A DNA stretch of 64,000 nucleotides, taken from Candidatus Zhuqueibacterota bacterium. Its GTDB lineage: Bacteria > Zhuqueibacterota > Zhuqueibacteria > Thermofontimicrobiales > Thermofontimicrobiaceae. The position numbers were made by a program, and so were the translations under genes. The notes under the pieces were generated by a model. It made no database searches. It worked only from the letters and a program-made list of their open reading frames with translations, and was not told the DNA's origin. Positions 1 through 64,000 of the stretch are shown one piece after another; the first letter of the stretch is position 1, and each line of letters begins with the position of its first letter. The stretch is from NCBI GenBank assembly GCA_049322915.1, contig JBMOPW010000034.1, positions 424,567-488,566 of the forward strand. Reading direction: 5' to 3'.

Positions 1-16
1 ATTTTTCAAATTTTAC

Positions 17-2401
17 GTCTCAATCCTCTATTAAGCAAGGCAATGATTCCAACAAAATAAAAATAGACTTGCGAGCACAATTAATCCAAAGTCTCAATCC
101 TCTATTAAGCAAGGCAATGATTCCAACCAGGATTAAGTTCGAGGATAGTAAGGCGATTATTCAATGTCTCAATCCTCTATTAAGCAAGGCAATGATTCCA
201 ACCAGTATATACATCACCGCCGTCGGGTTCGCTGTTGATAAGTCTCAATCCTCTATTAAGCAAGGCAATGATTCCAACTCGAGGCCGGAATTTATCCTCG
301 TTTCCCGGTTGATGTCGCGATGTCTCAATCCTCTATTAAGCAAGGCAATGATTCCAACATGCGTGCCAAGCTAGGTGTTTATGGAAAAAGAGCTTGGAGT
401 CTCAATCCTCTATTAAGCAAGGCAATGATTCCAACTACAACATCGGCGTAGAGATTTGTGATTGTGAGTGGGAGTCTCAATCCTCTATTAAGCAAGGCAA
501 TGATTCCAACTGATTCATGCCTCGGCTATAGTTCATAGAGGTAAGGCAATATTGTCTCAATCCTCTATTAAGCAAGGCAATGATTCCAACCAAGTATCGC
601 ACGAGAGGACTCGCTTCGCCAATATAGTCTCAATCCTCTATTAAGCAAGGCAATGATTCCAACGTCCCTCAGTATTTTTCTTTTATTAAAGAAGGTTTAA
701 CATACGTCTCAATCCTCTATTAAGCAAGGCAATGATTCCAACGCCAAAACGGCAAAGAAAGTCATCCGGCAGATATTAATGTCTCAATCCTCTATTAAGC
801 AAGGCAATGATTCCAACCAGATGTTATAGTTGTGACCTCCCATAACACTTGGAATGTCTCAATCCTCTATTAAGCAAGGCAATGATTCCAACCTGGCCGA
901 ACGAGACGGTGCATGTTTCAAACCCGGATTCTCTGGTCTCAATCCTCTATTAAGCAAGGCAATGATTCCAACGGCCGCATGGTTATTGCTGCTTGGAGGT
1001 GGCGCTTCTTCAAGGTCTCAATCCTCTATTAAGCAAGGCAATGATTCCAACGAAGCGTTTCTATTTGTTCGGAGCGCTTGCGTTTGTTTTTGTCTCAATC
1101 CTCTATTAAGCAAGGCAATGATTCCAACTCAGTACAACGACCGCCATTAAAAAGACAAATAATGGGAGTCTCAATCCTCTATTAAGCAAGGCAATGATTC
1201 CAACTGCTGACGCACAAAAATGGCAGCCGACCCAGCCGATTCCGTCTCAATCCTCTATTAAGCAAGGCAATGATTCCAACTACAGTTGATTTGAGTCGCA
1301 AGGCTCAAGTGCAAGAAGGTCTCAATCCTCTATTAAGCAAGGCAATGATTCCAACATGTTCCTGCTTCACTTGATATGCATGGTAAGCACATGTCTCAAT
1401 CCTCTATTAAGCAAGGCAATGATTCCAACGTTTTCTTGGGATGCTGCCCGTCGCGGTTATTGGTATAAAAGTCTCAATCCTCTATTAAGCAAGGCAATGA
1501 TTCCAACAGTGGTCTTGAGGAGTGGGAAAAATATCTTCCTAACGTCTCAATCCTCTATTAAGCAAGGCAATGATTCCAACTGTACAAGGCTCTGAAAGCC
1601 GGGTTTGTTGAGCGGTCTCAATCCTCTATTAAGCAAGGCAATGATTCCAACGCGTGCTAGACGCCAATAAATCCGTTGCTATAAATTGGTCTCAATCCTC
1701 TATTAAGCAAGGCAATGATTCCAACCAGTGTGGGCGTTCCTAAACGCCACCGACCCGTTACGTCTCAATCCTCTATTAAGCAAGGCAATGATTCCAACGT
1801 CACAGAAGCAACCAATGGAGAAATCTATTGGGTAGATGTAAAGTCTCAATCCTCTATTAAGCAAGGCAATGATTCCAACTCTTCTGTATCGAATGACACC
1901 ACCCCCAAAAAGTCTCAATCCTCTATTAAGCAAGGCAATGATTCCAACCTGTTCTTGATTTTGCAACCAGTATCACCACGATGTCTCAATCCTCTATTAA
2001 GCAAGGCAATGATTCCAACGTCCGCTATCTATGTCGTCCTTACCGGTTTTATCTTCTGTCTCAATCCTCTATTAAGCAAGGCAATGATTCCAACCAAACC
2101 AGTGGAGCCCGATCCCGTTTTATCTGTTTCTGTCTCAATCCTCTATTAAGCAAGGCAATGATTCCAACATCGGCGCTGACAGTTCCGTTGATGTCGCTGT
2201 TAAAATGAATGTCTCAATCCTCTATTAAGCAAGGCAATGATTCCAACGAGGGTCGAGACGGTCCCTGTATTTGAGACAGATATCACGTCTCAATCCTCTA
2301 TTAAGCAAGGCAATGATTCCAACCCGGAAAATTTTGGTTGGGGCAAAATAGTCCCAACCCTTTTGTCTCAATCCTCTATTAAGCAAGGCAATGATTCCAA
2401 C
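17..2401 (-). CRISPR. CRISPR array: 32 copies of a 37-bp repeat and 31 complete spacers of 32-44 bp; may continue beyond the left window edge
   Basis: Repeat GTCTCAATCCTCTATTAAGCAAGGCAATGATTCCAAC on + (starts at 17, 91, 166 ... 2287, 2365). Its reverse complement GTTGGAATCATTGCCTTGCTTAATAGAGGATTGAGAC ends in an ATTGAGAC 3' tag typical of Cas6-processed repeats. The AT-rich leader and cas genes lie to the right, so transcription is inferred on -. Confidence 0.99.
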
Positions 2402-2740
2402 CGTAGTCCTTTTTCACCTTTTATATACAATACGTTAAATTGCTCGATTACCTAACCGTTTTTTTTTGACATCCAATTATTATAAAGAGTGACATAATAT
2501 AGCCTCCATTTAATCCATTTTTTAGGAGCTAACTTCAATAAAACTTTAAGTGTCCGATTTTATTACCTAACCCCACCTGCAATAATTTATCACTTTAACA
2601 TATAATAATTTAATTAGATAACACATTTAAAACATGGCTTTATGCAAAACCAGTTCATCGGTTAGGTAATTTTGATGCTAACAAAAAAGAAATTCAATAA
2701 ATTACCTTATAAAAAAATAAGCTATTTTTACTCTATAAAA
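2402..2740 (-). promoter_or_regulatory. CRISPR leader
   Basis: AT-rich non-coding stretch between the cas2 stop and the first repeat; contains three copies of ATTACCTAACC(G). Confidence 0.85.
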
Positions 2741-3016
2741 TCAAATAACGATAACATCTTTTTCTTCCCACCCTTTTTTGATTCCATAACTTACAATTCC
2801 TTCTTCACAATTTTGACACAGTTTATAGATTCTTACACTATCTTCTTTCATGTCAATCAGTTTTAAAATCTTTTTAACCATTTCATTATATTGATCCTTA
2901 TCAAGATTACATTCGAACACACTGAACTGTACTCGAGTACCAAAATTACATAATTGTTTTGCCAGTTTTGTTCGCTGCTTGTCTTTGACTATATCATAAG
3001 AAACGATATATAACAT
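2741..3016 (-). CDS. cas2: CRISPR-associated endonuclease Cas2
   Basis: 91 aa; YIVSYDI...RVQFSVFEC...DSVRIY motifs; directly downstream of cas1. Confidence 0.97.
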   Translation of the reverse strand: MLYIVSYDIVKDKQRTKLAKQLCNFGTRVQFSVFECNLDKDQYNEMVKKILKLIDMKEDSVRIYKLCQNCEEGIVSYGIKKGWEEKDVIVI

Positions 3017-3018
3017 GG

Positions 3019-4017
3019 CTATTTATAAATCCTGATTGGTTCATAATTGCTTTGTGTCAAGATAGACTGAGAAAATTTATGCACCTGCTCTTTGAACAAC
3101 TGCCGAAATGACTTCTCCTCATCTTTATCTTGAAGGGTCACAGGTTCTTTAATTCTTTTTTCATAGTGAGTAAAAAATGTTTTCCTTGCTTCCTGAGTTA
3201 AATACACGCCTTCATTTTCCACGGGTTCAAAATCTTCTGACGTTAATATGTTGTTATTAAATATATTCAGAGTAAATCGATCCACAAAGGGATGGCGAAA
3301 TTCTTCGACAATATCAAGGGCAAGCGAAGGTCGGCCATAACTTAAACCATGAAGAAATCCAATATAAGGATCCAGTCCATGCGCAGTAATCATTGAAAAA
3401 ATTTCATTAGTAATCATGGTATAACCAAAGCTCAATAATGCATTCACAGGGTCTTTCGGAGGTCTGCGCGTTCGTTTTTCAAACCGTAATTCTTTTCGAA
3501 ACATTTTTCCGAACGCCCGAAAATATGCCGCAGTGCTGACTCCTTCAGCGCCCATAATACTGTTGACGTTATCCAGCTTATCCAAAGACAATAACGTCGT
3601 ATCAATGGTTTGCACTTCCTTTGAAAAATCAATTTCCGGATAATTTTGCTGATATCGTGAAATCAGCGCCCGACCATTTTTAATTTTTCCTTCGACAATG
3701 TTACGCGCTACTTTTGTTTGAAAGGCGCTGTCAAGGAAGCGCTCGTACTGGGCAACTCTGAGCAATACATTTTTGGACTCGGCCGGCTGAAGCTTACCGC
3801 GAAATTTACCCATGGAACTAAGATAGCACACTTCAATTCCTTCATCCAGCAATGTCCCAACAGCCTGGCTGGTAATTTGAATATTGCCAAACAGGAGGAG
3901 GCGGTCAACTTTAATGAGCGGTATCTGTAATAGTTTTTCTTTGTCTTTTGTCACGACAAGTTGTCTGGACGTAATTCGAACAGTACTGCCATTTTCAGTG
4001 ATGTAAATTGAACTCAT
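3019..4017 (-). CDS. cas1: CRISPR-associated integrase Cas1
   Basis: 332 aa; GAEG, RRPPKDPVNALLSFGY, GLDPYIGFLH and LALDIVEEFRH motifs. Confidence 0.98.
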   Translation of the reverse strand: MSSIYITENGSTVRITSRQLVVTKDKEKLLQIPLIKVDRLLLFGNIQITSQAVGTLLDEGIEVCYLSSMGKFRGKLQPAESKNVLLRVAQYERFLDSAFQTKVARNIVEGKIKNGRALISRYQQNYPEIDFSKEVQTIDTTLLSLDKLDNVNSIMGAEGVSTAAYFRAFGKMFRKELRFEKRTRRPPKDPVNALLSFGYTMITNEIFSMITAHGLDPYIGFLHGLSYGRPSLALDIVEEFRHPFVDRFTLNIFNNNILTSEDFEPVENEGVYLTQEARKTFFTHYEKRIKEPVTLQDKDEEKSFRQLFKEQVHKFSQSILTQSNYEPIRIYK

Positions 4018-4207
4018 TGTTCAACCCATTTGTTGAATAACTCTTATATTTTCAAATGATTTTAATACCAGATTTCGTCATTGCTTAACCCCTGATTGCG
4101 CGGTGTATCCATCCATCGCCGGCAGAGACTGGATCGTTTGTTCCCGAATAAATACGCCGTTCAGGACGAATATCCCGAACAATCTATTGGCAGTCTTTGT
4201 GTATGAT

Positions 4208-4216
4208 ATTATAACA
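4208..4216 (-). promoter_or_regulatory. Extended -10 promoter motif (TGTTATAAT) upstream of a structured segment and cas1
   Basis: Minus strand reads TG-T-TATAAT at 4216-4208; no good -35 element seen. Confidence 0.5.
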
Positions 4217-4270
4217 AAACAGTAACCAAGTTTCTTTCATACAGATAGCAATTTTCAATATTTTCAATAA

Positions 4271-7219
4271 CTAAATTTCAATAATCCATTTTATCGAATT
4301 ATCCTGGTTGATTCTCTTCAGCGTTCCCATCTTAAATTCCATTTTGTCACACTTTCGCTGATCGAACACCAGCTTCAATTTCGTTTCAAGTGTCTGTTTT
4401 TCTGTATCCAATGCCCGAAACTTTTGTTTCAGTCCAATGTAATCTTCCATAAGTTGTTCTAGCTCTATCTCCGGAATTATTTGAATTATTTCATCTTGAG
4501 GCGATGAAGAAATAGAATGATCAGCAGGTTGTTCTTTCTGTGTTGCTGATCCTGGTTTTTGTTTCGGTATTTCATGTGCAACAGGAATATCTTTCTTTGG
4601 GCTATCAGCGTTTGAGCTACTGCGATTTTTGGGTTTAAAATTTGAATCGGCATGAAGCAAAGGTGTGGGATAACATTTCGAATTTTCAGGGAATGGACAA
4701 TAGCAGCCAATGCTAGGAGTAATATGATTTTGCCATTCCCTTATTTTGGGACAACTTACAGGCGAACCTTTCAGGCGCAGATACCATTTTTGTGTAATTC
4801 TGTGATCATAGTTGAGCGTTTTGCTGATAATTTTGTGCAGCATATATCTTCCTTCTTCACCCAGATGTCCGAGTGTGTGAAGCAACGTTAAACGGTCAAT
4901 GTGCGCCAGATGACGTTCTTTTTCAACTTTATTCACTAAATATTTCAGAACATTACACTTTTCAATCATTCTTTCAGCTTTAGATGTATCTATATTTTTT
5001 GATGGGCCTTCAATTTCTCCTGCATTTAATCTTTCTATGGCTGCATGAAATTGTGATTGCGTTATTTGCTTAATAGAATTCAATACTTCGAACTGATTTT
5101 TCCAGGGCTGTCCACTCGGTTCCAGTAACAAACAACGCCTTTCTGTTAATTTATGAACACCAAGCGGCAATTTGACCATCGATCCCAGAGCTTTAGTTGA
5201 AACTCGCGCTTCTTTTGGAAATATTTCACGATTAATTCCAGAAGGCGGTTCTCCTGTTTCTTCTAATATTTTTTTCGCAAAGGCAATTCCATCTCTTGCA
5301 GGAACCGGATCTGAAAAGAAAAACCAAACGTGCCTTCCTTTAAACCCACTGTTTTCGATATAAACTGGAATATCTAATTTTTGACAAATCGAATATATAT
5401 TTACAGCATCTTGATGAGTTATTTCCTGCCATTTGTCCATGACGATTTCTTCATCAGTTGTTTCATTTCGTGCCTGGCGGGAAATATCAATGTCGATGAT
5501 GATATGTCTTACCGTATTATCTGTGCGCAGTATATACATACCCAGAGTTTCTTTACCCTGAAAATGTGATTTAACAACATCTTTAGAAAGCGGCTTATAG
5601 ACGGGATTGTACCCCAATCTCCCGGTATTATCCGTCCATTGTCGTGAGTATACGCCTTCTCGCGCGGAAAAAAGTTGTATGAATAATTGTATATCATTTT
5701 CCTCAAAATTGGCAATTGGTAGACTTTGAGGCGGGGCAGTAACTTTTTGTGGCTGAGTAACGTTTTTAATGCGCTTTAACTTAGGGTCTAATTGAAACGC
5801 TTTTTCGAAAGCTTTTTGTGCTGCCCCGTTTAATGAGAACTTTTTCAATGCAGTCGCCAATGCAAAATGGGCATGAGCCGAATCCGGTGAATTTTGAATG
5901 GCTTTTTGCAGAAAACGAATCGCTCGCTCGAATTGTCCCTGATTCAAGTAATGCTGGCCCAACCGATATGCCGCGTCAGGATGATCTGCCTGAAGCCGGT
6001 ACACACGATGGTATGAATCAATTGCCTCCTGCTGCTTGTCCGATAATTCACAGATAACTCCCCACTGATATTGAAGTTCAGCATCTTCTGTGTTTTGTAT
6101 GGGAGCATTTTCGACCAAATTTTGGGCTTTCGGAGTATCGCCGAAATGCAATGCAAGAGCTGTCGTTAAAAGGCGAGCAGGCAATGATTCCTGCTGCGAT
6201 TTCAATTTATTCAGGAATTCTTCAAAAATCTGTTTTTTATTGGTGGTATCTAATTGAAAATAATTAGACCAGCCGCGAATAATACTTTCAAGCTTATCTT
6301 TCAGTTGTACATCAGAAATAGTTTCAGCCTTTTCCAGCACTTTTTCTATTTTCTTTGTTACTTTTTCCACAGAAGAAGCACTGGGCCTTTTACCTGACAA
6401 GTCAAAATAATATCCCAAAAATACAAACCCATCTTTAGCATGTAATATCTTTGTTTTATCCTTGTGAAACTCGAGTTGTAAATCCTGTTTCAGACATTGG
6501 TTTGCACGCTGGAATGCCGTATTTGCCTCCTGTTCTGACTGGCATAGTACGACCAAATCATCTGCATATCGAATATAGTTCCATTTTGCTTTTATCATTT
6601 TCTCGTCAAGAACATGTAAATACAAGTTCGCCAGCATCGGTGAAATCGCCCCTCCCTGAGGGATTCCTTTTCCTTCTTGAGATTGTCCGGATTTTAATAT
6701 CAGTTCAATTATCCTTATAATTTTATTATCAGCGACATGACTTTCCAACATTTTTAAAACCAGATTGTGATCCACATTATCGAAAAAACCTTCGATATCA
6801 GCATCAACAATCCACTGCTTACCTTTTTTAATATTCCTCATTACACGCTCTGCCGCTTTTTGTGCAGATTTACCGGTTCGATAAGCATAGCTGCAATCTA
6901 AAAACACTTTTTCAAGAATTGGTTGAATTGGGAGTTGTAAGGCTACTTGTACAACCCTGTCTCGTACTGTCGGGATTTTCAGTTCCCTTAATTTACCTGA
7001 TTCCTTTTTGATCTGGAAGCTAAGAAGTGGAAGTGGCTGATACGTTCCTTGTTTCACTGTCTCTAAAAGTAAAGATAAATTTTCATCCAAATTTTGTTCA
7101 AAATCTGAAATCGTAACTCTGTCCAGCCCGGGTGCGCCAAGATTGGAACGAACTTTAGACCATGCTTGTTGGAAATTCTCCTTATTACAGATATTAAACC
7201 AGAGCGGCTGCTGAGACAT
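4271..7219 (-). CDS. CRISPR-associated reverse transcriptase-TPR-primase/polymerase (AEP/CAPP-like) fusion
   Basis: N-terminal group II intron-type RT (AWSKVRSNLGAPGLD, IPTVRDRVVQ, DADIEGFFD, GIPQGGAISP, YADD, X/thumb motif IRGWSNYF). TPRs at about aa 345-485. AEP motifs IIIDID, ENSGFKGRHVW and KLPLGVH. Cys/His-containing PriL/PriCT-like C-terminal region (KCNVL...SCPKIRE...GCYC). Confidence 0.9.
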   Translation of the reverse strand: MSQQPLWFNICNKENFQQAWSKVRSNLGAPGLDRVTISDFEQNLDENLSLLLETVKQGTYQPLPLLSFQIKKESGKLRELKIPTVRDRVVQVALQLPIQPILEKVFLDCSYAYRTGKSAQKAAERVMRNIKKGKQWIVDADIEGFFDNVDHNLVLKMLESHVADNKIIRIIELILKSGQSQEGKGIPQGGAISPMLANLYLHVLDEKMIKAKWNYIRYADDLVVLCQSEQEANTAFQRANQCLKQDLQLEFHKDKTKILHAKDGFVFLGYYFDLSGKRPSASSVEKVTKKIEKVLEKAETISDVQLKDKLESIIRGWSNYFQLDTTNKKQIFEEFLNKLKSQQESLPARLLTTALALHFGDTPKAQNLVENAPIQNTEDAELQYQWGVICELSDKQQEAIDSYHRVYRLQADHPDAAYRLGQHYLNQGQFERAIRFLQKAIQNSPDSAHAHFALATALKKFSLNGAAQKAFEKAFQLDPKLKRIKNVTQPQKVTAPPQSLPIANFEENDIQLFIQLFSAREGVYSRQWTDNTGRLGYNPVYKPLSKDVVKSHFQGKETLGMYILRTDNTVRHIIIDIDISRQARNETTDEEIVMDKWQEITHQDAVNIYSICQKLDIPVYIENSGFKGRHVWFFFSDPVPARDGIAFAKKILEETGEPPSGINREIFPKEARVSTKALGSMVKLPLGVHKLTERRCLLLEPSGQPWKNQFEVLNSIKQITQSQFHAAIERLNAGEIEGPSKNIDTSKAERMIEKCNVLKYLVNKVEKERHLAHIDRLTLLHTLGHLGEEGRYMLHKIISKTLNYDHRITQKWYLRLKGSPVSCPKIREWQNHITPSIGCYCPFPENSKCYPTPLLHADSNFKPKNRSSSNADSPKKDIPVAHEIPKQKPGSATQKEQPADHSISSSPQDEIIQIIPEIELEQLMEDYIGLKQKFRALDTEKQTLETKLKLVFDQRKCDKMEFKMGTLKRINQDNSIKWIIEI

Positions 7220-7280
7220 TTTGCACTCCGATATTTTTTAGGTTTTTATTTATTTTAATTGAGACGATAGACATGCTTCC

Positions 7281-8294
7281 TCAACTCCCAAATGATAATT
7301 TATATTTTCCTAAACCAAATGTAGTATTTTTTCCAACATGTACATACTGCCCTAAAATTAAAAATGGTAAAAATGGTTGTAAGTACCCCTGAAATGTAAT
7401 TCGCCCGGTAATCCCCCCTAGCTTCATTCTCGTTTTCTGACGGCTGGAATACCTCTCCCAATCATTCCATTCTGTATTTGCATCCACAACTTCGACGTTT
7501 TCTTTTGCTTGCAGAATAATTTCTGGATAATTTAAAGCCCATTCACTATCACAATGTATTTTTCCAAGCATAGAAACACGTCGTATTAAATTCCGCATCA
7601 ATAGTTCAAAAGTAACATTTTCAATTAATTGTTTTTTTAATATGATCCTCAACGGAGATATTATATCTATATGAATTTGCCCGGTATTTGCGTAGGTTAG
7701 ACATTCATGCAATTTATTTAAATCCCAGATTATGAAATTTCCGTTTAATACCTGATCCTTTTTATCAAATATTTGCCGAGATTGATAGGATGATATATCC
7801 TCGATTGCATTTACTGATATTAAGTCAAATTTGCCTCGGCCTTTTCCCAGCCCGATAAGGCCAAGCTGATCGAAAGTATATATAAAATAAGGAAGATATC
7901 TTATACTCTTTCCAATTAAAATCAATCCAAATGACAACTTTTCCCCGGCTTTATATTCTTTTTGCTCAGACAATGGCGGCTCGATAACAAATGGATGAGG
8001 ATAGTTATCTGCAAAATGTTGAATATCGTAACTTCTTAAATTTGGGGTTTCAAAAATGTAGGCATACGGGCAAGTCTGGTTCAAAATACATATTTGGCAC
8101 TGTTTTTCTAATGCATCACAGACAACGCGTCGAAATGTGTTCCCAAAACCACCTCGTAGAGTAGACCCTTTATATTCTGGCAGATAAAGGGTTTCTTTCG
8201 CTTTAATGTTAAATTCGAACATCGCCCAGGTAAATTTTTGATTCCAGAAATCTTCCTGCCAACTCAATTCAGTATTTGACTTCACTGCTTGCAT
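7281..8294 (-). CDS. cas6: CRISPR pre-crRNA processing endoribonuclease Cas6
   Basis: KGSTLRGGFG, Cys cluster CxxCx4CPY, PHPFVIEPP and C-terminal glycine loop HVGKNTTFGLG. Confidence 0.93.
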   Translation of the reverse strand: MQAVKSNTELSWQEDFWNQKFTWAMFEFNIKAKETLYLPEYKGSTLRGGFGNTFRRVVCDALEKQCQICILNQTCPYAYIFETPNLRSYDIQHFADNYPHPFVIEPPLSEQKEYKAGEKLSFGLILIGKSIRYLPYFIYTFDQLGLIGLGKGRGKFDLISVNAIEDISSYQSRQIFDKKDQVLNGNFIIWDLNKLHECLTYANTGQIHIDIISPLRIILKKQLIENVTFELLMRNLIRRVSMLGKIHCDSEWALNYPEIILQAKENVEVVDANTEWNDWERYSSRQKTRMKLGGITGRITFQGYLQPFLPFLILGQYVHVGKNTTFGLGKYKLSFGS

Positions 8295-8356
8295 TTTTCT
8301 AATCCCATTTCAACTCATTAATGTTTGGTAAATTTTGAATGATTACCGACAATTTA

Positions 8357-9412
8357 TTATAACTTTTCCTTTAACAGAGTTCTAAAATTTTCATTATCAA
8401 AGATTTTTATATTTAATTCCTGACATCGTTCGTACAGATGCTTTTCTTTCCTCATAGGAGCAGATGTCACAAAATAGGCTTTACCAAATGTACCTCCAGC
8501 TAATGAACGCAATGCTTCCAATTCAAAAATATCTTTCTTGTCTTTAGTAATACCAGATTTACATGAAAAGAGATATAGCTTTCCATTTTTATTGCCGATG
8601 ACGTCAATTTCGTTCAGAATAATATTTGGGTCTGCCTGTCCGTGGTATGTCAAATTCGCTCCGACAAATAAATCGTCCCATTTTTTATTAATAATACTCC
8701 AGTAAACATATTCTTCCAACCAACGGCCATCTAAATAATAAATATCTTTCAAATGAATCTCTGATCCTCCAAATTTAACAACCGCCCCTTTCATTTTATG
8801 ATGAGTTATTTCAAAGTCAATGTGACGACATCGAATCGGTGGAAAAAGCACGGTACCATCATATATAAATCTTCTATATTGGATTAAACAACCTTCAATA
8901 GATTGAAAATTTTTATGTATAAATTTAATTAAGGGTTTTCTCGCTAAGAGATCGTCGTTGGATACCGAACTGGAAATTTTATAGCCGTGTGCGTCAAGGA
9001 TCGTATCGATAGGAATTTTCACCTTATGATCAACAATTGTATAAGGATTGAAATTGATTGTCTTATTATTATGTGAATCAAGATATACAATAGATTTATT
9101 TTTTGAATTAAAGACAGAATATGCCGCTAGCGCCATTACTTTCGTTCCGCCGGTCGCGTTGAGTATAACATCCTTATGCATAGAAATGATTTCACTACAA
9201 ACCGTTCGAATATTTTCAAAATCATAAGCATCAATCAAATGCTCGTTTATGGTAAAATTTTTACCAGAATCGCTCAAAACTCTTTTTAAATTTTTATGGG
9301 ATCGTTCCTCCTCAACTGTGTAAAGCAATTCAACATTCTTAATACTTAGAGTGAAAAGTGGAATAAGGTTTGCCATGACCTGCCTGGAAACCAGACACAC
9401 CATTGTTTTCAT
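8357..9412 (-). CDS. CARF + PD-(D/E)XK nuclease effector (DUF1887, Card1/Can2-like)
   Basis: N-terminal CARF (LVSRQ..AN, NATGGTK) and C-terminal restriction-like motif GRWLEEYV...NEIDVI...FSCKSG. Confidence 0.85.
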   Translation of the reverse strand: MKTMVCLVSRQVMANLIPLFTLSIKNVELLYTVEEERSHKNLKRVLSDSGKNFTINEHLIDAYDFENIRTVCSEIISMHKDVILNATGGTKVMALAAYSVFNSKNKSIVYLDSHNNKTINFNPYTIVDHKVKIPIDTILDAHGYKISSSVSNDDLLARKPLIKFIHKNFQSIEGCLIQYRRFIYDGTVLFPPIRCRHIDFEITHHKMKGAVVKFGGSEIHLKDIYYLDGRWLEEYVYWSIINKKWDDLFVGANLTYHGQADPNIILNEIDVIGNKNGKLYLFSCKSGITKDKKDIFELEALRSLAGGTFGKAYFVTSAPMRKEKHLYERCQELNIKIFDNENFRTLLKEKL

Positions 9413-9454
9413 TTTTTCCCTCTACTCGTTGAAAATAGACACATTTCAGAATTA

Positions 9455-10618
9455 TCAAATCTTGTTCTCTGCTTTTGCGGCTTGGTAAATTCTAATTTGT
9501 TCCATTAATTCGTCAAACAGGTTTGGTATACTTCGGACATTCACCTCAATAGATTGTAAATTCATTGAGCGCCGCCCCAGATATTGCACCTGGCGTTTGC
9601 TTCTGACACACGCTAATACAATTCCTGCTGTTGCCGTCGCAGGGCCGCTCGTAATATCCGCTGTGATATCTTCCTCATCCAAATTTGATAAACTTTTGGC
9701 TCTAATGTAAATGTCATCCACAGTCTTACAAATCCGGTTGACATCATCAGGATCGTTTATTTCTACCTTAGTAATTTTGATTTTTTTATACAAGAAATTA
9801 ATTATGGTTTCAAATGGCTGTAGTGAAGTTTCCTCGGCCTCAGAAGTTAACAATACCCAAATTTGTTCCAAATTATTTCGATGGTGTTCCATAGCAAGTA
9901 GCGGTGGATAGAGCGGTGTTTCCATCAATAATCTGAATGCTTCAATCGCCTTTAAAGTATAGATTTCCGGTTTAAGAATTGAATTCATATCTAATCGTTT
10001 TTCAGGGGTTGTATATTTCAAAATTTCCTGCAATATTGCCCTTACTTTAGATAAGATTACTTTTTCTGAATTTATTAATCGAATGAATTTGTTTATCTTT
10101 TCCTTTTTTGATAATACACTCAACGATAGAACGAGTCCTTTAGTTTTTCTTGGAACACCTTGGTTCGGAGAAATTAACTGCTCAATTTTTTGTTTTTCAG
10201 TAAAATTGACAACACCCAGAACAATGAACATCAGACTAAATGAAAAAATAGCGCCAGCTAATAAAAAATTTGGAGATTGCTCCAACGCCGGGAATTCACG
10301 TACATAATCCATTAACCATGTAAACGCCACGATAGCGACAATCACCAAAGAAAAACCAGCGATTTTTTGCATTGTAAGGATGCTCAACATCGTGGCGCCA
10401 AGGGATTTTATTTCAGCCTTATATTTCAAGCGGGAATAAAGAACTAAAAATGATCCTAATATAAAACAAATTCCACTGGCTACAAGAAATATCAAAATGC
10501 TCTTATTAGCGAGCACCCATTTCAAATAGCTTACCACGCAGACAATAAAGAATGGAAAAAAAATCAATGCTTTATTGATGAATTTATTCATAAAAAGACC
10601 TTCTATAAGTCTTCCCAA
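9455..10618 (-). CDS. Membrane-anchored CARF-domain effector (about 4 TM helices + CARF); start may be the ATG at 10591
   Basis: Four hydrophobic segments in aa ~15-140; C-terminal CARF-like Rossmann region (GLVLSLS, HHRNNLEQIWVL, DPDDV, ADITSGPATATAG). Confidence 0.75.
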   Translation of the reverse strand: MGRLIEGLFMNKFINKALIFFPFFIVCVVSYLKWVLANKSILIFLVASGICFILGSFLVLYSRLKYKAEIKSLGATMLSILTMQKIAGFSLVIVAIVAFTWLMDYVREFPALEQSPNFLLAGAIFSFSLMFIVLGVVNFTEKQKIEQLISPNQGVPRKTKGLVLSLSVLSKKEKINKFIRLINSEKVILSKVRAILQEILKYTTPEKRLDMNSILKPEIYTLKAIEAFRLLMETPLYPPLLAMEHHRNNLEQIWVLLTSEAEETSLQPFETIINFLYKKIKITKVEINDPDDVNRICKTVDDIYIRAKSLSNLDEEDITADITSGPATATAGIVLACVRSKRQVQYLGRRSMNLQSIEVNVRSIPNLFDELMEQIRIYQAAKAENKI

Positions 10619-10622
10619 TCGT

Positions 10623-11399
10623 CTATTGCTTAGCTTTTATATTATTAATAAACGAGGCAATACGATTTGCGTTGCCATATCCATAATCTTTTAAATAACC
10701 TTTAGACTCCTTAAAAAATTCCTCCCAGAAATATTTATTGAGTCTATAATCTTGTTTATTTTTTTCAGTTGCGCCACAAACAAAAATTGAAGATTTCTTT
10801 AAATTAGGCATCTGCGCTGTGTCTTTTAGATTTTTAATTTTTTCCTCTACCTCTGATGAAGTATTCAACTTTTTAAAATTCACTTCCGGCGACTCCTGAA
10901 TCATATCAGAAAAAATGAATATTGCATTATTGGACTCTTTCAAATACTTTTCTGCCTGAATCAATGCGCCAATAATATCTGTTTCAAGATTAAATTTTTT
11001 TCGCTGATCTCGAAAATAATAAATTTCATGGCTGAACATTGTATCAAGCGCTCTCATAAATCGGGCGTTTAGCGTATCAGCCTCATTCAGCATTTCAAAA
11101 GGACCGATATTCCGGGAAAGTTGTTCTTTAAAATCACTGAAATTACAATCAGCAATGACTTCATCTTTCATTTCCGATGCTTTATCAATCGGAATGATAA
11201 TGATGTGATCATCAAATGTCAATTGTTTCAATAAACCCTGACGAAACATTTCAACATACTTATTGAATTCCTCATCCGATAAGGAAGCGGAATAATCGAA
11301 CAGTACAATGCAGTTCATACCCTTTTTTATTAGCAAGTCGCAGCGGAATAGCCCAATAAACAGACTTGCAATTAGTATTAAAATTCTGAAAAAGCTCAT
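10623..11399 (-). CDS. Exported or membrane-anchored vWA-like (MIDAS) domain protein
   Basis: Hydrophobic N-terminus followed by Cys; VLFDYSAS (DxSxS), TDIIGAL and IFIFSDM match the vWA MIDAS pattern. Confidence 0.7.
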   Translation of the reverse strand: MSFFRILILIASLFIGLFRCDLLIKKGMNCIVLFDYSASLSDEEFNKYVEMFRQGLLKQLTFDDHIIIIPIDKASEMKDEVIADCNFSDFKEQLSRNIGPFEMLNEADTLNARFMRALDTMFSHEIYYFRDQRKKFNLETDIIGALIQAEKYLKESNNAIFIFSDMIQESPEVNFKKLNTSSEVEEKIKNLKDTAQMPNLKKSSIFVCGATEKNKQDYRLNKYFWEEFFKESKGYLKDYGYGNANRIASFINNIKAKQ

Positions 11400-12454
11400 T
11401 TCTTTTTGTCCTCAATAAATTTTTGATAATTAAAATTCACCAATTTTTTATATTGTTCTCTGTAGGTATTCAATTTTGATAGAGTACTTTGTGATTGGCT
11501 CATTAGTTTAACTTTGAACAAATGAAAGTTATTGTATACAAGTCTGTCTTTTTCATTCTCATTTTTATTCTGATCATCATTGTCATATTCACGCAACAAC
11601 CAGCGTTTCACATAATTCATCCAGGCCCACTGATTATTTACATCCTTTTCAATTTGCCGATCAATAAAATCCAGATTATTTTGAATCTCCCTTTCGGTTT
11701 GATCAATCTGACTTTTAAACTTCTTCCATTTTATCATGCGTCGGTATTTATGAATAATTTCTGTTACCTCTGCACCTTGCAGCCCTAATGCAATGGCAAC
11801 GATAATAGCTAATCCCACAGTCACAAGCATGATCCATAAATTAACAGTCGTACCGCCGGCAATGATGAATTCCCGAATAATACCTAAAGCAATCAGTACT
11901 GTCGCCAAAATAATGGTAGCAGTGAAATACATATTTCTTCTTGACCGCAATTTCACTAACTGTTTATTTTCCTCCTGGGTTCGCTTTTCCTGAATTTTTA
12001 ACATGATATATTGAAAATGCGCCATAACAAAATTCTCCACAAGGAATAAAGCCATAAGAGAAATAATAACAGCCGTTGCAATCCGAATAATTTCAATAAA
12101 AACATTGCGACCGGGCAACATAGCTTTGAGAGCAAAATAATTGAATGCGCCTTCACAGACAATAAAAGCAATCATTAGCAGAAAATTGGTTCTCCGAATC
12201 CGTTTCATTTTTTCGAATTCTTCCGAGTCAAATGGAGGCTGTTCCGGGGCATGAAATAAACCAAAGTCATCAATGACATTCTTCAAATCGAATCCATGCT
12301 CCAATAGTCTGCCGGTTGATTCGATGTCTTTCTTTTCATCTTTTGATAAGAAATAGGAGAAATTAGTCGCACATTCATGTGCGAACATCTTTAGCGGATT
12401 CGGCAATTTCTTTAATTTGTGATACCGAATTTTAAACCAGAATGTATTCTTCAT
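11396..12454 (-). CDS. Hypothetical membrane protein, about 4 TM helices + C-terminal coiled coil
   Basis: 352-aa ORF with RBS; four hydrophobic segments in aa ~90-226 and a heptad-rich tail; 4-bp overlap with the vWA gene. Confidence 0.8.
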   Translation of the reverse strand: MKNTFWFKIRYHKLKKLPNPLKMFAHECATNFSYFLSKDEKKDIESTGRLLEHGFDLKNVIDDFGLFHAPEQPPFDSEEFEKMKRIRRTNFLLMIAFIVCEGAFNYFALKAMLPGRNVFIEIIRIATAVIISLMALFLVENFVMAHFQYIMLKIQEKRTQEENKQLVKLRSRRNMYFTATIILATVLIALGIIREFIIAGGTTVNLWIMLVTVGLAIIVAIALGLQGAEVTEIIHKYRRMIKWKKFKSQIDQTEREIQNNLDFIDRQIEKDVNNQWAWMNYVKRWLLREYDNDDQNKNENEKDRLVYNNFHLFKVKLMSQSQSTLSKLNTYREQYKKLVNFNYQKFIEDKKK

Positions 12455-12479
12455 ATTGGCTCACCTCATCATAAGATTT

Positions 12480-12863
12480 TTAAAACAAGTCTGTTGTGTA
12501 GGGTCTGAATTGAATAAACTTAAATTCTTTCTTCATACTTCCATCTTCATATTCTTCAGTTTTCCGGTCTGTTGTAGAGGCGATACAAAGCATGCCTTCT
12601 TCGGCCATTTTTTTAACAAATTGGAAAACAAATGTCATCTCACCCATGACATGAACAGCATTTTTATTATGCCCCTTCTGTTTAACTAATTCAGAACATT
12701 TTTCAGTATATTTATCAACCAATTCAAGAATATCATCATATGAAGCTTCAGGCAAAATTTGAGGAAATTTTTCATCAATAATTTCACCAAACTGCTTTTC
12801 AGCCTCATCTTTTTGTTTTTTATCCCATTTGGCGGACGGGTGGTTTGATAGGTTGATGAGCAT
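12480..12863 (-). CDS. Small CRISPR ancillary protein, Csx15/Csx20-like (candidate ring nuclease)
   Basis: MLINLSNHPS..W...Q, FPQILP, VMGE and STTDR..F.F..FR.Y motifs; ATG at 12863 with a GGAGAA RBS. Confidence 0.65.
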   Translation of the reverse strand: MLINLSNHPSAKWDKKQKDEAEKQFGEIIDEKFPQILPEASYDDILELVDKYTEKCSELVKQKGHNKNAVHVMGEMTFVFQFVKKMAEEGMLCIASTTDRKTEEYEDGSMKKEFKFIQFRPYTTDLF

Positions 12864-12887
12864 GTATTTCTTCTCCAAAATTCTAAT

Positions 12888-13131
12888 GAAATCCGATATT
12901 GTCACGGCAAACCAATTATAAAAGCCACAAGGGTTTTAGTCAGTAATATTTTAGGCGTACTTTCTACTGGCGAAACAATCAAACAGATACTCGAAGATTA
13001 CCCTAACATAATCCGTAAAGACGTATTAGCTGCGCTTAAATGTGGTAGCGAACTCTCAAATTTTGAAACCTTTTCCTATAAGTCCTACACATTATGATTT
13101 TTTTCTTGATGAAAATTTTCCGAAATCGGTA
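12888..13131 (+). pseudogene. Remnant of a DUF433 antitoxin / DUF5615 PIN toxin pair
   Basis: Frame 12900-13097 reads CHGKPIIKATRVLVSNILGVLSTGETIKQILEDYPNIIRKDVLAAL with no start codon. The overlapping ATG at 13094 is followed, across a frameshift in a T7 run, by FFLDENFPKS and is then cut off by the TIR-FGE gene. Confidence 0.8.
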
Positions 13132-14139
13132 TCATTCAATTACTTTCATAACACGAAATCCAGTATAAATATTTGCATGAGAACGATGTAAATACAAACG
13201 AAAAGAACATTGACAGGCAGAAGCAGGATCACGCCATGAGCCACCTTTGACAACATGATAGTCTGTATTTTTATCTTCGCTATCCGTACACCATTCCCAA
13301 ATATTACCACTCATTGCAAGTATTCCAAAAGGATTGGGAAGTCCAACTGAATCATTTGTTAATCCGCATTGAAGTCCATTGTGATTAACATGTTCGCTGG
13401 AAAATTTTCCATTGACTGTTGCGTATTTAAATTTATTTACTCCTGCTGTTGCAGCATACTCCCACTCTTTTTCAGTTGGTAGTCTAAATTTTGGTCCTTT
13501 TCTCTCCGATACCCACTCACAAAATTTTACTGCCTGGTCCCATGAAATATTAGTGACCGGGTGATCTTCTTCTCTAGAAACTTCGTTAAAATCGAAACGC
13601 GCAAATCGTCTATACTCTCTGACTGTTATTGGAAATATTGCAAGTTGAAATTTTTCGATCTGCTCATAACGCTTAGTTTTAGAAAAACGAAAATTGCCAG
13701 AAGGTATATCAGCAAAGTCTATGGGTACGGGTTCGCCTTGTCGATCAGATTTTGGTACATTTAATTCGGCTTCAAAATTTTTTAATGTTTTTTTTAACGC
13801 ATTAATCAAATTGTCATCATTTAATTTAATCCATTGAAGATGCGCAATAACGGTTGGAAGCTCAATCTGATCAACCAAAACAGGAATTATTTTCATCTTG
13901 TTTTCTAAAGCGGAATTTAATTCTTCTTTAACGAATGATGATCTTTTTGCATCTTCTGACCATAAGAGAATCAGAACATCGCACTTTCTAATGTAATTGA
14001 AAATGATTACTCTAAAGGCATCCCCTGGATGCAAAATCTTAAGATCGAAAAAAATTGTATGATCTGTTCCTAACTCGCTTTCAATTTTTTTTGTAATTTC
14101 TATATTTTCTCGGGCGTAACTTATAAATATATTTACCAT
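13132..14139 (-). CDS. TIR domain + formylglycine-generating-enzyme (FGE-sulfatase/SUMF1) domain protein
   Basis: IFISYARE...GDAF...SSFVKEEL (TIR_2 with Glu); HPVTNISW, RLPTEKEWEYAA, PNPFG...GNIWEW, KGGSW and GFRV (FGE fold). Confidence 0.9.
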   Translation of the reverse strand: MVNIFISYARENIEITKKIESELGTDHTIFFDLKILHPGDAFRVIIFNYIRKCDVLILLWSEDAKRSSFVKEELNSALENKMKIIPVLVDQIELPTVIAHLQWIKLNDDNLINALKKTLKNFEAELNVPKSDRQGEPVPIDFADIPSGNFRFSKTKRYEQIEKFQLAIFPITVREYRRFARFDFNEVSREEDHPVTNISWDQAVKFCEWVSERKGPKFRLPTEKEWEYAATAGVNKFKYATVNGKFSSEHVNHNGLQCGLTNDSVGLPNPFGILAMSGNIWEWCTDSEDKNTDYHVVKGGSWRDPASACQCSFRLYLHRSHANIYTGFRVMKVIE

Positions 14140-14325
14140 ATTTACTTCCTATAACAATCCATTATAAAAATATAGAGATACACCAATACCTAACAAGATT
14201 TAGGCTGCAACAGGAGTGCGGTGTTTTTATGCATCGCAGAGTGCAATCCATAAAGTGATTGCACTCTATATTAAGTATTTACTATCACATAATATGACTA
14301 ACAAAACAACAAGATAATATAACAA

Positions 14326-16599
14326 TTAATGGTTTATCACGTCCTCTGGAGCCGGTAAGACTGGTCGGTTTTTATATTCATTCTCTTTATTTGTTTCTTG
14401 TTCATGTTCGATTTCAAGATAACGAGTCCTTTCGTTCCAGAATTTTTTGTGCGTATTATCCCAATCCAACATAACTTTTAATTGTTTCAAACGATATGTA
14501 TCCCACAAATCGTTAGCGGAAGGCTTTTCTGTGCTTCCAAGATTTTTAATAATATGATCTGAAAATTCTTTCTTCATTTCTGAAATCTTATCATCATGCG
14601 CTGCCGGTATAGACTCAACCCATTCAGCTAATAATGATCGATATCGCTGTTGACGGTTACTTAGATATAAATGAGGAGTAATTTTAACACTTCCCATTCC
14701 CAATGGCTTCCCCATACCAATCTTATGGCAGCATTTTTCTGGTAGTTGTAAAGCAAATAATATTGCGCCAAGTTCTTCATTTAATAGATTTTCAAATCGA
14801 ATTTTGGTATTAAATTTTGCATTGGTTGGAATAATATTAATAATTGTGTATTGAGTTTGTACACCAATCATTTTGCTTAGTTTTTCAATGGCATTTTTAA
14901 ATCTTTCATCCGTTATTTCTTTTATCTTCTTAACCAGAATCCGATTATCAGTTTTTTCAATCATATTGAATTGAATTGCTACTCCCTCTTTCTGCATAAA
15001 TTCTAAGAAAAGCTGTTTGTCAACGATCAGATCCAATTTATGATCCTGATATTGAGAATGCACATTTAATATTTGAATATACTCAAATACTATCTTTTTG
15101 AATTGCTCATCAGGACAGTTAATGAATCCTCTTATTTTTATTTTTTTGTCTTTTTCTTCTAATAGAATTCCCTTAGGAATATTTAAATTTTTAAAATTTA
15201 AAAACATCATAAAAGAAATTTTGTCAAATATCAGTTCATCTGCTCGCCCATTTCTGTTCCGATGCCAATAAAGTTTATGTCCGCGAAGTATAGTATCTAA
15301 AGAATTGTAATGATTTAATTCCTGGATAAAATCACTTTTTTGAACTAAATAATGTTGAAAAGTTGTGGGCTTGGGAGTTGCAAGTATTTCTGGAATAACA
15401 GTATTATTTGAACCAGGTTCGTTTTTGCTAATTAAATATCCATCCTCAAAGAATACTCTTCCGGCGATGGTTATATCTTTTCTTACTGTTCCAAAGATTG
15501 CCTCTGTCATATCGATTTTAGGATTATCCAGATCATAAGGCAACAATTCACCAAACGACTGCTCATAGGCGATACGAAACATAGCGGTATATCCAAATGA
15601 AATCCTCCCATTTTCATGTTCTACATAAAAACAAGGTATTATATCATTTTCATGGGATTTTAATTCATTTAGCAGATCAGTCCCAGCCCTATTTTCATCG
15701 GAACGATACAGCTTAATATCCATTTCATCAAGTTTAATTGGTTTTGTATTTATATCTGGAGGATTAATCACCCAATCATGTTTTTTATTTGGCATATTAC
15801 CAGAAACGACAATATACTCCTCACCAGATTTAAAAAAGTAATTTTTAAAATGAGAAAACCCCTCTTTTTCTATCGTATCTTCTTTTGAGATTTGATAAAA
15901 CTGCTTACTCTCAAATTTACGATATCGTTTACCATCTAATCTTTTTGCAGGTATGATCTGATAATTAACGCCTATTTTCGTTAAATATCCGGCATTCATT
16001 TTATATGTCGTTGATTTTGAACTCTTATCAAAGGGTGACATTTTATTTTGATATTCTTTACGGAAGTTACTTTTATCTGCTAATGCTCTATAATGAAGTA
16101 CTCGGTCTGATTCAGTTGTTATCTTGCTCCAACTTAAAATTTCCACTAGTGTTCTAATCATGCCACGAAATGAACTTCCAGGAATTGCTGCTTTTCCTGT
16201 CGGAGAAAAGAAATTTGAAGATTGTCTTGCAACAAACTCTTTTGTATCTTCAATTTTTTTATCGCAGTCTCGAATATAAACAGGAGTTAATGTCTCAATA
16301 TCACACTCAATATAACCGTTATGTCGGTCATTATCATAAGTATTAAATTTTTCGTAACGTGTGCCTTCAATTACTTTTTCACTCAAGGGAATAAAATTAT
16401 AAGGTGCTCTTGCCTGTCGATTGTATTTTGTGTTTTTATCAAATCTTATTTTTTTTGTTTGCCGTACAGCTTTTCTACCAAAGAACTCATTTCCTTTTAT
16501 TGAATCATCTAGTTTTACTTGAGACTTAGCTAAATTTATTCCCTGTTCTTTAGCTATTTTCTGTAATTTATCTTTCCAATCTTGCATTGTATTCTCCAA
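14326..16599 (-). CDS. cas7: Type III-D Cas7 with large insertion (TIGR03986-like RAMP)
   Basis: APYNFIPL, TLTPVYI, IPGSSFRGMIR, GRVFFED, PKPTT..HYL, RGHKLYWH and KIGMGKPLGMGSV. Confidence 0.9.
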   Translation of the reverse strand: MENTMQDWKDKLQKIAKEQGINLAKSQVKLDDSIKGNEFFGRKAVRQTKKIRFDKNTKYNRQARAPYNFIPLSEKVIEGTRYEKFNTYDNDRHNGYIECDIETLTPVYIRDCDKKIEDTKEFVARQSSNFFSPTGKAAIPGSSFRGMIRTLVEILSWSKITTESDRVLHYRALADKSNFRKEYQNKMSPFDKSSKSTTYKMNAGYLTKIGVNYQIIPAKRLDGKRYRKFESKQFYQISKEDTIEKEGFSHFKNYFFKSGEEYIVVSGNMPNKKHDWVINPPDINTKPIKLDEMDIKLYRSDENRAGTDLLNELKSHENDIIPCFYVEHENGRISFGYTAMFRIAYEQSFGELLPYDLDNPKIDMTEAIFGTVRKDITIAGRVFFEDGYLISKNEPGSNNTVIPEILATPKPTTFQHYLVQKSDFIQELNHYNSLDTILRGHKLYWHRNRNGRADELIFDKISFMMFLNFKNLNIPKGILLEEKDKKIKIRGFINCPDEQFKKIVFEYIQILNVHSQYQDHKLDLIVDKQLFLEFMQKEGVAIQFNMIEKTDNRILVKKIKEITDERFKNAIEKLSKMIGVQTQYTIINIIPTNAKFNTKIRFENLLNEELGAILFALQLPEKCCHKIGMGKPLGMGSVKITPHLYLSNRQQRYRSLLAEWVESIPAAHDDKISEMKKEFSDHIIKNLGSTEKPSANDLWDTYRLKQLKVMLDWDNTHKKFWNERTRYLEIEHEQETNKENEYKNRPVLPAPEDVINH

Positions 16600-16602
16600 T
16601 CT

Positions 16603-17181
16603 TTAATCTAAAGGTTTTTGATTGTTAACAAATCCTACAAAACGACAGTCAACGTAAGATGCCTGATGCGCTTCGTTATAGCCGATATAATTATGCGTTT
16701 TGATACATACTCTGTTTTTTTCATTATCAACTTTTAAAGCAGAATAATTAAAAGGTAAAATGAGATTTGTTCCTCGTTCTTCATTGATTTCAGTAAAATC
16801 ATCTTTAGTTAATTTACGGGCATCAGTGCCGCATAATACTTGATTTGCGATAATAATTTCTGCCTCTTGTTGAATGTTCACATCATTGTCGATTCGGAGT
16901 CTTCCTTTCAACCCGCCGTTTGTTCGCCATAAATATAGCTCTTTATCTTTGTTAAATATTCGAACCTTTTGAAGAAACTGAATATTTAATGATTCATTAT
17001 TATGAGAGCTAAATTGGTTATCATCCCATCGTCCAATTAGTACTGCATAATCAAGCCAGGCAACGTAAAAAGCGCTTTCATTTATCAAAGAGCTCACTGT
17101 ATCTTCCAGGGTATTTTTTATTTCAACTGGTGAAACTGATCTTGATTTTATTTCTTTATATTCCAATCCATTAGCTTTCAT
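16603..17181 (-). CDS. csx19: Csx19-like type III-D subunit
   Basis: 192 aa; RIFN..KELYLWR and C-terminal YVDCRFVGF; canonical position between Cas7-Cas7 and Cas7-insertion. Confidence 0.8.
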   Translation of the reverse strand: MKANGLEYKEIKSRSVSPVEIKNTLEDTVSSLINESAFYVAWLDYAVLIGRWDDNQFSSHNNESLNIQFLQKVRIFNKDKELYLWRTNGGLKGRLRIDNDVNIQQEAEIIIANQVLCGTDARKLTKDDFTEINEERGTNLILPFNYSALKVDNEKNRVCIKTHNYIGYNEAHQASYVDCRFVGFVNNQKPLD

Positions 17182-18574
17182 TTCCGACCTCCTTTTTCAC
17201 TAATGAAGTGACATATTTTTGGAGTATGTCTTGTTCTGCTTTAGTTAAATTGTTCAGGTCTGTATTTTCTATTACAGGATCATCGTTTATTTTTATAATA
17301 GCTGATTTTCCATTAAAAACGCCACGACCTACATTTTTTTCACCACCTACAGCTAAATCACCAGACCACAAATCCTTTAATACTAGCAGTAATAGTCCCG
17401 CTTCGTAATCCTTGTAATCTTGAATAGTCATTTCCAGCTTTAGAACTTTTTCAGTGAAATCGATAAATAAAGGCATACTTTCAAACAATGCGGATTCTAT
17501 TGTACCGCCTGTAAAACGATCGATTTTTATTCGGGTTTGTATCTCAGCCACAAATTCAGGAAGCTCAACTTCATTGATTAGTAGTTTGCTTTTAATTGCC
17601 CTTTCAATTTTTTTTTCAGTCCTAATGGTATCCGATTTTTTTTCTTCAGGAATGAACCCAAATAATTCTTTTGCAATAATTTCAGGTTTACCTAGAGTAT
17701 TTAGAATACGCTCAGCTCGTCCCCTAATTGCGCCCTTCAACGATGAACCAGGAATAATATACTTACCCTTTGATTTTATGTGAACACTGTCCGGCTCTTT
17801 AGGATTTGATGAATATGATCTTATTATTATTGAGTTTTGAAGTTTCAGGACAGCTTCAATTGAAAACACGTCTTTTCTTTTAAATGGAAATGGATCGCCA
17901 AGATCAGTAATTTTAATTATATTAACTGCATCAAATTTCTTTGTTAGATAATTAAACACATTTCGTTTTTTGTTCGCATCATCCTTGAAATCAAATTCAT
18001 ATAGTTTTGAGTCTTCATCATTTAATTTCACAATTCCCAAACCATTATTCGTTTTCCCACCAAGGATAATCTGTGATTCGGACAATACCTGATAAATTGT
18101 TCGAACCATTCGTTTTATGAATTTTTTATTTTCATTTGTATACTCAAATTCCATATTTAGATTGAATGGAGAACCAGGTTCAACAATTTCATAATCATAT
18201 TTTCCATTGTGCTCCACAAGCCCTGTACGATTATCAATCCGAATGCCATCACGAATCACAATATCAGGCTTTTTATCTGAGTATAAATCGGAACAGTGAA
18301 AAGAACATTGATGTCCAGTTTTCTTTTTAGAAAAACCCCAGAAATTTTTAACAAAATTATCATTTATATCAGGATGTCTTTCAAGATCAATAGAATGCCT
18401 CAATACTCCACCAAATGAAGTTGCCGGGATAAAAGCGTAACCATTATCATCCACCAATACATCCATGTCACTGTGTTCTCCCGAGCCACAACCAATATGA
18501 AGAGGCGAAAGACATTGGACTTTTCCTTTCAGAAATATCTTACCCGTTATTCTCTCTTTATTATTTGTCTCCAT
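17171..18574 (-). CDS. cas7: Cas7-Cas7 double RAMP (Csm3-like)
   Basis: Two RAMP units: SPLHIG/IPATSFGG/RDGIRID/GGKTNNGLG and IPGSSLKGAIR/RIKIDRFTGG/GGEKNVGRG. Confidence 0.9.
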   Translation of the reverse strand: METNNKERITGKIFLKGKVQCLSPLHIGCGSGEHSDMDVLVDDNGYAFIPATSFGGVLRHSIDLERHPDINDNFVKNFWGFSKKKTGHQCSFHCSDLYSDKKPDIVIRDGIRIDNRTGLVEHNGKYDYEIVEPGSPFNLNMEFEYTNENKKFIKRMVRTIYQVLSESQIILGGKTNNGLGIVKLNDEDSKLYEFDFKDDANKKRNVFNYLTKKFDAVNIIKITDLGDPFPFKRKDVFSIEAVLKLQNSIIIRSYSSNPKEPDSVHIKSKGKYIIPGSSLKGAIRGRAERILNTLGKPEIIAKELFGFIPEEKKSDTIRTEKKIERAIKSKLLINEVELPEFVAEIQTRIKIDRFTGGTIESALFESMPLFIDFTEKVLKLEMTIQDYKDYEAGLLLLVLKDLWSGDLAVGGEKNVGRGVFNGKSAIIKINDDPVIENTDLNNLTKAEQDILQKYVTSLVKKEVGNES

Positions 18575-20165
18575 GCTTTTCCTCCTTCTTTGTATTGTTG
18601 ATCTTTCTCATTGTTGAAAAGAGCGTTTCATAAAATCGGTAATATAACATAGCGTTTAATTGTTGATCCTGTAATGGACTGTAATCAATTTTACCACTTA
18701 TTTTATTTAGTTTTTCTAACCGTGAGAATTCCTTTTTGCTTTTCAGCTTATCATTAATCCAATTACAATTTATATTTGTTTTTTCAATAAATTCGAGCAA
18801 GTTAACTTCCCTGTTTTTACAGTTCACCAATTTTTTACGCGCAGTGTCTCTTAATTTTTCGAATAGACCAAGATACTCTTTATAAATATTGTTTTTATTG
18901 GGATCAACATCAGTATTGATTTTACTGAGATCAATACTTTTTAATATCGCTAAAAGCCGGCCAATAAGAGAATTTGTTGGATAGGTTTGTCTATAGAATC
19001 CATCCGCTTCTTTCAATTCTTCCTGCGCTAAATATTCAGCGTATTTTAGATAACTATCTTTTATTAATTGTGTCATTACATTAATTGTTAATTCCGGTAT
19101 TTTACCTTTTGGCTCTGAAAATGTCGCTCTATTCGTATAAGTCTGTTTAACCAATGTTTCACCATTTTGCCAGCCCAAAATACACTGCCCAAAACCTTCA
19201 CGAGTGCGTTCACCGATACCTGTTTTTTCAAATTGTTTAATTCGATCAAACTCATCCTTTGTAATTTTAAGCAAAAATGTTGAACCGGCAAGGAAGCAGC
19301 TTTCTGAAGGCTTCTTTAATTTCCAGACGCCAACAAAACTTTCTGTTTCACCTTTCTTTATAAATGACTTAATAATTTGCGCTGGTTCTATTTCTAAATA
19401 TTCTGATAGCGCTTTTTTATTGAAAACAGGAAAACCATTTTCATCATATAAAATCGTATTGGAAAGCAATGTTAAAGAAATTTCGTCTTCAAATTCAACA
19501 TCTCTGTCCATATCTTTAATTGAAGAAACTTCAAAATTTAGAGAAACCTTGCCATACTGCGCGTTCCTGGAGCGACCGATATATGCTATCGGATCAGGTT
19601 TAAACAGATCAGCTAAATCTTTCAGTATTTGTACATCGCCAAGAATTTCCCCTTGAAATAGCTGGCCTGAATCAATTGATTCATAATTAAAAATTTGTCC
19701 TTCTTCTGTAATTCCTGTTTCCCGATTTCTTGCATGATGAAAATTTAGAGATGTCACTGTATTTTTAACGAAGATTTGTTCTTCGCTTATTGAGCAGAAT
19801 TCACCTAAACTTTTAGTCGATTTATCAGGTCTGTCATAAAGCAAATCGAAAATCTCCTCTCCATATTTCTCTTTCTGTATCGAACAAGGCATTGTTAGAT
19901 GATTGTAAATAGTTCCATTATCCTCATGACAAATATAGGCATTTCTGTAAAAGACATCCTGAGATAAAAACATCTTTTGAAAGCCGGGATTTTTATGTGC
20001 ATTCTCATAAGATAAATTATTTTTCGCAATGTATCTTTTTGCAAGTATTCCCAGCACAACGTTCCCGGGAATGCAATGCTCAGTATTTACCATATTCATG
20101 TCACCATGTTTAGCCGATAACACAACAGGTGATTGTGTTCTTATTATGTATGTAATTGATTTCAT
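18561..20165 (-). CDS. Csx10/Cas5-like RAMP with a helical C-terminal extension (probable fused Cas11)
   Basis: IPGNVVLG, IGRSRNAQYG, AGS and GIGERTREGFG glycine loops; helical C-terminus of about 170 aa. Confidence 0.75.
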   Translation of the reverse strand: MKSITYIIRTQSPVVLSAKHGDMNMVNTEHCIPGNVVLGILAKRYIAKNNLSYENAHKNPGFQKMFLSQDVFYRNAYICHEDNGTIYNHLTMPCSIQKEKYGEEIFDLLYDRPDKSTKSLGEFCSISEEQIFVKNTVTSLNFHHARNRETGITEEGQIFNYESIDSGQLFQGEILGDVQILKDLADLFKPDPIAYIGRSRNAQYGKVSLNFEVSSIKDMDRDVEFEDEISLTLLSNTILYDENGFPVFNKKALSEYLEIEPAQIIKSFIKKGETESFVGVWKLKKPSESCFLAGSTFLLKITKDEFDRIKQFEKTGIGERTREGFGQCILGWQNGETLVKQTYTNRATFSEPKGKIPELTINVMTQLIKDSYLKYAEYLAQEELKEADGFYRQTYPTNSLIGRLLAILKSIDLSKINTDVDPNKNNIYKEYLGLFEKLRDTARKKLVNCKNREVNLLEFIEKTNINCNWINDKLKSKKEFSRLEKLNKISGKIDYSPLQDQQLNAMLYYRFYETLFSTMRKINNTKKEEKHGDK

Positions 20166-20818
20166 ATTAATCCCTCCATTTGCTTTTCTATTGAAAGGAG
20201 TTTATCTTTATCAAATAGTTCGCATTCAACTTCGCCCAGCCCTTTGTTACGTTTAGCGCCAAAACTTCTGAAATTCGAGCAAGCTGCAATAAGCGTATTA
20301 GTAATTACTTGTTGCGCTGAATCATCATGTATTATAATTTTGCCATAAAATTCATGGTTTTTTCTAACGAGACGCATTGTTCGCAATGAATTTTTAAGAG
20401 CAATGCCGTCATCAGCAATTGCCGTTTGATGTCGTTCTTCAGTGAACATTTCAATAATGACATCCTTTGAAAGAATCCCCGAATAATCTTTAGATTTCCA
20501 GAAATATTTCAGCCATCGAGTATTTTCGTCATATTGATTAATAACCAGGTTTTCAAAATAAACAGGAGCTTCTTTTTGCTGACCTTTTTCACCAAAAGTC
20601 TTATCTATATCCAATTTCATATCAATACCGGCAAGTTTAATCATCTCCTCTACATCTTTAGCTGAATCAAGTAAGCAACCTTTAATTCGCTTGGCGGGAA
20701 TATAGGGAATACCCAAATCGTCATAAACGACATCCACGTCAATCAACGCTCCGTATCCCGTTCCTGAACCAATTAATGCCGGTGATTTCAGTCGAAGTTT
20801 TAGCGTATATTCAATCAT
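20162..20818 (-). CDS. cas7: Cas7-group RAMP protein
   Basis: SPALIGSG, GIPYIPAKRIKG, SLRT and GAKRNKGLG. Confidence 0.85.
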   Translation of the reverse strand: MIEYTLKLRLKSPALIGSGTGYGALIDVDVVYDDLGIPYIPAKRIKGCLLDSAKDVEEMIKLAGIDMKLDIDKTFGEKGQQKEAPVYFENLVINQYDENTRWLKYFWKSKDYSGILSKDVIIEMFTEERHQTAIADDGIALKNSLRTMRLVRKNHEFYGKIIIHDDSAQQVITNTLIAACSNFRSFGAKRNKGLGEVECELFDKDKLLSIEKQMEGLI

Positions 20819-22569
20819 TCTAAATCTCCTTCCAGTTTTAATGGATAAAATTCCATCAGCTCTATCATGTCAAAATAGGGAGTTTGATTTTCTGTATCTC
20901 CTTTTTCATTTGATATATTGAAAAACAAATCTTTTGATCTCCCCTTAATTGTAGGCAATGACCTACCCCTGTATTCCAACTCCTGAACAAATTGAGTTAA
21001 TGATTCTTGTGACAATGTTAACATTCTTCTAAATTCTTTTATTTTAGAATTTGGCAGCTTTTCCAACTCTTTTGTATTATTAATTAGCTGTATAAAACTT
21101 TTATCATGATTTGTTTCAGAAATTAATTTATACGGTCGGAACAAAAGATTACCGTTTATTACCTGGTAATGCACTTTCCGAATTTCTTCAAGATCTCCGG
21201 CAAGCCCGCCGTAAGCAATATGAAAATCAATAAAAGAACCTTTCTCATCATTATTCCGCCTATAGGCTTTTGCATTATTACATAATTGCTCTGCGAGGTC
21301 ATATCCCCGATAAAAAGGATATTTTGATTTTATAATTGCCACGCCGGCGCTTGCTGTAATGCCTGGATTCTTTTCATGTTTTTCAAAATATTCAATGAAT
21401 TTTTTGGCAAAAAAGATTCCGAGTTTTCCATCGCATACAAATGTTACATCATCTCCACCTAAAATAATTTGTCGTATTGGGAGTACTTTACGTATAGACT
21501 TTTCTTTTATTGAATCTACAAATTTTGACTTATCTTCGGTTGTAAGCCAACTTTTCAATTTGGTCTCAAATTCTTCTTCGAGATATTGAGAATTAATATG
21601 GTGACGAAGTTCACTGACGGATTTTTCAGATAAACCAATTTCTATTAATTCTTTAATAAGTTTTTCTCTGATTACATACTCTACAGGAAAATAGTTACTA
21701 TTATCTTTTGGATCATCCTCAAATCCGAGAAAATCCATAAGTTGTATATAGTCGTCACGAATGTATTTTATTAATTTTTTAAATGATTCAAATGAGACTT
21801 TTTTGACTGTCGCTGAAAGCTTTCTCAAATCTTCTAAAGAATTTTGTTTTTTGAAAAGCTCTCCCATATCATTCCCGTCAATATGAACAATAGCAATGTG
21901 ACTGTCAGAATTTTTCAATTGCCCTAATTGTTCAAGTTGGCTTGTGAGGCAGAAATTCTCTCCTAAAATATCTGAATAATCATCATCCAATTCATTCTGT
22001 ACCTGAGGCCAGGCGTTTAATTTAGCATAAGACACGCTCGATACATATTTTTCCTGATCCTCATGCCATTTTTCTTGAGACAAGCCGCTGTTGGTACACT
22101 CGGATGTTATGCCATGTCTCGGCAATGTTGTTTGCGGCATATAATTAAATTTATTTTCCTGTAATAATTTAAACAAATCATCTTTTGATTCTTTAAACTT
22201 AGACGATTCGATATTTAGTTCCCCCAAAGCAACGGCTGTTATAATTCCAGGAGTTTTAACAAGTAGCTTTTTTGTCCAATTCTTAACAAATTGTTTTGCT
22301 TTTAGAGGTTCTGCAAACAATAGCAGCGCATTACCTCCGCCAATATAACCTATGTCAAAGGGTTCCTTTGGGTGACCAAGTTCATTTTCCCATGACTTAA
22401 AATCTATTTTTTCACCTACGAAAAGTTCAGTTACAGCTTCTTGTAAATATTTTTCATAAACAGATTTAACCAGGTAGGACGCGCCAAGATTTTCTTTCAA
22501 TTTCCTGCTTTGAAAAATATATTTTTGAATAGAAACTGTATCAATTAGCACAGCATGATAAACGCTCAT
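20815..22569 (-). CDS. cas10: Cas10 (HD-less, intact GGDD palm)
   Basis: IQKYIF...GAS, YIGGGN, IVHIDGNDMG, LGGDDVTF, SAGVAI..K.PF; no N-terminal HD domain (584 aa). Confidence 0.95.
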   Translation of the reverse strand: MSVYHAVLIDTVSIQKYIFQSRKLKENLGASYLVKSVYEKYLQEAVTELFVGEKIDFKSWENELGHPKEPFDIGYIGGGNALLLFAEPLKAKQFVKNWTKKLLVKTPGIITAVALGELNIESSKFKESKDDLFKLLQENKFNYMPQTTLPRHGITSECTNSGLSQEKWHEDQEKYVSSVSYAKLNAWPQVQNELDDDYSDILGENFCLTSQLEQLGQLKNSDSHIAIVHIDGNDMGELFKKQNSLEDLRKLSATVKKVSFESFKKLIKYIRDDYIQLMDFLGFEDDPKDNSNYFPVEYVIREKLIKELIEIGLSEKSVSELRHHINSQYLEEEFETKLKSWLTTEDKSKFVDSIKEKSIRKVLPIRQIILGGDDVTFVCDGKLGIFFAKKFIEYFEKHEKNPGITASAGVAIIKSKYPFYRGYDLAEQLCNNAKAYRRNNDEKGSFIDFHIAYGGLAGDLEEIRKVHYQVINGNLLFRPYKLISETNHDKSFIQLINNTKELEKLPNSKIKEFRRMLTLSQESLTQFVQELEYRGRSLPTIKGRSKDLFFNISNEKGDTENQTPYFDMIELMEFYPLKLEGDLE

Positions 22570-22582
22570 TTATTGCTCCTTT

Positions 22583-23893
22583 CTATTCATGAAATAGATA
22601 ATTTTTAAAACTTGTGACTAGTTTTTCTTTTTTTATATCATTTATACCGAGTATTCTAATTCGATCTTCACTGGTGCCAGTTTCATAAATTAATTCTTCT
22701 TGCAATTGTTCTTTTCTGCTATTATCAAGAAATGTTACAACAACAGCTTTTGCTTCATCTCCGCCTATTTGCCTTGTACGTAGGATAATTTCAAAACCTT
22801 TACTTTTGCATAATTTTTTAGTGCTATCCGTCGTTACAGAGACGCCGGTTAATTGATAGCCATATATGAATAATATATCCAGTTCGAAATAAAGATCCGG
22901 ATTTATTTTAATCCATTCCGGTTTTCGTATTTCCCAATTTGAATACATCTTTAATCTTTGATCTAAAAAGTTGTCACTAAGGACCTTTATTAAATAATCC
23001 TCTAACCAAAAACCATCTATATAAGTTAGAGCTTTGGTAAATTTTTTCCTGTCAATTTCCCAATTAAATTTTTTATCTGAATTAAATATCTGATATTCTT
23101 CCGGCATTGATTGAATAACTGAAACAAAAATATCATTTGGCGTAAAATTATCAATTTTTATCTTATCGAGATCAGACGGCTTTTTGGCAAGATCATAATT
23201 TTTATTATAAAAAAGTGAGCGATAGTAACCATCAGTTTCATTGAATAAAATATCAAGTTTATCCTGCTCAATAATTTCACTCATTTTGAGGATCATATTA
23301 TCAAAGATATTTATTTTATCCTCATTTTTTCGTTCAAAGCCATGCAACTTAATTAAATCCATAAAATCAAGACTTACTTTCTCTCTCAAGCTGTCTGCTA
23401 TTAATCCATCATCATCATCCATTAACCTGAAATTTCGTGCATCCAGGTATGAGAATGATTTACTAGTACAATTATCTAAATTTTTTAAATAATTGTATAC
23501 ATGAATACTCATTGATTTTGTACCACCTGTATAATTAAAGTGGAACACATCAAGTCTATTTAAAAAATTATCATGTATTGTAGAAATAATATTTCGCGCA
23601 TCACTTACATCAGAAAGCCCAACTTTTTGAAGAGGGAAATTCAATGAATTATGCTTGCCTTCCCATTCTTTTCGTATGATTTTTTCAAGTTGCTCTGCCT
23701 GTAAATACGAACCTTTTTGTAAACGATTATCCTCTGAATGAATTAGCCAAATTCTCTCCAAATTTGAATTATTCAATAGAAAATATTGCGCAACTACAAA
23801 ATTAGGTAAAGGATTCGTCCCAATTAACAAAATTAAGTCCTGAAAATTATATTCACTCAATTGAATTCTCCTTTTGTTTTTTAAATGATACAA
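22583..23893 (-). CDS. Second CARF + nuclease effector (DUF1887/Can2-like); likely TTG start at 23860
   Basis: LLIGTNPLPN, FNYTGGTKSM, GFWLEDY, FELDIL..GYQL.GVS and RQIGGDEA. Confidence 0.8.
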   Translation of the reverse strand: MYHLKNKRRIQLSEYNFQDLILLIGTNPLPNFVVAQYFLLNNSNLERIWLIHSEDNRLQKGSYLQAEQLEKIIRKEWEGKHNSLNFPLQKVGLSDVSDARNIISTIHDNFLNRLDVFHFNYTGGTKSMSIHVYNYLKNLDNCTSKSFSYLDARNFRLMDDDDGLIADSLREKVSLDFMDLIKLHGFERKNEDKINIFDNMILKMSEIIEQDKLDILFNETDGYYRSLFYNKNYDLAKKPSDLDKIKIDNFTPNDIFVSVIQSMPEEYQIFNSDKKFNWEIDRKKFTKALTYIDGFWLEDYLIKVLSDNFLDQRLKMYSNWEIRKPEWIKINPDLYFELDILFIYGYQLTGVSVTTDSTKKLCKSKGFEIILRTRQIGGDEAKAVVVTFLDNSRKEQLQEELIYETGTSEDRIRILGINDIKKEKLVTSFKNYLFHE

Positions 23894-24207
23894 ATTTTAA
23901 TTGTTGTAATCATTATAAACAACTTTGTCACAACCTTGTGAAACGATTTCAGAAAAAATAAAAAATCGAAACTTACTATTAAAAACCAAAATCATTCCAA
24001 GCTTTCTTCATACAATAAAATCAAACTAATATATTGTTAATATTATCTAAAATGTAGACATCAATTGTATGAATTCTTAATAAATGTTGCCTGTATGCAA
24101 CAAATGCGTTGCATTTTTGTGACATTTCTTAGAATAATTTGTTGTTGATATTTTGAGTGCGTGAGAAGTTTGATGAATGAATTTTACAATTAAATCGTTT
24201 TTTTGGA

Positions 24208-25353
24208 TCATTCAAATATATGAATTTTCGTTTTGTCTAATTTAATTCCATAGGATTTTCTATATTGCCCAATAGATGAGACACTATAATATCCAGCCCT
24301 CTCATCATCGTTCAGCGCAGTGTAAATTTTTTTCCTGATTCGGGACAAATATTGGCACACTCTATTGAATGATAAGTATCCATTTTCCAATGTATCAATA
24401 AATCTTTCAACTGCTGATGAAGAAGCTATTTCGCGGTAGTAAAGGAGTACTTGTTTTGTAGAATTAAGCGGGAACCATTCACCTTCAGCTTTTTCAAAAT
24501 ATAATTCGTAAGCTTTTACACAAAGCTTTTCATCTCTGTGCTTGCTTCTTTCTGCATAATAGCGGTAAAAGGCCATTTCAATAGGTGAAAAATGAATTAT
24601 CTTATCACCGATTTTAATGGTTTTTTTGAGAGTATTTAAAATGAGCGGGAACAGGGTAGGCATTTGTTCCAAATCTGCTTGTGTAATTCGAACCATTTCA
24701 GAAAAGTTAAAATCTTCCTCGCCAAATAGAATCGGTATTGTCTTTTTTAACCTAACATAAGGAATTTCTATGAGACTGATTCTGGCTAGCGATGTTGAGA
24801 TTATTTTCCCATTAACAGTAAGTAAATTAAAATGTGCTTGTGGTATGTAGTAAAAGTCAGGATGATTTTCAAACTGTTCAGGGGTAACTAATATATGATA
24901 TAATTTGTCCTGAGGACGACCAAAAAATTGCAGGGCATAAGCAAAATAAACGCTCATCGTTTTTCGACCACCAGCTAATGAGCAGTGTAAAACAGTATCA
25001 GGAAATGAGGTTAACTTTTTTAATGTATGAAGCATTACATTCATCAACGGCAGATTAATTTCTGCAATATTATCAATATCGGAAGGGACAGAAGGGGCAA
25101 CCAGTATACTGTCGAAACCAAAATTTATCGATCGATAATCAATTTTCCACTCCATGCAAAATTCATAATATTTTCCAGTTTTGAAATTGAGTAACTTTTC
25201 ACTCAGAACTTCAAAACATTCATCTGTCGTGATAATTACTATATCTTCAACAGGAATGTGTTTTTGAATCATTAAGGCATAAAGTGTCTCGGTAAATATT
25301 TGAGGAGTTTTTCCAAGGAGAGAAAGTAAGATATGTTTTTTTGGTTGGTCCAT
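24208..25353 (-). CDS. CARF protein of the NE0113/TIGR02584 family with a C-terminal wHTH-like region
   Basis: LLGKTPQIFTETLYAL, LHCSLAGGRKTMS, GRPQDKLYHILV..FE.HPDFY; C-terminal SRIRKKI...YGI. Confidence 0.85.
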   Translation of the reverse strand: MDQPKKHILLSLLGKTPQIFTETLYALMIQKHIPVEDIVIITTDECFEVLSEKLLNFKTGKYYEFCMEWKIDYRSINFGFDSILVAPSVPSDIDNIAEINLPLMNVMLHTLKKLTSFPDTVLHCSLAGGRKTMSVYFAYALQFFGRPQDKLYHILVTPEQFENHPDFYYIPQAHFNLLTVNGKIISTSLARISLIEIPYVRLKKTIPILFGEEDFNFSEMVRITQADLEQMPTLFPLILNTLKKTIKIGDKIIHFSPIEMAFYRYYAERSKHRDEKLCVKAYELYFEKAEGEWFPLNSTKQVLLYYREIASSSAVERFIDTLENGYLSFNRVCQYLSRIRKKIYTALNDDERAGYYSVSSIGQYRKSYGIKLDKTKIHIFE

Positions 25354-25759
25354 ATCAAACTATTTTTAATAAATTTAATAAGAAATAGGGGAAAATATAT
25401 CAGGAAGTAAAATAAAGTCTTTGATCATTGAACAGGAACGTCACGATTTAAATATAATGTAATTCAAGTTAAATGTCAATAATATTTTTTAATTTATTAA
25501 TATATTTTGCTGTAAGAAACATTTTCGTCATTGACAACGCTGCTATTTATATTTGACATGACAAATAAATTTAAAATTTCCTCAGTTTATATTCATTTCG
25601 GTGATAGGGAATATAGAACCCAAATCTAATAAAAGCGAATAAATATCCGTAATAATAGACTCAATAAAATGATAAAACAGATGATTCTCATTTTATTATA
25701 TCCTTGTTATCTGAGTTCATTCCTCTTAAAAAAACTTGGATAAAATATATTGTTACATT

Positions 25760-25980
25760 CGCTTTATCGGCGCAAATCCGCGTAATCAGCGCGGCACGTC
25801 CGCCTTTGATTTGGCGGATCATCCGCGTTCTATTAATGATAGCGCCGGTTTAATCTGATAACGCTAATCACCCCAAAGGCGAATGCACCTGCTGCACATT
25901 TTCACAGATATATTTATCCGCCTCAACAGTGCGGTACGTCCGCCTTTAATTTGGTGGATCATCCGCGTTCCATTCTGCGC
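25760..25980. repeat. Two palindromic REP-like units
   Basis: GCGG(C/T)ACGTCCGCCTTT(G/A)ATTTGG(C/T)GGATCATCCGCGTTC occurs twice and is related to unit B at 27118-27960. Confidence 0.75.
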
Positions 25981-26066
25981 TGAAATCGTTTCATGGCGCA
26001 GGATGGCGCTGCTGCTACAGTCGCCACCCTGCTAACCATTCATTCAATTACTGTTTGCTGCACCAA

Positions 26067-26639
26067 TTACAACGGCTTTTCCTTTTCCGCTGCGCCTGTG
26101 CCGCCCGGCCGATCTTTCGCTGTCACAAGAACACGCACCGTGCTGCCGGGAGCAACAGCCTGCGTCGCCGTATAAATCCATAGGCCGCTGTTGACTGGCT
26201 TTTCTTCGGCCATTCCGTTTTCAACCGCTTGCCCGGCGCTTGTCATAATCGCCACGCTCACTTCGGTCACATCAAAATCATCGTGAGCGCGGATGCGGAT
26301 CACGTCGCCGGCATTGCCGCCATAACCGCTGATGTCCACCTCATCCACAGACGGTGCATTGAAAAAGTCGGCAATCGTCAGGCTGAATACCGGCTTTCCC
26401 TTTGCAGTGGCTGCATCGTCATAAAGCGCCTTTGCCTCGGGGTCAGCCATCACCATCTTGCCGTACAGCGCCGCCTGTCGGAACCGTTCGCGCGTCGCCT
26501 GTTGCGCTTCAGTTGCTTCCCGGCCTTCCATATCCGGCACGCGGGACAGCACCACTTCGTCGCCATAACGCTTGAACACCAGATCCCCGACTTTGCCGCG
26601 GATCTTTTCAATAATCGGATTTACCTTTACTTTTGCCAT
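26067..26639 (-). CDS. Hypothetical protein (basic N-terminus, Ig-like C-terminal part)
   Basis: ATG at 26639 with a GGAGGC RBS; IRGKVGDLVF...Q...RERF N-terminus; no confident family. Confidence 0.7.
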   Translation of the reverse strand: MAKVKVNPIIEKIRGKVGDLVFKRYGDEVVLSRVPDMEGREATEAQQATRERFRQAALYGKMVMADPEAKALYDDAATAKGKPVFSLTIADFFNAPSVDEVDISGYGGNAGDVIRIRAHDDFDVTEVSVAIMTSAGQAVENGMAEEKPVNSGLWIYTATQAVAPGSTVRVLVTAKDRPGGTGAAEKEKPL

Positions 26640-26869
26640 AGAGGCCTCCATTGAATTGGTTCATTGTGCTGTGAATTAATGATGAAGTATCTGCTCCCGC
26701 ACTCTTTCCTGCTGTTGAAACAGATTCTATCGTCTCGTTCCTGGATAAAAATACGAAACCAACTGTGTGTTGCAATCCAATGATTGTCATGAATGACTAT
26801 GCTAAGGTATGATCCAGTTATCCTCCTTTCATCTTCCTTACATCTTCCCTATTAAATTATCTTCGTGCT

Positions 26870-28130
26870 ATCTCAATCCTGCATAGAACACGGATGACGC
26901 TGATGACACTGATCAACGCGGATAAAGCAAAAACGATTTTTTTTAATCTGTGAAAATCCGCGTCATCCGCGTGTTATTGTTTTTCAATCCCGAATAGAAC
27001 ACGGATGACGCAGATTACGCTGATCAACGCGGATAAAGCAAAAACGATTTTTTTTATCTGTGAAAATCCGCGTCATCCGTGTCATCTGCGTGCTATTATT
27101 TTTCAAGCTATGAACATGCGCCGAAGGACGCATCTGCCTCTGGCATGATCCGCGCGGAACGTCCGCCTTCTGTTTGGCGGATCATCTGCGTGCTATATCT
27201 TTTCTTTCATTGCTGAAAATCTTTCTCTTAAACTCCGCTTTCTTTCCAAAATTTAACAACAATCCAATTTCTATTCTTGTAGCTTTCAAATAATTAATCA
27301 ACTGCGCTTCATGTTCTTTACAAAGACTCTCAGCCGCTTTCAGCTCAACAATAACCATGTCATCGACCAATAAATCAGCGTAATATTCTCCAACTTCTTC
27401 AGATTCATAAAATACTTTTATGTTTTTCTGTTGTAAAACCTTACATCCCATCTTTTGCAACTCAATTCTCAGCGCATTTTCATAGACTTTTTCTAAAAAT
27501 CCAAAACCGAGAATGTTATTCACTTTAAAAAAAGCCTTGAGTATTTTATCCGTTGTATCCGAGTGCAACATATTATTTCTTCAGTTTTTGATTAGAAAAT
27601 AATTCAGTTTGAATTGAACACGGATAAGCCTCATAAAAAGTAGCGGACCATCTGCGTGCTATCTTTTTTCAATCCTGCATAGAACACGGATGACGCAGAT
27701 TACGCTGATCAACGCGGATAAAGCAAAAGCGATTTTTTTTTATCTGTGAAAATGCGCCGAAGGACGCATCTGCCTCTGGCATGATCCGCGCGGAGCGTCC
27801 GCCTTCTTTTTGGCGGATCTTCAGTGCGGAACGTCCGCCTTCTGTTTGGCGGATCATCCGCGTGCTATTGTTTTTCAAGCTATGAACAAGCGCCGAAGGA
27901 CGCATCTGCCTCTGGCATGATCCGCGCGGAACGTCCGTCTTCTGTTTGGCGGATTATCCGTGTCATCTGCGTGCTATCTTTTTCAATCCCGAATAGAACA
28001 CGGATGACGCAGATTACGCTGATCAACGCGGATAAAGCAAAAACAAATTTGTTAATCTGTGAAAATCCGCGTTATCCGTGTCATCCGCGTGCTATTGTTT
28101 TTCAATCCCAAAATAGAACACGGATCGAGC
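26870..28130. repeat. Mosaic array of palindromic repeats flanking a GxxExxY gene
   Basis: Unit A (ATAGAACACGGATGACGCAGATTACGCTGATCAACGCGGATAAAGC...ATCTGTGAAAAT) at about 26875, 26985, 27670 and 27985. Unit B (GCGCCGAAGGACGCATCTGCCTCTGGCATGATCCGCGCGG...TTTGGCGGAT) at about 27118, 27754 and 27890. Confidence 0.9.
27182..27571 (-). CDS. GxxExxY protein (PD-(D/E)XK-like)
   Basis: LGFGFLEKVYENAL, YADLLVD...VELKA, AQLINYL and GLLLNFG. Confidence 0.93.
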   Translation of the reverse strand: MLHSDTTDKILKAFFKVNNILGFGFLEKVYENALRIELQKMGCKVLQQKNIKVFYESEEVGEYYADLLVDDMVIVELKAAESLCKEHEAQLINYLKATRIEIGLLLNFGKKAEFKRKIFSNERKDIARR

Positions 28131-28139
28131 AGAAGCCAT

Positions 28140-28396
28140 TTTCGCTGTTTCAAAAACCGCGGCGGCGGTTCGGTGACGAACGTCTCGAACATACGCGTAT
28201 AAGCGCACTGCGTCCGCAGCATACAATCTCTGCATGCCTGATTCTTTTGCATGGTGCAAACCGTCCGGCGCAGGGCATGACCAAAGGCGCCCCGAAGCAA
28301 TGACCCCTTCCATGAGGGCAGGCTGCAATCTCTCTGCGCTGTGAGATGAAATCGTAATTTGATGTAGTGAAGATGGGGCAAAATATACTCGTGCAT
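28140..28396 (-). pseudogene. cas6: Truncated second cas6 (N-terminal ~82 aa only)
   Basis: LPSWKGSLLRGAFGHALRRTVC...CRDCML..QCAY..MFET aligns with the N-terminus of the cas6 at 7281-8294; the frame then runs into the repeat array and stops at 28052. Confidence 0.8.
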
Positions 28397-28628
28397 TTCT
28401 TGCTCCCGGAGTTTTGATACAACACGAAATATGATGCGGAAATTACAAAGTGGTCAAAGAATGTAAGACATAAAACATGGATGATGTATCGACAAAATCA
28501 AAATTAAGATAATGGAATTATTTGAAAATGTCAACAGGAAAATCAACGTGTGTTAAAATATATTGCACATTTTTTACAACGAGTTGCTGGCAACGACACA
28601 TTTGAAATAGGTGTTCCCTTTAGATTAA

Positions 28629-28728
28629 TGATGTTGTTGATAAATCCCATTTCTCGAAAATTTATAATGTGTAAGTCCAATATTTAAGTTATGAAAATTG
28701 TAAAAAAGGGACTAAATCAACTACATCA
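28629..28728. mobile_element. 100-bp MITE-like element, copy 1
   Basis: Ends TGATGTTGTTGAT...ATCAACTACATCA, flanked by TTAA/TTAA; 98/100 identical to 34352-34451. Confidence 0.85.
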
Positions 28729-28892
28729 TTAATAAATCAAAACCGAATAACCACTTATCCCATCACTGGCTTATACACTGGTCGCCAGTCCGGCGATACA
28801 ATCATTCCCACCCAACTCACTGATAAATCTATCAATTAACCATCTCTACTAATTGACTGTCCTGGGCGGATCAATATGGCTCAGAAATGAAA

Positions 28893-28921
28893 AAGGCCAA
28901 CCGTTCTGCGCAGTTGGCCTT
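28893..28921 (-). terminator. Intrinsic terminator-like hairpin
   Basis: AAGGCCAAC...GTTGGCCTT with a T-run on -, downstream of the 29011-30846 gene. Confidence 0.6.
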
Positions 28922-29010
28922 GTGTCTTCCAATCTCCCGATAATTCAGGCGATGCATTTCTGGATAATTTTTCGATGAAATGGACTAATTCCAGCGGCGA
29001 ATTGGCCGCT

Positions 29011-30846
29011 TCAATTCCTGTCCGTAACTGTTAATTCCTTGAAATTATAAATTCGGCGTCGATCTTTGTACGAAATAGTGAGCATTTCGCTATCCACGTC
29101 CGCCTGCAAATACATCCCTTCGAATAGCTTGAATTGTGCATAATCAACGACGCGGCCATTGAGCTTTCTCTGGTCAGGAAACGCGAATTCCATTTTTTCG
29201 CCGTTCAAATTGGTGTAATCCACAGAGACGTTCCCGGCTTCGAGCACAGCCCGGGGAATGTGATGCTGCAATTTTTTCGTGAAATCGCTGAAACTGCCAA
29301 TTTCGTCCTTGGACCGCACTTCGATCACATAGCCATTCTGCAACGGCCAGCTTCGCAAGCGATAATTTCGGAGCTTGCTTTCCGGGTCTTTTTTTGATGT
29401 GCCGGTCGCCAGATTCCAGACCTGTTTTTGCAGCTCAAACTCCTCGCTCCATTCTCCCGGCTGCAATGGATACCATGCGATGTAGGTCTCCCCTGCCTTG
29501 CAGAAAATCCAGCCGCTGGTATCGATGACGCGCTCTTCCAGATTGGCCGGGAAAAAGCCGTCGATGTGATTGGAGGTCGTGCCCACCGGGATGTCGTACA
29601 GGACAAGCAGCGTATTTTTATGTTGAAATGTATATTCGAAATAGGATCCGCCCGTCCATTTTTCAGGATTGTTGTAGGTCGTCTTCGAGGCAGTGATGCC
29701 GGCCATGCACGTCTTTATCTCCTCGGGAAAAAAGGTGCCGATCTCGCGCGACGACCAGTACGGATGCAGGCCAAAGATGATCGAATACGGTTGTCCAAAG
29801 AGATAGCGGATCGCCCAGGTCTGTTGCTGGATGGGCTGAAGCAGGGAGCCGGACAAAGAGCCGAACACATAATCTTTGGTCATGTACGTCACTTTGTAGA
29901 CTGGCGGATTGATCTCCGGGCTGAAGCGGATATTGTGCCGCACCCGCTTTCGCTCCTTGTGCTCGTAGGCCAGGTTGCGGTCATTGGCGATTTGATAAAT
30001 GATGTACGGCAACCGATAGCCTGAAAACAGCGGATGCATCACCCAACCGCTGACCGCTGGCTCGCCGGCCAGAAAATAATAATTGGCGAAAACGGTGGAA
30101 GTGGACGACTTGAAATTCATCAGGTTCTGTTCATAGATTCGGCTGTGTCCCCCGCCGTACTGCTGTTCCAGATGTTCGACAGCGAAATCGGCCATGAAAT
30201 AATCGGCCAGCATGGCGCCTAATTTCTTTACGTCAGGGTCCTGGGCATAACCAGCCAGCAGCGTGGCGGCAATCATGAACTCGGCAAGATAATCCGGGGA
30301 ATCGAATTCGCCCTGACCTTTGGTGGTGGTCAGTTTGGCCCAGGCAAACATGTATTCCCGGGCCTCCAGCCTGTTTTCATCGGAACTGCGGCCATTGTAC
30401 CATTCACTGCCGGGCAGATTCGGCCATTGCTCAGTCGCCAGAAACAGCGACGCGTAGTACATGGCCCAGTGGTTTTCCGTGTCGCCGCGCGTTGGTGCAT
30501 AGGTCTTCCAGGCGTTGCGGACAGCCGCTTCCGCTGCGCGCGACATTTTTCCTTTTCCAGCCATGTACGTGCCGATGCACGGAAACATCCAGAACATATC
30601 GCCGCTCGGATTCTTCAGAATTTCGATCAGCATGGAATCTGCGCGAGCCATCTCGCGACCGCTATAATACCGCGCTGCAATGGTGTCGAAATTGTTCAGC
30701 TTCGACGCCAGGTATTGCGCCCGATACCAGGCCAGTCGTTTTTGAAATTCCTTTCCGTACTCCTTTTCGCTCAGGAGCCGGGCATGACCGGGGATGGCGA
30801 TCAACAGCGCGAAAATCATTATAAAATAAAGTCGTTTCATGTTCAC
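29011..30846 (-). CDS. Secreted hypothetical protein (possibly carbohydrate-active)
   Basis: 611 aa with a signal peptide; TENH and EFDSPDY motifs; overlaps the upstream gene. Confidence 0.7.
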   Translation of the reverse strand: MNMKRLYFIMIFALLIAIPGHARLLSEKEYGKEFQKRLAWYRAQYLASKLNNFDTIAARYYSGREMARADSMLIEILKNPSGDMFWMFPCIGTYMAGKGKMSRAAEAAVRNAWKTYAPTRGDTENHWAMYYASLFLATEQWPNLPGSEWYNGRSSDENRLEAREYMFAWAKLTTTKGQGEFDSPDYLAEFMIAATLLAGYAQDPDVKKLGAMLADYFMADFAVEHLEQQYGGGHSRIYEQNLMNFKSSTSTVFANYYFLAGEPAVSGWVMHPLFSGYRLPYIIYQIANDRNLAYEHKERKRVRHNIRFSPEINPPVYKVTYMTKDYVFGSLSGSLLQPIQQQTWAIRYLFGQPYSIIFGLHPYWSSREIGTFFPEEIKTCMAGITASKTTYNNPEKWTGGSYFEYTFQHKNTLLVLYDIPVGTTSNHIDGFFPANLEERVIDTSGWIFCKAGETYIAWYPLQPGEWSEEFELQKQVWNLATGTSKKDPESKLRNYRLRSWPLQNGYVIEVRSKDEIGSFSDFTKKLQHHIPRAVLEAGNVSVDYTNLNGEKMEFAFPDQRKLNGRVVDYAQFKLFEGMYLQADVDSEMLTISYKDRRRIYNFKELTVTDRN

Positions 30847-31868
30847 TCCTCAAAGGTAATAATTTTTATCGACCAGATATACCCCTTATCAATCCCGTGA
30901 AAGCGCCAGGTCTCGCCGCCGTCATTGGACAGGTACACGCCGCTCTCAATGGTGCCGGCGTAAATTCGATCCTTGTTCTGCGGATCAACGGCAATGGCAT
31001 GAATATCCAGATCGCCCAAACCCTGGAAATATTGCTTCCACGATTTCCCGCCATCGACCGACTTGTACACCCCTGTCTGAAAGCCGCCGGCAAAGACGAT
31101 ATCCGGATGTGAAGGGTCAAATGCGATGCAATAAAACGTTTCGTGCAACACGCCGGTATCGCGTTTCTCCCAGTGCACGCCGTGATTCAGGGAAACGTAC
31201 AGCCCGTTGTTCTCGCTGCCGATCATGAAAATATCGGGATTCTGCGGATGTTGCACGAGCGTCCGGATATTCCGAATCTCCAGTCCGGCGCGCTGCCAGA
31301 TTTCCCCGTTGTTTCTGCTGACGTACACGCCATCCTCTGTGGAAATGAAAATAGTGTTCGGATCCGATCGATCCATAACGATCGAAGAAATATAGCTGGC
31401 ATCGGTGCCATGCAACCCGGCGTTGTATTGTTTCCATGTTTTGCCGTCATCCACGGTCTTGTAAAATCCGTACGGGGAACTGGCGTAAATGATGGCAGGA
31501 TTGTTCCTGTCAAAGCAGACATTATTGACTTCTGTCATTCGCCAGTCGCTGGTCACCTTCCAGGTTTTTCCGAAGTCCCACGTCTGCTGCACGCCGGAAT
31601 GAGTCGCCAGCGCCATGATTCTCCCCTTCTCAGGACGATAGACGTCCATGTTGTAAACGCGATTGTTGGGGCGACCTGAAAATGACCAGGCCGTATCGCC
31701 GGGACTCTGCAGGAAAAGTCCGGAGAGCGTATGGCGCATTCCAATCGACGTGTAACTGGTCGACAGGGACGTTACGTAAACAACGACATCCCCGGCGAAC
31801 AGGATGCCGGGGAGCAATAATGTCAGTAACAGTAGCATGATTTTTTTCGTTCGTCGCTGCATTGACAT
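30843..31868 (-). CDS. Secreted BNR/Asp-box beta-propeller protein (YCF48/sortilin-like)
   Basis: Repeated S/T.D.G.TW Asp boxes; signal peptide. Confidence 0.85.
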   Translation of the reverse strand: MSMQRRTKKIMLLLLTLLLPGILFAGDVVVYVTSLSTSYTSIGMRHTLSGLFLQSPGDTAWSFSGRPNNRVYNMDVYRPEKGRIMALATHSGVQQTWDFGKTWKVTSDWRMTEVNNVCFDRNNPAIIYASSPYGFYKTVDDGKTWKQYNAGLHGTDASYISSIVMDRSDPNTIFISTEDGVYVSRNNGEIWQRAGLEIRNIRTLVQHPQNPDIFMIGSENNGLYVSLNHGVHWEKRDTGVLHETFYCIAFDPSHPDIVFAGGFQTGVYKSVDGGKSWKQYFQGLGDLDIHAIAVDPQNKDRIYAGTIESGVYLSNDGGETWRFHGIDKGYIWSIKIITFEE

Positions 31869-32101
31869 TTCCTTTTGTTAGAGATGAATGAGTTGAGATT
31901 TTGATTTCGCTTTAATATAGAAAATTTAATTGAAAAAGTAAAGCAGGTTTTTTCCGGCACAATGGGGATGACGCAGTTGCGAGCCAAGAATCCCGCCTGG
32001 TTCGGCTACCAAGGCAACGAAATTCGAGTGGCATCAGTTATCGAACATCTCGCGACAAAGCCGCCGGCTTAACTTCACAGTTTCGTTTTCAACCGGCCAA
32101 T

Positions 32102-32129
32102 AAAAAAAGCAGGTAAGGGCTACCTGCTT
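32102..32129 (-). terminator. Intrinsic terminator
   Basis: AAGCAGGTA-AGGGC-TACCTGCTT hairpin with a T-run on -. Confidence 0.7.
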
Positions 32130-32188
32130 GTTCGTGATCCCGGGAATTAGCGCCGTTCATGTTCGTCTGTTGCAACTCAGCCCCGGCG

Positions 32189-34282
32189 TTACTTCAGCAC
32201 CAACAGCTTTTTTGTTTGAATAAAATCGCCAGCCTCCAGCGTGTACAGATAGACGCCGCTGGGCCAATGCATGGCGTCCAGGCTCACCTGATAGTCGCCC
32301 GGGAATTGAAATTCACGTACCAGAACGAATAATTTTTCGCCCAGAATATTAAAAACAGTCACCGTCACCGGCGCGCCCTCAGCAATGGAATATCGAATCT
32401 GCGTCCGGGCATTAAACGGATTGGGGTAATTCTGAAGCAGCCGGCAGACAGACACGCGGTGCGCGTCATCTTCGCTCAAAATGACATCGGTGCTCGTCCC
32501 GAACCATGCGAGAATATTTTGCAGTAATGCATTCGCACTGTTCTCCTGGGGACCGGCAATGCCTTCAAATCCGAAAGCGAGATAGACAAGACGCCCCCCG
32601 GCAGCGCCATACTCCGCACAAATCCCGGCGCATTTGAATCCAGGGATATAATTCAAGATCGTCGTTGCCGGGGCTATGGGTGTAATGACATCCGGCGAGT
32701 TCTGGTTATCCGCGCAGTCGTACGGGCCGGTCAAATTGACGAACAGGCCATTGGTCATGGGATGGCCGCGCGTTCCCATCGTCATGGTGGCTGTGGCGCT
32801 GTCGCTGAGAAAATGAGAGCAAAGGAAATTCGAAAAAAAAAGGCTGTCGCCTGGCGCTCCATCGGCGCACAGATCGTAACCGATGTTTTGTCCGGTCAGC
32901 AACAAATGGCCTCCTGCCATGAGATACTCCGAAACGACGGTCTGTTCCGCCGCGGTCAGCGACGTCTCCCTGTCGTAGCCCGTAAACCAGATCACGGATT
33001 CATAGCCCAGCAAATCAGCAAGAGCCGGGCAGCCGCGCACGTTCGCATCCCAGTGGTCGGCGAATAGATGCCGGGTGTAATAGTGCTCGTACAGAGAGCC
33101 GCAATCGTCATCAACGAGCAGCGTGGTTGCGCTGCCAATGACGACCTGAAACTGATCCGTGCACTCGAAAATGCCATCAGCCGTGATATGTACGCCAAAA
33201 GTGGCCTCATGCGTTTTACAATCCACTCCGACCGAGACCATGAATGGTTCCTCTGTGTTCGATTTCAGATCGCCGCTGGCCATCGCCCCTATCCAGCAGG
33301 TCGATTGCAGAATAACGACGTCACTGTCGGAACTGACCAGCGTCGCAGTGACCTGGTCGGCTGGCAGGCTGATATTTTTCAGCGTCACCACAAGCTGAAC
33401 CGTTTCCCCGGCGTCTGCCTGACCATTGCCGTTTCCTCCACTGTCGTTCAAATTATAGTTTTCATACCAGATGTCCGGCCTCTTGAGCGGGACATACGGC
33501 GCCGGCGTCAATCCGATGACTTTAATGGGCGTCACTGTATCCGACGCAGCCAGGAAATAGGTCGCTTCGGCCCGGCTTTCGATATCATAATGCTTATCCG
33601 GGGACTGGCCAACCGTCTGAAGGTACGAGAAAAAGCTCGTCCGCATCTGAGGCGTCCAGTAGTGCATGGGAATGACGCGCCTGGGCTTGATCAGATGAAT
33701 GAATTTTTCTGCGGCCATGATGAGATTTTCCTGGGATTCAATCGTCAGAAACAGAAGATCGATGCCCATTGGAAAATTGCTCAGCACCTCGTTCTTCACC
33801 TCTTCAATGTCCAGATTCGCCATGGTCGCGCCGGCGTCTCCCAGATGACATATCGTCAAATCTCTGTATCGGAAGAAATAGCTGCCGTTTCCCTTCACAG
33901 AAATCAATGACTCGCTGGTTAGCACCGAAGCGATATGAATCCCTTCGATGTCCAGGCTATCCGTCATCAGAAGGACATGCTCGACATCGTACGGAATCGT
34001 CCGGCCAAAGTGATCGGTGTGTGTGTGCGAATAGGTGACCACATCCGGATACAAATGGCCGATGTCATAAATAGGGCTGGGATAGCCATAGGAGTTGGAT
34101 TCTCCGTAATCGCATAAAATTCTGACGCCGTTATCGAATTCCAAAGCAAAGCAGGAGTGGCCTAAATAATGGATCTGCACTTCGCCCTCTGCGGCATCTG
34201 AAAAGTGGGGATGGAGCATGATTGCTCCGAAAATGATCCCAATGAAATATTGACGCAATCGCTTCATTGTTATTCCTCCCAA
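32189..34282 (-). CDS. Secreted MBL-fold metallo-hydrolase with a C-terminal T9SS/FlgD-like sorting domain
   Basis: YLGHSCF, SHTHTDH, HLGD and IPMHY motifs; C-terminal LQNYPNPFN...SGVYLY..KKL. Confidence 0.85.
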   Translation of the reverse strand: MGGITMKRLRQYFIGIIFGAIMLHPHFSDAAEGEVQIHYLGHSCFALEFDNGVRILCDYGESNSYGYPSPIYDIGHLYPDVVTYSHTHTDHFGRTIPYDVEHVLLMTDSLDIEGIHIASVLTSESLISVKGNGSYFFRYRDLTICHLGDAGATMANLDIEEVKNEVLSNFPMGIDLLFLTIESQENLIMAAEKFIHLIKPRRVIPMHYWTPQMRTSFFSYLQTVGQSPDKHYDIESRAEATYFLAASDTVTPIKVIGLTPAPYVPLKRPDIWYENYNLNDSGGNGNGQADAGETVQLVVTLKNISLPADQVTATLVSSDSDVVILQSTCWIGAMASGDLKSNTEEPFMVSVGVDCKTHEATFGVHITADGIFECTDQFQVVIGSATTLLVDDDCGSLYEHYYTRHLFADHWDANVRGCPALADLLGYESVIWFTGYDRETSLTAAEQTVVSEYLMAGGHLLLTGQNIGYDLCADGAPGDSLFFSNFLCSHFLSDSATATMTMGTRGHPMTNGLFVNLTGPYDCADNQNSPDVITPIAPATTILNYIPGFKCAGICAEYGAAGGRLVYLAFGFEGIAGPQENSANALLQNILAWFGTSTDVILSEDDAHRVSVCRLLQNYPNPFNARTQIRYSIAEGAPVTVTVFNILGEKLFVLVREFQFPGDYQVSLDAMHWPSGVYLYTLEAGDFIQTKKLLVLK

Positions 34283-34351
34283 AGTGTGTGTGAATTGAAC
34301 TGCACCTCTCTTGTCGGCCCTGTCATGCGGCTGAAACCAGGGGCAGATTGA

Positions 34352-34451
34352 TGATGTTGTTGATAAATCCTATTTCTCGAAAATTTATATTGTGTAAGTC
34401 CAATATTTAAGTTATGAAAATTGTAAAAAAGGGACTAAATCAACTACATCA
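34352..34451. mobile_element. 100-bp MITE-like element, copy 2
   Basis: Same element as 28629-28728, flanked by TTGA/TTGA. Confidence 0.85.
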
Positions 34452-34730
34452 TTGATGCCAGTTCTGGCAATACGCATTTCGTGGGCGCGTGAATTCCGTT
34501 CATCAGCAAGCCTAACGTACAAAACCGAACTGTCAAAATCGACCGGGTTTAGAAAATCGGACGTTTTTTTCTCACCTAAATTGAGCGAACAGCATTCAGC
34601 CATTAGCGCGCATAAAAGAAATAAAGAGAAACATAGGCAGTATCTCACCGATTCAATAACTGTCCGAAAACTGATGATTTCAACCCATTGTCATTCTGAG
34701 CGCCCACCCGCCACTGCAGAGCGTGAAGCG

Positions 34731-34906
34731 TAGTACACCATTTCATAAATTTTTTAGGGTTTGAAAATTTTAAAAACTGCATTCATAGAATGCTGTCATA
34801 GCCCCATGTTTTTAGCGCGAATCCATTTTGTGAATGCCCGATAGTCCCGCAAATGCGGGACAAGCGTGACAACCAACCCTAAAAGATATTGTGGAACGCA
34901 GTACTA
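34731..34906. mobile_element. Possible MITE with ~33-bp imperfect terminal inverted repeats
   Basis: TAGTACACCATTTCATAAATTTTTTAGGGTTTG versus the reverse complement of the right end TAGTACTGCGTTCCACAATATCTTTTAGGGTTTG. Confidence 0.55.
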
Positions 34907-35121
34907 AGCAGGTCTTTTCTCTGCGTCCTTCGCGGCCTCTGTGTTTCATCTGATTTGTTAATATCCCCCCAACTTATAGGCAAGGCTTAGCTTAAATGGA
35001 GAGGGATAACCGATGTTCACCTTCTTGACCTAAGGGTAAGAACGGTTTTAGGGGACGATGTCTGATGGGATGAAGCTTGAAAATATCAACCCCATAGCTA
35101 ATTCAAGTGTTTTCGGATTGG

Positions 35122-36285
35122 CTAATTCATGGATTGGGGATGGATTGCCCTTCGAAATTCTTTGGGAGTCTTGCCGGTCGTTTTTTTGAAGACGTCGTTG
35201 AAGGTCGATTTTGAGTTGAAGCCGGTCTCGTACAGGATTTCCAGGATGGTCTTTCGGTTATTTTGGGGATCGATCAATTTTTGCTTCACTTCCTGGATTC
35301 TGTAGCTGTTGATGAAGTTGAAAAAATTTTGCTGGAACGAGTAGTTAATCACCTGCGACAATTTCCAGACAGGAATTGCTAACTGTTCGGACAAATCGTC
35401 GATGGTCAATCCCGGCTCCAGGTAGGGCTTTTGAGAATCCATGTAGGCGACGAGTTGCGCCGTGTACGTTTGAATGTCAGATAGCGGCAGATGGGAATTC
35501 AGATACTTCTCGCCGGAATCCACCCCGGCGATAATTTTCAGTTGACTGAGTCCGTGCAGGATCAGCGCGGTTGTGAAGGCTAAAAATATGGAAATGGAAT
35601 ACAGATCAACGAGGGCCGTGAGTCGCGTTGCATCAGGTAAAAACAATCCCACCAGAGCGCGATAGACCACAAAGAGCCAGTGCAATGAGATCAACGCCAC
35701 CAGTCCATAGAGCCAGTTCAGATGATATCGGTCCAGAGACGACTGGCTGCTCCGGAGCCGATGTCGGTAACGTAACACGATATGCAGCAGCGAGATAATG
35801 TACAGAAGGATCTGAATGAAATTGGTTGTCCAGAAAATCCTGTTGTGCTGCGCGATGAAGATTTGGTGAATCACGCTGGTCTCAGGGACTGACTGACTTT
35901 TCAGAATATGGACGGAGATGGATGAATAAACGGTGAACAGGAGGAACAGCACACCGTGGCTGAGATGCCGCGGGCGAAAAGCAAAATCTTTGAAACAGAA
36001 AGTCCGAAAATAAAAGAAGACCAGAGGCGCCAGCAGAAAAAAAAGGGATTTGCTGATGTGATAAGGATACATGAGCTGCTCCGCCGGGAGAATATCCCAG
36101 CCGAACAGGAGCCAGCGAATGATCAGCAGCGCTTTCACAGCGAGAAAAGCGACCAGGAGATTGCGGCTCAGCCGATTTCGCGTTTCCTGATGCAGCAGCA
36201 CGCTGGCCAGCAGGATGAGCTGAAAGCCTGTCATGGTAAGAACAATTTGAGTGAGCACAGTGATAGTTTTCATGGCCGGTTCCAA
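35122..36285 (-). CDS. Membrane-bound AraC-family transcriptional regulator
   Basis: About 7 TM segments at the N-terminus; C-terminal LSQVIN...FFNFINSYR...GFNSKSTF..FKK.TG.TP. Confidence 0.92.
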   Translation of the reverse strand: MEPAMKTITVLTQIVLTMTGFQLILLASVLLHQETRNRLSRNLLVAFLAVKALLIIRWLLFGWDILPAEQLMYPYHISKSLFFLLAPLVFFYFRTFCFKDFAFRPRHLSHGVLFLLFTVYSSISVHILKSQSVPETSVIHQIFIAQHNRIFWTTNFIQILLYIISLLHIVLRYRHRLRSSQSSLDRYHLNWLYGLVALISLHWLFVVYRALVGLFLPDATRLTALVDLYSISIFLAFTTALILHGLSQLKIIAGVDSGEKYLNSHLPLSDIQTYTAQLVAYMDSQKPYLEPGLTIDDLSEQLAIPVWKLSQVINYSFQQNFFNFINSYRIQEVKQKLIDPQNNRKTILEILYETGFNSKSTFNDVFKKTTGKTPKEFRRAIHPQSMN

Positions 36286-36721
36286 CCTCTCCTTGTTAAA
36301 AAAGTCACGTATTTTTTATGCAGGATTTTTTCATTAGTTTCAATTTTCGAAAAAAATTATGTGGCATTCATTCCAAAGATGTGCTAAATTTTCACGTGGT
36401 CCGAAATTTTTTGGGAACAAAAAACCCAAACGTTCATTAATAATTCTGAATCATGAGGCGTGCGATAAAAGCTATTCCGCAGGGACTGCCGGTTCGCGTA
36501 CAGGGAAAGCGGCATTTGATACATTGGGTATAATATTTCCACGTCATAAATGAAGTGGCAATTCAATTGAAAAATTAAGATAACTTGAATAGCCCCGACT
36601 TTTAAATCGGGGAACAAAAATTTAGCTAATAATTTTTTCTTTGTGTCTTAGAGATTTCGTGGCCGAATCGTTACATATAAACAAGTCTACCTTGTTGACT
36701 AAATTACATTGGAGGTATGGT

Positions 36722-36835
36722 ATGGCAAAAAGTAAAGACAAAGGCAAAGGTAAAGAAGGCGAAAAGAAGAAACCGCAAAAGAGCCTTAAGGAAAAGCGGA
36801 AAGAGAAAAAAGAAAAAGGCATGAAGGCAGAATAA
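36722..36835 (+). CDS. Small (37 aa) lysine-rich protein
   Basis: GGAGGT RBS at 36711-36716; MAKSKDKGKGKEGEKKKPQKSLKEKRKEKKEKGMKAE. Confidence 0.55.
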   Translation: MAKSKDKGKGKEGEKKKPQKSLKEKRKEKKEKGMKAE

Positions 36836-37145
36836 AATGCAAGGGGCAGTGTCAAGTCCACTGACCCGGTGTAGCCGCCGGTTCGATTTCAAAGAGAAAT
36901 CAACGCGCGTGAGAGTTGCCCTTGTGCACAGCGAAACGCATTCACTCGGACTGACGGCTACACAATCTCTTTCCCATCACCTCTATCAAAAACCGATTTT
37001 CCTTCGCATCATCATCGCAGCCTCAGGCAAGCGATACATCTTTCATCAAAATGTCACCGTAAAAATATCGGTTGTTTTTATGACATGCATCGTGTATATT
37101 CAACGATCTTAATTTCATGTAAAATACACTCATTCAGGTAACTCC

Positions 37146-39086
37146 ATGTTGAATATAGATACATACAAAAAAAATGGTTTATTCTCCGGCGAGCTTAGCA
37201 GGAAATCATACCAGTCATTGATCAATGAAAACGCCACGCTCCGTTCGATCATCGAAACCCTGGAAGAGGGCGTTGTTGTCTCGGATCGGACCGGCCATCT
37301 GGTATTTTTCAATGACGAGGCGCGCACGACGCTGGGCATTGGACTGCAGAACATTGCCATGGACGAATGGTCCAGCGTCTACGGGACTTATTACCCGGAT
37401 AAAAAGACGCCTTTTCCTTCCGAAAATCTGCCTTTAGCCCGCGCCCTGCAAGGCGACGATGTGCGCAGTGAACTCATTTTCATCAAAAATGCACTTCGCA
37501 GAGACGGTGTTTTCATCGAAGTTTCGGCGTACCCACTGTACGATGATGCTGGCGAGACCATCGGCGGCGTCGCTATCATCCGCGATGTAACCAGTCTGAA
37601 AGAAGCGGAGATCGCCAGGAAGCAGAGCGAAGACAGGGTGAAAGCGCAATTCAAAGGCTTTCCCATCCCCACCTATGTCTGGCAGTCCGCCAATGATGAT
37701 TTTATTTTGATCGATTACAACGTCGCCGCCGACCAGTTCACCAGCGGCCAGGTGAAGAAATTCATCGGCAGGAAGTCCAGCGAGATTTTTGCCGATACGC
37801 CGGACGTGATGTCGGATTTTAAAAAGTCCTTCAGCGAGAAAAAGACTGTGCGCCGTGAAATGTCATCGTATCGGCTGCGCACCACCAATGAAAACAAGGA
37901 AATGGTGTTCAACTACGTGTTCGTGCCGCCCAATCTGGTCGTGCAGTTCACTGAAGACATCACCGAGCAGAAAATCGCTGAAAAAGAACTGCTCAAATTA
38001 TCCAAAGCCATTGAGCAAACCGCGGATACCGTCATCATTACAAATAAAGACGGTTTCATCGAGTATGTGAATTCGGCGTTTGAAATCACCACCGGCTACA
38101 GTTGCGCAGAGGCAATTGGGAAGACGCCGCGGCTGTTACAATCCGGCATGCACGATAAAAATTTTTACAAAAATATCTGGCAGACCATTCTCAGCAACAA
38201 CCACTACAAGGGCACCATCATCAATCGAAAGAAGAACGGCGAGCTGTACTGGAGCGACCAGACCATCACTCCGATGAAAGACGACAATGGCAATATCACG
38301 CATTTCGTGTCTGTGCTGAAGGATATTACGGAGTTGCGGAAGAAGCAGGAGCAGGAATTTCAGTTGTCCATTGCCCGGGAAATCCAGCAAAAATTATTCA
38401 GGACAAAAATTCACGTGCCGGGATTTGATATTGCCGGCGCCACCTATCCTGCGGTCGAGACGAGCGGTGATTATTTTGACTTCATCACGTTGCCGGGCGG
38501 GCAATGCATTTTTATCGTCGCGGATGTGAGCGGGCACGGCATCGGTTCCGCGCTCATCATGACGGAGACGCGGGCCTTTCTCCGCGCATTCCTGAAAATC
38601 GAATCCGATCCCGGCATTCTGCTCACATGGCTGAATCGCGAACTGTTCGCGGATCTGGACATGGAGCGCTACGTGACGCTGGTATTGGCCAAAATTGATC
38701 CGGAGAATAAAACGCTGGAATATGCCAGCGCCGGCCATCCCACTTCCTACATCATGAACAAAAATGGCGACGTGGCGCACGAGTTGAAGAGCACCGGCAT
38801 TCCGTTGGGAATTATTCAGAATGCCCGCTACCGCACCGAGGAGACGATTCAAATGGCGGCCGGTGATTTGGCGGTGTTCCTGACCGATGGCATTGTGGAG
38901 GCGCATGGCCAGGACAATGAGGAATTCGGCGTTGACCGGACATTGACTCACATTCGGACGAACAGTCATCGTTCGGCCAGGGAAATCATCGAGGTGTTGT
39001 ACTCCAGCGTGCTTCAATTCACCAAAAATCAGACTCAGGAGGATGACATCACATCCATCATCTGCAAGGTTGAATCGGAAAAGTAA
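37146..39086 (+). CDS. PAS-domain SpoIIE/RsbU-type PP2C phosphatase
   Basis: Three PAS/PAC units; SGDYFD, VADVSGHG, TDG and DDIT motifs. Confidence 0.92.
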   Translation: MLNIDTYKKNGLFSGELSRKSYQSLINENATLRSIIETLEEGVVVSDRTGHLVFFNDEARTTLGIGLQNIAMDEWSSVYGTYYPDKKTPFPSENLPLARALQGDDVRSELIFIKNALRRDGVFIEVSAYPLYDDAGETIGGVAIIRDVTSLKEAEIARKQSEDRVKAQFKGFPIPTYVWQSANDDFILIDYNVAADQFTSGQVKKFIGRKSSEIFADTPDVMSDFKKSFSEKKTVRREMSSYRLRTTNENKEMVFNYVFVPPNLVVQFTEDITEQKIAEKELLKLSKAIEQTADTVIITNKDGFIEYVNSAFEITTGYSCAEAIGKTPRLLQSGMHDKNFYKNIWQTILSNNHYKGTIINRKKNGELYWSDQTITPMKDDNGNITHFVSVLKDITELRKKQEQEFQLSIAREIQQKLFRTKIHVPGFDIAGATYPAVETSGDYFDFITLPGGQCIFIVADVSGHGIGSALIMTETRAFLRAFLKIESDPGILLTWLNRELFADLDMERYVTLVLAKIDPENKTLEYASAGHPTSYIMNKNGDVAHELKSTGIPLGIIQNARYRTEETIQMAAGDLAVFLTDGIVEAHGQDNEEFGVDRTLTHIRTNSHRSAREIIEVLYSSVLQFTKNQTQEDDITSIICKVESEK

Positions 39087-39214
39087 CCCGGCGGGACGTG
39101 CCATTGCCCCGAAGCGAGTCGACCCATCGCGCCGTAAACTTGCGCGACAAATCTGTTTTCAATGCTGCCTGAATTTCTAACCTGAATTATTCATAAAATT
39201 AGATAAAACTGTCG

Positions 39215-39798
39215 GTAACCGATCACAGGGTGGTTAAGAATGACAGGATAGCAGGATGTTTGGGATAGACAGGATTAATTAACTTTAGCTCGTTATCATG
39301 TTAATCAAAACATAATCGTGTAAATCACAGGAGGCTGCGTAATGGAACTTGCAAGCTTGACTGAAAAAATTATTGGCTGTGCTTACAACGTATATAACAT
39401 GTTAGGATTTGGTTTTTTAGAGTCTGTTTATGAAAATGCCCTGACAATTGAATTAAAAACAATGGGATTTGCTGTAGAAAGACAAAAACCCATAAAGGTT
39501 TATTATGAAGGAGTAGTCGTCGGCAATTTTAAAGCGGATATCATTGTCGACGAGCTGATCATCATTGAATTGAAATCCGTAGAAAAAATAGTAAAGGAGT
39601 TTGAAGTCCAGTTGGTGAATTATCTAACGGCCACTATCAAACCAGTAGGCTTATTGCTGAATTTCTCTCCACATAAGGTAGAAGTAAAAAGAAAGGTGAG
39701 GATATTACCGGATAGAGAATAATCCAGTAAATCATTATCATCCTGTTATCCTGTCCAAAGTAAACAAATACAACTTTTGATCCCCTGTGATCAATTAC
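39215..39798. mobile_element. 584-bp TIR-bounded element carrying a GxxExxY gene, with an 8-bp target-site duplication
   Basis: Left end GTAACCGATCACAGGG; right end reverse complement GTAATTGATCACAGGG (14/16); AACTGTCG at 39207-39214 and 39799-39806. Confidence 0.85.
39342..39722 (+). CDS. GxxExxY protein (PD-(D/E)XK-like)
   Basis: LGFGFLESVYENAL, FKADIIVD...IELKS, QLVNYL and GLLLNF; GGAGG RBS. Confidence 0.93.
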   Translation: MELASLTEKIIGCAYNVYNMLGFGFLESVYENALTIELKTMGFAVERQKPIKVYYEGVVVGNFKADIIVDELIIIELKSVEKIVKEFEVQLVNYLTATIKPVGLLLNFSPHKVEVKRKVRILPDRE

Positions 39799-39995
39799 AA
39801 CTGTCGTTGAGTTTTTTTCTTTCTAATTGTTCAGATGAAATGCAAAATCAAACTTAGTTTTATCTGCTTAATTGAAAATCATGTACCATTCAGGTTATCC
39901 CGCTTCCTTCAGAAAAACAATGAATAATGCGGGCTAAATTATATTCTGTAATTTTTTCAGGACAAGACAATCGGCGCGTCCCATTGGCCATCATC

Positions 39996-42176
39996 TCAGA
40001 AATAATACAGATACTTCAGCTTGAACACCCCGGCCCTGTCCACAACGTGCATCCGCTGCGGCAGTAATTCCCCGGATTCACCGAATTGTAAGCTCCGATC
40101 GCGGATATCATTGATGGCGAAATAGATCCAGCTTTTGGGAGAGAAATTGTACGAGAACAGCAGACCGAAGATGGCCTGTTCCACCTGTTCGCTGGAGCGC
40201 AGAAAGACATTATCCAGATACACGCGCACGTTCAGATTGTTAATTGGGGTCACCGACAGATGCGGGCGCGCGTTCAACGTGATGTCCTCCACAGCGCGAT
40301 CCGGATTGTACTCGATGAACATATTCACAATCGATCCAATTTGCAATGAATTGAAAATCAGGTAGTTGAGCTCCAGTGACGACCAGGAATAGGAGGCCAG
40401 GTAGCCACGGCTGAAATTATACGTTCGCGAATAGCCGCCGCCTAAAAAGGCATTCAGTTTGGGATTGACATTGGACCATGAATTGAAATTCACCGTGTAC
40501 GAACTGAACCGGACGCCTCCATCCTTCGCGTCGCCTCCATCCAGGCTGATCTCGAATCCCCAGTTATCCCGAAATTGCATGTTATACCCGAGCGCGCCGC
40601 CATAGTCAGTGTAATTGTCCACTTTTTCATAGTCTAAATACCCACCTCCATAGATGAGGATGGAGCGGATATAACCATCCTGAAAATACCAGCGCGGGCC
40701 GGCAATACCGACAAATTCGCCAGTCCCCTTCCAGGGCACAAATCCGACCTGATCGATGTCAAAATTATCGCCGATGTAGCGGCCGCGGATGAGCACCATG
40801 GACTTCTCCGAAAACATCAAAAAGCCGGCTGAGCCGCCAAAATCGCCCTGGTTATTTTTGAATGACCTCGCGATCTGATAGGCAAGCTGCCAACTGGATG
40901 TTCGAAAGGCGCCATCGATATCGATCACACCATTATCCTCGGTTTGCGAGTGTTTCCCGACGATCATCATGCCGACCGATGAGTTGCCCAGTATCTGTTT
41001 TTTCACACGCGCCGAGCCAAAATACGCCTGATCTTCGGTGCAGTCCTCCCCATCCAGGCGATAGTCTGTCTTGCCTGTGACGGCCATGAAACCACCATAT
41101 TCCCAGGTATTCATCCGACCGAATGCTTTGGTCCCGAACACCAGCGGGACCTCGTTGCCATCGGGCAATTTTTTACCGATGCGCCGGGAATAAAATAATT
41201 CCATTGGCCGATAAAAACCGGTATTCCGCTGCCGTCCCGACGCCATAAAAATTTCATTGCCTTCGGTGAAAAAAGGCCGGCGCTCCGAGAAATAGGATTC
41301 GTAGCGGGAGATGTTGAATTCGAACGGATCTGCCTCGATCTGAGCAAAGTCCGGATTGGCGGTAAGCTGAAATGTGAGTTCCGGCGAGGGATTGTAGAAA
41401 ATATCCAGACCAGCGTCAGGATCTGTTTTGTAGCTGTTATCGCCCTGATAGGTTGATTTGGCAATCGCCACCGGATAAATTTCCAGATGCAATCCCTTCA
41501 CTGTCGGCCGGAAATCGTTGAAGACGAGCCGTCCGAATTTTGAAATGCGCTGGCCTTCATTCTCTTCGTAACTGCACCAGTAAATATCCTCGTTGCGAAC
41601 CGGCATCCATCGATCAAAATCCAGTCCCCATTCGACAATCGTCGCGTCGTACTGAATCGATTTATAGGGGATTTCCATTTCAACGACAAATCCCCAGGGA
41701 TAGATTTTCGAGCCGGAAAACCAGATACCATCCCAGGAATAATCCCGGTTGCGGGCGTCATCCAGCAGCCGGCAATCGGCTTTCACGCCGGTCGCCGAGA
41801 CTGCAAACTTGTAGGCAGTCTGCTTGTTATCAAATGTATCGAGCATTAGCGAGACGATATCGCCGCCGGACTCGTCCAGTTTGCCCTTCTGCTTCTGGAT
41901 ATTGGCCTCATCATCGTAGCAGATCATCATGCAATAGAGGGCGTCCTCCGATGTCACCAGCCTGGCCACGGTTCTGCGCGTCGCCTGTTGGTTGTGATAG
42001 GGCTGCTGCTGAATGAAGTCTGAGACCGAATCGGCCGAGGCCCAGGCCGGATCGATGATGCCATCGACGGAAATAGGCTCCGTCACTTTTCGCAATATCA
42101 ACTGTTTGGATTGATCGGCAGCGACTGCCGAAGTAAACAGCAAGACGCCCAACATCGTTGCGAGATAGGTTTTCAT
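39996..42176 (-). CDS. Outer-membrane CBM9-like/DUF5916 family protein
   Basis: Signal peptide; VDG.ID..W, W...E.EIP and NPDFAQIEAD...ERRPFF.EG motifs; C-terminal KLKYLYYF. Confidence 0.8.
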   Translation of the reverse strand: MKTYLATMLGVLLFTSAVAADQSKQLILRKVTEPISVDGIIDPAWASADSVSDFIQQQPYHNQQATRRTVARLVTSEDALYCMMICYDDEANIQKQKGKLDESGGDIVSLMLDTFDNKQTAYKFAVSATGVKADCRLLDDARNRDYSWDGIWFSGSKIYPWGFVVEMEIPYKSIQYDATIVEWGLDFDRWMPVRNEDIYWCSYEENEGQRISKFGRLVFNDFRPTVKGLHLEIYPVAIAKSTYQGDNSYKTDPDAGLDIFYNPSPELTFQLTANPDFAQIEADPFEFNISRYESYFSERRPFFTEGNEIFMASGRQRNTGFYRPMELFYSRRIGKKLPDGNEVPLVFGTKAFGRMNTWEYGGFMAVTGKTDYRLDGEDCTEDQAYFGSARVKKQILGNSSVGMMIVGKHSQTEDNGVIDIDGAFRTSSWQLAYQIARSFKNNQGDFGGSAGFLMFSEKSMVLIRGRYIGDNFDIDQVGFVPWKGTGEFVGIAGPRWYFQDGYIRSILIYGGGYLDYEKVDNYTDYGGALGYNMQFRDNWGFEISLDGGDAKDGGVRFSSYTVNFNSWSNVNPKLNAFLGGGYSRTYNFSRGYLASYSWSSLELNYLIFNSLQIGSIVNMFIEYNPDRAVEDITLNARPHLSVTPINNLNVRVYLDNVFLRSSEQVEQAIFGLLFSYNFSPKSWIYFAINDIRDRSLQFGESGELLPQRMHVVDRAGVFKLKYLYYF

Positions 42177-42503
42177 TTCAACTCCCTTGACAGTGATTGG
42201 GGTTACTGGATTTCGGTGGCAATTTGTCCAGAGTTACGACCGAAAATGAGTGAGGTTTCATTTTTTTTAAAATGCGTCGCGATGATTCCCTGTGGTACTT
42301 CGGTGAAAAGGATGGCTATCCTTCCTGGGGTATCCAATAGCAGATAGGAGTTTTTTCTGAAATGAAATTGAAACACGTCATGCCCTGAACTTGTCATGTA
42401 ACAAAAATGACAAGACCGTCGTACATGCAGATAACAAAAATAAGAACGCAGCTAAACCATTTATACAATTTGTTATTGAACAAAGTCTTAGAGAGGCGCC
42501 ATC

Positions 42504-43772
42504 ATGTCCAGGAAAAAAATCATAATTGGCTCGGCAATCATCGTCGTCATCGCTGTCATTGCTATTGCTATTTCACAAAAGAAAAACGGCGACTCGAACA
42601 TCCCGGTTCAGACCGAAAAAGTGAAGCGGCAAAAGATAGTGGAAACCGTGACGGCAACCGGCCGAATTCAACCGAAAACCCAGGTTAAAATCAGCGCCGA
42701 TGTGGCAGCTAAAATCACCAAGCTTCCGGTTGTCGAAGGCGAATGGGTGGAGCAGGGCAAGCTGCTGGTGCAGTTGGATCGGGAGCGATTTTTAGCCTCC
42801 GTCGAAAGCGCTGAGGCCAATTTAAAAGCGGCCGAATCCAACGCCTCGTTAGCCAGGGAAAACATGTTTAAAGCGGAGAAGGATTTCAATCGGACAAAAG
42901 AGCTCTTCGACCGGAGCCTTGAGTCGCAGGCCAGCCTGGACCAGACCTATGCGACCGACAAAGCCGAGAAAGCCCGCTATAATTCTTCACTACAGCAAGT
43001 GGAACAGGCGCGGGCTGTCCTGAAACAGGCGCGTGATGATTTATCCAAAACAACGATCTACGCGCCCATGACCGGTACCATCAGCAAACTGAACAAGGAA
43101 GTTGGCGAAATTGCCCTGGGCTCACAGTTTCAGGAAGATGTGATCATGATAATCTCCAATCTCGCCGGCATGGAAGCCCTGGTGAATGTGGACGAGAATG
43201 ACATTGTGTCCATGTCCATTGGCGACAGCGCCCTTATCGAAGTGGACGCCCTACCGAATGAGGTATTCAAAGGGACAGTGAGCGAAATAGCCAGCAGCGC
43301 GACCATTACCGGCTCCGGCACCACAGATCAGAAAACGGAATTCGAGGTGAAAATTTCCATCATTGATCCCGGTAAAAAATTACGCCCGGGCATGACCGCC
43401 AGCAGCGACGTCATCACCGAAACCAGGGCTCTGGCGCTGGCAGTCCCCATTCAGTGTGTGACCGTGCGAACGCCGGATCAACTCAGGAAAAAAGCCGAGC
43501 CACCCAAAGGTGAAACAGCCATAGCCGACACAGCAAAGACATCCCCTTACACACCTGATAAAGATGGATTTGTGTCCATTGTGTTTGTTGTGGACAAGGG
43601 CAAAACCAACGCCGTTCAGGTCAAAACCGGAATCCAGAGCGATACACACATTGAAATCATTGAAGGATTGGCTGAAGGCGACGAAGTCGTCACCGGCAGT
43701 TATCGGGCCATCAGTCAGACGCTTCAGCCCGAATCAGCCGTCACCGTACAAAATGAACCGCCAAAAAAATAG
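42504..43772 (+). CDS. Efflux periplasmic adaptor (MFP, MacA/HlyD-like)
   Basis: N-terminal anchor, lipoyl halves (ATGRI..ISA..; TTIYAPMTGTI), coiled-coil hairpin, LRPGMTA and GLAEGDEVV. Confidence 0.92.
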   Translation: MSRKKIIIGSAIIVVIAVIAIAISQKKNGDSNIPVQTEKVKRQKIVETVTATGRIQPKTQVKISADVAAKITKLPVVEGEWVEQGKLLVQLDRERFLASVESAEANLKAAESNASLARENMFKAEKDFNRTKELFDRSLESQASLDQTYATDKAEKARYNSSLQQVEQARAVLKQARDDLSKTTIYAPMTGTISKLNKEVGEIALGSQFQEDVIMIISNLAGMEALVNVDENDIVSMSIGDSALIEVDALPNEVFKGTVSEIASSATITGSGTTDQKTEFEVKISIIDPGKKLRPGMTASSDVITETRALALAVPIQCVTVRTPDQLRKKAEPPKGETAIADTAKTSPYTPDKDGFVSIVFVVDKGKTNAVQVKTGIQSDTHIEIIEGLAEGDEVVTGSYRAISQTLQPESAVTVQNEPPKK

Positions 43773-43784
43773 TGGACTCTTCCC

Positions 43785-45020
43785 ATGCGCTCAATTCATG
43801 AAAAAATCGAATCGTTCCATATCGCCTTTTCCGCCATTAAGGAAAATAAAACCCGCGGCATACTCACCGCTCTGGGAATTGTGATCGGCATTTTAGCGGT
43901 TGTCACTACCATGACAGTGGCCAATGGTCTCGGCAATAATTTCAAACAGAGCATTTCGGCCATTGGTTCGGATGTTTTGTACGTCTCCCGCATGCCCTGG
44001 ATCATCACCGGGAACTTTTTCGAATTCCGCAATCGACCGAACGTGACCTACAAGCAGGGAGAAAAACTCGATGAGACGTTGAAGCACGCCAAAGCAGTGA
44101 TTCCTTCGACCGGAACGCAGACCAACATCAAATTTCAATCGAACGTAATGGAGAATGTGCCCGTCGTTGGCACCACAGAAGAGCAGTTGATGATCTCCAA
44201 TGCCGTGCCGGATGCGGGTCGGTTTTTGACGCCGATAGATGTTCAATCCAAGAAATTCGCGTGCGTCATCGGATCGGAGATCAGGGAACAGCTATTCAAA
44301 AGCGTGGATCCGCTCAATAAAAAATTGAAGGTCGGGCGCTACGACTTCAGGATCGTCGGCGTCATGGAAAAACAGGGCAGCGCTGGTATTTTCGGCGGAC
44401 CGAATTTTGACCGGCAAATAATTATCCCCATCACCACGTTCATCAAAGCGTACGGCAGCTACAATCGGCCGTTCAATATTGCCGTCAAAGCGCCCAGCCA
44501 GGAATTGATGGACGATTTCCGATACGAGATCATCGGAGAGATGCGCAAGATTCGAAAACAGAAACCGACAGAGCCGGATAATTTTTCCATCAACACCATG
44601 GACACGCTGATGAACGCGTACAACAACGTGATGGGCGTGGTCATTCTCATCGGGCTGATCATCACCAGCGTGTCGCTTTTCGTCGGCGGGATCGGCGTCA
44701 TGAATATCATGTTCGTCTCGGTCACGGAGCGCACCCGGGAGATTGGCGTTCGAAAAGCGCTGGGCGCAAAGCGCCGGGTGATTTTGACGCAATTTCTCAT
44801 CGAGTCATCCGCCATCTGTCTCACCGGGGGCGCGCTGGGATTGATCGCGTCATTCGTCGTGGCCGCGCTGATCAATAAATTTTTACTGCCGGCCGCAGTG
44901 TCAGTGACGATCGCCGTGGTGGCGCTCATCATCTCCATTCTGGTAGGAGTGTTAGCCGGCATCATTCCGGCATTCCGCGCTTCGAAGCTGGATCCCATCG
45001 AAGCGCTGCGTTACGAGTAA
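43785..45020 (+). CDS. MacB/FtsX-like ABC transporter permease
   Basis: GGIGVMNIMFVSVTERTREIGVRKALGA; PAFRASKLDPIEALRYE. Confidence 0.93.
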   Translation: MRSIHEKIESFHIAFSAIKENKTRGILTALGIVIGILAVVTTMTVANGLGNNFKQSISAIGSDVLYVSRMPWIITGNFFEFRNRPNVTYKQGEKLDETLKHAKAVIPSTGTQTNIKFQSNVMENVPVVGTTEEQLMISNAVPDAGRFLTPIDVQSKKFACVIGSEIREQLFKSVDPLNKKLKVGRYDFRIVGVMEKQGSAGIFGGPNFDRQIIIPITTFIKAYGSYNRPFNIAVKAPSQELMDDFRYEIIGEMRKIRKQKPTEPDNFSINTMDTLMNAYNNVMGVVILIGLIITSVSLFVGGIGVMNIMFVSVTERTREIGVRKALGAKRRVILTQFLIESSAICLTGGALGLIASFVVAALINKFLLPAAVSVTIAVVALIISILVGVLAGIIPAFRASKLDPIEALRYE

Positions 45021-45097
45021 CGATAACAAAATCAGGCTTCACGTCGAGGCGGTTCGAATCAACGTGGAGTCAGGAGAACCCATTTCATCAAAACCAA

Positions 45098-46354
45098 TTG
45101 GGTGGCCTTATGTACGTCGCTGAAGCTTTTAAAATGGCTGTCGCCGCCATCATGTCGCACAAGCTGCGATCGTTTTTGACGCTCATCGGCATCATCGCCG
45201 GCGTGGCGTCCATCATCGCCGTGATGACAGGGATTTCCGTCATCCAGACCACGATTGAGAAAGAGATATCGGTGCTGGGTACGCAGACCTTCCAGGTTCA
45301 GAAATGGGCGTCCGGCCCGACGTCTCAGGAAGAGATGCGAAAAATAATGCTGCGCCGGCCCACAACAGTGGAGCATGCCAACGCCATCCGGGAAAAAGTG
45401 CCGACGGTGGATCTGGTGGGCGCTGAGCTGTGGAGCTTCGGGCACATTGCCAAATATGGGGATACAGCGACTAACTCCAATCTGACCATCTGCGGCGGCA
45501 CGCCGGAATATTCGGAAAACAATACTCATTACGTCCAGTTTGGCTCCAACCTCTCTCACGAAGATGTGCATGTTGGCAGAGACGTGGCGCTCATCGGCCA
45601 CGCCATTGCCGAAACGCTGTTTCCGTGGACAGACCCGCTGCAAAAGACCATCAAAATTGACGGCCGGAAGTTCCGCGTCATTGGCGTGCTGCAGGAGAAA
45701 AGCTCATCGATGGGCGGCAATTTCGACAATTATCTGATTATTCCCATCACGCGATTCAAACAGATTTATGGAATGCGCGACCAGCGCGGTTTCGATCGCT
45801 CGGTCAACATCACGGTTCGCGCAAAGTCGCCGCAATTGCTGTACGACGCCATCGATCAAACGCGGGCTGTGATGCGGATGGAGCGCGGCCTGAAACCGAG
45901 CGAGGAAGATGACTTCACCATTTTCACCAATGACAGCAACGTGAAAGCCTTCAATGAGCAGGTCGCCGGCATTAAAGTTGGGGCATTTGTCATCGGCATT
46001 GTCGCCCTGATCGTCGCTGGCATCGGCATTATGAACATCATGTTCGTCTCGGTCACCGAACGAACCCACGAGATCGGCATCCGAAAATCGCTCGGCGCAA
46101 AGCGAAAAAATATCCTGATGCAGTTCCTGCTGGAAGCGATCATTCTCTGCAACATCGGCGGATTTTTCGGCGTGGCAGTCGGTTTCGGCCTCGGCAATAT
46201 CGTGAGCCTGTTGACCAACTTCGCCGCCCACGTGCCGATGGAATGGGCGATCGTCGGTCTGCTTTTCTGTACAGGAGTGGGACTGACGTTCGGATTCTGG
46301 CCGGCGTTCAAAGCATCGAAATTGGATCCCATCGTGGCATTGCGCTACGAATGA
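45098..46354 (+). CDS. MacB/FtsX-like ABC transporter permease
   Basis: GIGIMNIMFVSVTERTHEIGIRKSLGA; PAFKASKLDPIVALRYE. Confidence 0.93.
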   Translation: MGGLMYVAEAFKMAVAAIMSHKLRSFLTLIGIIAGVASIIAVMTGISVIQTTIEKEISVLGTQTFQVQKWASGPTSQEEMRKIMLRRPTTVEHANAIREKVPTVDLVGAELWSFGHIAKYGDTATNSNLTICGGTPEYSENNTHYVQFGSNLSHEDVHVGRDVALIGHAIAETLFPWTDPLQKTIKIDGRKFRVIGVLQEKSSSMGGNFDNYLIIPITRFKQIYGMRDQRGFDRSVNITVRAKSPQLLYDAIDQTRAVMRMERGLKPSEEDDFTIFTNDSNVKAFNEQVAGIKVGAFVIGIVALIVAGIGIMNIMFVSVTERTHEIGIRKSLGAKRKNILMQFLLEAIILCNIGGFFGVAVGFGLGNIVSLLTNFAAHVPMEWAIVGLLFCTGVGLTFGFWPAFKASKLDPIVALRYE

Positions 46355-46470
46355 AATGAGACCGCACCGGGCCAACGACGATTCCCCGATAACTTTGAAT
46401 TTTCGTTGGCCTGAAACGCGGTGCCATCCTACGCGCTTCGCTGGAGCAAAACCTCCCCGTACCAATCAAA

Positions 46471-46596
46471 GTATCGACTCAGGTTCAGGGTTTCAAGGTT
46501 CCCGGTTCCGGGTTAAAAAGAATTTTTGTCGCTATTCAGGCGTGTCGTCTTGCTACGAAGTCACCAAGCCACAAAGCTTTGTGGCTGAGCGGTTAC
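46471..46596. mobile_element. 126-bp miniature element of the GTAAC..TCAG TIR family
   Basis: Ends GTATCGACTCAG / CTGAGCGGTTAC; flanks CAATCAAA and AAATCAAA (7/8). Confidence 0.6.
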
Positions 46597-46746
46597 AAAT
46601 CAAAAATAACCGCTGGTGCATCAGATCCCCTTGCGCCAGCCATCCCATCGTTCACCGCTGTTTAATCCATGCCTTTCACCCCGACATTTTTTTCAGGCAA
46701 ATCCGACATCATTTTAGAAAATTGTCTTGACATTTAGACAAGAATT

Positions 46747-47862
46747 TTGTTTCTTGACTTCTTAATAAAACCAAATCATAGTAAAGGACACGATATGGAA
46801 AAATCCCAACTCCAGGCCATTGTGCAGCAAAAAAAAGATCGGATTCATCTCATCAGTCCGGCGTACGGCGGCAACATCCCGGTCGTTGCAGTGAGCGGCG
46901 CGTCCCTCGCCGAGGCATGGGAGAACGCCATGCTGGGGCTTTATTTGTACGGCTGCGAAATTCGGACTCAATACGATGCGAAAGATAAGTTGGGCAATTA
47001 CATCGATCCGCCGAGCCGCGACTGCTCCATTCTGATATCCATCGAACAGCCGGCGTCCGAGCCGATGATCCACCTGGGCGGGATTCCCGGCGGATTCGAA
47101 GACCTCGAGGAGTACGTGCAGGAAGTGCGCGATGGCATCAAAGATCACTGGATTCGCAATCCGCTCGATCCGCAGGATACCAAATGGCAATACACCTATC
47201 ACGGACGCTTATTCACCTACGAGGCGCCTCTCAGCGAATTTGACCGAGTGCTCTGCAGCCTGCCTGAGAGTGAAAAGAAAAAATTCCATCAATTCGAGAC
47301 CGCGCATTTTCTGCTGGATCATGACTATGTCACGCTGGTCGAAAAAGAGATCGGCGGAAAGTCATTCCCCTTTGTCCAGATCAACCAGATTCAATACGTC
47401 ATCGAAAAGCTCTCCAAACAACCGTTCACGCGACAGGCGCAGGCCATCACGTGGCAGCCGTACATGGACACAGATATTTACGACCCGGCCTGCCTGCAAA
47501 GCATGTGGTTCCGCATTTTGAATGATGAGTTCGGCGAGCCGACGCTCAATATGAACATCCGTTTCCGCAGCCGGGACGCCTACGACGCCTCGTTCATGAA
47601 TTGCTTCGCCTTCATCCACGTCATGGAATATGTGGCCAAACAGGTGGGCGAGCGACTCAACCGTCCGATTAAAATTGGCCGGTACATTGACGAATCGGAT
47701 TCATTTCACATCTACGGAAAACGCATCGCTGACTTTGAGGGGCGATTCCTGTCCAATCTGATTAGTCGCGATTTCGAGCAGCGCACCTTCTCGCGCGAGG
47801 ATGCTCAGCCCTATTTCGAAGAGAGAAGGCGGAAGCTGGAAGAGGTATTCGGCAAGAAATAA
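46747..47862 (+). CDS. Thymidylate synthase-family protein (ThyA-like); likely start is the ATG at 46794
   Basis: YTYHGRL, TRQAQAITW, catalytic PACLQ, FRSRD...FMN and SFHIY. Confidence 0.8.
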   Translation: MFLDFLIKPNHSKGHDMEKSQLQAIVQQKKDRIHLISPAYGGNIPVVAVSGASLAEAWENAMLGLYLYGCEIRTQYDAKDKLGNYIDPPSRDCSILISIEQPASEPMIHLGGIPGGFEDLEEYVQEVRDGIKDHWIRNPLDPQDTKWQYTYHGRLFTYEAPLSEFDRVLCSLPESEKKKFHQFETAHFLLDHDYVTLVEKEIGGKSFPFVQINQIQYVIEKLSKQPFTRQAQAITWQPYMDTDIYDPACLQSMWFRILNDEFGEPTLNMNIRFRSRDAYDASFMNCFAFIHVMEYVAKQVGERLNRPIKIGRYIDESDSFHIYGKRIADFEGRFLSNLISRDFEQRTFSREDAQPYFEERRRKLEEVFGKK

Positions 47863-47905
47863 AACGCAATTCTGATTTCACTTTTCAGACAAGCCAGAGG
47901 CATTC

Positions 47906-49459
47906 ATGAAAATTGTTTTCAAACTCGTGTTCATTTTCACTGCTTCGTTGATTCTCATTGGCTCCGTGTGCAAGCGCGAACACCCCGGCACCAAAGAGGC
48001 GCGCGGTTTGTGGGTCACCCGCTGGGAATGGGCTGTTGGTTCGGATTCGAACCGCGTCGAGGCGCAAAAGCAGCGCATCACCTACATCTTTGACATAGCT
48101 AAAAAAGCGAAATTCAATTTCATCCTGTTCCAGATTCGCGGCAACGGCGACGCCTTCTACCCTTCCGCGCTCGAACCGTGGTCCGACCTGCTCACCGGGA
48201 CCTTTGGCGCGGACCCCGGCTGGGATCCCCTCCAATACGCTCTCAGTGAAGCGCATCTTCGGGGACTGGAATTGCACGTCTGGTTCAATGTTTTTCCGGC
48301 CTGGCGCGGCGCGGCGCCGCCGCCTCATACCACGCCGGACCAGGTTTACAACGCCCATCCGGAATGGATTGTCTGCGACAAAGATGGCCGTCCCATGCCG
48401 CTCAATTCCCATTATGTCAATCTGAGTCCGGGGATTCCGGCAGCCCGCGATTTCATTCATCGCGTCGCCATGGACATTGTCGCACGATACGATATCGATG
48501 GATTTCATTTCGACTACATCCGCTACCCGGAGGGCTCCAACAGTCTCGGTTACTCCCAGGATTCTGTGAGTTTACGGCTGTTCAATTCGCCGGAAGGGAA
48601 TCCGCAGCAGTTGAATTGGGAGAACTGGCAGCGGGAGAACATCAATATATTCGTTCGGAAATTTTACGACGAAGCCACTCTCCTGAAATCCTGGCTGAAA
48701 ATATCCGCCGCTGTCATCGGAAAATACGACTACAGCAGTTGGAATGGTTTTCACATCGTCTATCAGGATGCGCGGCGATGGGTTGCCGAGGGCAAAATCG
48801 ATTTCATTATCCCGATGATTTACTGGCAGATGAATCACCCCACAGCGCCGTTCGGAACCATTGTGAAAAATTGGTTTGATGCGCCCCACGAGCGATATAT
48901 TTTCCCGGGCATTTCGGTCAATAAATTGGGCGCTGCGGATTGGCCTCTGGAAGAGGCAGCCAGACAGGTCGCCTTCACACTCGAAAATGGCGGCAACGGC
49001 GTGGTCTTTTTCAGCTTCAGCGGCCTGAAAAAGGCCATGAATCAGTTCGATCATCGCGGATTTCATTATCTGAGCAATCTGCCGGCCATGAGCTGGAAGG
49101 ATGATAAATCCCCGCTCGATCCCCGTAATGTGCGCTCAACATTCACATCTGCCGGCAACCTGCTGCTGATCTGGAGTCCGCCGGACAGTCTGGTGGAGCC
49201 CACCGATGTCCGTCGCTACAATATTTATCGCTCCCTGCAGACGCCGGTGGATATCAGCGATGCGCGCAATCTCATTCAAATCACGGCTGCGCCGGATACG
49301 TTTTTCCTGGACACGCAGATCGAGCCGGGACAAAATTATTATTACGTCGTCACAGCGCTGGACAGGGTCAATAACGAAAGCCCGCCGTCCAATGAAATCC
49401 GCGTGGCAACGCCGCATTTTGTTTTTACCCGGCGCGCCAAAGAACTGACGATGGATTGA
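47906..49459 (+). CDS. GHL10/DUF187 glycoside-hydrolase-like protein with an Fn3 domain
   Basis: EARGLWV, WDPL...AH.RGLELH.W, YDIDGFHFDYIRYP and PMIYW; C-terminal Fn3 YYYVVTALDRVNNES. Confidence 0.88.
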   Translation: MKIVFKLVFIFTASLILIGSVCKREHPGTKEARGLWVTRWEWAVGSDSNRVEAQKQRITYIFDIAKKAKFNFILFQIRGNGDAFYPSALEPWSDLLTGTFGADPGWDPLQYALSEAHLRGLELHVWFNVFPAWRGAAPPPHTTPDQVYNAHPEWIVCDKDGRPMPLNSHYVNLSPGIPAARDFIHRVAMDIVARYDIDGFHFDYIRYPEGSNSLGYSQDSVSLRLFNSPEGNPQQLNWENWQRENINIFVRKFYDEATLLKSWLKISAAVIGKYDYSSWNGFHIVYQDARRWVAEGKIDFIIPMIYWQMNHPTAPFGTIVKNWFDAPHERYIFPGISVNKLGAADWPLEEAARQVAFTLENGGNGVVFFSFSGLKKAMNQFDHRGFHYLSNLPAMSWKDDKSPLDPRNVRSTFTSAGNLLLIWSPPDSLVEPTDVRRYNIYRSLQTPVDISDARNLIQITAAPDTFFLDTQIEPGQNYYYVVTALDRVNNESPPSNEIRVATPHFVFTRRAKELTMD

Positions 49460-49603
49460 ACGAATCTTAATTGTAATTGAAATCATGCGATGAATGATCG
49501 GTCAAAAGCAGGTTTGCTTCGTTCAGATAACCCGCCCATCGCAAGTAACGTGTCCGACCGATCATTCTCGGAATTTCCAAATCTATGAGAAGGAGGAACA
49601 GGT

Positions 49604-50770
49604 ATGAAGCGTCAAGCAAAATTTTGGCAAGTAACCGTTGTGTTAATTCTGGCAGTTATTTTTTCTTGCGGAGGAGATAATAATATGATAACCAATGTCA
49701 ATGATTTGGTGCGCATCATGAAGAAACAGACTCAAATCGTGGTGCTCGGCGACGAAGCCGGCGCGCTGCTGGCCATTGCTCCGGAGTACGGCGGAAAGGT
49801 CGTTGCGCTCGGGCTGGATGGACTGCCGGGCAAGAATCTGATCTGGCCAAACCCGGCCCTGGCCAAACCTGAGTTCTGGGCTGGTGAAACTCGGAACTGG
49901 AATATTGGCGGCGCGCGATCCTGGATTTCTCCTGAGGCCACGTTCTATCTGGATAAGCAGCAGAACTGGTTCGTCCCGGAAGTTATGGATCCCGGCAAAT
50001 ACACGCTCGATTCGCGCGAGGCAAACCGCGTGGTCTGTTCCAATGATTTTGAGATAACGAATGTCGTGGATCAGGTCTATCACCTCAAGCTCGTCCGCTC
50101 TGTGGAACTGTTGACCAGCCCGTCGGAAGAGTTAGCCCCGGGAGTGCGCTACGTCGGTTTGAAATTCACCCACGAGCTGTACAATCTGTCCGATGTCACC
50201 ATCGGGAAGGACGTTGACCATGTGGGGCTGTGGAGTCTCATTCAACTGGATACGGCTGGCACCATGATCATCCCGATCACACGGGATTCGAGCCGCGCCA
50301 ATATCACCGTGCGCGATTACGGTCCGAAAAATTTCAACACGGTTCCCCCTGAACGACTGGCGACAGGGGACGATTGGGCCTCGGTGAAAATCGACGGGAA
50401 ATTCCGTTGCAAACTGGGCATTGCGCCCTGGGCCGCGCGAAACGGAATCGCCTATCTCTCTTACAAGCATGGCAGCGACGAGGGCATTCTGTACCTGAAG
50501 CAGTTCCATGTGGATCCGGCCGGATTGTATCTCGACCGTCCCTGGGAGCGCGCCTATGACTACGGCGACGCCATTCAGATGTATAACGACGACGGTCGCT
50601 TTGGCGGATTCTGCGAGATTGAATGTCATGGCCCGGCAAAAGATCTGGCCCCCAACGAAAAATTGGAGCAGACGGTTACATTTTCTGTCTACGTTGGCAA
50701 TCTGGCTGCGTTGAAAACAATCGCCGGCGAGAAGCTTGGCGTGAATATGGATGAGGTGAAATTGTACTAA
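49604..50770 (+). CDS. Hypothetical lipoprotein (DUF6786-like)
   Basis: Lipobox-like IFSC; GGARSWISPE and YNDDG..GGFCEIE. Confidence 0.65.
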   Translation: MKRQAKFWQVTVVLILAVIFSCGGDNNMITNVNDLVRIMKKQTQIVVLGDEAGALLAIAPEYGGKVVALGLDGLPGKNLIWPNPALAKPEFWAGETRNWNIGGARSWISPEATFYLDKQQNWFVPEVMDPGKYTLDSREANRVVCSNDFEITNVVDQVYHLKLVRSVELLTSPSEELAPGVRYVGLKFTHELYNLSDVTIGKDVDHVGLWSLIQLDTAGTMIIPITRDSSRANITVRDYGPKNFNTVPPERLATGDDWASVKIDGKFRCKLGIAPWAARNGIAYLSYKHGSDEGILYLKQFHVDPAGLYLDRPWERAYDYGDAIQMYNDDGRFGGFCEIECHGPAKDLAPNEKLEQTVTFSVYVGNLAALKTIAGEKLGVNMDEVKLY

Positions 50771-50793
50771 TCCGTGGTGAAATCCATGAGCAG

Positions 50794-50828
50794 GCCTGAC
50801 CGCAATGCATCGCGGCCAGGCTTTTTTT
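50794..50828 (+). terminator. Intrinsic terminator
   Basis: GCCTGACCGC...GCGGCCAGGC followed by a T-run, between convergent genes. Confidence 0.65.
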
Positions 50829-52066
50829 TACTGTGTTACCGGCGCTGATTTGAACCGATGAAACGGAATGATTGCGACCATCAGCACGCCGAACAGCGCC
50901 ACAACGCTGATGGCGCTCAACGTCGTTTGCAGGCCCCAGCGATCCGCCAGCGCACCCACCGGTGTCATGAGCAATCCGGCCAATCCCCAGGCAGAGCCCA
51001 TCATCAGCGCGGAGATGAAACCGGCATTTTCAGGCATGATTTGCTGCCCCAGAAGGATATTCACCGATGTCGCAAACGTGAGCAGGAATCCCATCAGGCC
51101 AAGAATCGGCAGCGACCAGATGGCCGGAACGTGCAGGCAAGCAATGCCGAGCGGCAAAATAAAAATGAACGAGAGAAACAGGGTCTTTCGCGCGCCGAAA
51201 CGATCGTACAATCGCCCGCCAGCCAATATCCCTGCCGTTGCAAAAAATTGAAACACCGCCAGCGTCAATCCGCCGAAAAACGGCGTTTCGCCCTTCGACG
51301 TCATGTACAGCGGCATGAAGCCGGAGAAAGACAGAATCAGAATGGCCCGGAACACCACGAGGCTGTGAAGCAGCGTAATGGTGTACCAGTTGGACTTTAC
51401 GGCGGCAGCGAGGTTGGTCTTTTTGCGTTGCTCCTTTGCCACGCTGGCAGTACGACTGAAAAATGAGGCGGAATACAGGAACAGCAGAAGCGCCGGCAAA
51501 ATGGTCAAGACCGAAGCTTTCAAACCCAGAGAGTTCGTGAGCGGAATGATGACCACTGACCCAACAGCCACGCCCAGTGCGCCAGCCATGTTATAGACCG
51601 ACATGGTAAATCCTTTGGATCGATAGGTCAATCCGCCGACCAGGGCTGCGGACTGGGGATGAAAAGCGGCTGTGCCGAATCCGCTGCCAACCAGGATGAG
51701 GACGAGCGTCCAGTACTGATTGACCCAGCCGATGAATCCCAGGAACAGAGCCGTGATGATCGGGCCGAAAATGAGGAAATAATTACGTCTCATCCGGTCG
51801 GAAAATGCGCCGGCCAGTGGCTGGAGCAGAGAGTTGGAGATCGAAAAAATGGATAGCAACAATCCGGCCAGAGTCAGGGTCAGATTGAGCCTGATAACGA
51901 TGATTGGCAATAGCGGCGCTAAAAAACCATTGTAAAAATCGGTCACAAAATGCCCGATTGTGGCGACCCAAAATTTTTGCCGGGCGTCAGAATTCGGACT
52001 GCCGGTTGCTCCGGCGAGAGTTGTGTTTACAGTGAGCGTTGTTGCAGGCACGGTTTTCCATTTCAT
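50828..52066 (-). CDS. MFS transporter (Fsr-like)
   Basis: About 12 TM segments; HFVTDFY..FLAPLLP, QPLAG.FSDR and AAFHP. Confidence 0.88.
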   Translation of the reverse strand: MKWKTVPATTLTVNTTLAGATGSPNSDARQKFWVATIGHFVTDFYNGFLAPLLPIIVIRLNLTLTLAGLLLSIFSISNSLLQPLAGAFSDRMRRNYFLIFGPIITALFLGFIGWVNQYWTLVLILVGSGFGTAAFHPQSAALVGGLTYRSKGFTMSVYNMAGALGVAVGSVVIIPLTNSLGLKASVLTILPALLLFLYSASFFSRTASVAKEQRKKTNLAAAVKSNWYTITLLHSLVVFRAILILSFSGFMPLYMTSKGETPFFGGLTLAVFQFFATAGILAGGRLYDRFGARKTLFLSFIFILPLGIACLHVPAIWSLPILGLMGFLLTFATSVNILLGQQIMPENAGFISALMMGSAWGLAGLLMTPVGALADRWGLQTTLSAISVVALFGVLMVAIIPFHRFKSAPVTQ

Positions 52067-52071
52067 TTTTT

Positions 52072-52246
52072 TTAACTACTCAGCCTCTAAGTCTCTAAGT
52101 CACAAAGAATAAGTTATGTCGAAAATGTTCGATTCAGAAAAAATGAATTTGGTTTGGAGAATAATCAATAATCTTACATCGTAAGAATGAATAAAAAACT
52201 GGCATCTTCGTGACTTTGAGGCAAGAATACCTGACTGAATTGTAAC
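52072..52246. mobile_element. 175-bp miniature element of the GTAAC..TCAG TIR family
   Basis: Ends TTAACTACTCAG / CTGAATTGTAAC; perfect CATTTTTT duplication at 52064-52071 and 52247-52254. Confidence 0.7.
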
Positions 52247-52359
52247 CATTTTTTTATGAAATCAGTTCGATGCAAAAAGGGACGGTTGCCGGTCAGGCAT
52301 CGTTTCACCATCGGGTCAACGGACATTTTTCCTGAACCCGGGGGTCCTGCCTTTTCCGA

Positions 52360-53340
52360 TCAATGGGCGGTCAATTCATCCAATAACAGCCTGATTTTTT
52401 CCCGATCATCTTCCGCGATGGTAAATCCGGCGCCGCCGATATTTTCTTCGGCCTGGTCTGCGTTTCGCGCGCCGACAATCGCTGCCGTCACCGCAGGATG
52501 ATGCAGCACCCAGGCCACAGCAAGTTGCCCGACAGTCTTCTGATACTTCGCCGCGATGGGTCGAAGCGCCTCGACAAATTCCAGATTGCGCGTGAGTTTG
52601 GGCTCCCGAAAATCCTCGATTTTCGGTCGCCAATCGCCGGCTTGCAGCCGGGACGCATCGAATTTGCCGGATAACAGGCCGGAAAACATCGGGCTGTACG
52701 CGATGACGCCGATGCCGTTTGTCTCGCAAAATGGCAGAATATCTTTTTCAATCCCCCGGGCCAATAAACTGTACGGCGGTTGCAAGGAATCGATGGGATG
52801 AAGCGACTGGCATTTTTCCATCAACGCGACGTCGAAATTGGACACGCCGAGATAGCGGACTTTGCCCTCCTGTTTGAATTTGATCATCTCTTCCCATGAT
52901 TTTTCGACCGGGGTCTTCGGGTCCGGCCAGTGAAATTGGTAGAGATCGATCTGCTCGCGCTTCAGCCGTTTGAGGCTCGCCTCCAATTCACGCCGGATAC
53001 TTTGGGGCGTGAGATCGTTGCGGACTCTCTTTCTGTCATCCCAAGCCAGACCGCACTTTGTGGCGATGAACACCTTCTGTTGCATTCCCTCCAGCGCCCT
53101 GGCGACAATTTCCTCGGAGTGGCCCAGTCCGTACACTGCGGCCGTGTCGATCCAGTTAATGCCGCGCTCAATGCTCGCCCGAATTGCGGCGATGGACTGA
53201 GCGTCGTCCTGCTTGCCCCATCCCCAGGCCCAGGGACCGCCAATGGCCCACGCGCCCAGACCGATGGTCGTCAGGGCCGGGCCGTTGCTGCCCAATTTTC
53301 TGGTTTCCATGCGTCTCCTTCCATTAACTTCTATAGCCAT
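52360..53340 (-). CDS. Aldo/keto reductase
   Basis: GINWIDTAAVYGLGHSE, IDLYQFHWPD, GVSNF, LQPPYS and AYSP. Confidence 0.95.
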   Translation of the reverse strand: MAIEVNGRRRMETRKLGSNGPALTTIGLGAWAIGGPWAWGWGKQDDAQSIAAIRASIERGINWIDTAAVYGLGHSEEIVARALEGMQQKVFIATKCGLAWDDRKRVRNDLTPQSIRRELEASLKRLKREQIDLYQFHWPDPKTPVEKSWEEMIKFKQEGKVRYLGVSNFDVALMEKCQSLHPIDSLQPPYSLLARGIEKDILPFCETNGIGVIAYSPMFSGLLSGKFDASRLQAGDWRPKIEDFREPKLTRNLEFVEALRPIAAKYQKTVGQLAVAWVLHHPAVTAAIVGARNADQAEENIGGAGFTIAEDDREKIRLLLDELTAH

Positions 53341-53503
53341 GAATTTAAGTTAATGCAACGACCCTACACCGGAAATGTTCCGGCCAGCTTTTTCATTTTT
53401 TTCATTCAGTAGCTAACAAATATTATGAACCTTCCGATATTAAACATGTAAGTCAAACCTGCGTTAAGTGACTTAACGTAAAAATACCTGAGACAAAATT
53501 TTC

Positions 53504-53666
53504 GTAACGACTCAGCTCATGTATTCCAGAAGCCGCTGGTCAGCAGGCTGGGTGATTGTTGAACCGCCGCCATGCTTCAAAATGGTGATATTCGATGTGC
53601 GCTCAGAATTTAGCCGCTTCAGCGGCGACCCTGACATTTCAAAATATTTAACACCTGAGTCGTTTC
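53504..53666. mobile_element. 163-bp miniature element of the GTAAC..TCAG TIR family
   Basis: Ends GTAACGACTCAG / CTGAGTCGTTTC (11/12); flanks AAATTTTC and AAATTTTT (7/8). Confidence 0.7.
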
Positions 53667-53787
53667 AAATTTTTCACTGCAAAGGTGAAAATTTACCAGA
53701 GAGAAACTGAATCTGACGGGGGCTGCCTGGTTCTATTCGGTAACAGCGCGTCCATTGACTCGCAATTTTCAGGAGCGATGAAAAGGC

Positions 53788-54747
53788 ATGAATGAAAAAA
53801 TAATTGAAATAAAGTACCTGGGCAATAAAAAACTCATTCCTAAACCGGGCGTCACCTACACCATTGGTCGCGAACCGGGGAATGAAATCATCCTTCCGGA
53901 CTCGACTGTCTCGCGCAAACATGCGTCCATCACCTTCAACGGCAAAGACTGCCTGATCCGGGATTTGAACAGCCGCAATGGCGTTTTTGTGAATGACAAA
54001 AAAGTGCTGCAAGCGAGACTGAAAGACCACGATTTGATCACCATTGGCGGGATACCCATCACCATTGTTGCGAAGCCGGATGTGACGGCGACTTCAGGGA
54101 TGGCAAAAAATGAATTCCAGAGCCGAAGCGATGACTCGATTCTCATTCATCGGAAATTCGATGAACTGCTGAATCACGTGGAAAAGGGCAGCCCGCTTGC
54201 CAAAGAATTGAAAGATATTCACGAGGCCGTTTCGCAGAGCCGCAAGCGCTTGAAAGCCGCGGCGACTATCGATTCGCTCACAGGAATTTACAATCGCGGT
54301 TATTTTGACAAATTGCTGAAGTCCGAGATACTCCGCAATGCGCGATACGAACATCCGGTGTCGCTCCTGCTCATTGATATTGACAAGTTCAAGGATGTCA
54401 ACGACGAATATGGCCACCAGCAGGGTGACAGAATTTTGAAATGGATTGCTGACTTGCTCAGAAAAATCGTTCGTCAAACCGACGTTGTGGCCCGCTACGG
54501 GGGCGAAGAATTCACAGTGATTTTGCTCGAGACGGAATTGAACAACGCCACCAAAGTTGCGGAGAAAATTCGGGAGAAAATTGCTGTAACCAGTCAGTTC
54601 GAACTGGTGAAGCCGATCACTGTCAGCATTGGGATTTCCAATTACCCGGAGAATGGTTTCATCGACAAAGAAATCATCCGCGCGGCGGACATCGCTCTTT
54701 ATCATTCCAAACAGCACGGCAGGAACCAGGTGACTGTGAGCAAATAA
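53788..54747 (+). CDS. FHA-domain diguanylate cyclase
   Basis: FHA motifs IGR...VSRKHA...SRNG; DSLTG.YNR, DIDKFK.VND.YGH and RYGGEEF. Confidence 0.93.
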   Translation: MNEKIIEIKYLGNKKLIPKPGVTYTIGREPGNEIILPDSTVSRKHASITFNGKDCLIRDLNSRNGVFVNDKKVLQARLKDHDLITIGGIPITIVAKPDVTATSGMAKNEFQSRSDDSILIHRKFDELLNHVEKGSPLAKELKDIHEAVSQSRKRLKAAATIDSLTGIYNRGYFDKLLKSEILRNARYEHPVSLLLIDIDKFKDVNDEYGHQQGDRILKWIADLLRKIVRQTDVVARYGGEEFTVILLETELNNATKVAEKIREKIAVTSQFELVKPITVSIGISNYPENGFIDKEIIRAADIALYHSKQHGRNQVTVSK

Positions 54748-54769
54748 TTTGTGAGATAATTCAGAGGGT

Positions 54770-56257
54770 ATGATAGAACAAAAGACAATCAGTTCGTTTG
54801 AAATCTATGAAGAAATCGGAGACGGCGGAATGGCGCAGATTTACAAGGCCCGCCAGTCTTCGTTGAATCGATTTGTTGTTTTGAAAAAGTTGAAACTTTT
54901 GACGCCGGAGATGATTCAACGGTTCGAAAAAGAGGCCATTGTGACGGCGTCCTTCTCCCAGGAGAATATTGTTTCGACCTACGATTTCTTCAAATCCGGC
55001 CAGGATTACTACATGGTCATGGAATACATCAATGGCATGGATTTGAAGACGATTCTTTCGACTACATCGCCTCTGCCGCCGACCATTGCCGCCATGATTA
55101 TCCGGGAAGTCGCCCGCGGACTGGAATATGCGCACGACCACAACACCATTCATCGCGATATCAAACCCAGCAATGTGATGGTTTCGGAACGGGGCGAAGT
55201 GAAAATCATCGACTTCGGCCTCGCCAAGAACGAATCGCCAAACGAGCTCACCAAAACAGGGGTGATCGTCGGGACGCCGACCTATCTCTCGCCGGAACAA
55301 TTGAATGGCGAAGAACTCACCGAACAGACCGACATCTATTCTCTCGGCGTCATGTTTTACGAGTTGGTCACCGGGTTCCGACCCTTCACTGCCAGCACCA
55401 ATACCGAGTTGTTCACGCTCATCAGTCAGGGTAAATTCCGCTCGCCTCGCGTTTACAATAAAAAATTCCCCCGCAAATTGACGAGAATCATCCAACGCGC
55501 CATGAACCGTTCACTGGAAAAACGCTATTTGCGCGTCTCGGACATGATTCAGGACATCAATAAATTTCTGAAATGGGAAAACCAAGTGAATATCAAGCAT
55601 CGGTTGAGCGATATGATGCGACTGATCAAATCGATGCACATCAGCGAAACCATGTCCATTCCCCGCCCTGATTCCCAGGAGCTACCGCTGCCGCAGCCCC
55701 GACGCTGGAAGCCGGTTTTTGTGGCGTTCATCCTGATCGCCATGATTGGCGCGGGTGGGTATTATGGATTTAAAGAATATGCCAGAAATTATCTGGGGAC
55801 AGTAGTCATGAAAATCAATGTCCCGGAAGGGATAGTGATTCAGGATGACAAGAAGCAGTATGAATTCAAAGGGGGCGTCATTCGGTTCAACCACGTCATC
55901 GCCGGGTCCCATTCATTTCGCATTTCCGCCGGCGATCTTTTCACCATTTTCGAGGGCGTTTACAAAATCAAGGCCAACGCCGTGGATACGTTGAAAATTG
56001 ATTTGATTAAAAAAAGCGAGCGCGCGTTGCTCACCATTAATTCCAATCCCAATGGAGCGCATGTGTATATCAATGGCCAATTCTGGGGGAAAAGCCCGAT
56101 GGAGAAAGAGAAGGTGACTACCGGCACGCACAAGATCGAATTGATTTACCCCGGCTATGAAAACTGGAAGGCGCGGAAAGAGTTTCGGATCAATGAGGAT
56201 TTACATCTGTTCATTAACCTGAACAAGATTAATCATGAGCTGTTCAGCAAACAGTGA
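54770..56257 (+). CDS. Hanks-type Ser/Thr protein kinase with a TM helix and PEGA domain
   Basis: IGDGGMA, HRDIKPSN, DFGLA and GTPTYLSPEQ; TM segment; INSNPNGAHVYING. Confidence 0.93.
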   Translation: MIEQKTISSFEIYEEIGDGGMAQIYKARQSSLNRFVVLKKLKLLTPEMIQRFEKEAIVTASFSQENIVSTYDFFKSGQDYYMVMEYINGMDLKTILSTTSPLPPTIAAMIIREVARGLEYAHDHNTIHRDIKPSNVMVSERGEVKIIDFGLAKNESPNELTKTGVIVGTPTYLSPEQLNGEELTEQTDIYSLGVMFYELVTGFRPFTASTNTELFTLISQGKFRSPRVYNKKFPRKLTRIIQRAMNRSLEKRYLRVSDMIQDINKFLKWENQVNIKHRLSDMMRLIKSMHISETMSIPRPDSQELPLPQPRRWKPVFVAFILIAMIGAGGYYGFKEYARNYLGTVVMKINVPEGIVIQDDKKQYEFKGGVIRFNHVIAGSHSFRISAGDLFTIFEGVYKIKANAVDTLKIDLIKKSERALLTINSNPNGAHVYINGQFWGKSPMEKEKVTTGTHKIELIYPGYENWKARKEFRINEDLHLFINLNKINHELFSKQ

Positions 56258-56275
56258 CGTGCAGCCTTGAAACTG

Positions 56276-56310
56276 AACAGCCTCCGATCGTTCGCCAATC
56301 GGAGGCTGTT
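56276..56310. terminator. Terminator hairpin between convergent genes
   Basis: 13-bp perfect stem AACAGCCTCCGAT...ATCGGAGGCTGTT with a T-run. Confidence 0.75.
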
Positions 56311-56330
56311 TTGTTTTGAATGACTTGCAC

Positions 56331-58262
56331 TCAGTTCGATGGAATATTATGCTCTTTCAAATACCAATCAGTCGCATCTTTGAGCACGGATTGAAAGACC
56401 GGGACCATTTTATTGGGGTCAAATAGAAATCCGTCCTGAATTTGCGCGCTGTAAAACAACTGCTCCGACGCCTTCACCAGGTACTCATCTTTGGGATCAT
56501 TCATAAACATGGTCAAAAGATTCCGCACAATCGGATGTTCGCCGTTAATTTCCAGAACCTTCCTGATCGGCGTCATATCCTGATTGACGCTCTTCAAAAT
56601 TTTCTCCATTTGGCCGGACATGCCGTCGTCTTTGGACACCAGCACCGCCGGGCTGCTTTTGAGTCGTTCGGACAGCCGCACTTCTTCCACCTGATCGCCG
56701 AGAATATTTTTGATGCGCGTGCAAAGTTTTTCCAGATCGCGTTTCTCGCTCTTGCGACGTTCCTGTTTCTCCTCGTCCTCCGGCTCTTCTTTTTCGCTCT
56801 TCACATCTTTCAGCGCATCCAGATCCGCCTGGTCTGCCGAACGGAGTTCCTTCTCTTTGAAACTGCGCAAGCCGCTCAAGACAAAATCATCGATGGGATC
56901 GAACAGGTAGAGCACTTCTATGCCCTTGCTTCGGAAAATTTCCAGATGCGGATTGTTTTCAATCGTGGCGCGATTCATCCCGGAGAGGAAATAGATGTGC
57001 TTCTGGCCATCCACCATCCTCCCGATATATTCGTCCAGCGAGCAGAGTTCTTCGCTGGATTTCATTACTGAGGAATTGAAGCGGAACAGCTCAGCGACTT
57101 TCTCCTGATTGGGAAAATCGGCGTACCCCTCTTTCAGAATGCGACCGAATTGCGCCCAGAACTCTTTGTAGGTGGCCGCGTCTTTCTCCGATATTTCTTT
57201 GAGATGACCCAAAATGCGCTTCACCAGCAGACTGCTGATTTTCATGATGGTCGTGTTTTCCTGCAACGTCTCGCGGGAAATGTTCAGCGGCAGATCCTCG
57301 GTATCCACGACGCCCTTGACAAAACGGAGATATTTCGGCAGCAGGTCTTGGTTCTCGGTTTGAATGAGCACCCGCTTCACGAACAAATTCACGCCGTGTT
57401 CTTTGGGGCTGAACCCCATTATTTCATAATTCGTTTTGGGAATGAACAGCAGGCTGTTGAGTTGAATCGGCGCATCGGCTGAAAAGTGAATCCAGCCCAT
57501 TGGGTCTTCACTGCTACTGGCGAAGAATTTATAGAATTCTTTATATTGCTCATCTTTCACCGAGGTCCGCGGTTCGCGCCATAACGCCGATATTTTATTG
57601 ACCTGCTCGCCATCCACAAAGATGGGGAACGGGACAAAATTCGAGTATTTTTTTATCACCTGTTCGATGCGATATTTCTCGGCAAATTCCTCGGCGTCGC
57701 CGCGCAGATGAAGCTCAATTTTAGTGCCGCGAGGCGCATGTTCAATCTTCTCGATTTTGAATGTGCCGCCGCCATCGCTGGTCCATTCGCACGCCTCGGC
57801 ATCCTTCAGGTACGACCGCGTCGTGATGGTCACATTATCCGCTACCATGTACACGGAATAGAAACCAACGCCAAATCGACCGATTAAATCCGGTCCCTGC
57901 GGATCGGTTTCAGTGACATTTTTCAAAAATTCAGTCGAGCCGGAATGGGCAATGGTGCCGATGTTTTCGATCAATTCTTCACTCGTCATACCAATGCCGC
58001 TGTCCGTGATGATGAACTTCTTATTGTCCTTATCCAAGTTGATGCGTATTTCAAACGGATTATCAGCCTGGTAAATTTCTTCTCCGCGAATGCTCTGGAA
58101 CCGGACTTTGTCCAGCGCGTCGCTCGCATTGGAAATCAATTCCCGAACAAAAATCTCGCGATTGGTATACAGCGACCGCGCCAGTATGTCCAACAACTGC
58201 TTGATCTCCGCTTTGAATTTGTATGTTTTCCTGCCTGTTGCTTGTTCTGTCATCTGACACAC
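56331..58262 (-). CDS. htpG: Molecular chaperone HtpG (Hsp90)
   Basis: FVRELISNASDA, DSGIGM, IGRFGVGFYS and LPLNISRE. Confidence 0.97.
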   Translation of the reverse strand: MCQMTEQATGRKTYKFKAEIKQLLDILARSLYTNREIFVRELISNASDALDKVRFQSIRGEEIYQADNPFEIRINLDKDNKKFIITDSGIGMTSEELIENIGTIAHSGSTEFLKNVTETDPQGPDLIGRFGVGFYSVYMVADNVTITTRSYLKDAEACEWTSDGGGTFKIEKIEHAPRGTKIELHLRGDAEEFAEKYRIEQVIKKYSNFVPFPIFVDGEQVNKISALWREPRTSVKDEQYKEFYKFFASSSEDPMGWIHFSADAPIQLNSLLFIPKTNYEIMGFSPKEHGVNLFVKRVLIQTENQDLLPKYLRFVKGVVDTEDLPLNISRETLQENTTIMKISSLLVKRILGHLKEISEKDAATYKEFWAQFGRILKEGYADFPNQEKVAELFRFNSSVMKSSEELCSLDEYIGRMVDGQKHIYFLSGMNRATIENNPHLEIFRSKGIEVLYLFDPIDDFVLSGLRSFKEKELRSADQADLDALKDVKSEKEEPEDEEKQERRKSEKRDLEKLCTRIKNILGDQVEEVRLSERLKSSPAVLVSKDDGMSGQMEKILKSVNQDMTPIRKVLEINGEHPIVRNLLTMFMNDPKDEYLVKASEQLFYSAQIQDGFLFDPNKMVPVFQSVLKDATDWYLKEHNIPSN

Positions 58263-58513
58263 CTCCTGATAAATATTTCACCCAATACAAGTTATTATAA
58301 AATAAAACATTGCTTTCGAGTCAGCGGTCGGGTTGAAACCGGACAGCAGCGGTATTTTAAAAAGAGAACGCTCTGCTGAAAAACCAACTCCCGTCACTGC
58401 GACCGATTGTATTTGATGATTAAGAATTCAAAAAGATGTAACGCCAATCCACAAAATTGAATTTTCAATCTGCCAATGCCCGCCAATTTTTCTGCCAATT
58501 GCGGGCCATTCAC

Positions 58514-60898
58514 TCATTCCGCTTCGGCATTTTTGGGCGCGAACGCGTTGTAAAGCAACAGCCCGAGGATGGTCACAACGCCAATGCCGCTGAATATGAG
58601 CCACAGCGTCCGGGGCTGATTCAGTTGATCGACAAAATGGACGTACATATTCGCGCCGAGAATCGCACCGATGCTGCTGCCGATCACGCCGTACAAAAAG
58701 ATATAGCCCATGTACGTGGCCACGCGGTCTTTGGGAGCTGTGAGGCCCACATAGCTGATGAATTTGGGATGCGCGGTCATTTCACCAATGGAGAAAATGA
58801 CAATGCCAACCATGAATACCCAGATGCTCGTGGAAATCGCTAAAATGGCCATGCCCACCGTGCCCATCGCGATGCCGGCGATCATGGTCGGCAGCGCTTT
58901 GGTGTTTTTCACAATGGACGATACCACTAATTGCAGCAGGATGATTGTCCCGGCGTTGATCACGGTGACGTGCTCGACGTCGAAGAACCAGTTGATATTC
59001 ACGCCGATGAAGCCCAACACGGAATTGACGAAGCTGTTGAGCGAGGACGCATCGACATAGGCTTTTACGTACCACAGCACTGAATCGAACATCTGAAAAT
59101 AGAGAATCCAGAATCCTGAATAGATGAAAATCATCAGCAAAAATCTGAAATTGTCTTTGAACCGCGCCTGGTCTTCCACCTCGATGGTGAACAGGGAGAG
59201 CACGGAGAAATAAATGATCATGCTGACAAAGCGCGAGAAGACATTCAGCCCGGGTATCAGCCAGATGATAGCAATGATTCCCACAAAGGTCAACAGCACA
59301 TACAGCGCCTTTTTCAATTTTTCCGACTGAAGGAAAAGCTTCTGAATTTTCAGGATGAGCAGACTCGTGAGCAGAAGCAAAATCAGATACGGCAGGAAGA
59401 ACGATCGCCGCTGCGAGGAAGCGACCAGTTCATCCAGCCGCGACTGGCTCAGGTGCATCAAGTTGGGGAAGCCGCGCAGTTCGGTGAGCAGCTCGGCTCG
59501 GCGGGCTGAATATGCTTTCATGTCGTGAATTGTCAGCGTAATTTTCTGGTTGTCCTCCGCGGCGATTTTATACCCGGACGCTGCGCCTGCCCCCTTTTCG
59601 TACCCCACACGCAGGAGCGATTTCCTCCTGGCCTGTTCCAGAAGCGATGTGATCGTCTCCGGGCTGAACTCAGCGAATGCCGGATTACTCTGAATTTCCT
59701 GCACCAGTGCCGACTCGTACTGCCTGAACAGGTCCGGCTTGAACAGCGTGACCATGAGTCGATTGGCATGATCCGATGTCAACCGCTCGAACAGGGGCGC
59801 GATGTGTTCGCGGTCGAGAGTCAGCCGCCCCGCGGACAGCGCATTCAAATTCGTCACCAGCGAATCCAATTGCGGCGCCGGATGCACCAGCGTGACGGCC
59901 ATGTCATTGCCATCGATGGTGACATTCTTAAAATAGCAGGCGGCGAAGGATTCCGGCCGATGGTAGACGACGAGATTGATCCCGGCGACCGACTCAGCAA
60001 AATGACGCTGAATGGTGTAGGGATTTTCGCGCATGACATCGCGATCGATTTTGAAAGTCAAAGCAGCGCCATTCTGAACATGCGTGGCGTGAACAATCTC
60101 ATCGGTGACCGGTTCCAGAGTGATGTACTGCCACGCGGCAAGCGCAGCCAGCAGAACGATGACAGCCCACACCCATTTCGCGCCGGGTTTGGCCGAGCGC
60201 AGATAAAAATAAATGAGCACAAAGGGACTGTAAATAATCTCGAACGCATTGGCGACCGTTTTCAGCAGATTCAACCCCTTCCCCTTGCCTTTCGCTTCCG
60301 GCATGGGCGGCTCTTTGTAGAACAGCACGGTGGGAAGAATCATAGCGCCGGTGCCCAGCGCCGACGCAATGATGACCCAGCGCCAGCCGAACATGGGACT
60401 ATTTTTGAGGAACGGCACGAGTATCAGAGGAAACAGGAACGCGCCGAGATTGATGGACCAGTAGTAAATGCCAAATCCCAGCGTGCTATTGCTTTTGTCC
60501 GTGGTGCGGGCGATGGAACCTGAAATGATCGGTTTGAACGTGCCGGCGCCCAGCGCCATCACACACAATGCCAGGAACACCGCGGAATAGGAGGTCATCT
60601 GGCTGGTCAGAAAATAGCCGCCTCCCAGCAGGGCGAACGCCACGGTCAGCGTTTTGCGATAGCCAAATCGATCTGCCAGCGCTCCGCTGATGATGGGCAG
60701 AAAGTACAGGATCGGCTGAATCGTGCCTTTTATCAGACCAACGCCGGTTTTGGCAAAACCGAGTACATCGGTCAGATATATCGAGAGAACGCTCATCATC
60801 CCATAATAGGATCCGCGCTCAAAAAACTCGAATAAAATCACAATCCAATATGTTGTAGAGAACGACCGGAGGAGCCCCTTTTTCCCTTGTTCGGACAT
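58514..60898 (-). CDS. MFS (POT/PTR-like) transporter with a large central soluble insertion
   Basis: EFFERGSYYG (ExxER motif), GALADRFG and YWSINLG; insertion of about 240 aa between the TM bundles. Confidence 0.82.
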   Translation of the reverse strand: MSEQGKKGLLRSFSTTYWIVILFEFFERGSYYGMMSVLSIYLTDVLGFAKTGVGLIKGTIQPILYFLPIISGALADRFGYRKTLTVAFALLGGGYFLTSQMTSYSAVFLALCVMALGAGTFKPIISGSIARTTDKSNSTLGFGIYYWSINLGAFLFPLILVPFLKNSPMFGWRWVIIASALGTGAMILPTVLFYKEPPMPEAKGKGKGLNLLKTVANAFEIIYSPFVLIYFYLRSAKPGAKWVWAVIVLLAALAAWQYITLEPVTDEIVHATHVQNGAALTFKIDRDVMRENPYTIQRHFAESVAGINLVVYHRPESFAACYFKNVTIDGNDMAVTLVHPAPQLDSLVTNLNALSAGRLTLDREHIAPLFERLTSDHANRLMVTLFKPDLFRQYESALVQEIQSNPAFAEFSPETITSLLEQARRKSLLRVGYEKGAGAASGYKIAAEDNQKITLTIHDMKAYSARRAELLTELRGFPNLMHLSQSRLDELVASSQRRSFFLPYLILLLLTSLLILKIQKLFLQSEKLKKALYVLLTFVGIIAIIWLIPGLNVFSRFVSMIIYFSVLSLFTIEVEDQARFKDNFRFLLMIFIYSGFWILYFQMFDSVLWYVKAYVDASSLNSFVNSVLGFIGVNINWFFDVEHVTVINAGTIILLQLVVSSIVKNTKALPTMIAGIAMGTVGMAILAISTSIWVFMVGIVIFSIGEMTAHPKFISYVGLTAPKDRVATYMGYIFLYGVIGSSIGAILGANMYVHFVDQLNQPRTLWLIFSGIGVVTILGLLLYNAFAPKNAEAE

Positions 60899-61246
60899 AA
60901 TTTTCCTTTTCGATGAATATACACGTCTATGCAGGCTGAAGACATTTCGTTGAGCCGTCCATTTGGGTCAGGCTCCGAATGAGAAATCCGAAGCAACGGT
61001 GAATTCCGCCCATCGTTTTGATGCCATCGACACGGACGGAGCCACTCAATCATTGCACGGAATTGAACGAAAATCTGGCGCACGCCTGTCTTTCTATGAA
61101 TTTCACTTTTGAGACAGTAACAGTAATAATTTATAATAAAAAAGTCAAGAAAAAATTTAGCTCCCCATTCCTTACCGCGAATCTGCCCATAAACAAAAAA
61201 CCGATCCGCAGATCGGTCTTCGCTCCTTCCGCTGTGGCGCTCTGGA

Positions 61247-61681
61247 TCACTCGCCGAAAAAATTAACCGGGCGGTCAAAGTCATGCATGTACGAGGCTTT
61301 ATCTTCTCCGAACGATTCTTCCAATTTTTTCTTTTTGTAATCCACGACAAACGTGGAGTGCTTGCCATAAATCCGATTGAACACCACAATGAACTCGTGC
61401 CCATCTTCGTCAACCATTTTAATTTCGGCCAGGTCATCGTCGTAGGGCGCAGTGAAGCTGCGATGGCAGCGTGGATTGGTGCAGCGAAATTCCACGCGCG
61501 CGCCATCCCGCATCGTGATGTAGGCGTCGGTCATCGCGCTGTAATGGCCCAGGGAACTCGGCAGGAAAATAGTGGCCTCACAGGTAAAATAGTCGCATTC
61601 GAAAATCCCCTTCATTTTGATGATCGAATCTTCCAATTGGGATAGCTTTTCATTGCAATGCGGACAAAAGTATTGTTTCAT
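61247..61681 (-). CDS. Hypothetical protein with CxxC motifs
   Basis: 144 aa; CPHC and C....C motifs; RBS present. Confidence 0.65.
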   Translation of the reverse strand: MKQYFCPHCNEKLSQLEDSIIKMKGIFECDYFTCEATIFLPSSLGHYSAMTDAYITMRDGARVEFRCTNPRCHRSFTAPYDDDLAEIKMVDEDGHEFIVVFNRIYGKHSTFVVDYKKKKLEESFGEDKASYMHDFDRPVNFFGE

Positions 61682-61741
61682 AACAGCGCTCCGTTCTTAT
61701 TTTATTTTCATCGTGAAAATTTCTCTGCTGCAATTACAACT

Positions 61742-63898
61742 TTATTCAAATAATGTGAATTGCCGCTGCTCCTGAACCGACTGGTTAGCCAGGTTATCCG
61801 TGATCTTAATCAGCAATTCAGTGACGCCGTTTTCCAGATTGGTCAAATCAAAAGCGATGTATTCGATGGCCTCGGTTGAATTTCCGGATCGATACGAGGC
61901 TGAGGTCACCACACTTTTTTCCTGTCCTGAGAAAATCCTGGGGATGCTGCCTAACGTCTTCTGCCAGAAACTGCGCCGGGGCTCGATTGTCTTTACGGTA
62001 TATGAGACTTCGAAATTGGAATTGCCCCCGCTGTCCAGAGTCAGATTGTAAATTTCGAAATAGACGTGAATCGGCTTGGATTTAATGACACGCGAAAACG
62101 TGTACGGCGTGACGGACAGGTCATTCTTGACAAACATCTTGTTGGAGGCAGATGTCCCCGCCTGAATATCGGAAGACAACTGGATATCGCTCAGCATCAG
62201 GTGGGATGCGGTGAAATCTCTGACGCTGATTTGTTCTTTTTTCACGCCTTTGCGGGTTAAGTTTTTATTGTTGATGACAAAGGAAAAATCATATTGGCCC
62301 GGCAAAATCTGGTAGTTCTGTTGAAACAGGAATTGCCGCGTTTCCATTTTATCGAGAGCATCCAGTTTGATGGAAAACCGGTCGTGATTGCTGATGATTG
62401 AGTTGTAATTGCTGTCTTGCACATCAATGAAGAAATCTGTATAGTTGACGTACCGTTCGCCTTCCTTTTCAAAATTCATCCCAACGCCCGGGAAGGATGT
62501 GAAAACCTCGAACCGGGTTTTTCCGCTATCCCCGCGAAACTGCGCCCATTTGGTCAGAAACGGAAATTGCTCGGACTTGAACTCATAGCGATACAGTTCA
62601 CCGGGATATTTTTCGAGCGCTTCACCCCTGTCTCCGTGGAAATTATTCAATCTATCCCAGCTAAAGCTGACGGATAGATTGGCGTATGCCTGGCTCAGAT
62701 GGCTGCGATTGGCGTACAGGTTGCCGGCCAGCACCAATCGGGATTCGTACGAGTAACCCGCAATGGCCGCTTCGGTCAAATCATCAACCTGGCGAAAGTA
62801 GCCCCCTTCAGACACAAAATCGAACACCAACCCTTTTTCAACGCTTTCGTATGTCCACGACTCATTATCCTTTGCCGGCAGGGAGCCCAGTTGCGAATGG
62901 TAGCGATCGTCCGGCGGGCCGTATTTGATATAAATGCGCCCGCGATCATCGTAATACGGCGGCGCAGTAAAATGAAAATTTTCGTGCGCGAAATTCACCC
63001 GCCTGAAATGCTCCATCAGCCGCTCATTTTCCGGCGTGCTCGGATCCGGGTCGCGACGTCGCCAGAATTTTTTGAACAATGCCCGGCTTTCTTCGAGCGC
63101 GACTGCCTCGAATTCCTTCTTCTCCGAAGGGGATAACAGGATGCGCAATTCATCGTAAAGCTCATCCAGCATTGCCGGGTCATCAAGCGTTTCGATGCCT
63201 GTGAAATAGCTCTCCGTGGCTTTTTTCGGATTACCAATTTCATAGTAGACATTGGCTTTTCGAATACTGGCCCGCGCGTAATCCTTGTGGTCAGGTTGTA
63301 TCTGCTGCAATGATTTCAGCGCCGGGCCATAGTCTTTCAGCAATAAATGTGTATAGCCCAATTGATAGAATGCGTCCCGATAATCCGGGGCATCGCGATG
63401 AATATCCATCAGAATATCGCGCGCTTTCTGAAGGTTATCCGACTTGCCCTTTTTCTGGTAGGTCAAAGCCAGAAAATACCGCGCCGGCAGGTAAGCCGGA
63501 TCGATTTCCAGCGCTGCCTCGAACTTGCCGATGGCTTTTGAATAATGATCTTTTTTAAATAGTTCTTTCAACCGTTCCAGCGGAATGACTTTGCTGGGCC
63601 CGCGGTGATAGTGTGTGAGGCCAATTCCGGTGAGACCCAAAATTTTCAAGGAGTCGATGCCAGTCACGTATTCGTATTGAACTTCTGCTTCCTCGTATTT
63701 CTCGTCCTGAAGATACAATTGAGCCAATTTCACTCGGAGCAATGGATGGCCTCCGGCATCGATCTGCCCAATGAGCAATGCAATGGAATCCGGGCGGGAT
63801 GAAGCAACCGAATCGACCCGGGCTGCCTCCTGGCCGGGCGCCAGCCCCGAGAGCACGAGCACAAACAGAACGCATACCAACATGGTTTTATCATTCAT
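61742..63898 (-). CDS. TPR + GWxTD-domain secreted protein
   Basis: Signal peptide and TPRs; FW..RDPDPSTPENE...EH..R...A..DDRGRIYIKYGPPD. Confidence 0.85.
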   Translation of the reverse strand: MNDKTMLVCVLFVLVLSGLAPGQEAARVDSVASSRPDSIALLIGQIDAGGHPLLRVKLAQLYLQDEKYEEAEVQYEYVTGIDSLKILGLTGIGLTHYHRGPSKVIPLERLKELFKKDHYSKAIGKFEAALEIDPAYLPARYFLALTYQKKGKSDNLQKARDILMDIHRDAPDYRDAFYQLGYTHLLLKDYGPALKSLQQIQPDHKDYARASIRKANVYYEIGNPKKATESYFTGIETLDDPAMLDELYDELRILLSPSEKKEFEAVALEESRALFKKFWRRRDPDPSTPENERLMEHFRRVNFAHENFHFTAPPYYDDRGRIYIKYGPPDDRYHSQLGSLPAKDNESWTYESVEKGLVFDFVSEGGYFRQVDDLTEAAIAGYSYESRLVLAGNLYANRSHLSQAYANLSVSFSWDRLNNFHGDRGEALEKYPGELYRYEFKSEQFPFLTKWAQFRGDSGKTRFEVFTSFPGVGMNFEKEGERYVNYTDFFIDVQDSNYNSIISNHDRFSIKLDALDKMETRQFLFQQNYQILPGQYDFSFVINNKNLTRKGVKKEQISVRDFTASHLMLSDIQLSSDIQAGTSASNKMFVKNDLSVTPYTFSRVIKSKPIHVYFEIYNLTLDSGGNSNFEVSYTVKTIEPRRSFWQKTLGSIPRIFSGQEKSVVTSASYRSGNSTEAIEYIAFDLTNLENGVTELLIKITDNLANQSVQEQRQFTLFE

Positions 63899-64000
63899 TG
63901 TTTTTGTCCGTTTCTGGTAAAAACAAAATGCCGGTTGAATCAGCCTGCTGCTTCAGATTCTGAGGAATTCGTGGGTCTGTCAGAGCGGATTCAAAGATAG

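Follow-up and report, generated by a model that had tools for sequence, protein, structure and literature searches.

A four-helix TM-CARF gene and a conserved membrane protein-vWA lipoprotein pair in a type III-D CRISPR-Cas locus hint that CRISPR signalling may be linked to the cell envelope

The window analysed here, a stretch of 64,000 nucleotides from Candidatus Zhuqueibacterota bacterium (GenBank assembly GCA_049322915.1, contig JBMOPW010000034.1), carries a complete type III-D CRISPR-Cas locus that hosts three packed minus-strand genes, referred to as A, B and C (Table 1). On this strand the order is csx20, A, B, C and a Card1-like gene. The host operon is of type III-D, with cas10 accompanied by csx10, csx19 and Csx7-type RAMPs; the Csx19, TIGR03986, Csx7 and Cas10 palm2 profiles were matched above their cut-offs and Csx10 below its own. 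The domain profile scan gave no HD-domain match in cas10, and the GGDD motif suggests that its product would synthesise cyclic oligoadenylate (cOA). The neighbour csx20, matched in PADLOC, reached 44.3 bits in NCBIfam, below the cut-off of 70, and the Card1-like gene matched Pfam CARF_Card1 (48.2 bits) and Card1_endonuc (45.5 bits), both above cut-off. A preliminary description of this DNA had placed three tightly packed genes between a Csx15/20-like and a Card1-like gene in a type III-D operon, and we found the same arrangement: all three open reading frames lie on the minus strand, and the stop of A overlaps the start of B by 4 bp (ATGA at 11396-11399). The gap of a few base pairs that had been given between B and C holds if C starts at TTG 10618, as B ends at 10623, and widens to 31 nt with the likelier ATG at 10591.

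Table 1. Features of the type III-D locus in the window
Feature	Position	Strand	Remarks
CRISPR array	322-2168 (about)	.	37-nt repeat, period 74-77 nt; four pieces in TRF
cas2	2741-3016	-	
cas1	3019-4017	-	
RT-TPR-PrimPol fusion	4271-7219	-	
cas6	7281-8294	-	
Card1-like CARF + PD-(D/E)xK nuclease	8357-9412	-	directly downstream of C
gene C	9455-10618	-	4TM-CARF; likelier span 9455-10591
gene B	10623-11399	-	258-aa predicted vWA/MIDAS lipoprotein
gene A	11396-12454	-	352-aa inner-membrane protein, 4 TM
csx20 (Csx15/20 family)	12480-12905	-	directly upstream of A; PADLOC Csx20 8.4e-34
TIR + FGE-sulfatase (SUMF1-like) fusion	13132-14139	-	Pfam TIR_2 5.9e-19, FGE-sulfatase 3.8e-31; within operon
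type III-D effector genes	14326-22569	-	Pfam/NCBIfam profiles
TIGR03986 RAMP	14326-16599	-	377.9 bits (cut-off 161)
csx19	16603-17181	-	Csx19 115.4 bits (cut-off 35)
double Csx7	17171-18574	-	Csx7 129 bits (cut-off 108)
csx10	18561-20165	-	Csx10 74.3 bits, below cut-off 177
small RAMP	20162-20818	-	
cas10	20815-22569	-	GGDD in translation; Cas10 palm2 50.8 bits (cut-off 27)
CARF genes upstream of cas10	22583-25353	-	two further
CARF4-PD-DExK gene	22583-23893	-	
NE0113/CARF5-type gene	24208-25353	-	

While the TTG at 10618 is a possible start of C, homologues (P0012, 378 aa) begin at the ATG nine codons later, which has a GAAGG box upstream and is the likely start, giving a protein of 378 aa. 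Its four hydrophobic segments (TM1-4) lie within residues 1-130, and a helical insert of about 85 aa separates TM4 from the CARF domain. In PADLOC C matched CARF_2M (2.7e-32), TM+CARF (2.6e-27) and CARF8--CARF_TM (1.1e-22), besides weaker CARF-HEPN profiles; we take the CARF_2M profile to represent the Cam1 family. Pfam gave no match, and NCBIfam TIGR02710 scored 17.3 bits against a cut-off of 83.9. The CARF domain contains the motif DITSGPAxATAG, which we read as being of the D-x-T-x-G type; across 12 sequences neither D312 nor T314 varies. Residues D95, Y96, R98, E99 and P101 of the TM3-TM4 loop, which is predicted to be periplasmic, are invariant in nine sequences, and P101 remained so after short TM-CARFs were added. 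The profile of nine C relatives returned nothing at E<=1 from the PDB chains except a chance proteasome row, in a set that may or may not include a Cam1 chain. Because no solved CARF or Cam1 chain matched, the CARF call rests on the PADLOC profiles and motifs, by which C is a 4TM CARF8-type TM-CARF, in line with the 4TM protein ending in a CARF-like domain described before.

Gene B codes for a predicted lipoprotein with a vWA/MIDAS domain outside the cytoplasmic membrane. Its predicted signal peptide is an N-terminal hydrophobic segment (residues 6-24) that ends in LFRC, with a lipobox Cys20 and Asp at +2. At least 90% of 28 B relatives retain Cys20, and a lipobox-like Cys occurs in 89 of 129 B representatives; LPAM_1 matched two of the 28 members. 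The predicted MIDAS motif comprises D35-x-S37-x-S39, T140/D141 and D165, the latter within an invariant FSDMIQ. D35, S37, S39 and D165 are invariant in the 28 sequences, and T140, invariant in 10 close relatives, is T or S in the wider set. No Pfam vWA match was obtained for B of the window, and among the 28 family members the matches listed (VWA_CoxE in five, best 4.9e-5; VWA_2 in five; VWA_3 in two) scored below the Pfam gathering cut-offs. The structure model (pLDDT 90.1) gave 118 Foldseek matches in the PDB at E<=1e-3, with vWA domains throughout among the matches listed. With VIA-align, Z was 14.7 to ArnB (rmsd 2.8, 162 residues aligned), 14.4 to the integrin alpha-M I domain and 14.1 to BatB; across 50 vWA entries it ranged from 13.4 to 14.7, and most rows had an rmsd of about 2.8-3.1 over 156-180 residues. 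The exported vWA/MIDAS protein of the preliminary description is thereby borne out by signal segment and conserved Cys, fold and invariant DxSxS...D. B shares this fold and the metal-site motif with integrin I domains, ArnB and Bacteroides BatA/BatB; unlike these, it is a predicted lipoprotein that is always paired with A, and neither a MoxR ATPase nor another known vWA partner is adjacent. The family comprises 1267 representative clusters at E<=1e-10 and 2601 at E<=1e-3.

Protein A has four hydrophobic segments (residues 91-109, 118-136, 181-199 and 206-224). Its predicted architecture is a cytoplasmic N-terminal helical hairpin, four TM helices, a long cytoplasmic helix and C-terminal helices. 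Three charged or polar TM residues are conserved in 30 sequences, E101 being invariant and N105 and R194 reaching at least 90%, and the cytoplasmic parts are conserved in members outside CRISPR loci too. In the structure model a continuous helix spans residues 206-286, and its long cytoplasmic part packs within a helical bundle. Of the 4TM protein with a long coiled coil that had been proposed, the four TM helices and the long cytoplasmic helix are thus retained; in the model this helix belongs to a bundle, and a coiled coil between subunits would be hypothetical. Neither Pfam, NCBIfam nor PADLOC contained a matching family, no fold match rose above the helical background (best Z 10.0), and the best Foldseek row, a chemoreceptor cytoplasmic domain at E 0.05, was not significant. 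No cOA-binding-like domain was recognisable. DUF4407 (PF14362) was considered as a family for A and rejected: it gave no match at the A position of the window genome at E<=10, none at E<=0.1 among 16 further A-like or fused proteins, and it was not among the 25 families listed for 21 A members, for which there are 28 further families besides. The sole true DUF4407 gene found in the phylum differs in topology and lacks a B-like neighbour.

A and B constitute a strict, conserved two-gene envelope unit. Of the 38 loci that offer at least 300 nt upstream of B, 36 carry an A-family gene immediately before it, and the pairing was also examined by an independent iterative search. Fused A-B proteins account for six of the 148 top representatives (A-profile E 4e-48 to 3e-9), and one more was found in locus L070. 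Between their halves the natural fusions retain a fifth hydrophobic segment and the lipobox, a layout that fits a topology in which the ends of A are cytoplasmic and B is exported. Outside CRISPR loci the neighbours of A-B include a stand-alone REC gene after B (L005), histidine kinases and response regulators (L010) and Reg_prop proteins (L012, L066), and in genome G140 the pair lies inside an NYN/CHAT/HerA-like/relaxase island. In one family of the same phylum, A-B occurs in 16 of 19 genomes beside housekeeping-like genes and is vertically kept. That setting by itself would fit a general envelope role merely tolerating defence loci.

Among the 47 A-B loci examined, 12 are type III CRISPR loci and 35 have no cas gene in the DNA examined, many of them on short contigs; cas genes were detected by phmmer with the Cas proteins of the window on all loci and by Pfam/PADLOC scans on a subset. 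On the B tree the CRISPR label changes five times, at least four changes being forced by supported branches, and none of 500 shuffles gave so low a number. Hence A-B entered type III loci repeatedly, in at least four separate clades. Its position there is always amid cOA-sensor or ring-nuclease genes (TM-CARF, Csx3, Csx3-AAA, CARF5, Csx20). TM-CARF adjoins A-B in five of the 12 (the window, L004, L057, L058 and L091); these five belong to two B clades, one on either side of the tree, with B about 30% identical and the order either C-A-B or A-B-C. L003, L019, L020 and L026 have Csx3 or Csx3-AAA as a direct neighbour of the pair, and in L020 the end of B also overlaps with a CARF5 gene.

The association of TM-CARF with A-B is facultative in both directions. 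Type III loci L003, L020, L026 and L056 contain A-B without an adjacent TM-CARF. Conversely, 4TM-CARF homologues with 40-44% identity occur in type III loci without A-B in G135 and G137. In G135, csx20 (45% identity), 4TM-CARF (40%) and Card1 (58%) are contiguous, and tblastn at E<=1 detected no remnant of A or B in this locus; in G137, 4TM-CARF is followed by cas6. No B match at E<=1e-8 was obtained in either genome, with 15 of 25-27 first-look candidates scored. Out of 12 genomes of the phylum with a TM-CARF match, six lack an adjacent A-B, four have it and two are unclear. The preliminary description had suggested looking for recurrence of the trio near cas10; the trio was found in five type III loci, two distant clades and two gene orders, although not as an obligate set. 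It had also considered the case that the vWA and 4TM genes occur mostly outside CRISPR loci and never with TM-CARF; the former was found, the latter was not.

Characterised type III membrane effectors offer a close comparison for C. Baca et al. described Cam1 (2024, PMC10808066), which like C combines an N-terminal TM region with a C-terminal cytoplasmic CARF domain, lacks an enzymatic domain and is found in a type III locus. According to the same account NhCam1 has 206 aa, one TM helix and a short linker, forms a tetramer and acts alone; expressed alone in a foreign host it caused growth arrest and phage defence. C differs from NhCam1 in its length (378 aa), its four TM helices, its insert of about 85 aa and the flanking A-B pair. 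Cap1 and Chp1 (bioRxiv 10.1101/2025.11.13.688252, 10.64898/2026.08.05.743128) and Csx23 (PMC11014256) were reported as membrane-embedded type III effectors that are opened by cA4 and depolarise the membrane. All are single polypeptides, with soluble domains other than that of C (CARF-like + DUF4579; CARF + HAD; the Csx23 domain), and their available accounts describe no periplasmic partner. Hoikkala et al. (2024, PMC11229360) predicted the type III membrane ancillaries Cam2 and Cam3 from gene neighbourhoods. In the available account Cam2 consists of TM + REC and Cam3 of six TM helices with an N-terminal soluble domain, neither having a vWA lipoprotein partner, and the words 'Willebrand' and 'lipoprotein' are absent from the main text. 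Cam3 was proposed to be an accessory that always accompanies another effector, Cami1, and is the nearest precedent for reading A as an accessory membrane protein. The TM-CARF-type effectors Cam1, Cap1, Chp1, Csx23 and Cam2 are, as far as these publications describe them, all single-gene systems.

The explanation that we prefer, with about an even chance of being correct, divides the trio into two separable units. C would be an effector of the Cam1 kind, gated by cOA and sufficient by itself, and A-B would be an envelope cassette that has been drawn into cOA signalling. Upon recognition of target RNA, the GGDD-containing Cas10 would make cOA, which would be bound by the cytoplasmic CARF domain of C. 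The TM domain of C would then perturb the inner membrane, possibly depolarising it, by analogy with Cam1, Cap1 and Chp1. A would reside in the inner membrane with both ends and the helical bundle in the cytoplasm, and the lipoprotein B would hold its vWA/MIDAS domain outside the cytoplasmic membrane. Since A-B in type III loci always lies amid cOA-sensor or ring-nuclease genes, we infer that cOA signalling uses it as a facultative accessory, which might provide a second membrane or envelope output or modulate the membrane effector. It is the gene neighbourhood that points to this tie to cOA, and we do not adopt the reading of A-B as an obligate TM-CARF subunit. A more specific version, which we regard as quite unlikely, makes A-B a type III ancillary device in which the sensor in the cytoplasm, be it TM-CARF, Csx3-AAA or CARF5 in a given locus, engages the bundle of A, and A switches the periplasmic MIDAS of B in an integrin-style, inside-out manner; the resulting envelope change could be, for instance, a block of adsorption or injection or an altered permeability.

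The preliminary description had instead proposed that all three proteins form one multi-subunit cOA-gated pore or envelope-spanning effector, with C as sensor, A as second membrane subunit and B as periplasmic metal-dependent adaptor. Its domain calls and the recurrence in five loci of two distant B clades with two gene orders stand, and an obligate trio would further agree with the translational packing (the A/B overlap and a B-C gap of 4-31 nt) and with a conserved TM3-TM4 loop in C that could supply the MIDAS site of B with an acidic ligand. Moreover, C relatives with at least 47% identity seem to share contigs with A or B relatives, as judged only from equal longest-contig sizes (5666, 30995 and 2861). 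However, an obligate unit is contradicted by the 4TM-CARF genes of G135 and G137 and by the type III loci with A-B and no adjacent TM-CARF; besides, half of the 12 TM-CARF genomes of the phylum lack an adjacent A-B, the pair is mostly found outside CRISPR loci, and Cam1 works alone (PMC10808066). We therefore regard the obligate trio as unlikely.

Also unlikely, though a little less so, is that A-B is a passenger, namely an envelope-homeostasis or stand-alone defence module with no tie to cOA that ended up in type III loci because these, like defence islands, gather mobile cassettes. None of the 13 genomes of the same family carries the pair, nor does the same-genus genome G124, so it came here with a mobile locus, and the G135 locus illustrates that such loci exist with or without the cassette. 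The large, mostly non-CRISPR family, its vertical retention where 16 of 19 genomes carry it, the island in G140 and the two-component or Reg_prop sensor neighbours would likewise suit a passenger. It is harder to reconcile with 12 of 47 loci being type III, which we estimate to be far above random placement in genomes of 3-10 Mb, with recruitment in at least four clades and with an insertion that is always amid cOA-sensor or ring-nuclease genes, in operon orientation and often with overlapping or near-touching frames (as in the window and for B/CARF5 in L020). The signalling genes near non-CRISPR A-B pairs would also agree with sensing from the outside in, where B recognises a ligand outside the cytoplasm, either part of the envelope or a surface phage part, and A relays this to cytoplasmic partners. 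In ordinary loci these partners are proposed to be response regulators or kinases; in type III loci they would be cOA sensors or ring nucleases, the relay thereby tuning the threshold or duration of the CRISPR response. Ring-nuclease-type neighbours (Csx3, Csx20) and the long paired cytoplasmic helices of A, loosely similar to signalling proteins as in the non-significant chemoreceptor row, would be in accordance with such a role. But A has no recognisable output domain and its fold matches stay within the helical background, the neighbourhoods are heterogeneous and the ligand of B is purely hypothetical; the chance that this reading is right appears slim.

The characterised effectors Cam1, Cap1, Chp1 and Csx23 are described in the publications cited above as single proteins acting on the inner membrane. 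In the present case a strictly paired, widespread and unnamed A-B unit with a predicted exported, metal-binding vWA lipoprotein has joined the genes for cOA signalling in type III loci on at least four occasions, often beside TM-CARF. Its repeated presence in type III operons hints at a so far undescribed connection of CRISPR signalling with the cell envelope. If A-B has a role in immunity, CRISPR signalling would gain an extracytoplasmic arm, and there would be a first handle on a large family (the 1267 clusters) that no library names. If it carries the cOA signal across the inner membrane, this would be the first CRISPR output beyond the cytoplasmic membrane, and a family of more than 1000 protein clusters would receive its first function. 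If A-B is uninvolved, the unit, its topology and its fusions are still defined, and the 4TM-CARF variant stands alone in related loci.

Parts of this arrangement have counterparts in earlier surveys. Shmakov et al. (2018, bioRxiv 10.1101/270033) already predicted 2TM-CARF proteins, and their Fig. 3C includes a type III membrane-protein family without soluble domains, to which A may or may not belong; the terms 'vWA' and 'lipoprotein' are absent from the text of that preprint. Altae-Tran et al. (2023, PMC10910872, Table S3) scored a candidate system named 'transmembrane_vWA + DUF4407' as CRISPR-associated. As in A-B, it consists of a TM-anchored vWA protein of about 267 codons and a membrane/coiled-coil protein. 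The A proteins searched differ in giving no DUF4407 match; by comparison of the table rows this pair may be the same as A-B or a sister to it.

The evidence fits a division of genes A, B and C, which the preliminary description had proposed as one multi-subunit membrane effector gated by cyclic oligoadenylate (cOA), into two separable units, the pair A-B and the TM-CARF gene C. The first 25 kb of the window form a single minus-strand type III-D CRISPR locus that holds all three genes. Their tight packing was borne out: A and B share ATGA at 11396-11399, and C follows B after 4 nt with a TTG start or 31 nt with an ATG start, the latter being favoured because homologues support it. An HD domain was looked for in the cas10 product without a match. 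With four CARF proteins (two CARF-PD-DExK, one TM-CARF and one NE0113/CARF5-type) as well as Csx20, the sensor set of the locus is unusually rich for one Cas10.

Features of the type III-D locus of the window, in transcription order
Feature	Position	Strand	Remark
NE0113/CARF5-type CARF gene	24208-25353	-	First in transcription order; CARF protein
CARF-PD-DExK gene	22583-23893	-	Second in transcription order; CARF protein
cas10	20815-22569	-	palm2 match; GGDD in translation
Small RAMP, csx10, double Csx7, csx19, TIGR03986 RAMP		-	In that order after cas10
TIR-FGE-sulfatase (SUMF1-like) fusion	13132-14139	-	Pfam TIR_2 5.9e-19, FGE-sulfatase 3.8e-31
csx20	12480-12905	-	Followed by genes A, B, C
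Gene A	11396-12454	-
Gene B	10623-11399	-
Gene C	9455-10591	-	CARF protein; 9455-10618 with TTG start
Card1-like gene	8357-9412	-	After gene C; CARF protein
cas6, RT-TPR-PrimPol fusion, cas1, cas2, CRISPR array			In that order after the Card1-like gene
RT-TPR-PrimPol fusion	4271-7219	-	982 aa; between cas6 and cas1

Protein A (352 aa) contains four hydrophobic segments. Lys/Arg clusters precede TM1, separate TM2 from TM3 and follow TM4, a pattern that under the positive-inside rule would place both termini in the cytoplasm and leave two short outer loops. The model of A, built on a 30-row alignment, is all-helical (pLDDT 84.2, pTM 0.63), with a single helix spanning TM4 to residue 286. No solved fold rose above the helical background and A is left without a fold assignment: the best Foldseek row, for the cytoplasmic part of a chemoreceptor, reached E 0.05 and the TolQ rows E 0.33, and the best Z of 10.0 in a wide VIA search (syntaxin Habc, designed helical proteins) lay within the background of helical models. 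The libraries scanned yielded no named family, and the ESM Atlas only clusters of 'hypothetical protein'. Protein B (258 aa) begins with a signal-like segment closing in a conserved Cys and carries the invariant motifs D35-x-S37-x-S39 and FSD165MIQ. Its vWA signal by sequence is weak and sub-threshold; its model is a vWA domain (pLDDT 90.1) with 118 Foldseek matches at E<=1e-3 and a Z of 14.7 against ArnB, 14.4 against an integrin I domain and 14.1 against BatB. Three representatives of the B family (P0044, P0066, P0067; 401-409 aa) have an additional C-terminal region of ~130 residues. Protein C (378 aa) had been described as a 4TM protein ending in a CARF-like domain, a prediction upheld here: four hydrophobic segments and an insert are followed by a domain that PADLOC TM-CARF profiles recognise (2.7e-32, 2.6e-27, 1.1e-22), and the motif DITSGPAxATAG is present. 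For each of the three proteins a profile search of solved chains returned chance rows only.

Near relatives are scarce for each of A, B and C (9-11 clusters in 5.8 billion proteins), and a B profile matched 2601 representative clusters at E<=1e-3, a number that falls to 1267 at E<=1e-10 and to 159 at E<=1e-30. Besides the window, 46 loci with a B-like gene were examined, 2 from the genome collection, 23 metagenomic and 21 in genomes of the phylum to which the window belongs. An A-family gene lies directly upstream of B on the same strand in 36 of the 38 loci with at least 300 nt upstream of B, where L060 and L061 were counted by 4-TM topology alone, as the iterative search joined neither to the A family and their match in A-profile scoring is circular (both sit in that profile). 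For L055-L074 the scores of the 'Aall' profile are likewise circular by construction, the independent evidence being the iterative search, and the A gene of L091 was assigned by a weak score and four TM segments. The two loci lacking an upstream A-family gene are L062, which has a B-like ORF but no A-like ORF upstream, and L025, rejected as an A-B locus and treated as another vWA system, with a 96-aa partial B-like match beside kinase, AAA and PP2C genes and no A-like gene. Moreover, six of the 148 best B-family representatives (P0082, P0118, P0127, P0131, P0134, P0153) are A-B fusions, single proteins of 616-680 aa whose N-terminal half matches the A profile at E 4e-48 to 3e-9 and which have an extra hydrophobic segment with a lipobox-like Cys ahead of the B domain; a seventh fusion is found in locus L070 (90-1871). 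The fusions put the B domain opposite A's C-terminus, which agrees with B being exported, and they might be cut and lipidated after insertion. As judged from sequence, A and B are one unit.

Type III loci account for 12 of the 47 A-B loci, the window included. In the window, L003, L018 and L026 the pair adjoins a III-D gene set like the window's, and the A-B-C-Card1 block of L004 closely copies that of the window. L019 contains Csx3-AAA and cas2; in L020, which has III-B genes, Csx1, Csx3 and Csx3-AAA, the end of B is overlapped by a CARF5 gene; L055 contains cas6; cmr6 lies immediately upstream of the pair in L056, and a Cas6-RT-Cas1 fusion on its downstream side; and the remaining L057, L058 and L091 each have a TM-CARF. 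Csx3 and Csx3-AAA are the second recurrent neighbour of A-B besides TM-CARF. Csx3-AAA fusion genes directly adjoin the pair in L003 (7695-8585), L019 (2224-3285) and L020 (7622-8746); L026 and L020 have a plain Csx3 gene beside it. In a tree of 39 B proteins, from which L091 is absent and L021, L022, L023, L024, L025, L063 and L070 were left out as duplicates, fragments or fusions, the CRISPR-linked rows stand in five places, and supported branches force at least 4 changes of the CRISPR label; none of 500 label shuffles gave as few changes as the tree. The midpoint root separates the clade of the window and L004 from the one that holds L055-L058.

We propose that C would act by itself as a Cam1-like TM-CARF effector, and that A-B may be a unit of the envelope which type III loci have repeatedly taken up into their cOA-signalling part. 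To the reading of A-B as a facultative accessory of cOA signalling we give about an even chance. An obligate A-B-C complex, as first proposed, is distinctly unlikely. The trio does recur in five loci and two gene orders, A-B-C in the window and L004 and C-A-B in L057, L058 and L091, the latter with short TM-CARFs (239 and 243 aa for the two complete ones) that match CARF8--CARF_TM at 1.8e-48 and 2e-34. However, the type III loci L003, L020, L026 and L056 have A-B without an adjacent TM-CARF, and the reverse was found among 167 genomes of the phylum, 12 of which matched a TM-CARF profile: A-B adjoins it in four (G000, G084, G166, G074), does not in six (G135, G137, G141, G039, G064, G056), and two could not be classed. 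In G135 (locus L097, C206, 2457-5050) csx20, a 4TM-CARF gene and a Card1-like gene form an uninterrupted block, with 45%, 40% and 58% identity, respectively, to their counterparts in the window, and no remnant of A or B was found. It thus looks as if the window's block had gained an A-B cassette between csx20 and the TM-CARF gene, or the G135 block had lost it.

That A-B is a passenger in these loci seems rather unlikely. The preliminary description had named occurrence mostly outside CRISPR loci and never with TM-CARF as speaking against its proposal; the former was found among the 47 loci examined, 12 of which are of type III, yet a TM-CARF gene is adjacent in five. One family carries A-B among housekeeping-like genes in 16 of 19 genomes, a tally that takes in the unpublished genomes G158 and G162. 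A search at E<=1e-8 found the pair neither in the 13 remaining genomes of the window's family nor in the second genome of its genus (56-97% complete). Outside-in sensing by A-B is in our view improbable; non-CRISPR pairs do stand by signalling genes, namely a REC domain (L005), kinases and regulators (L010) and Reg_prop proteins (L012, L066). L005 holds the non-CRISPR pair most closely related to that of the window, and there a stand-alone REC gene (4606-4974) begins one base after B; a cOA-sensing role has been suggested for the REC domain in Cam2 (PMC11229360). Other pairs (L060, L062) lie in an NYN/CHAT/HerA-like/relaxase island. These are two places in one genome (G140) with diverged A-B copies and the same gene string. 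In both, an NYN nuclease gene precedes A and B, and genes for a 140-aa protein, a HerA-like ATPase, a 99-aa protein and a relaxase-like protein follow in that order; a CHAT protease is encoded close by, and the whole looks like a mobile or defence island.

Single-gene membrane effectors have been described, as far as the available text of the reports goes, with Cam1 (PMC10808066), Cap1 and Chp1 (bioRxiv 10.1101/2025.11.13.688252, 10.64898/2026.08.05.743128) and Csx23 (PMC11014256). Hoikkala et al. 2024 described Cam2 and Cam3, in the available text without mention of vWA or lipoprotein (PMC11229360). Shmakov et al. 2018 predicted 2TM-CARFs and, in the text available, noted that type III loci contain an uncharacterised family of membrane proteins (bioRxiv 10.1101/270033). 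No account of the A-B-C trio or the A-B pair was found in the literature covered; the figures and accessions of Shmakov et al. and the bioRxiv supplements fall outside this comparison and may bear on priority. Table S3 of Altae-Tran et al. 2023, in its available part, lists a candidate 'transmembrane_vWA + DUF4407' (PMC10910872), to which our pair may be related; compared by family label, A has no match to DUF4407, and this family is not supported as the identity of A.

The TIR-FGE-sulfatase fusion gene lies inside the type III-D operon, with the last RAMP gene on one side and csx20 on the other, and its product has no CARF or SAVED domain. The RT-TPR-PrimPol fusion joins a group II intron-type reverse transcriptase, TPR repeats, an archaeo-eukaryotic primase of the AEP-TOTE / CRISPR-associated PrimPol type A1 (389 bits) and a Mu Gam-like C-terminus. 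Unrelated to A-B-C, positions 53788-56257 (+) of the window hold genes for an FHA-GGDEF diguanylate cyclase and, after it, a Ser/Thr kinase that carries a PEGA domain.
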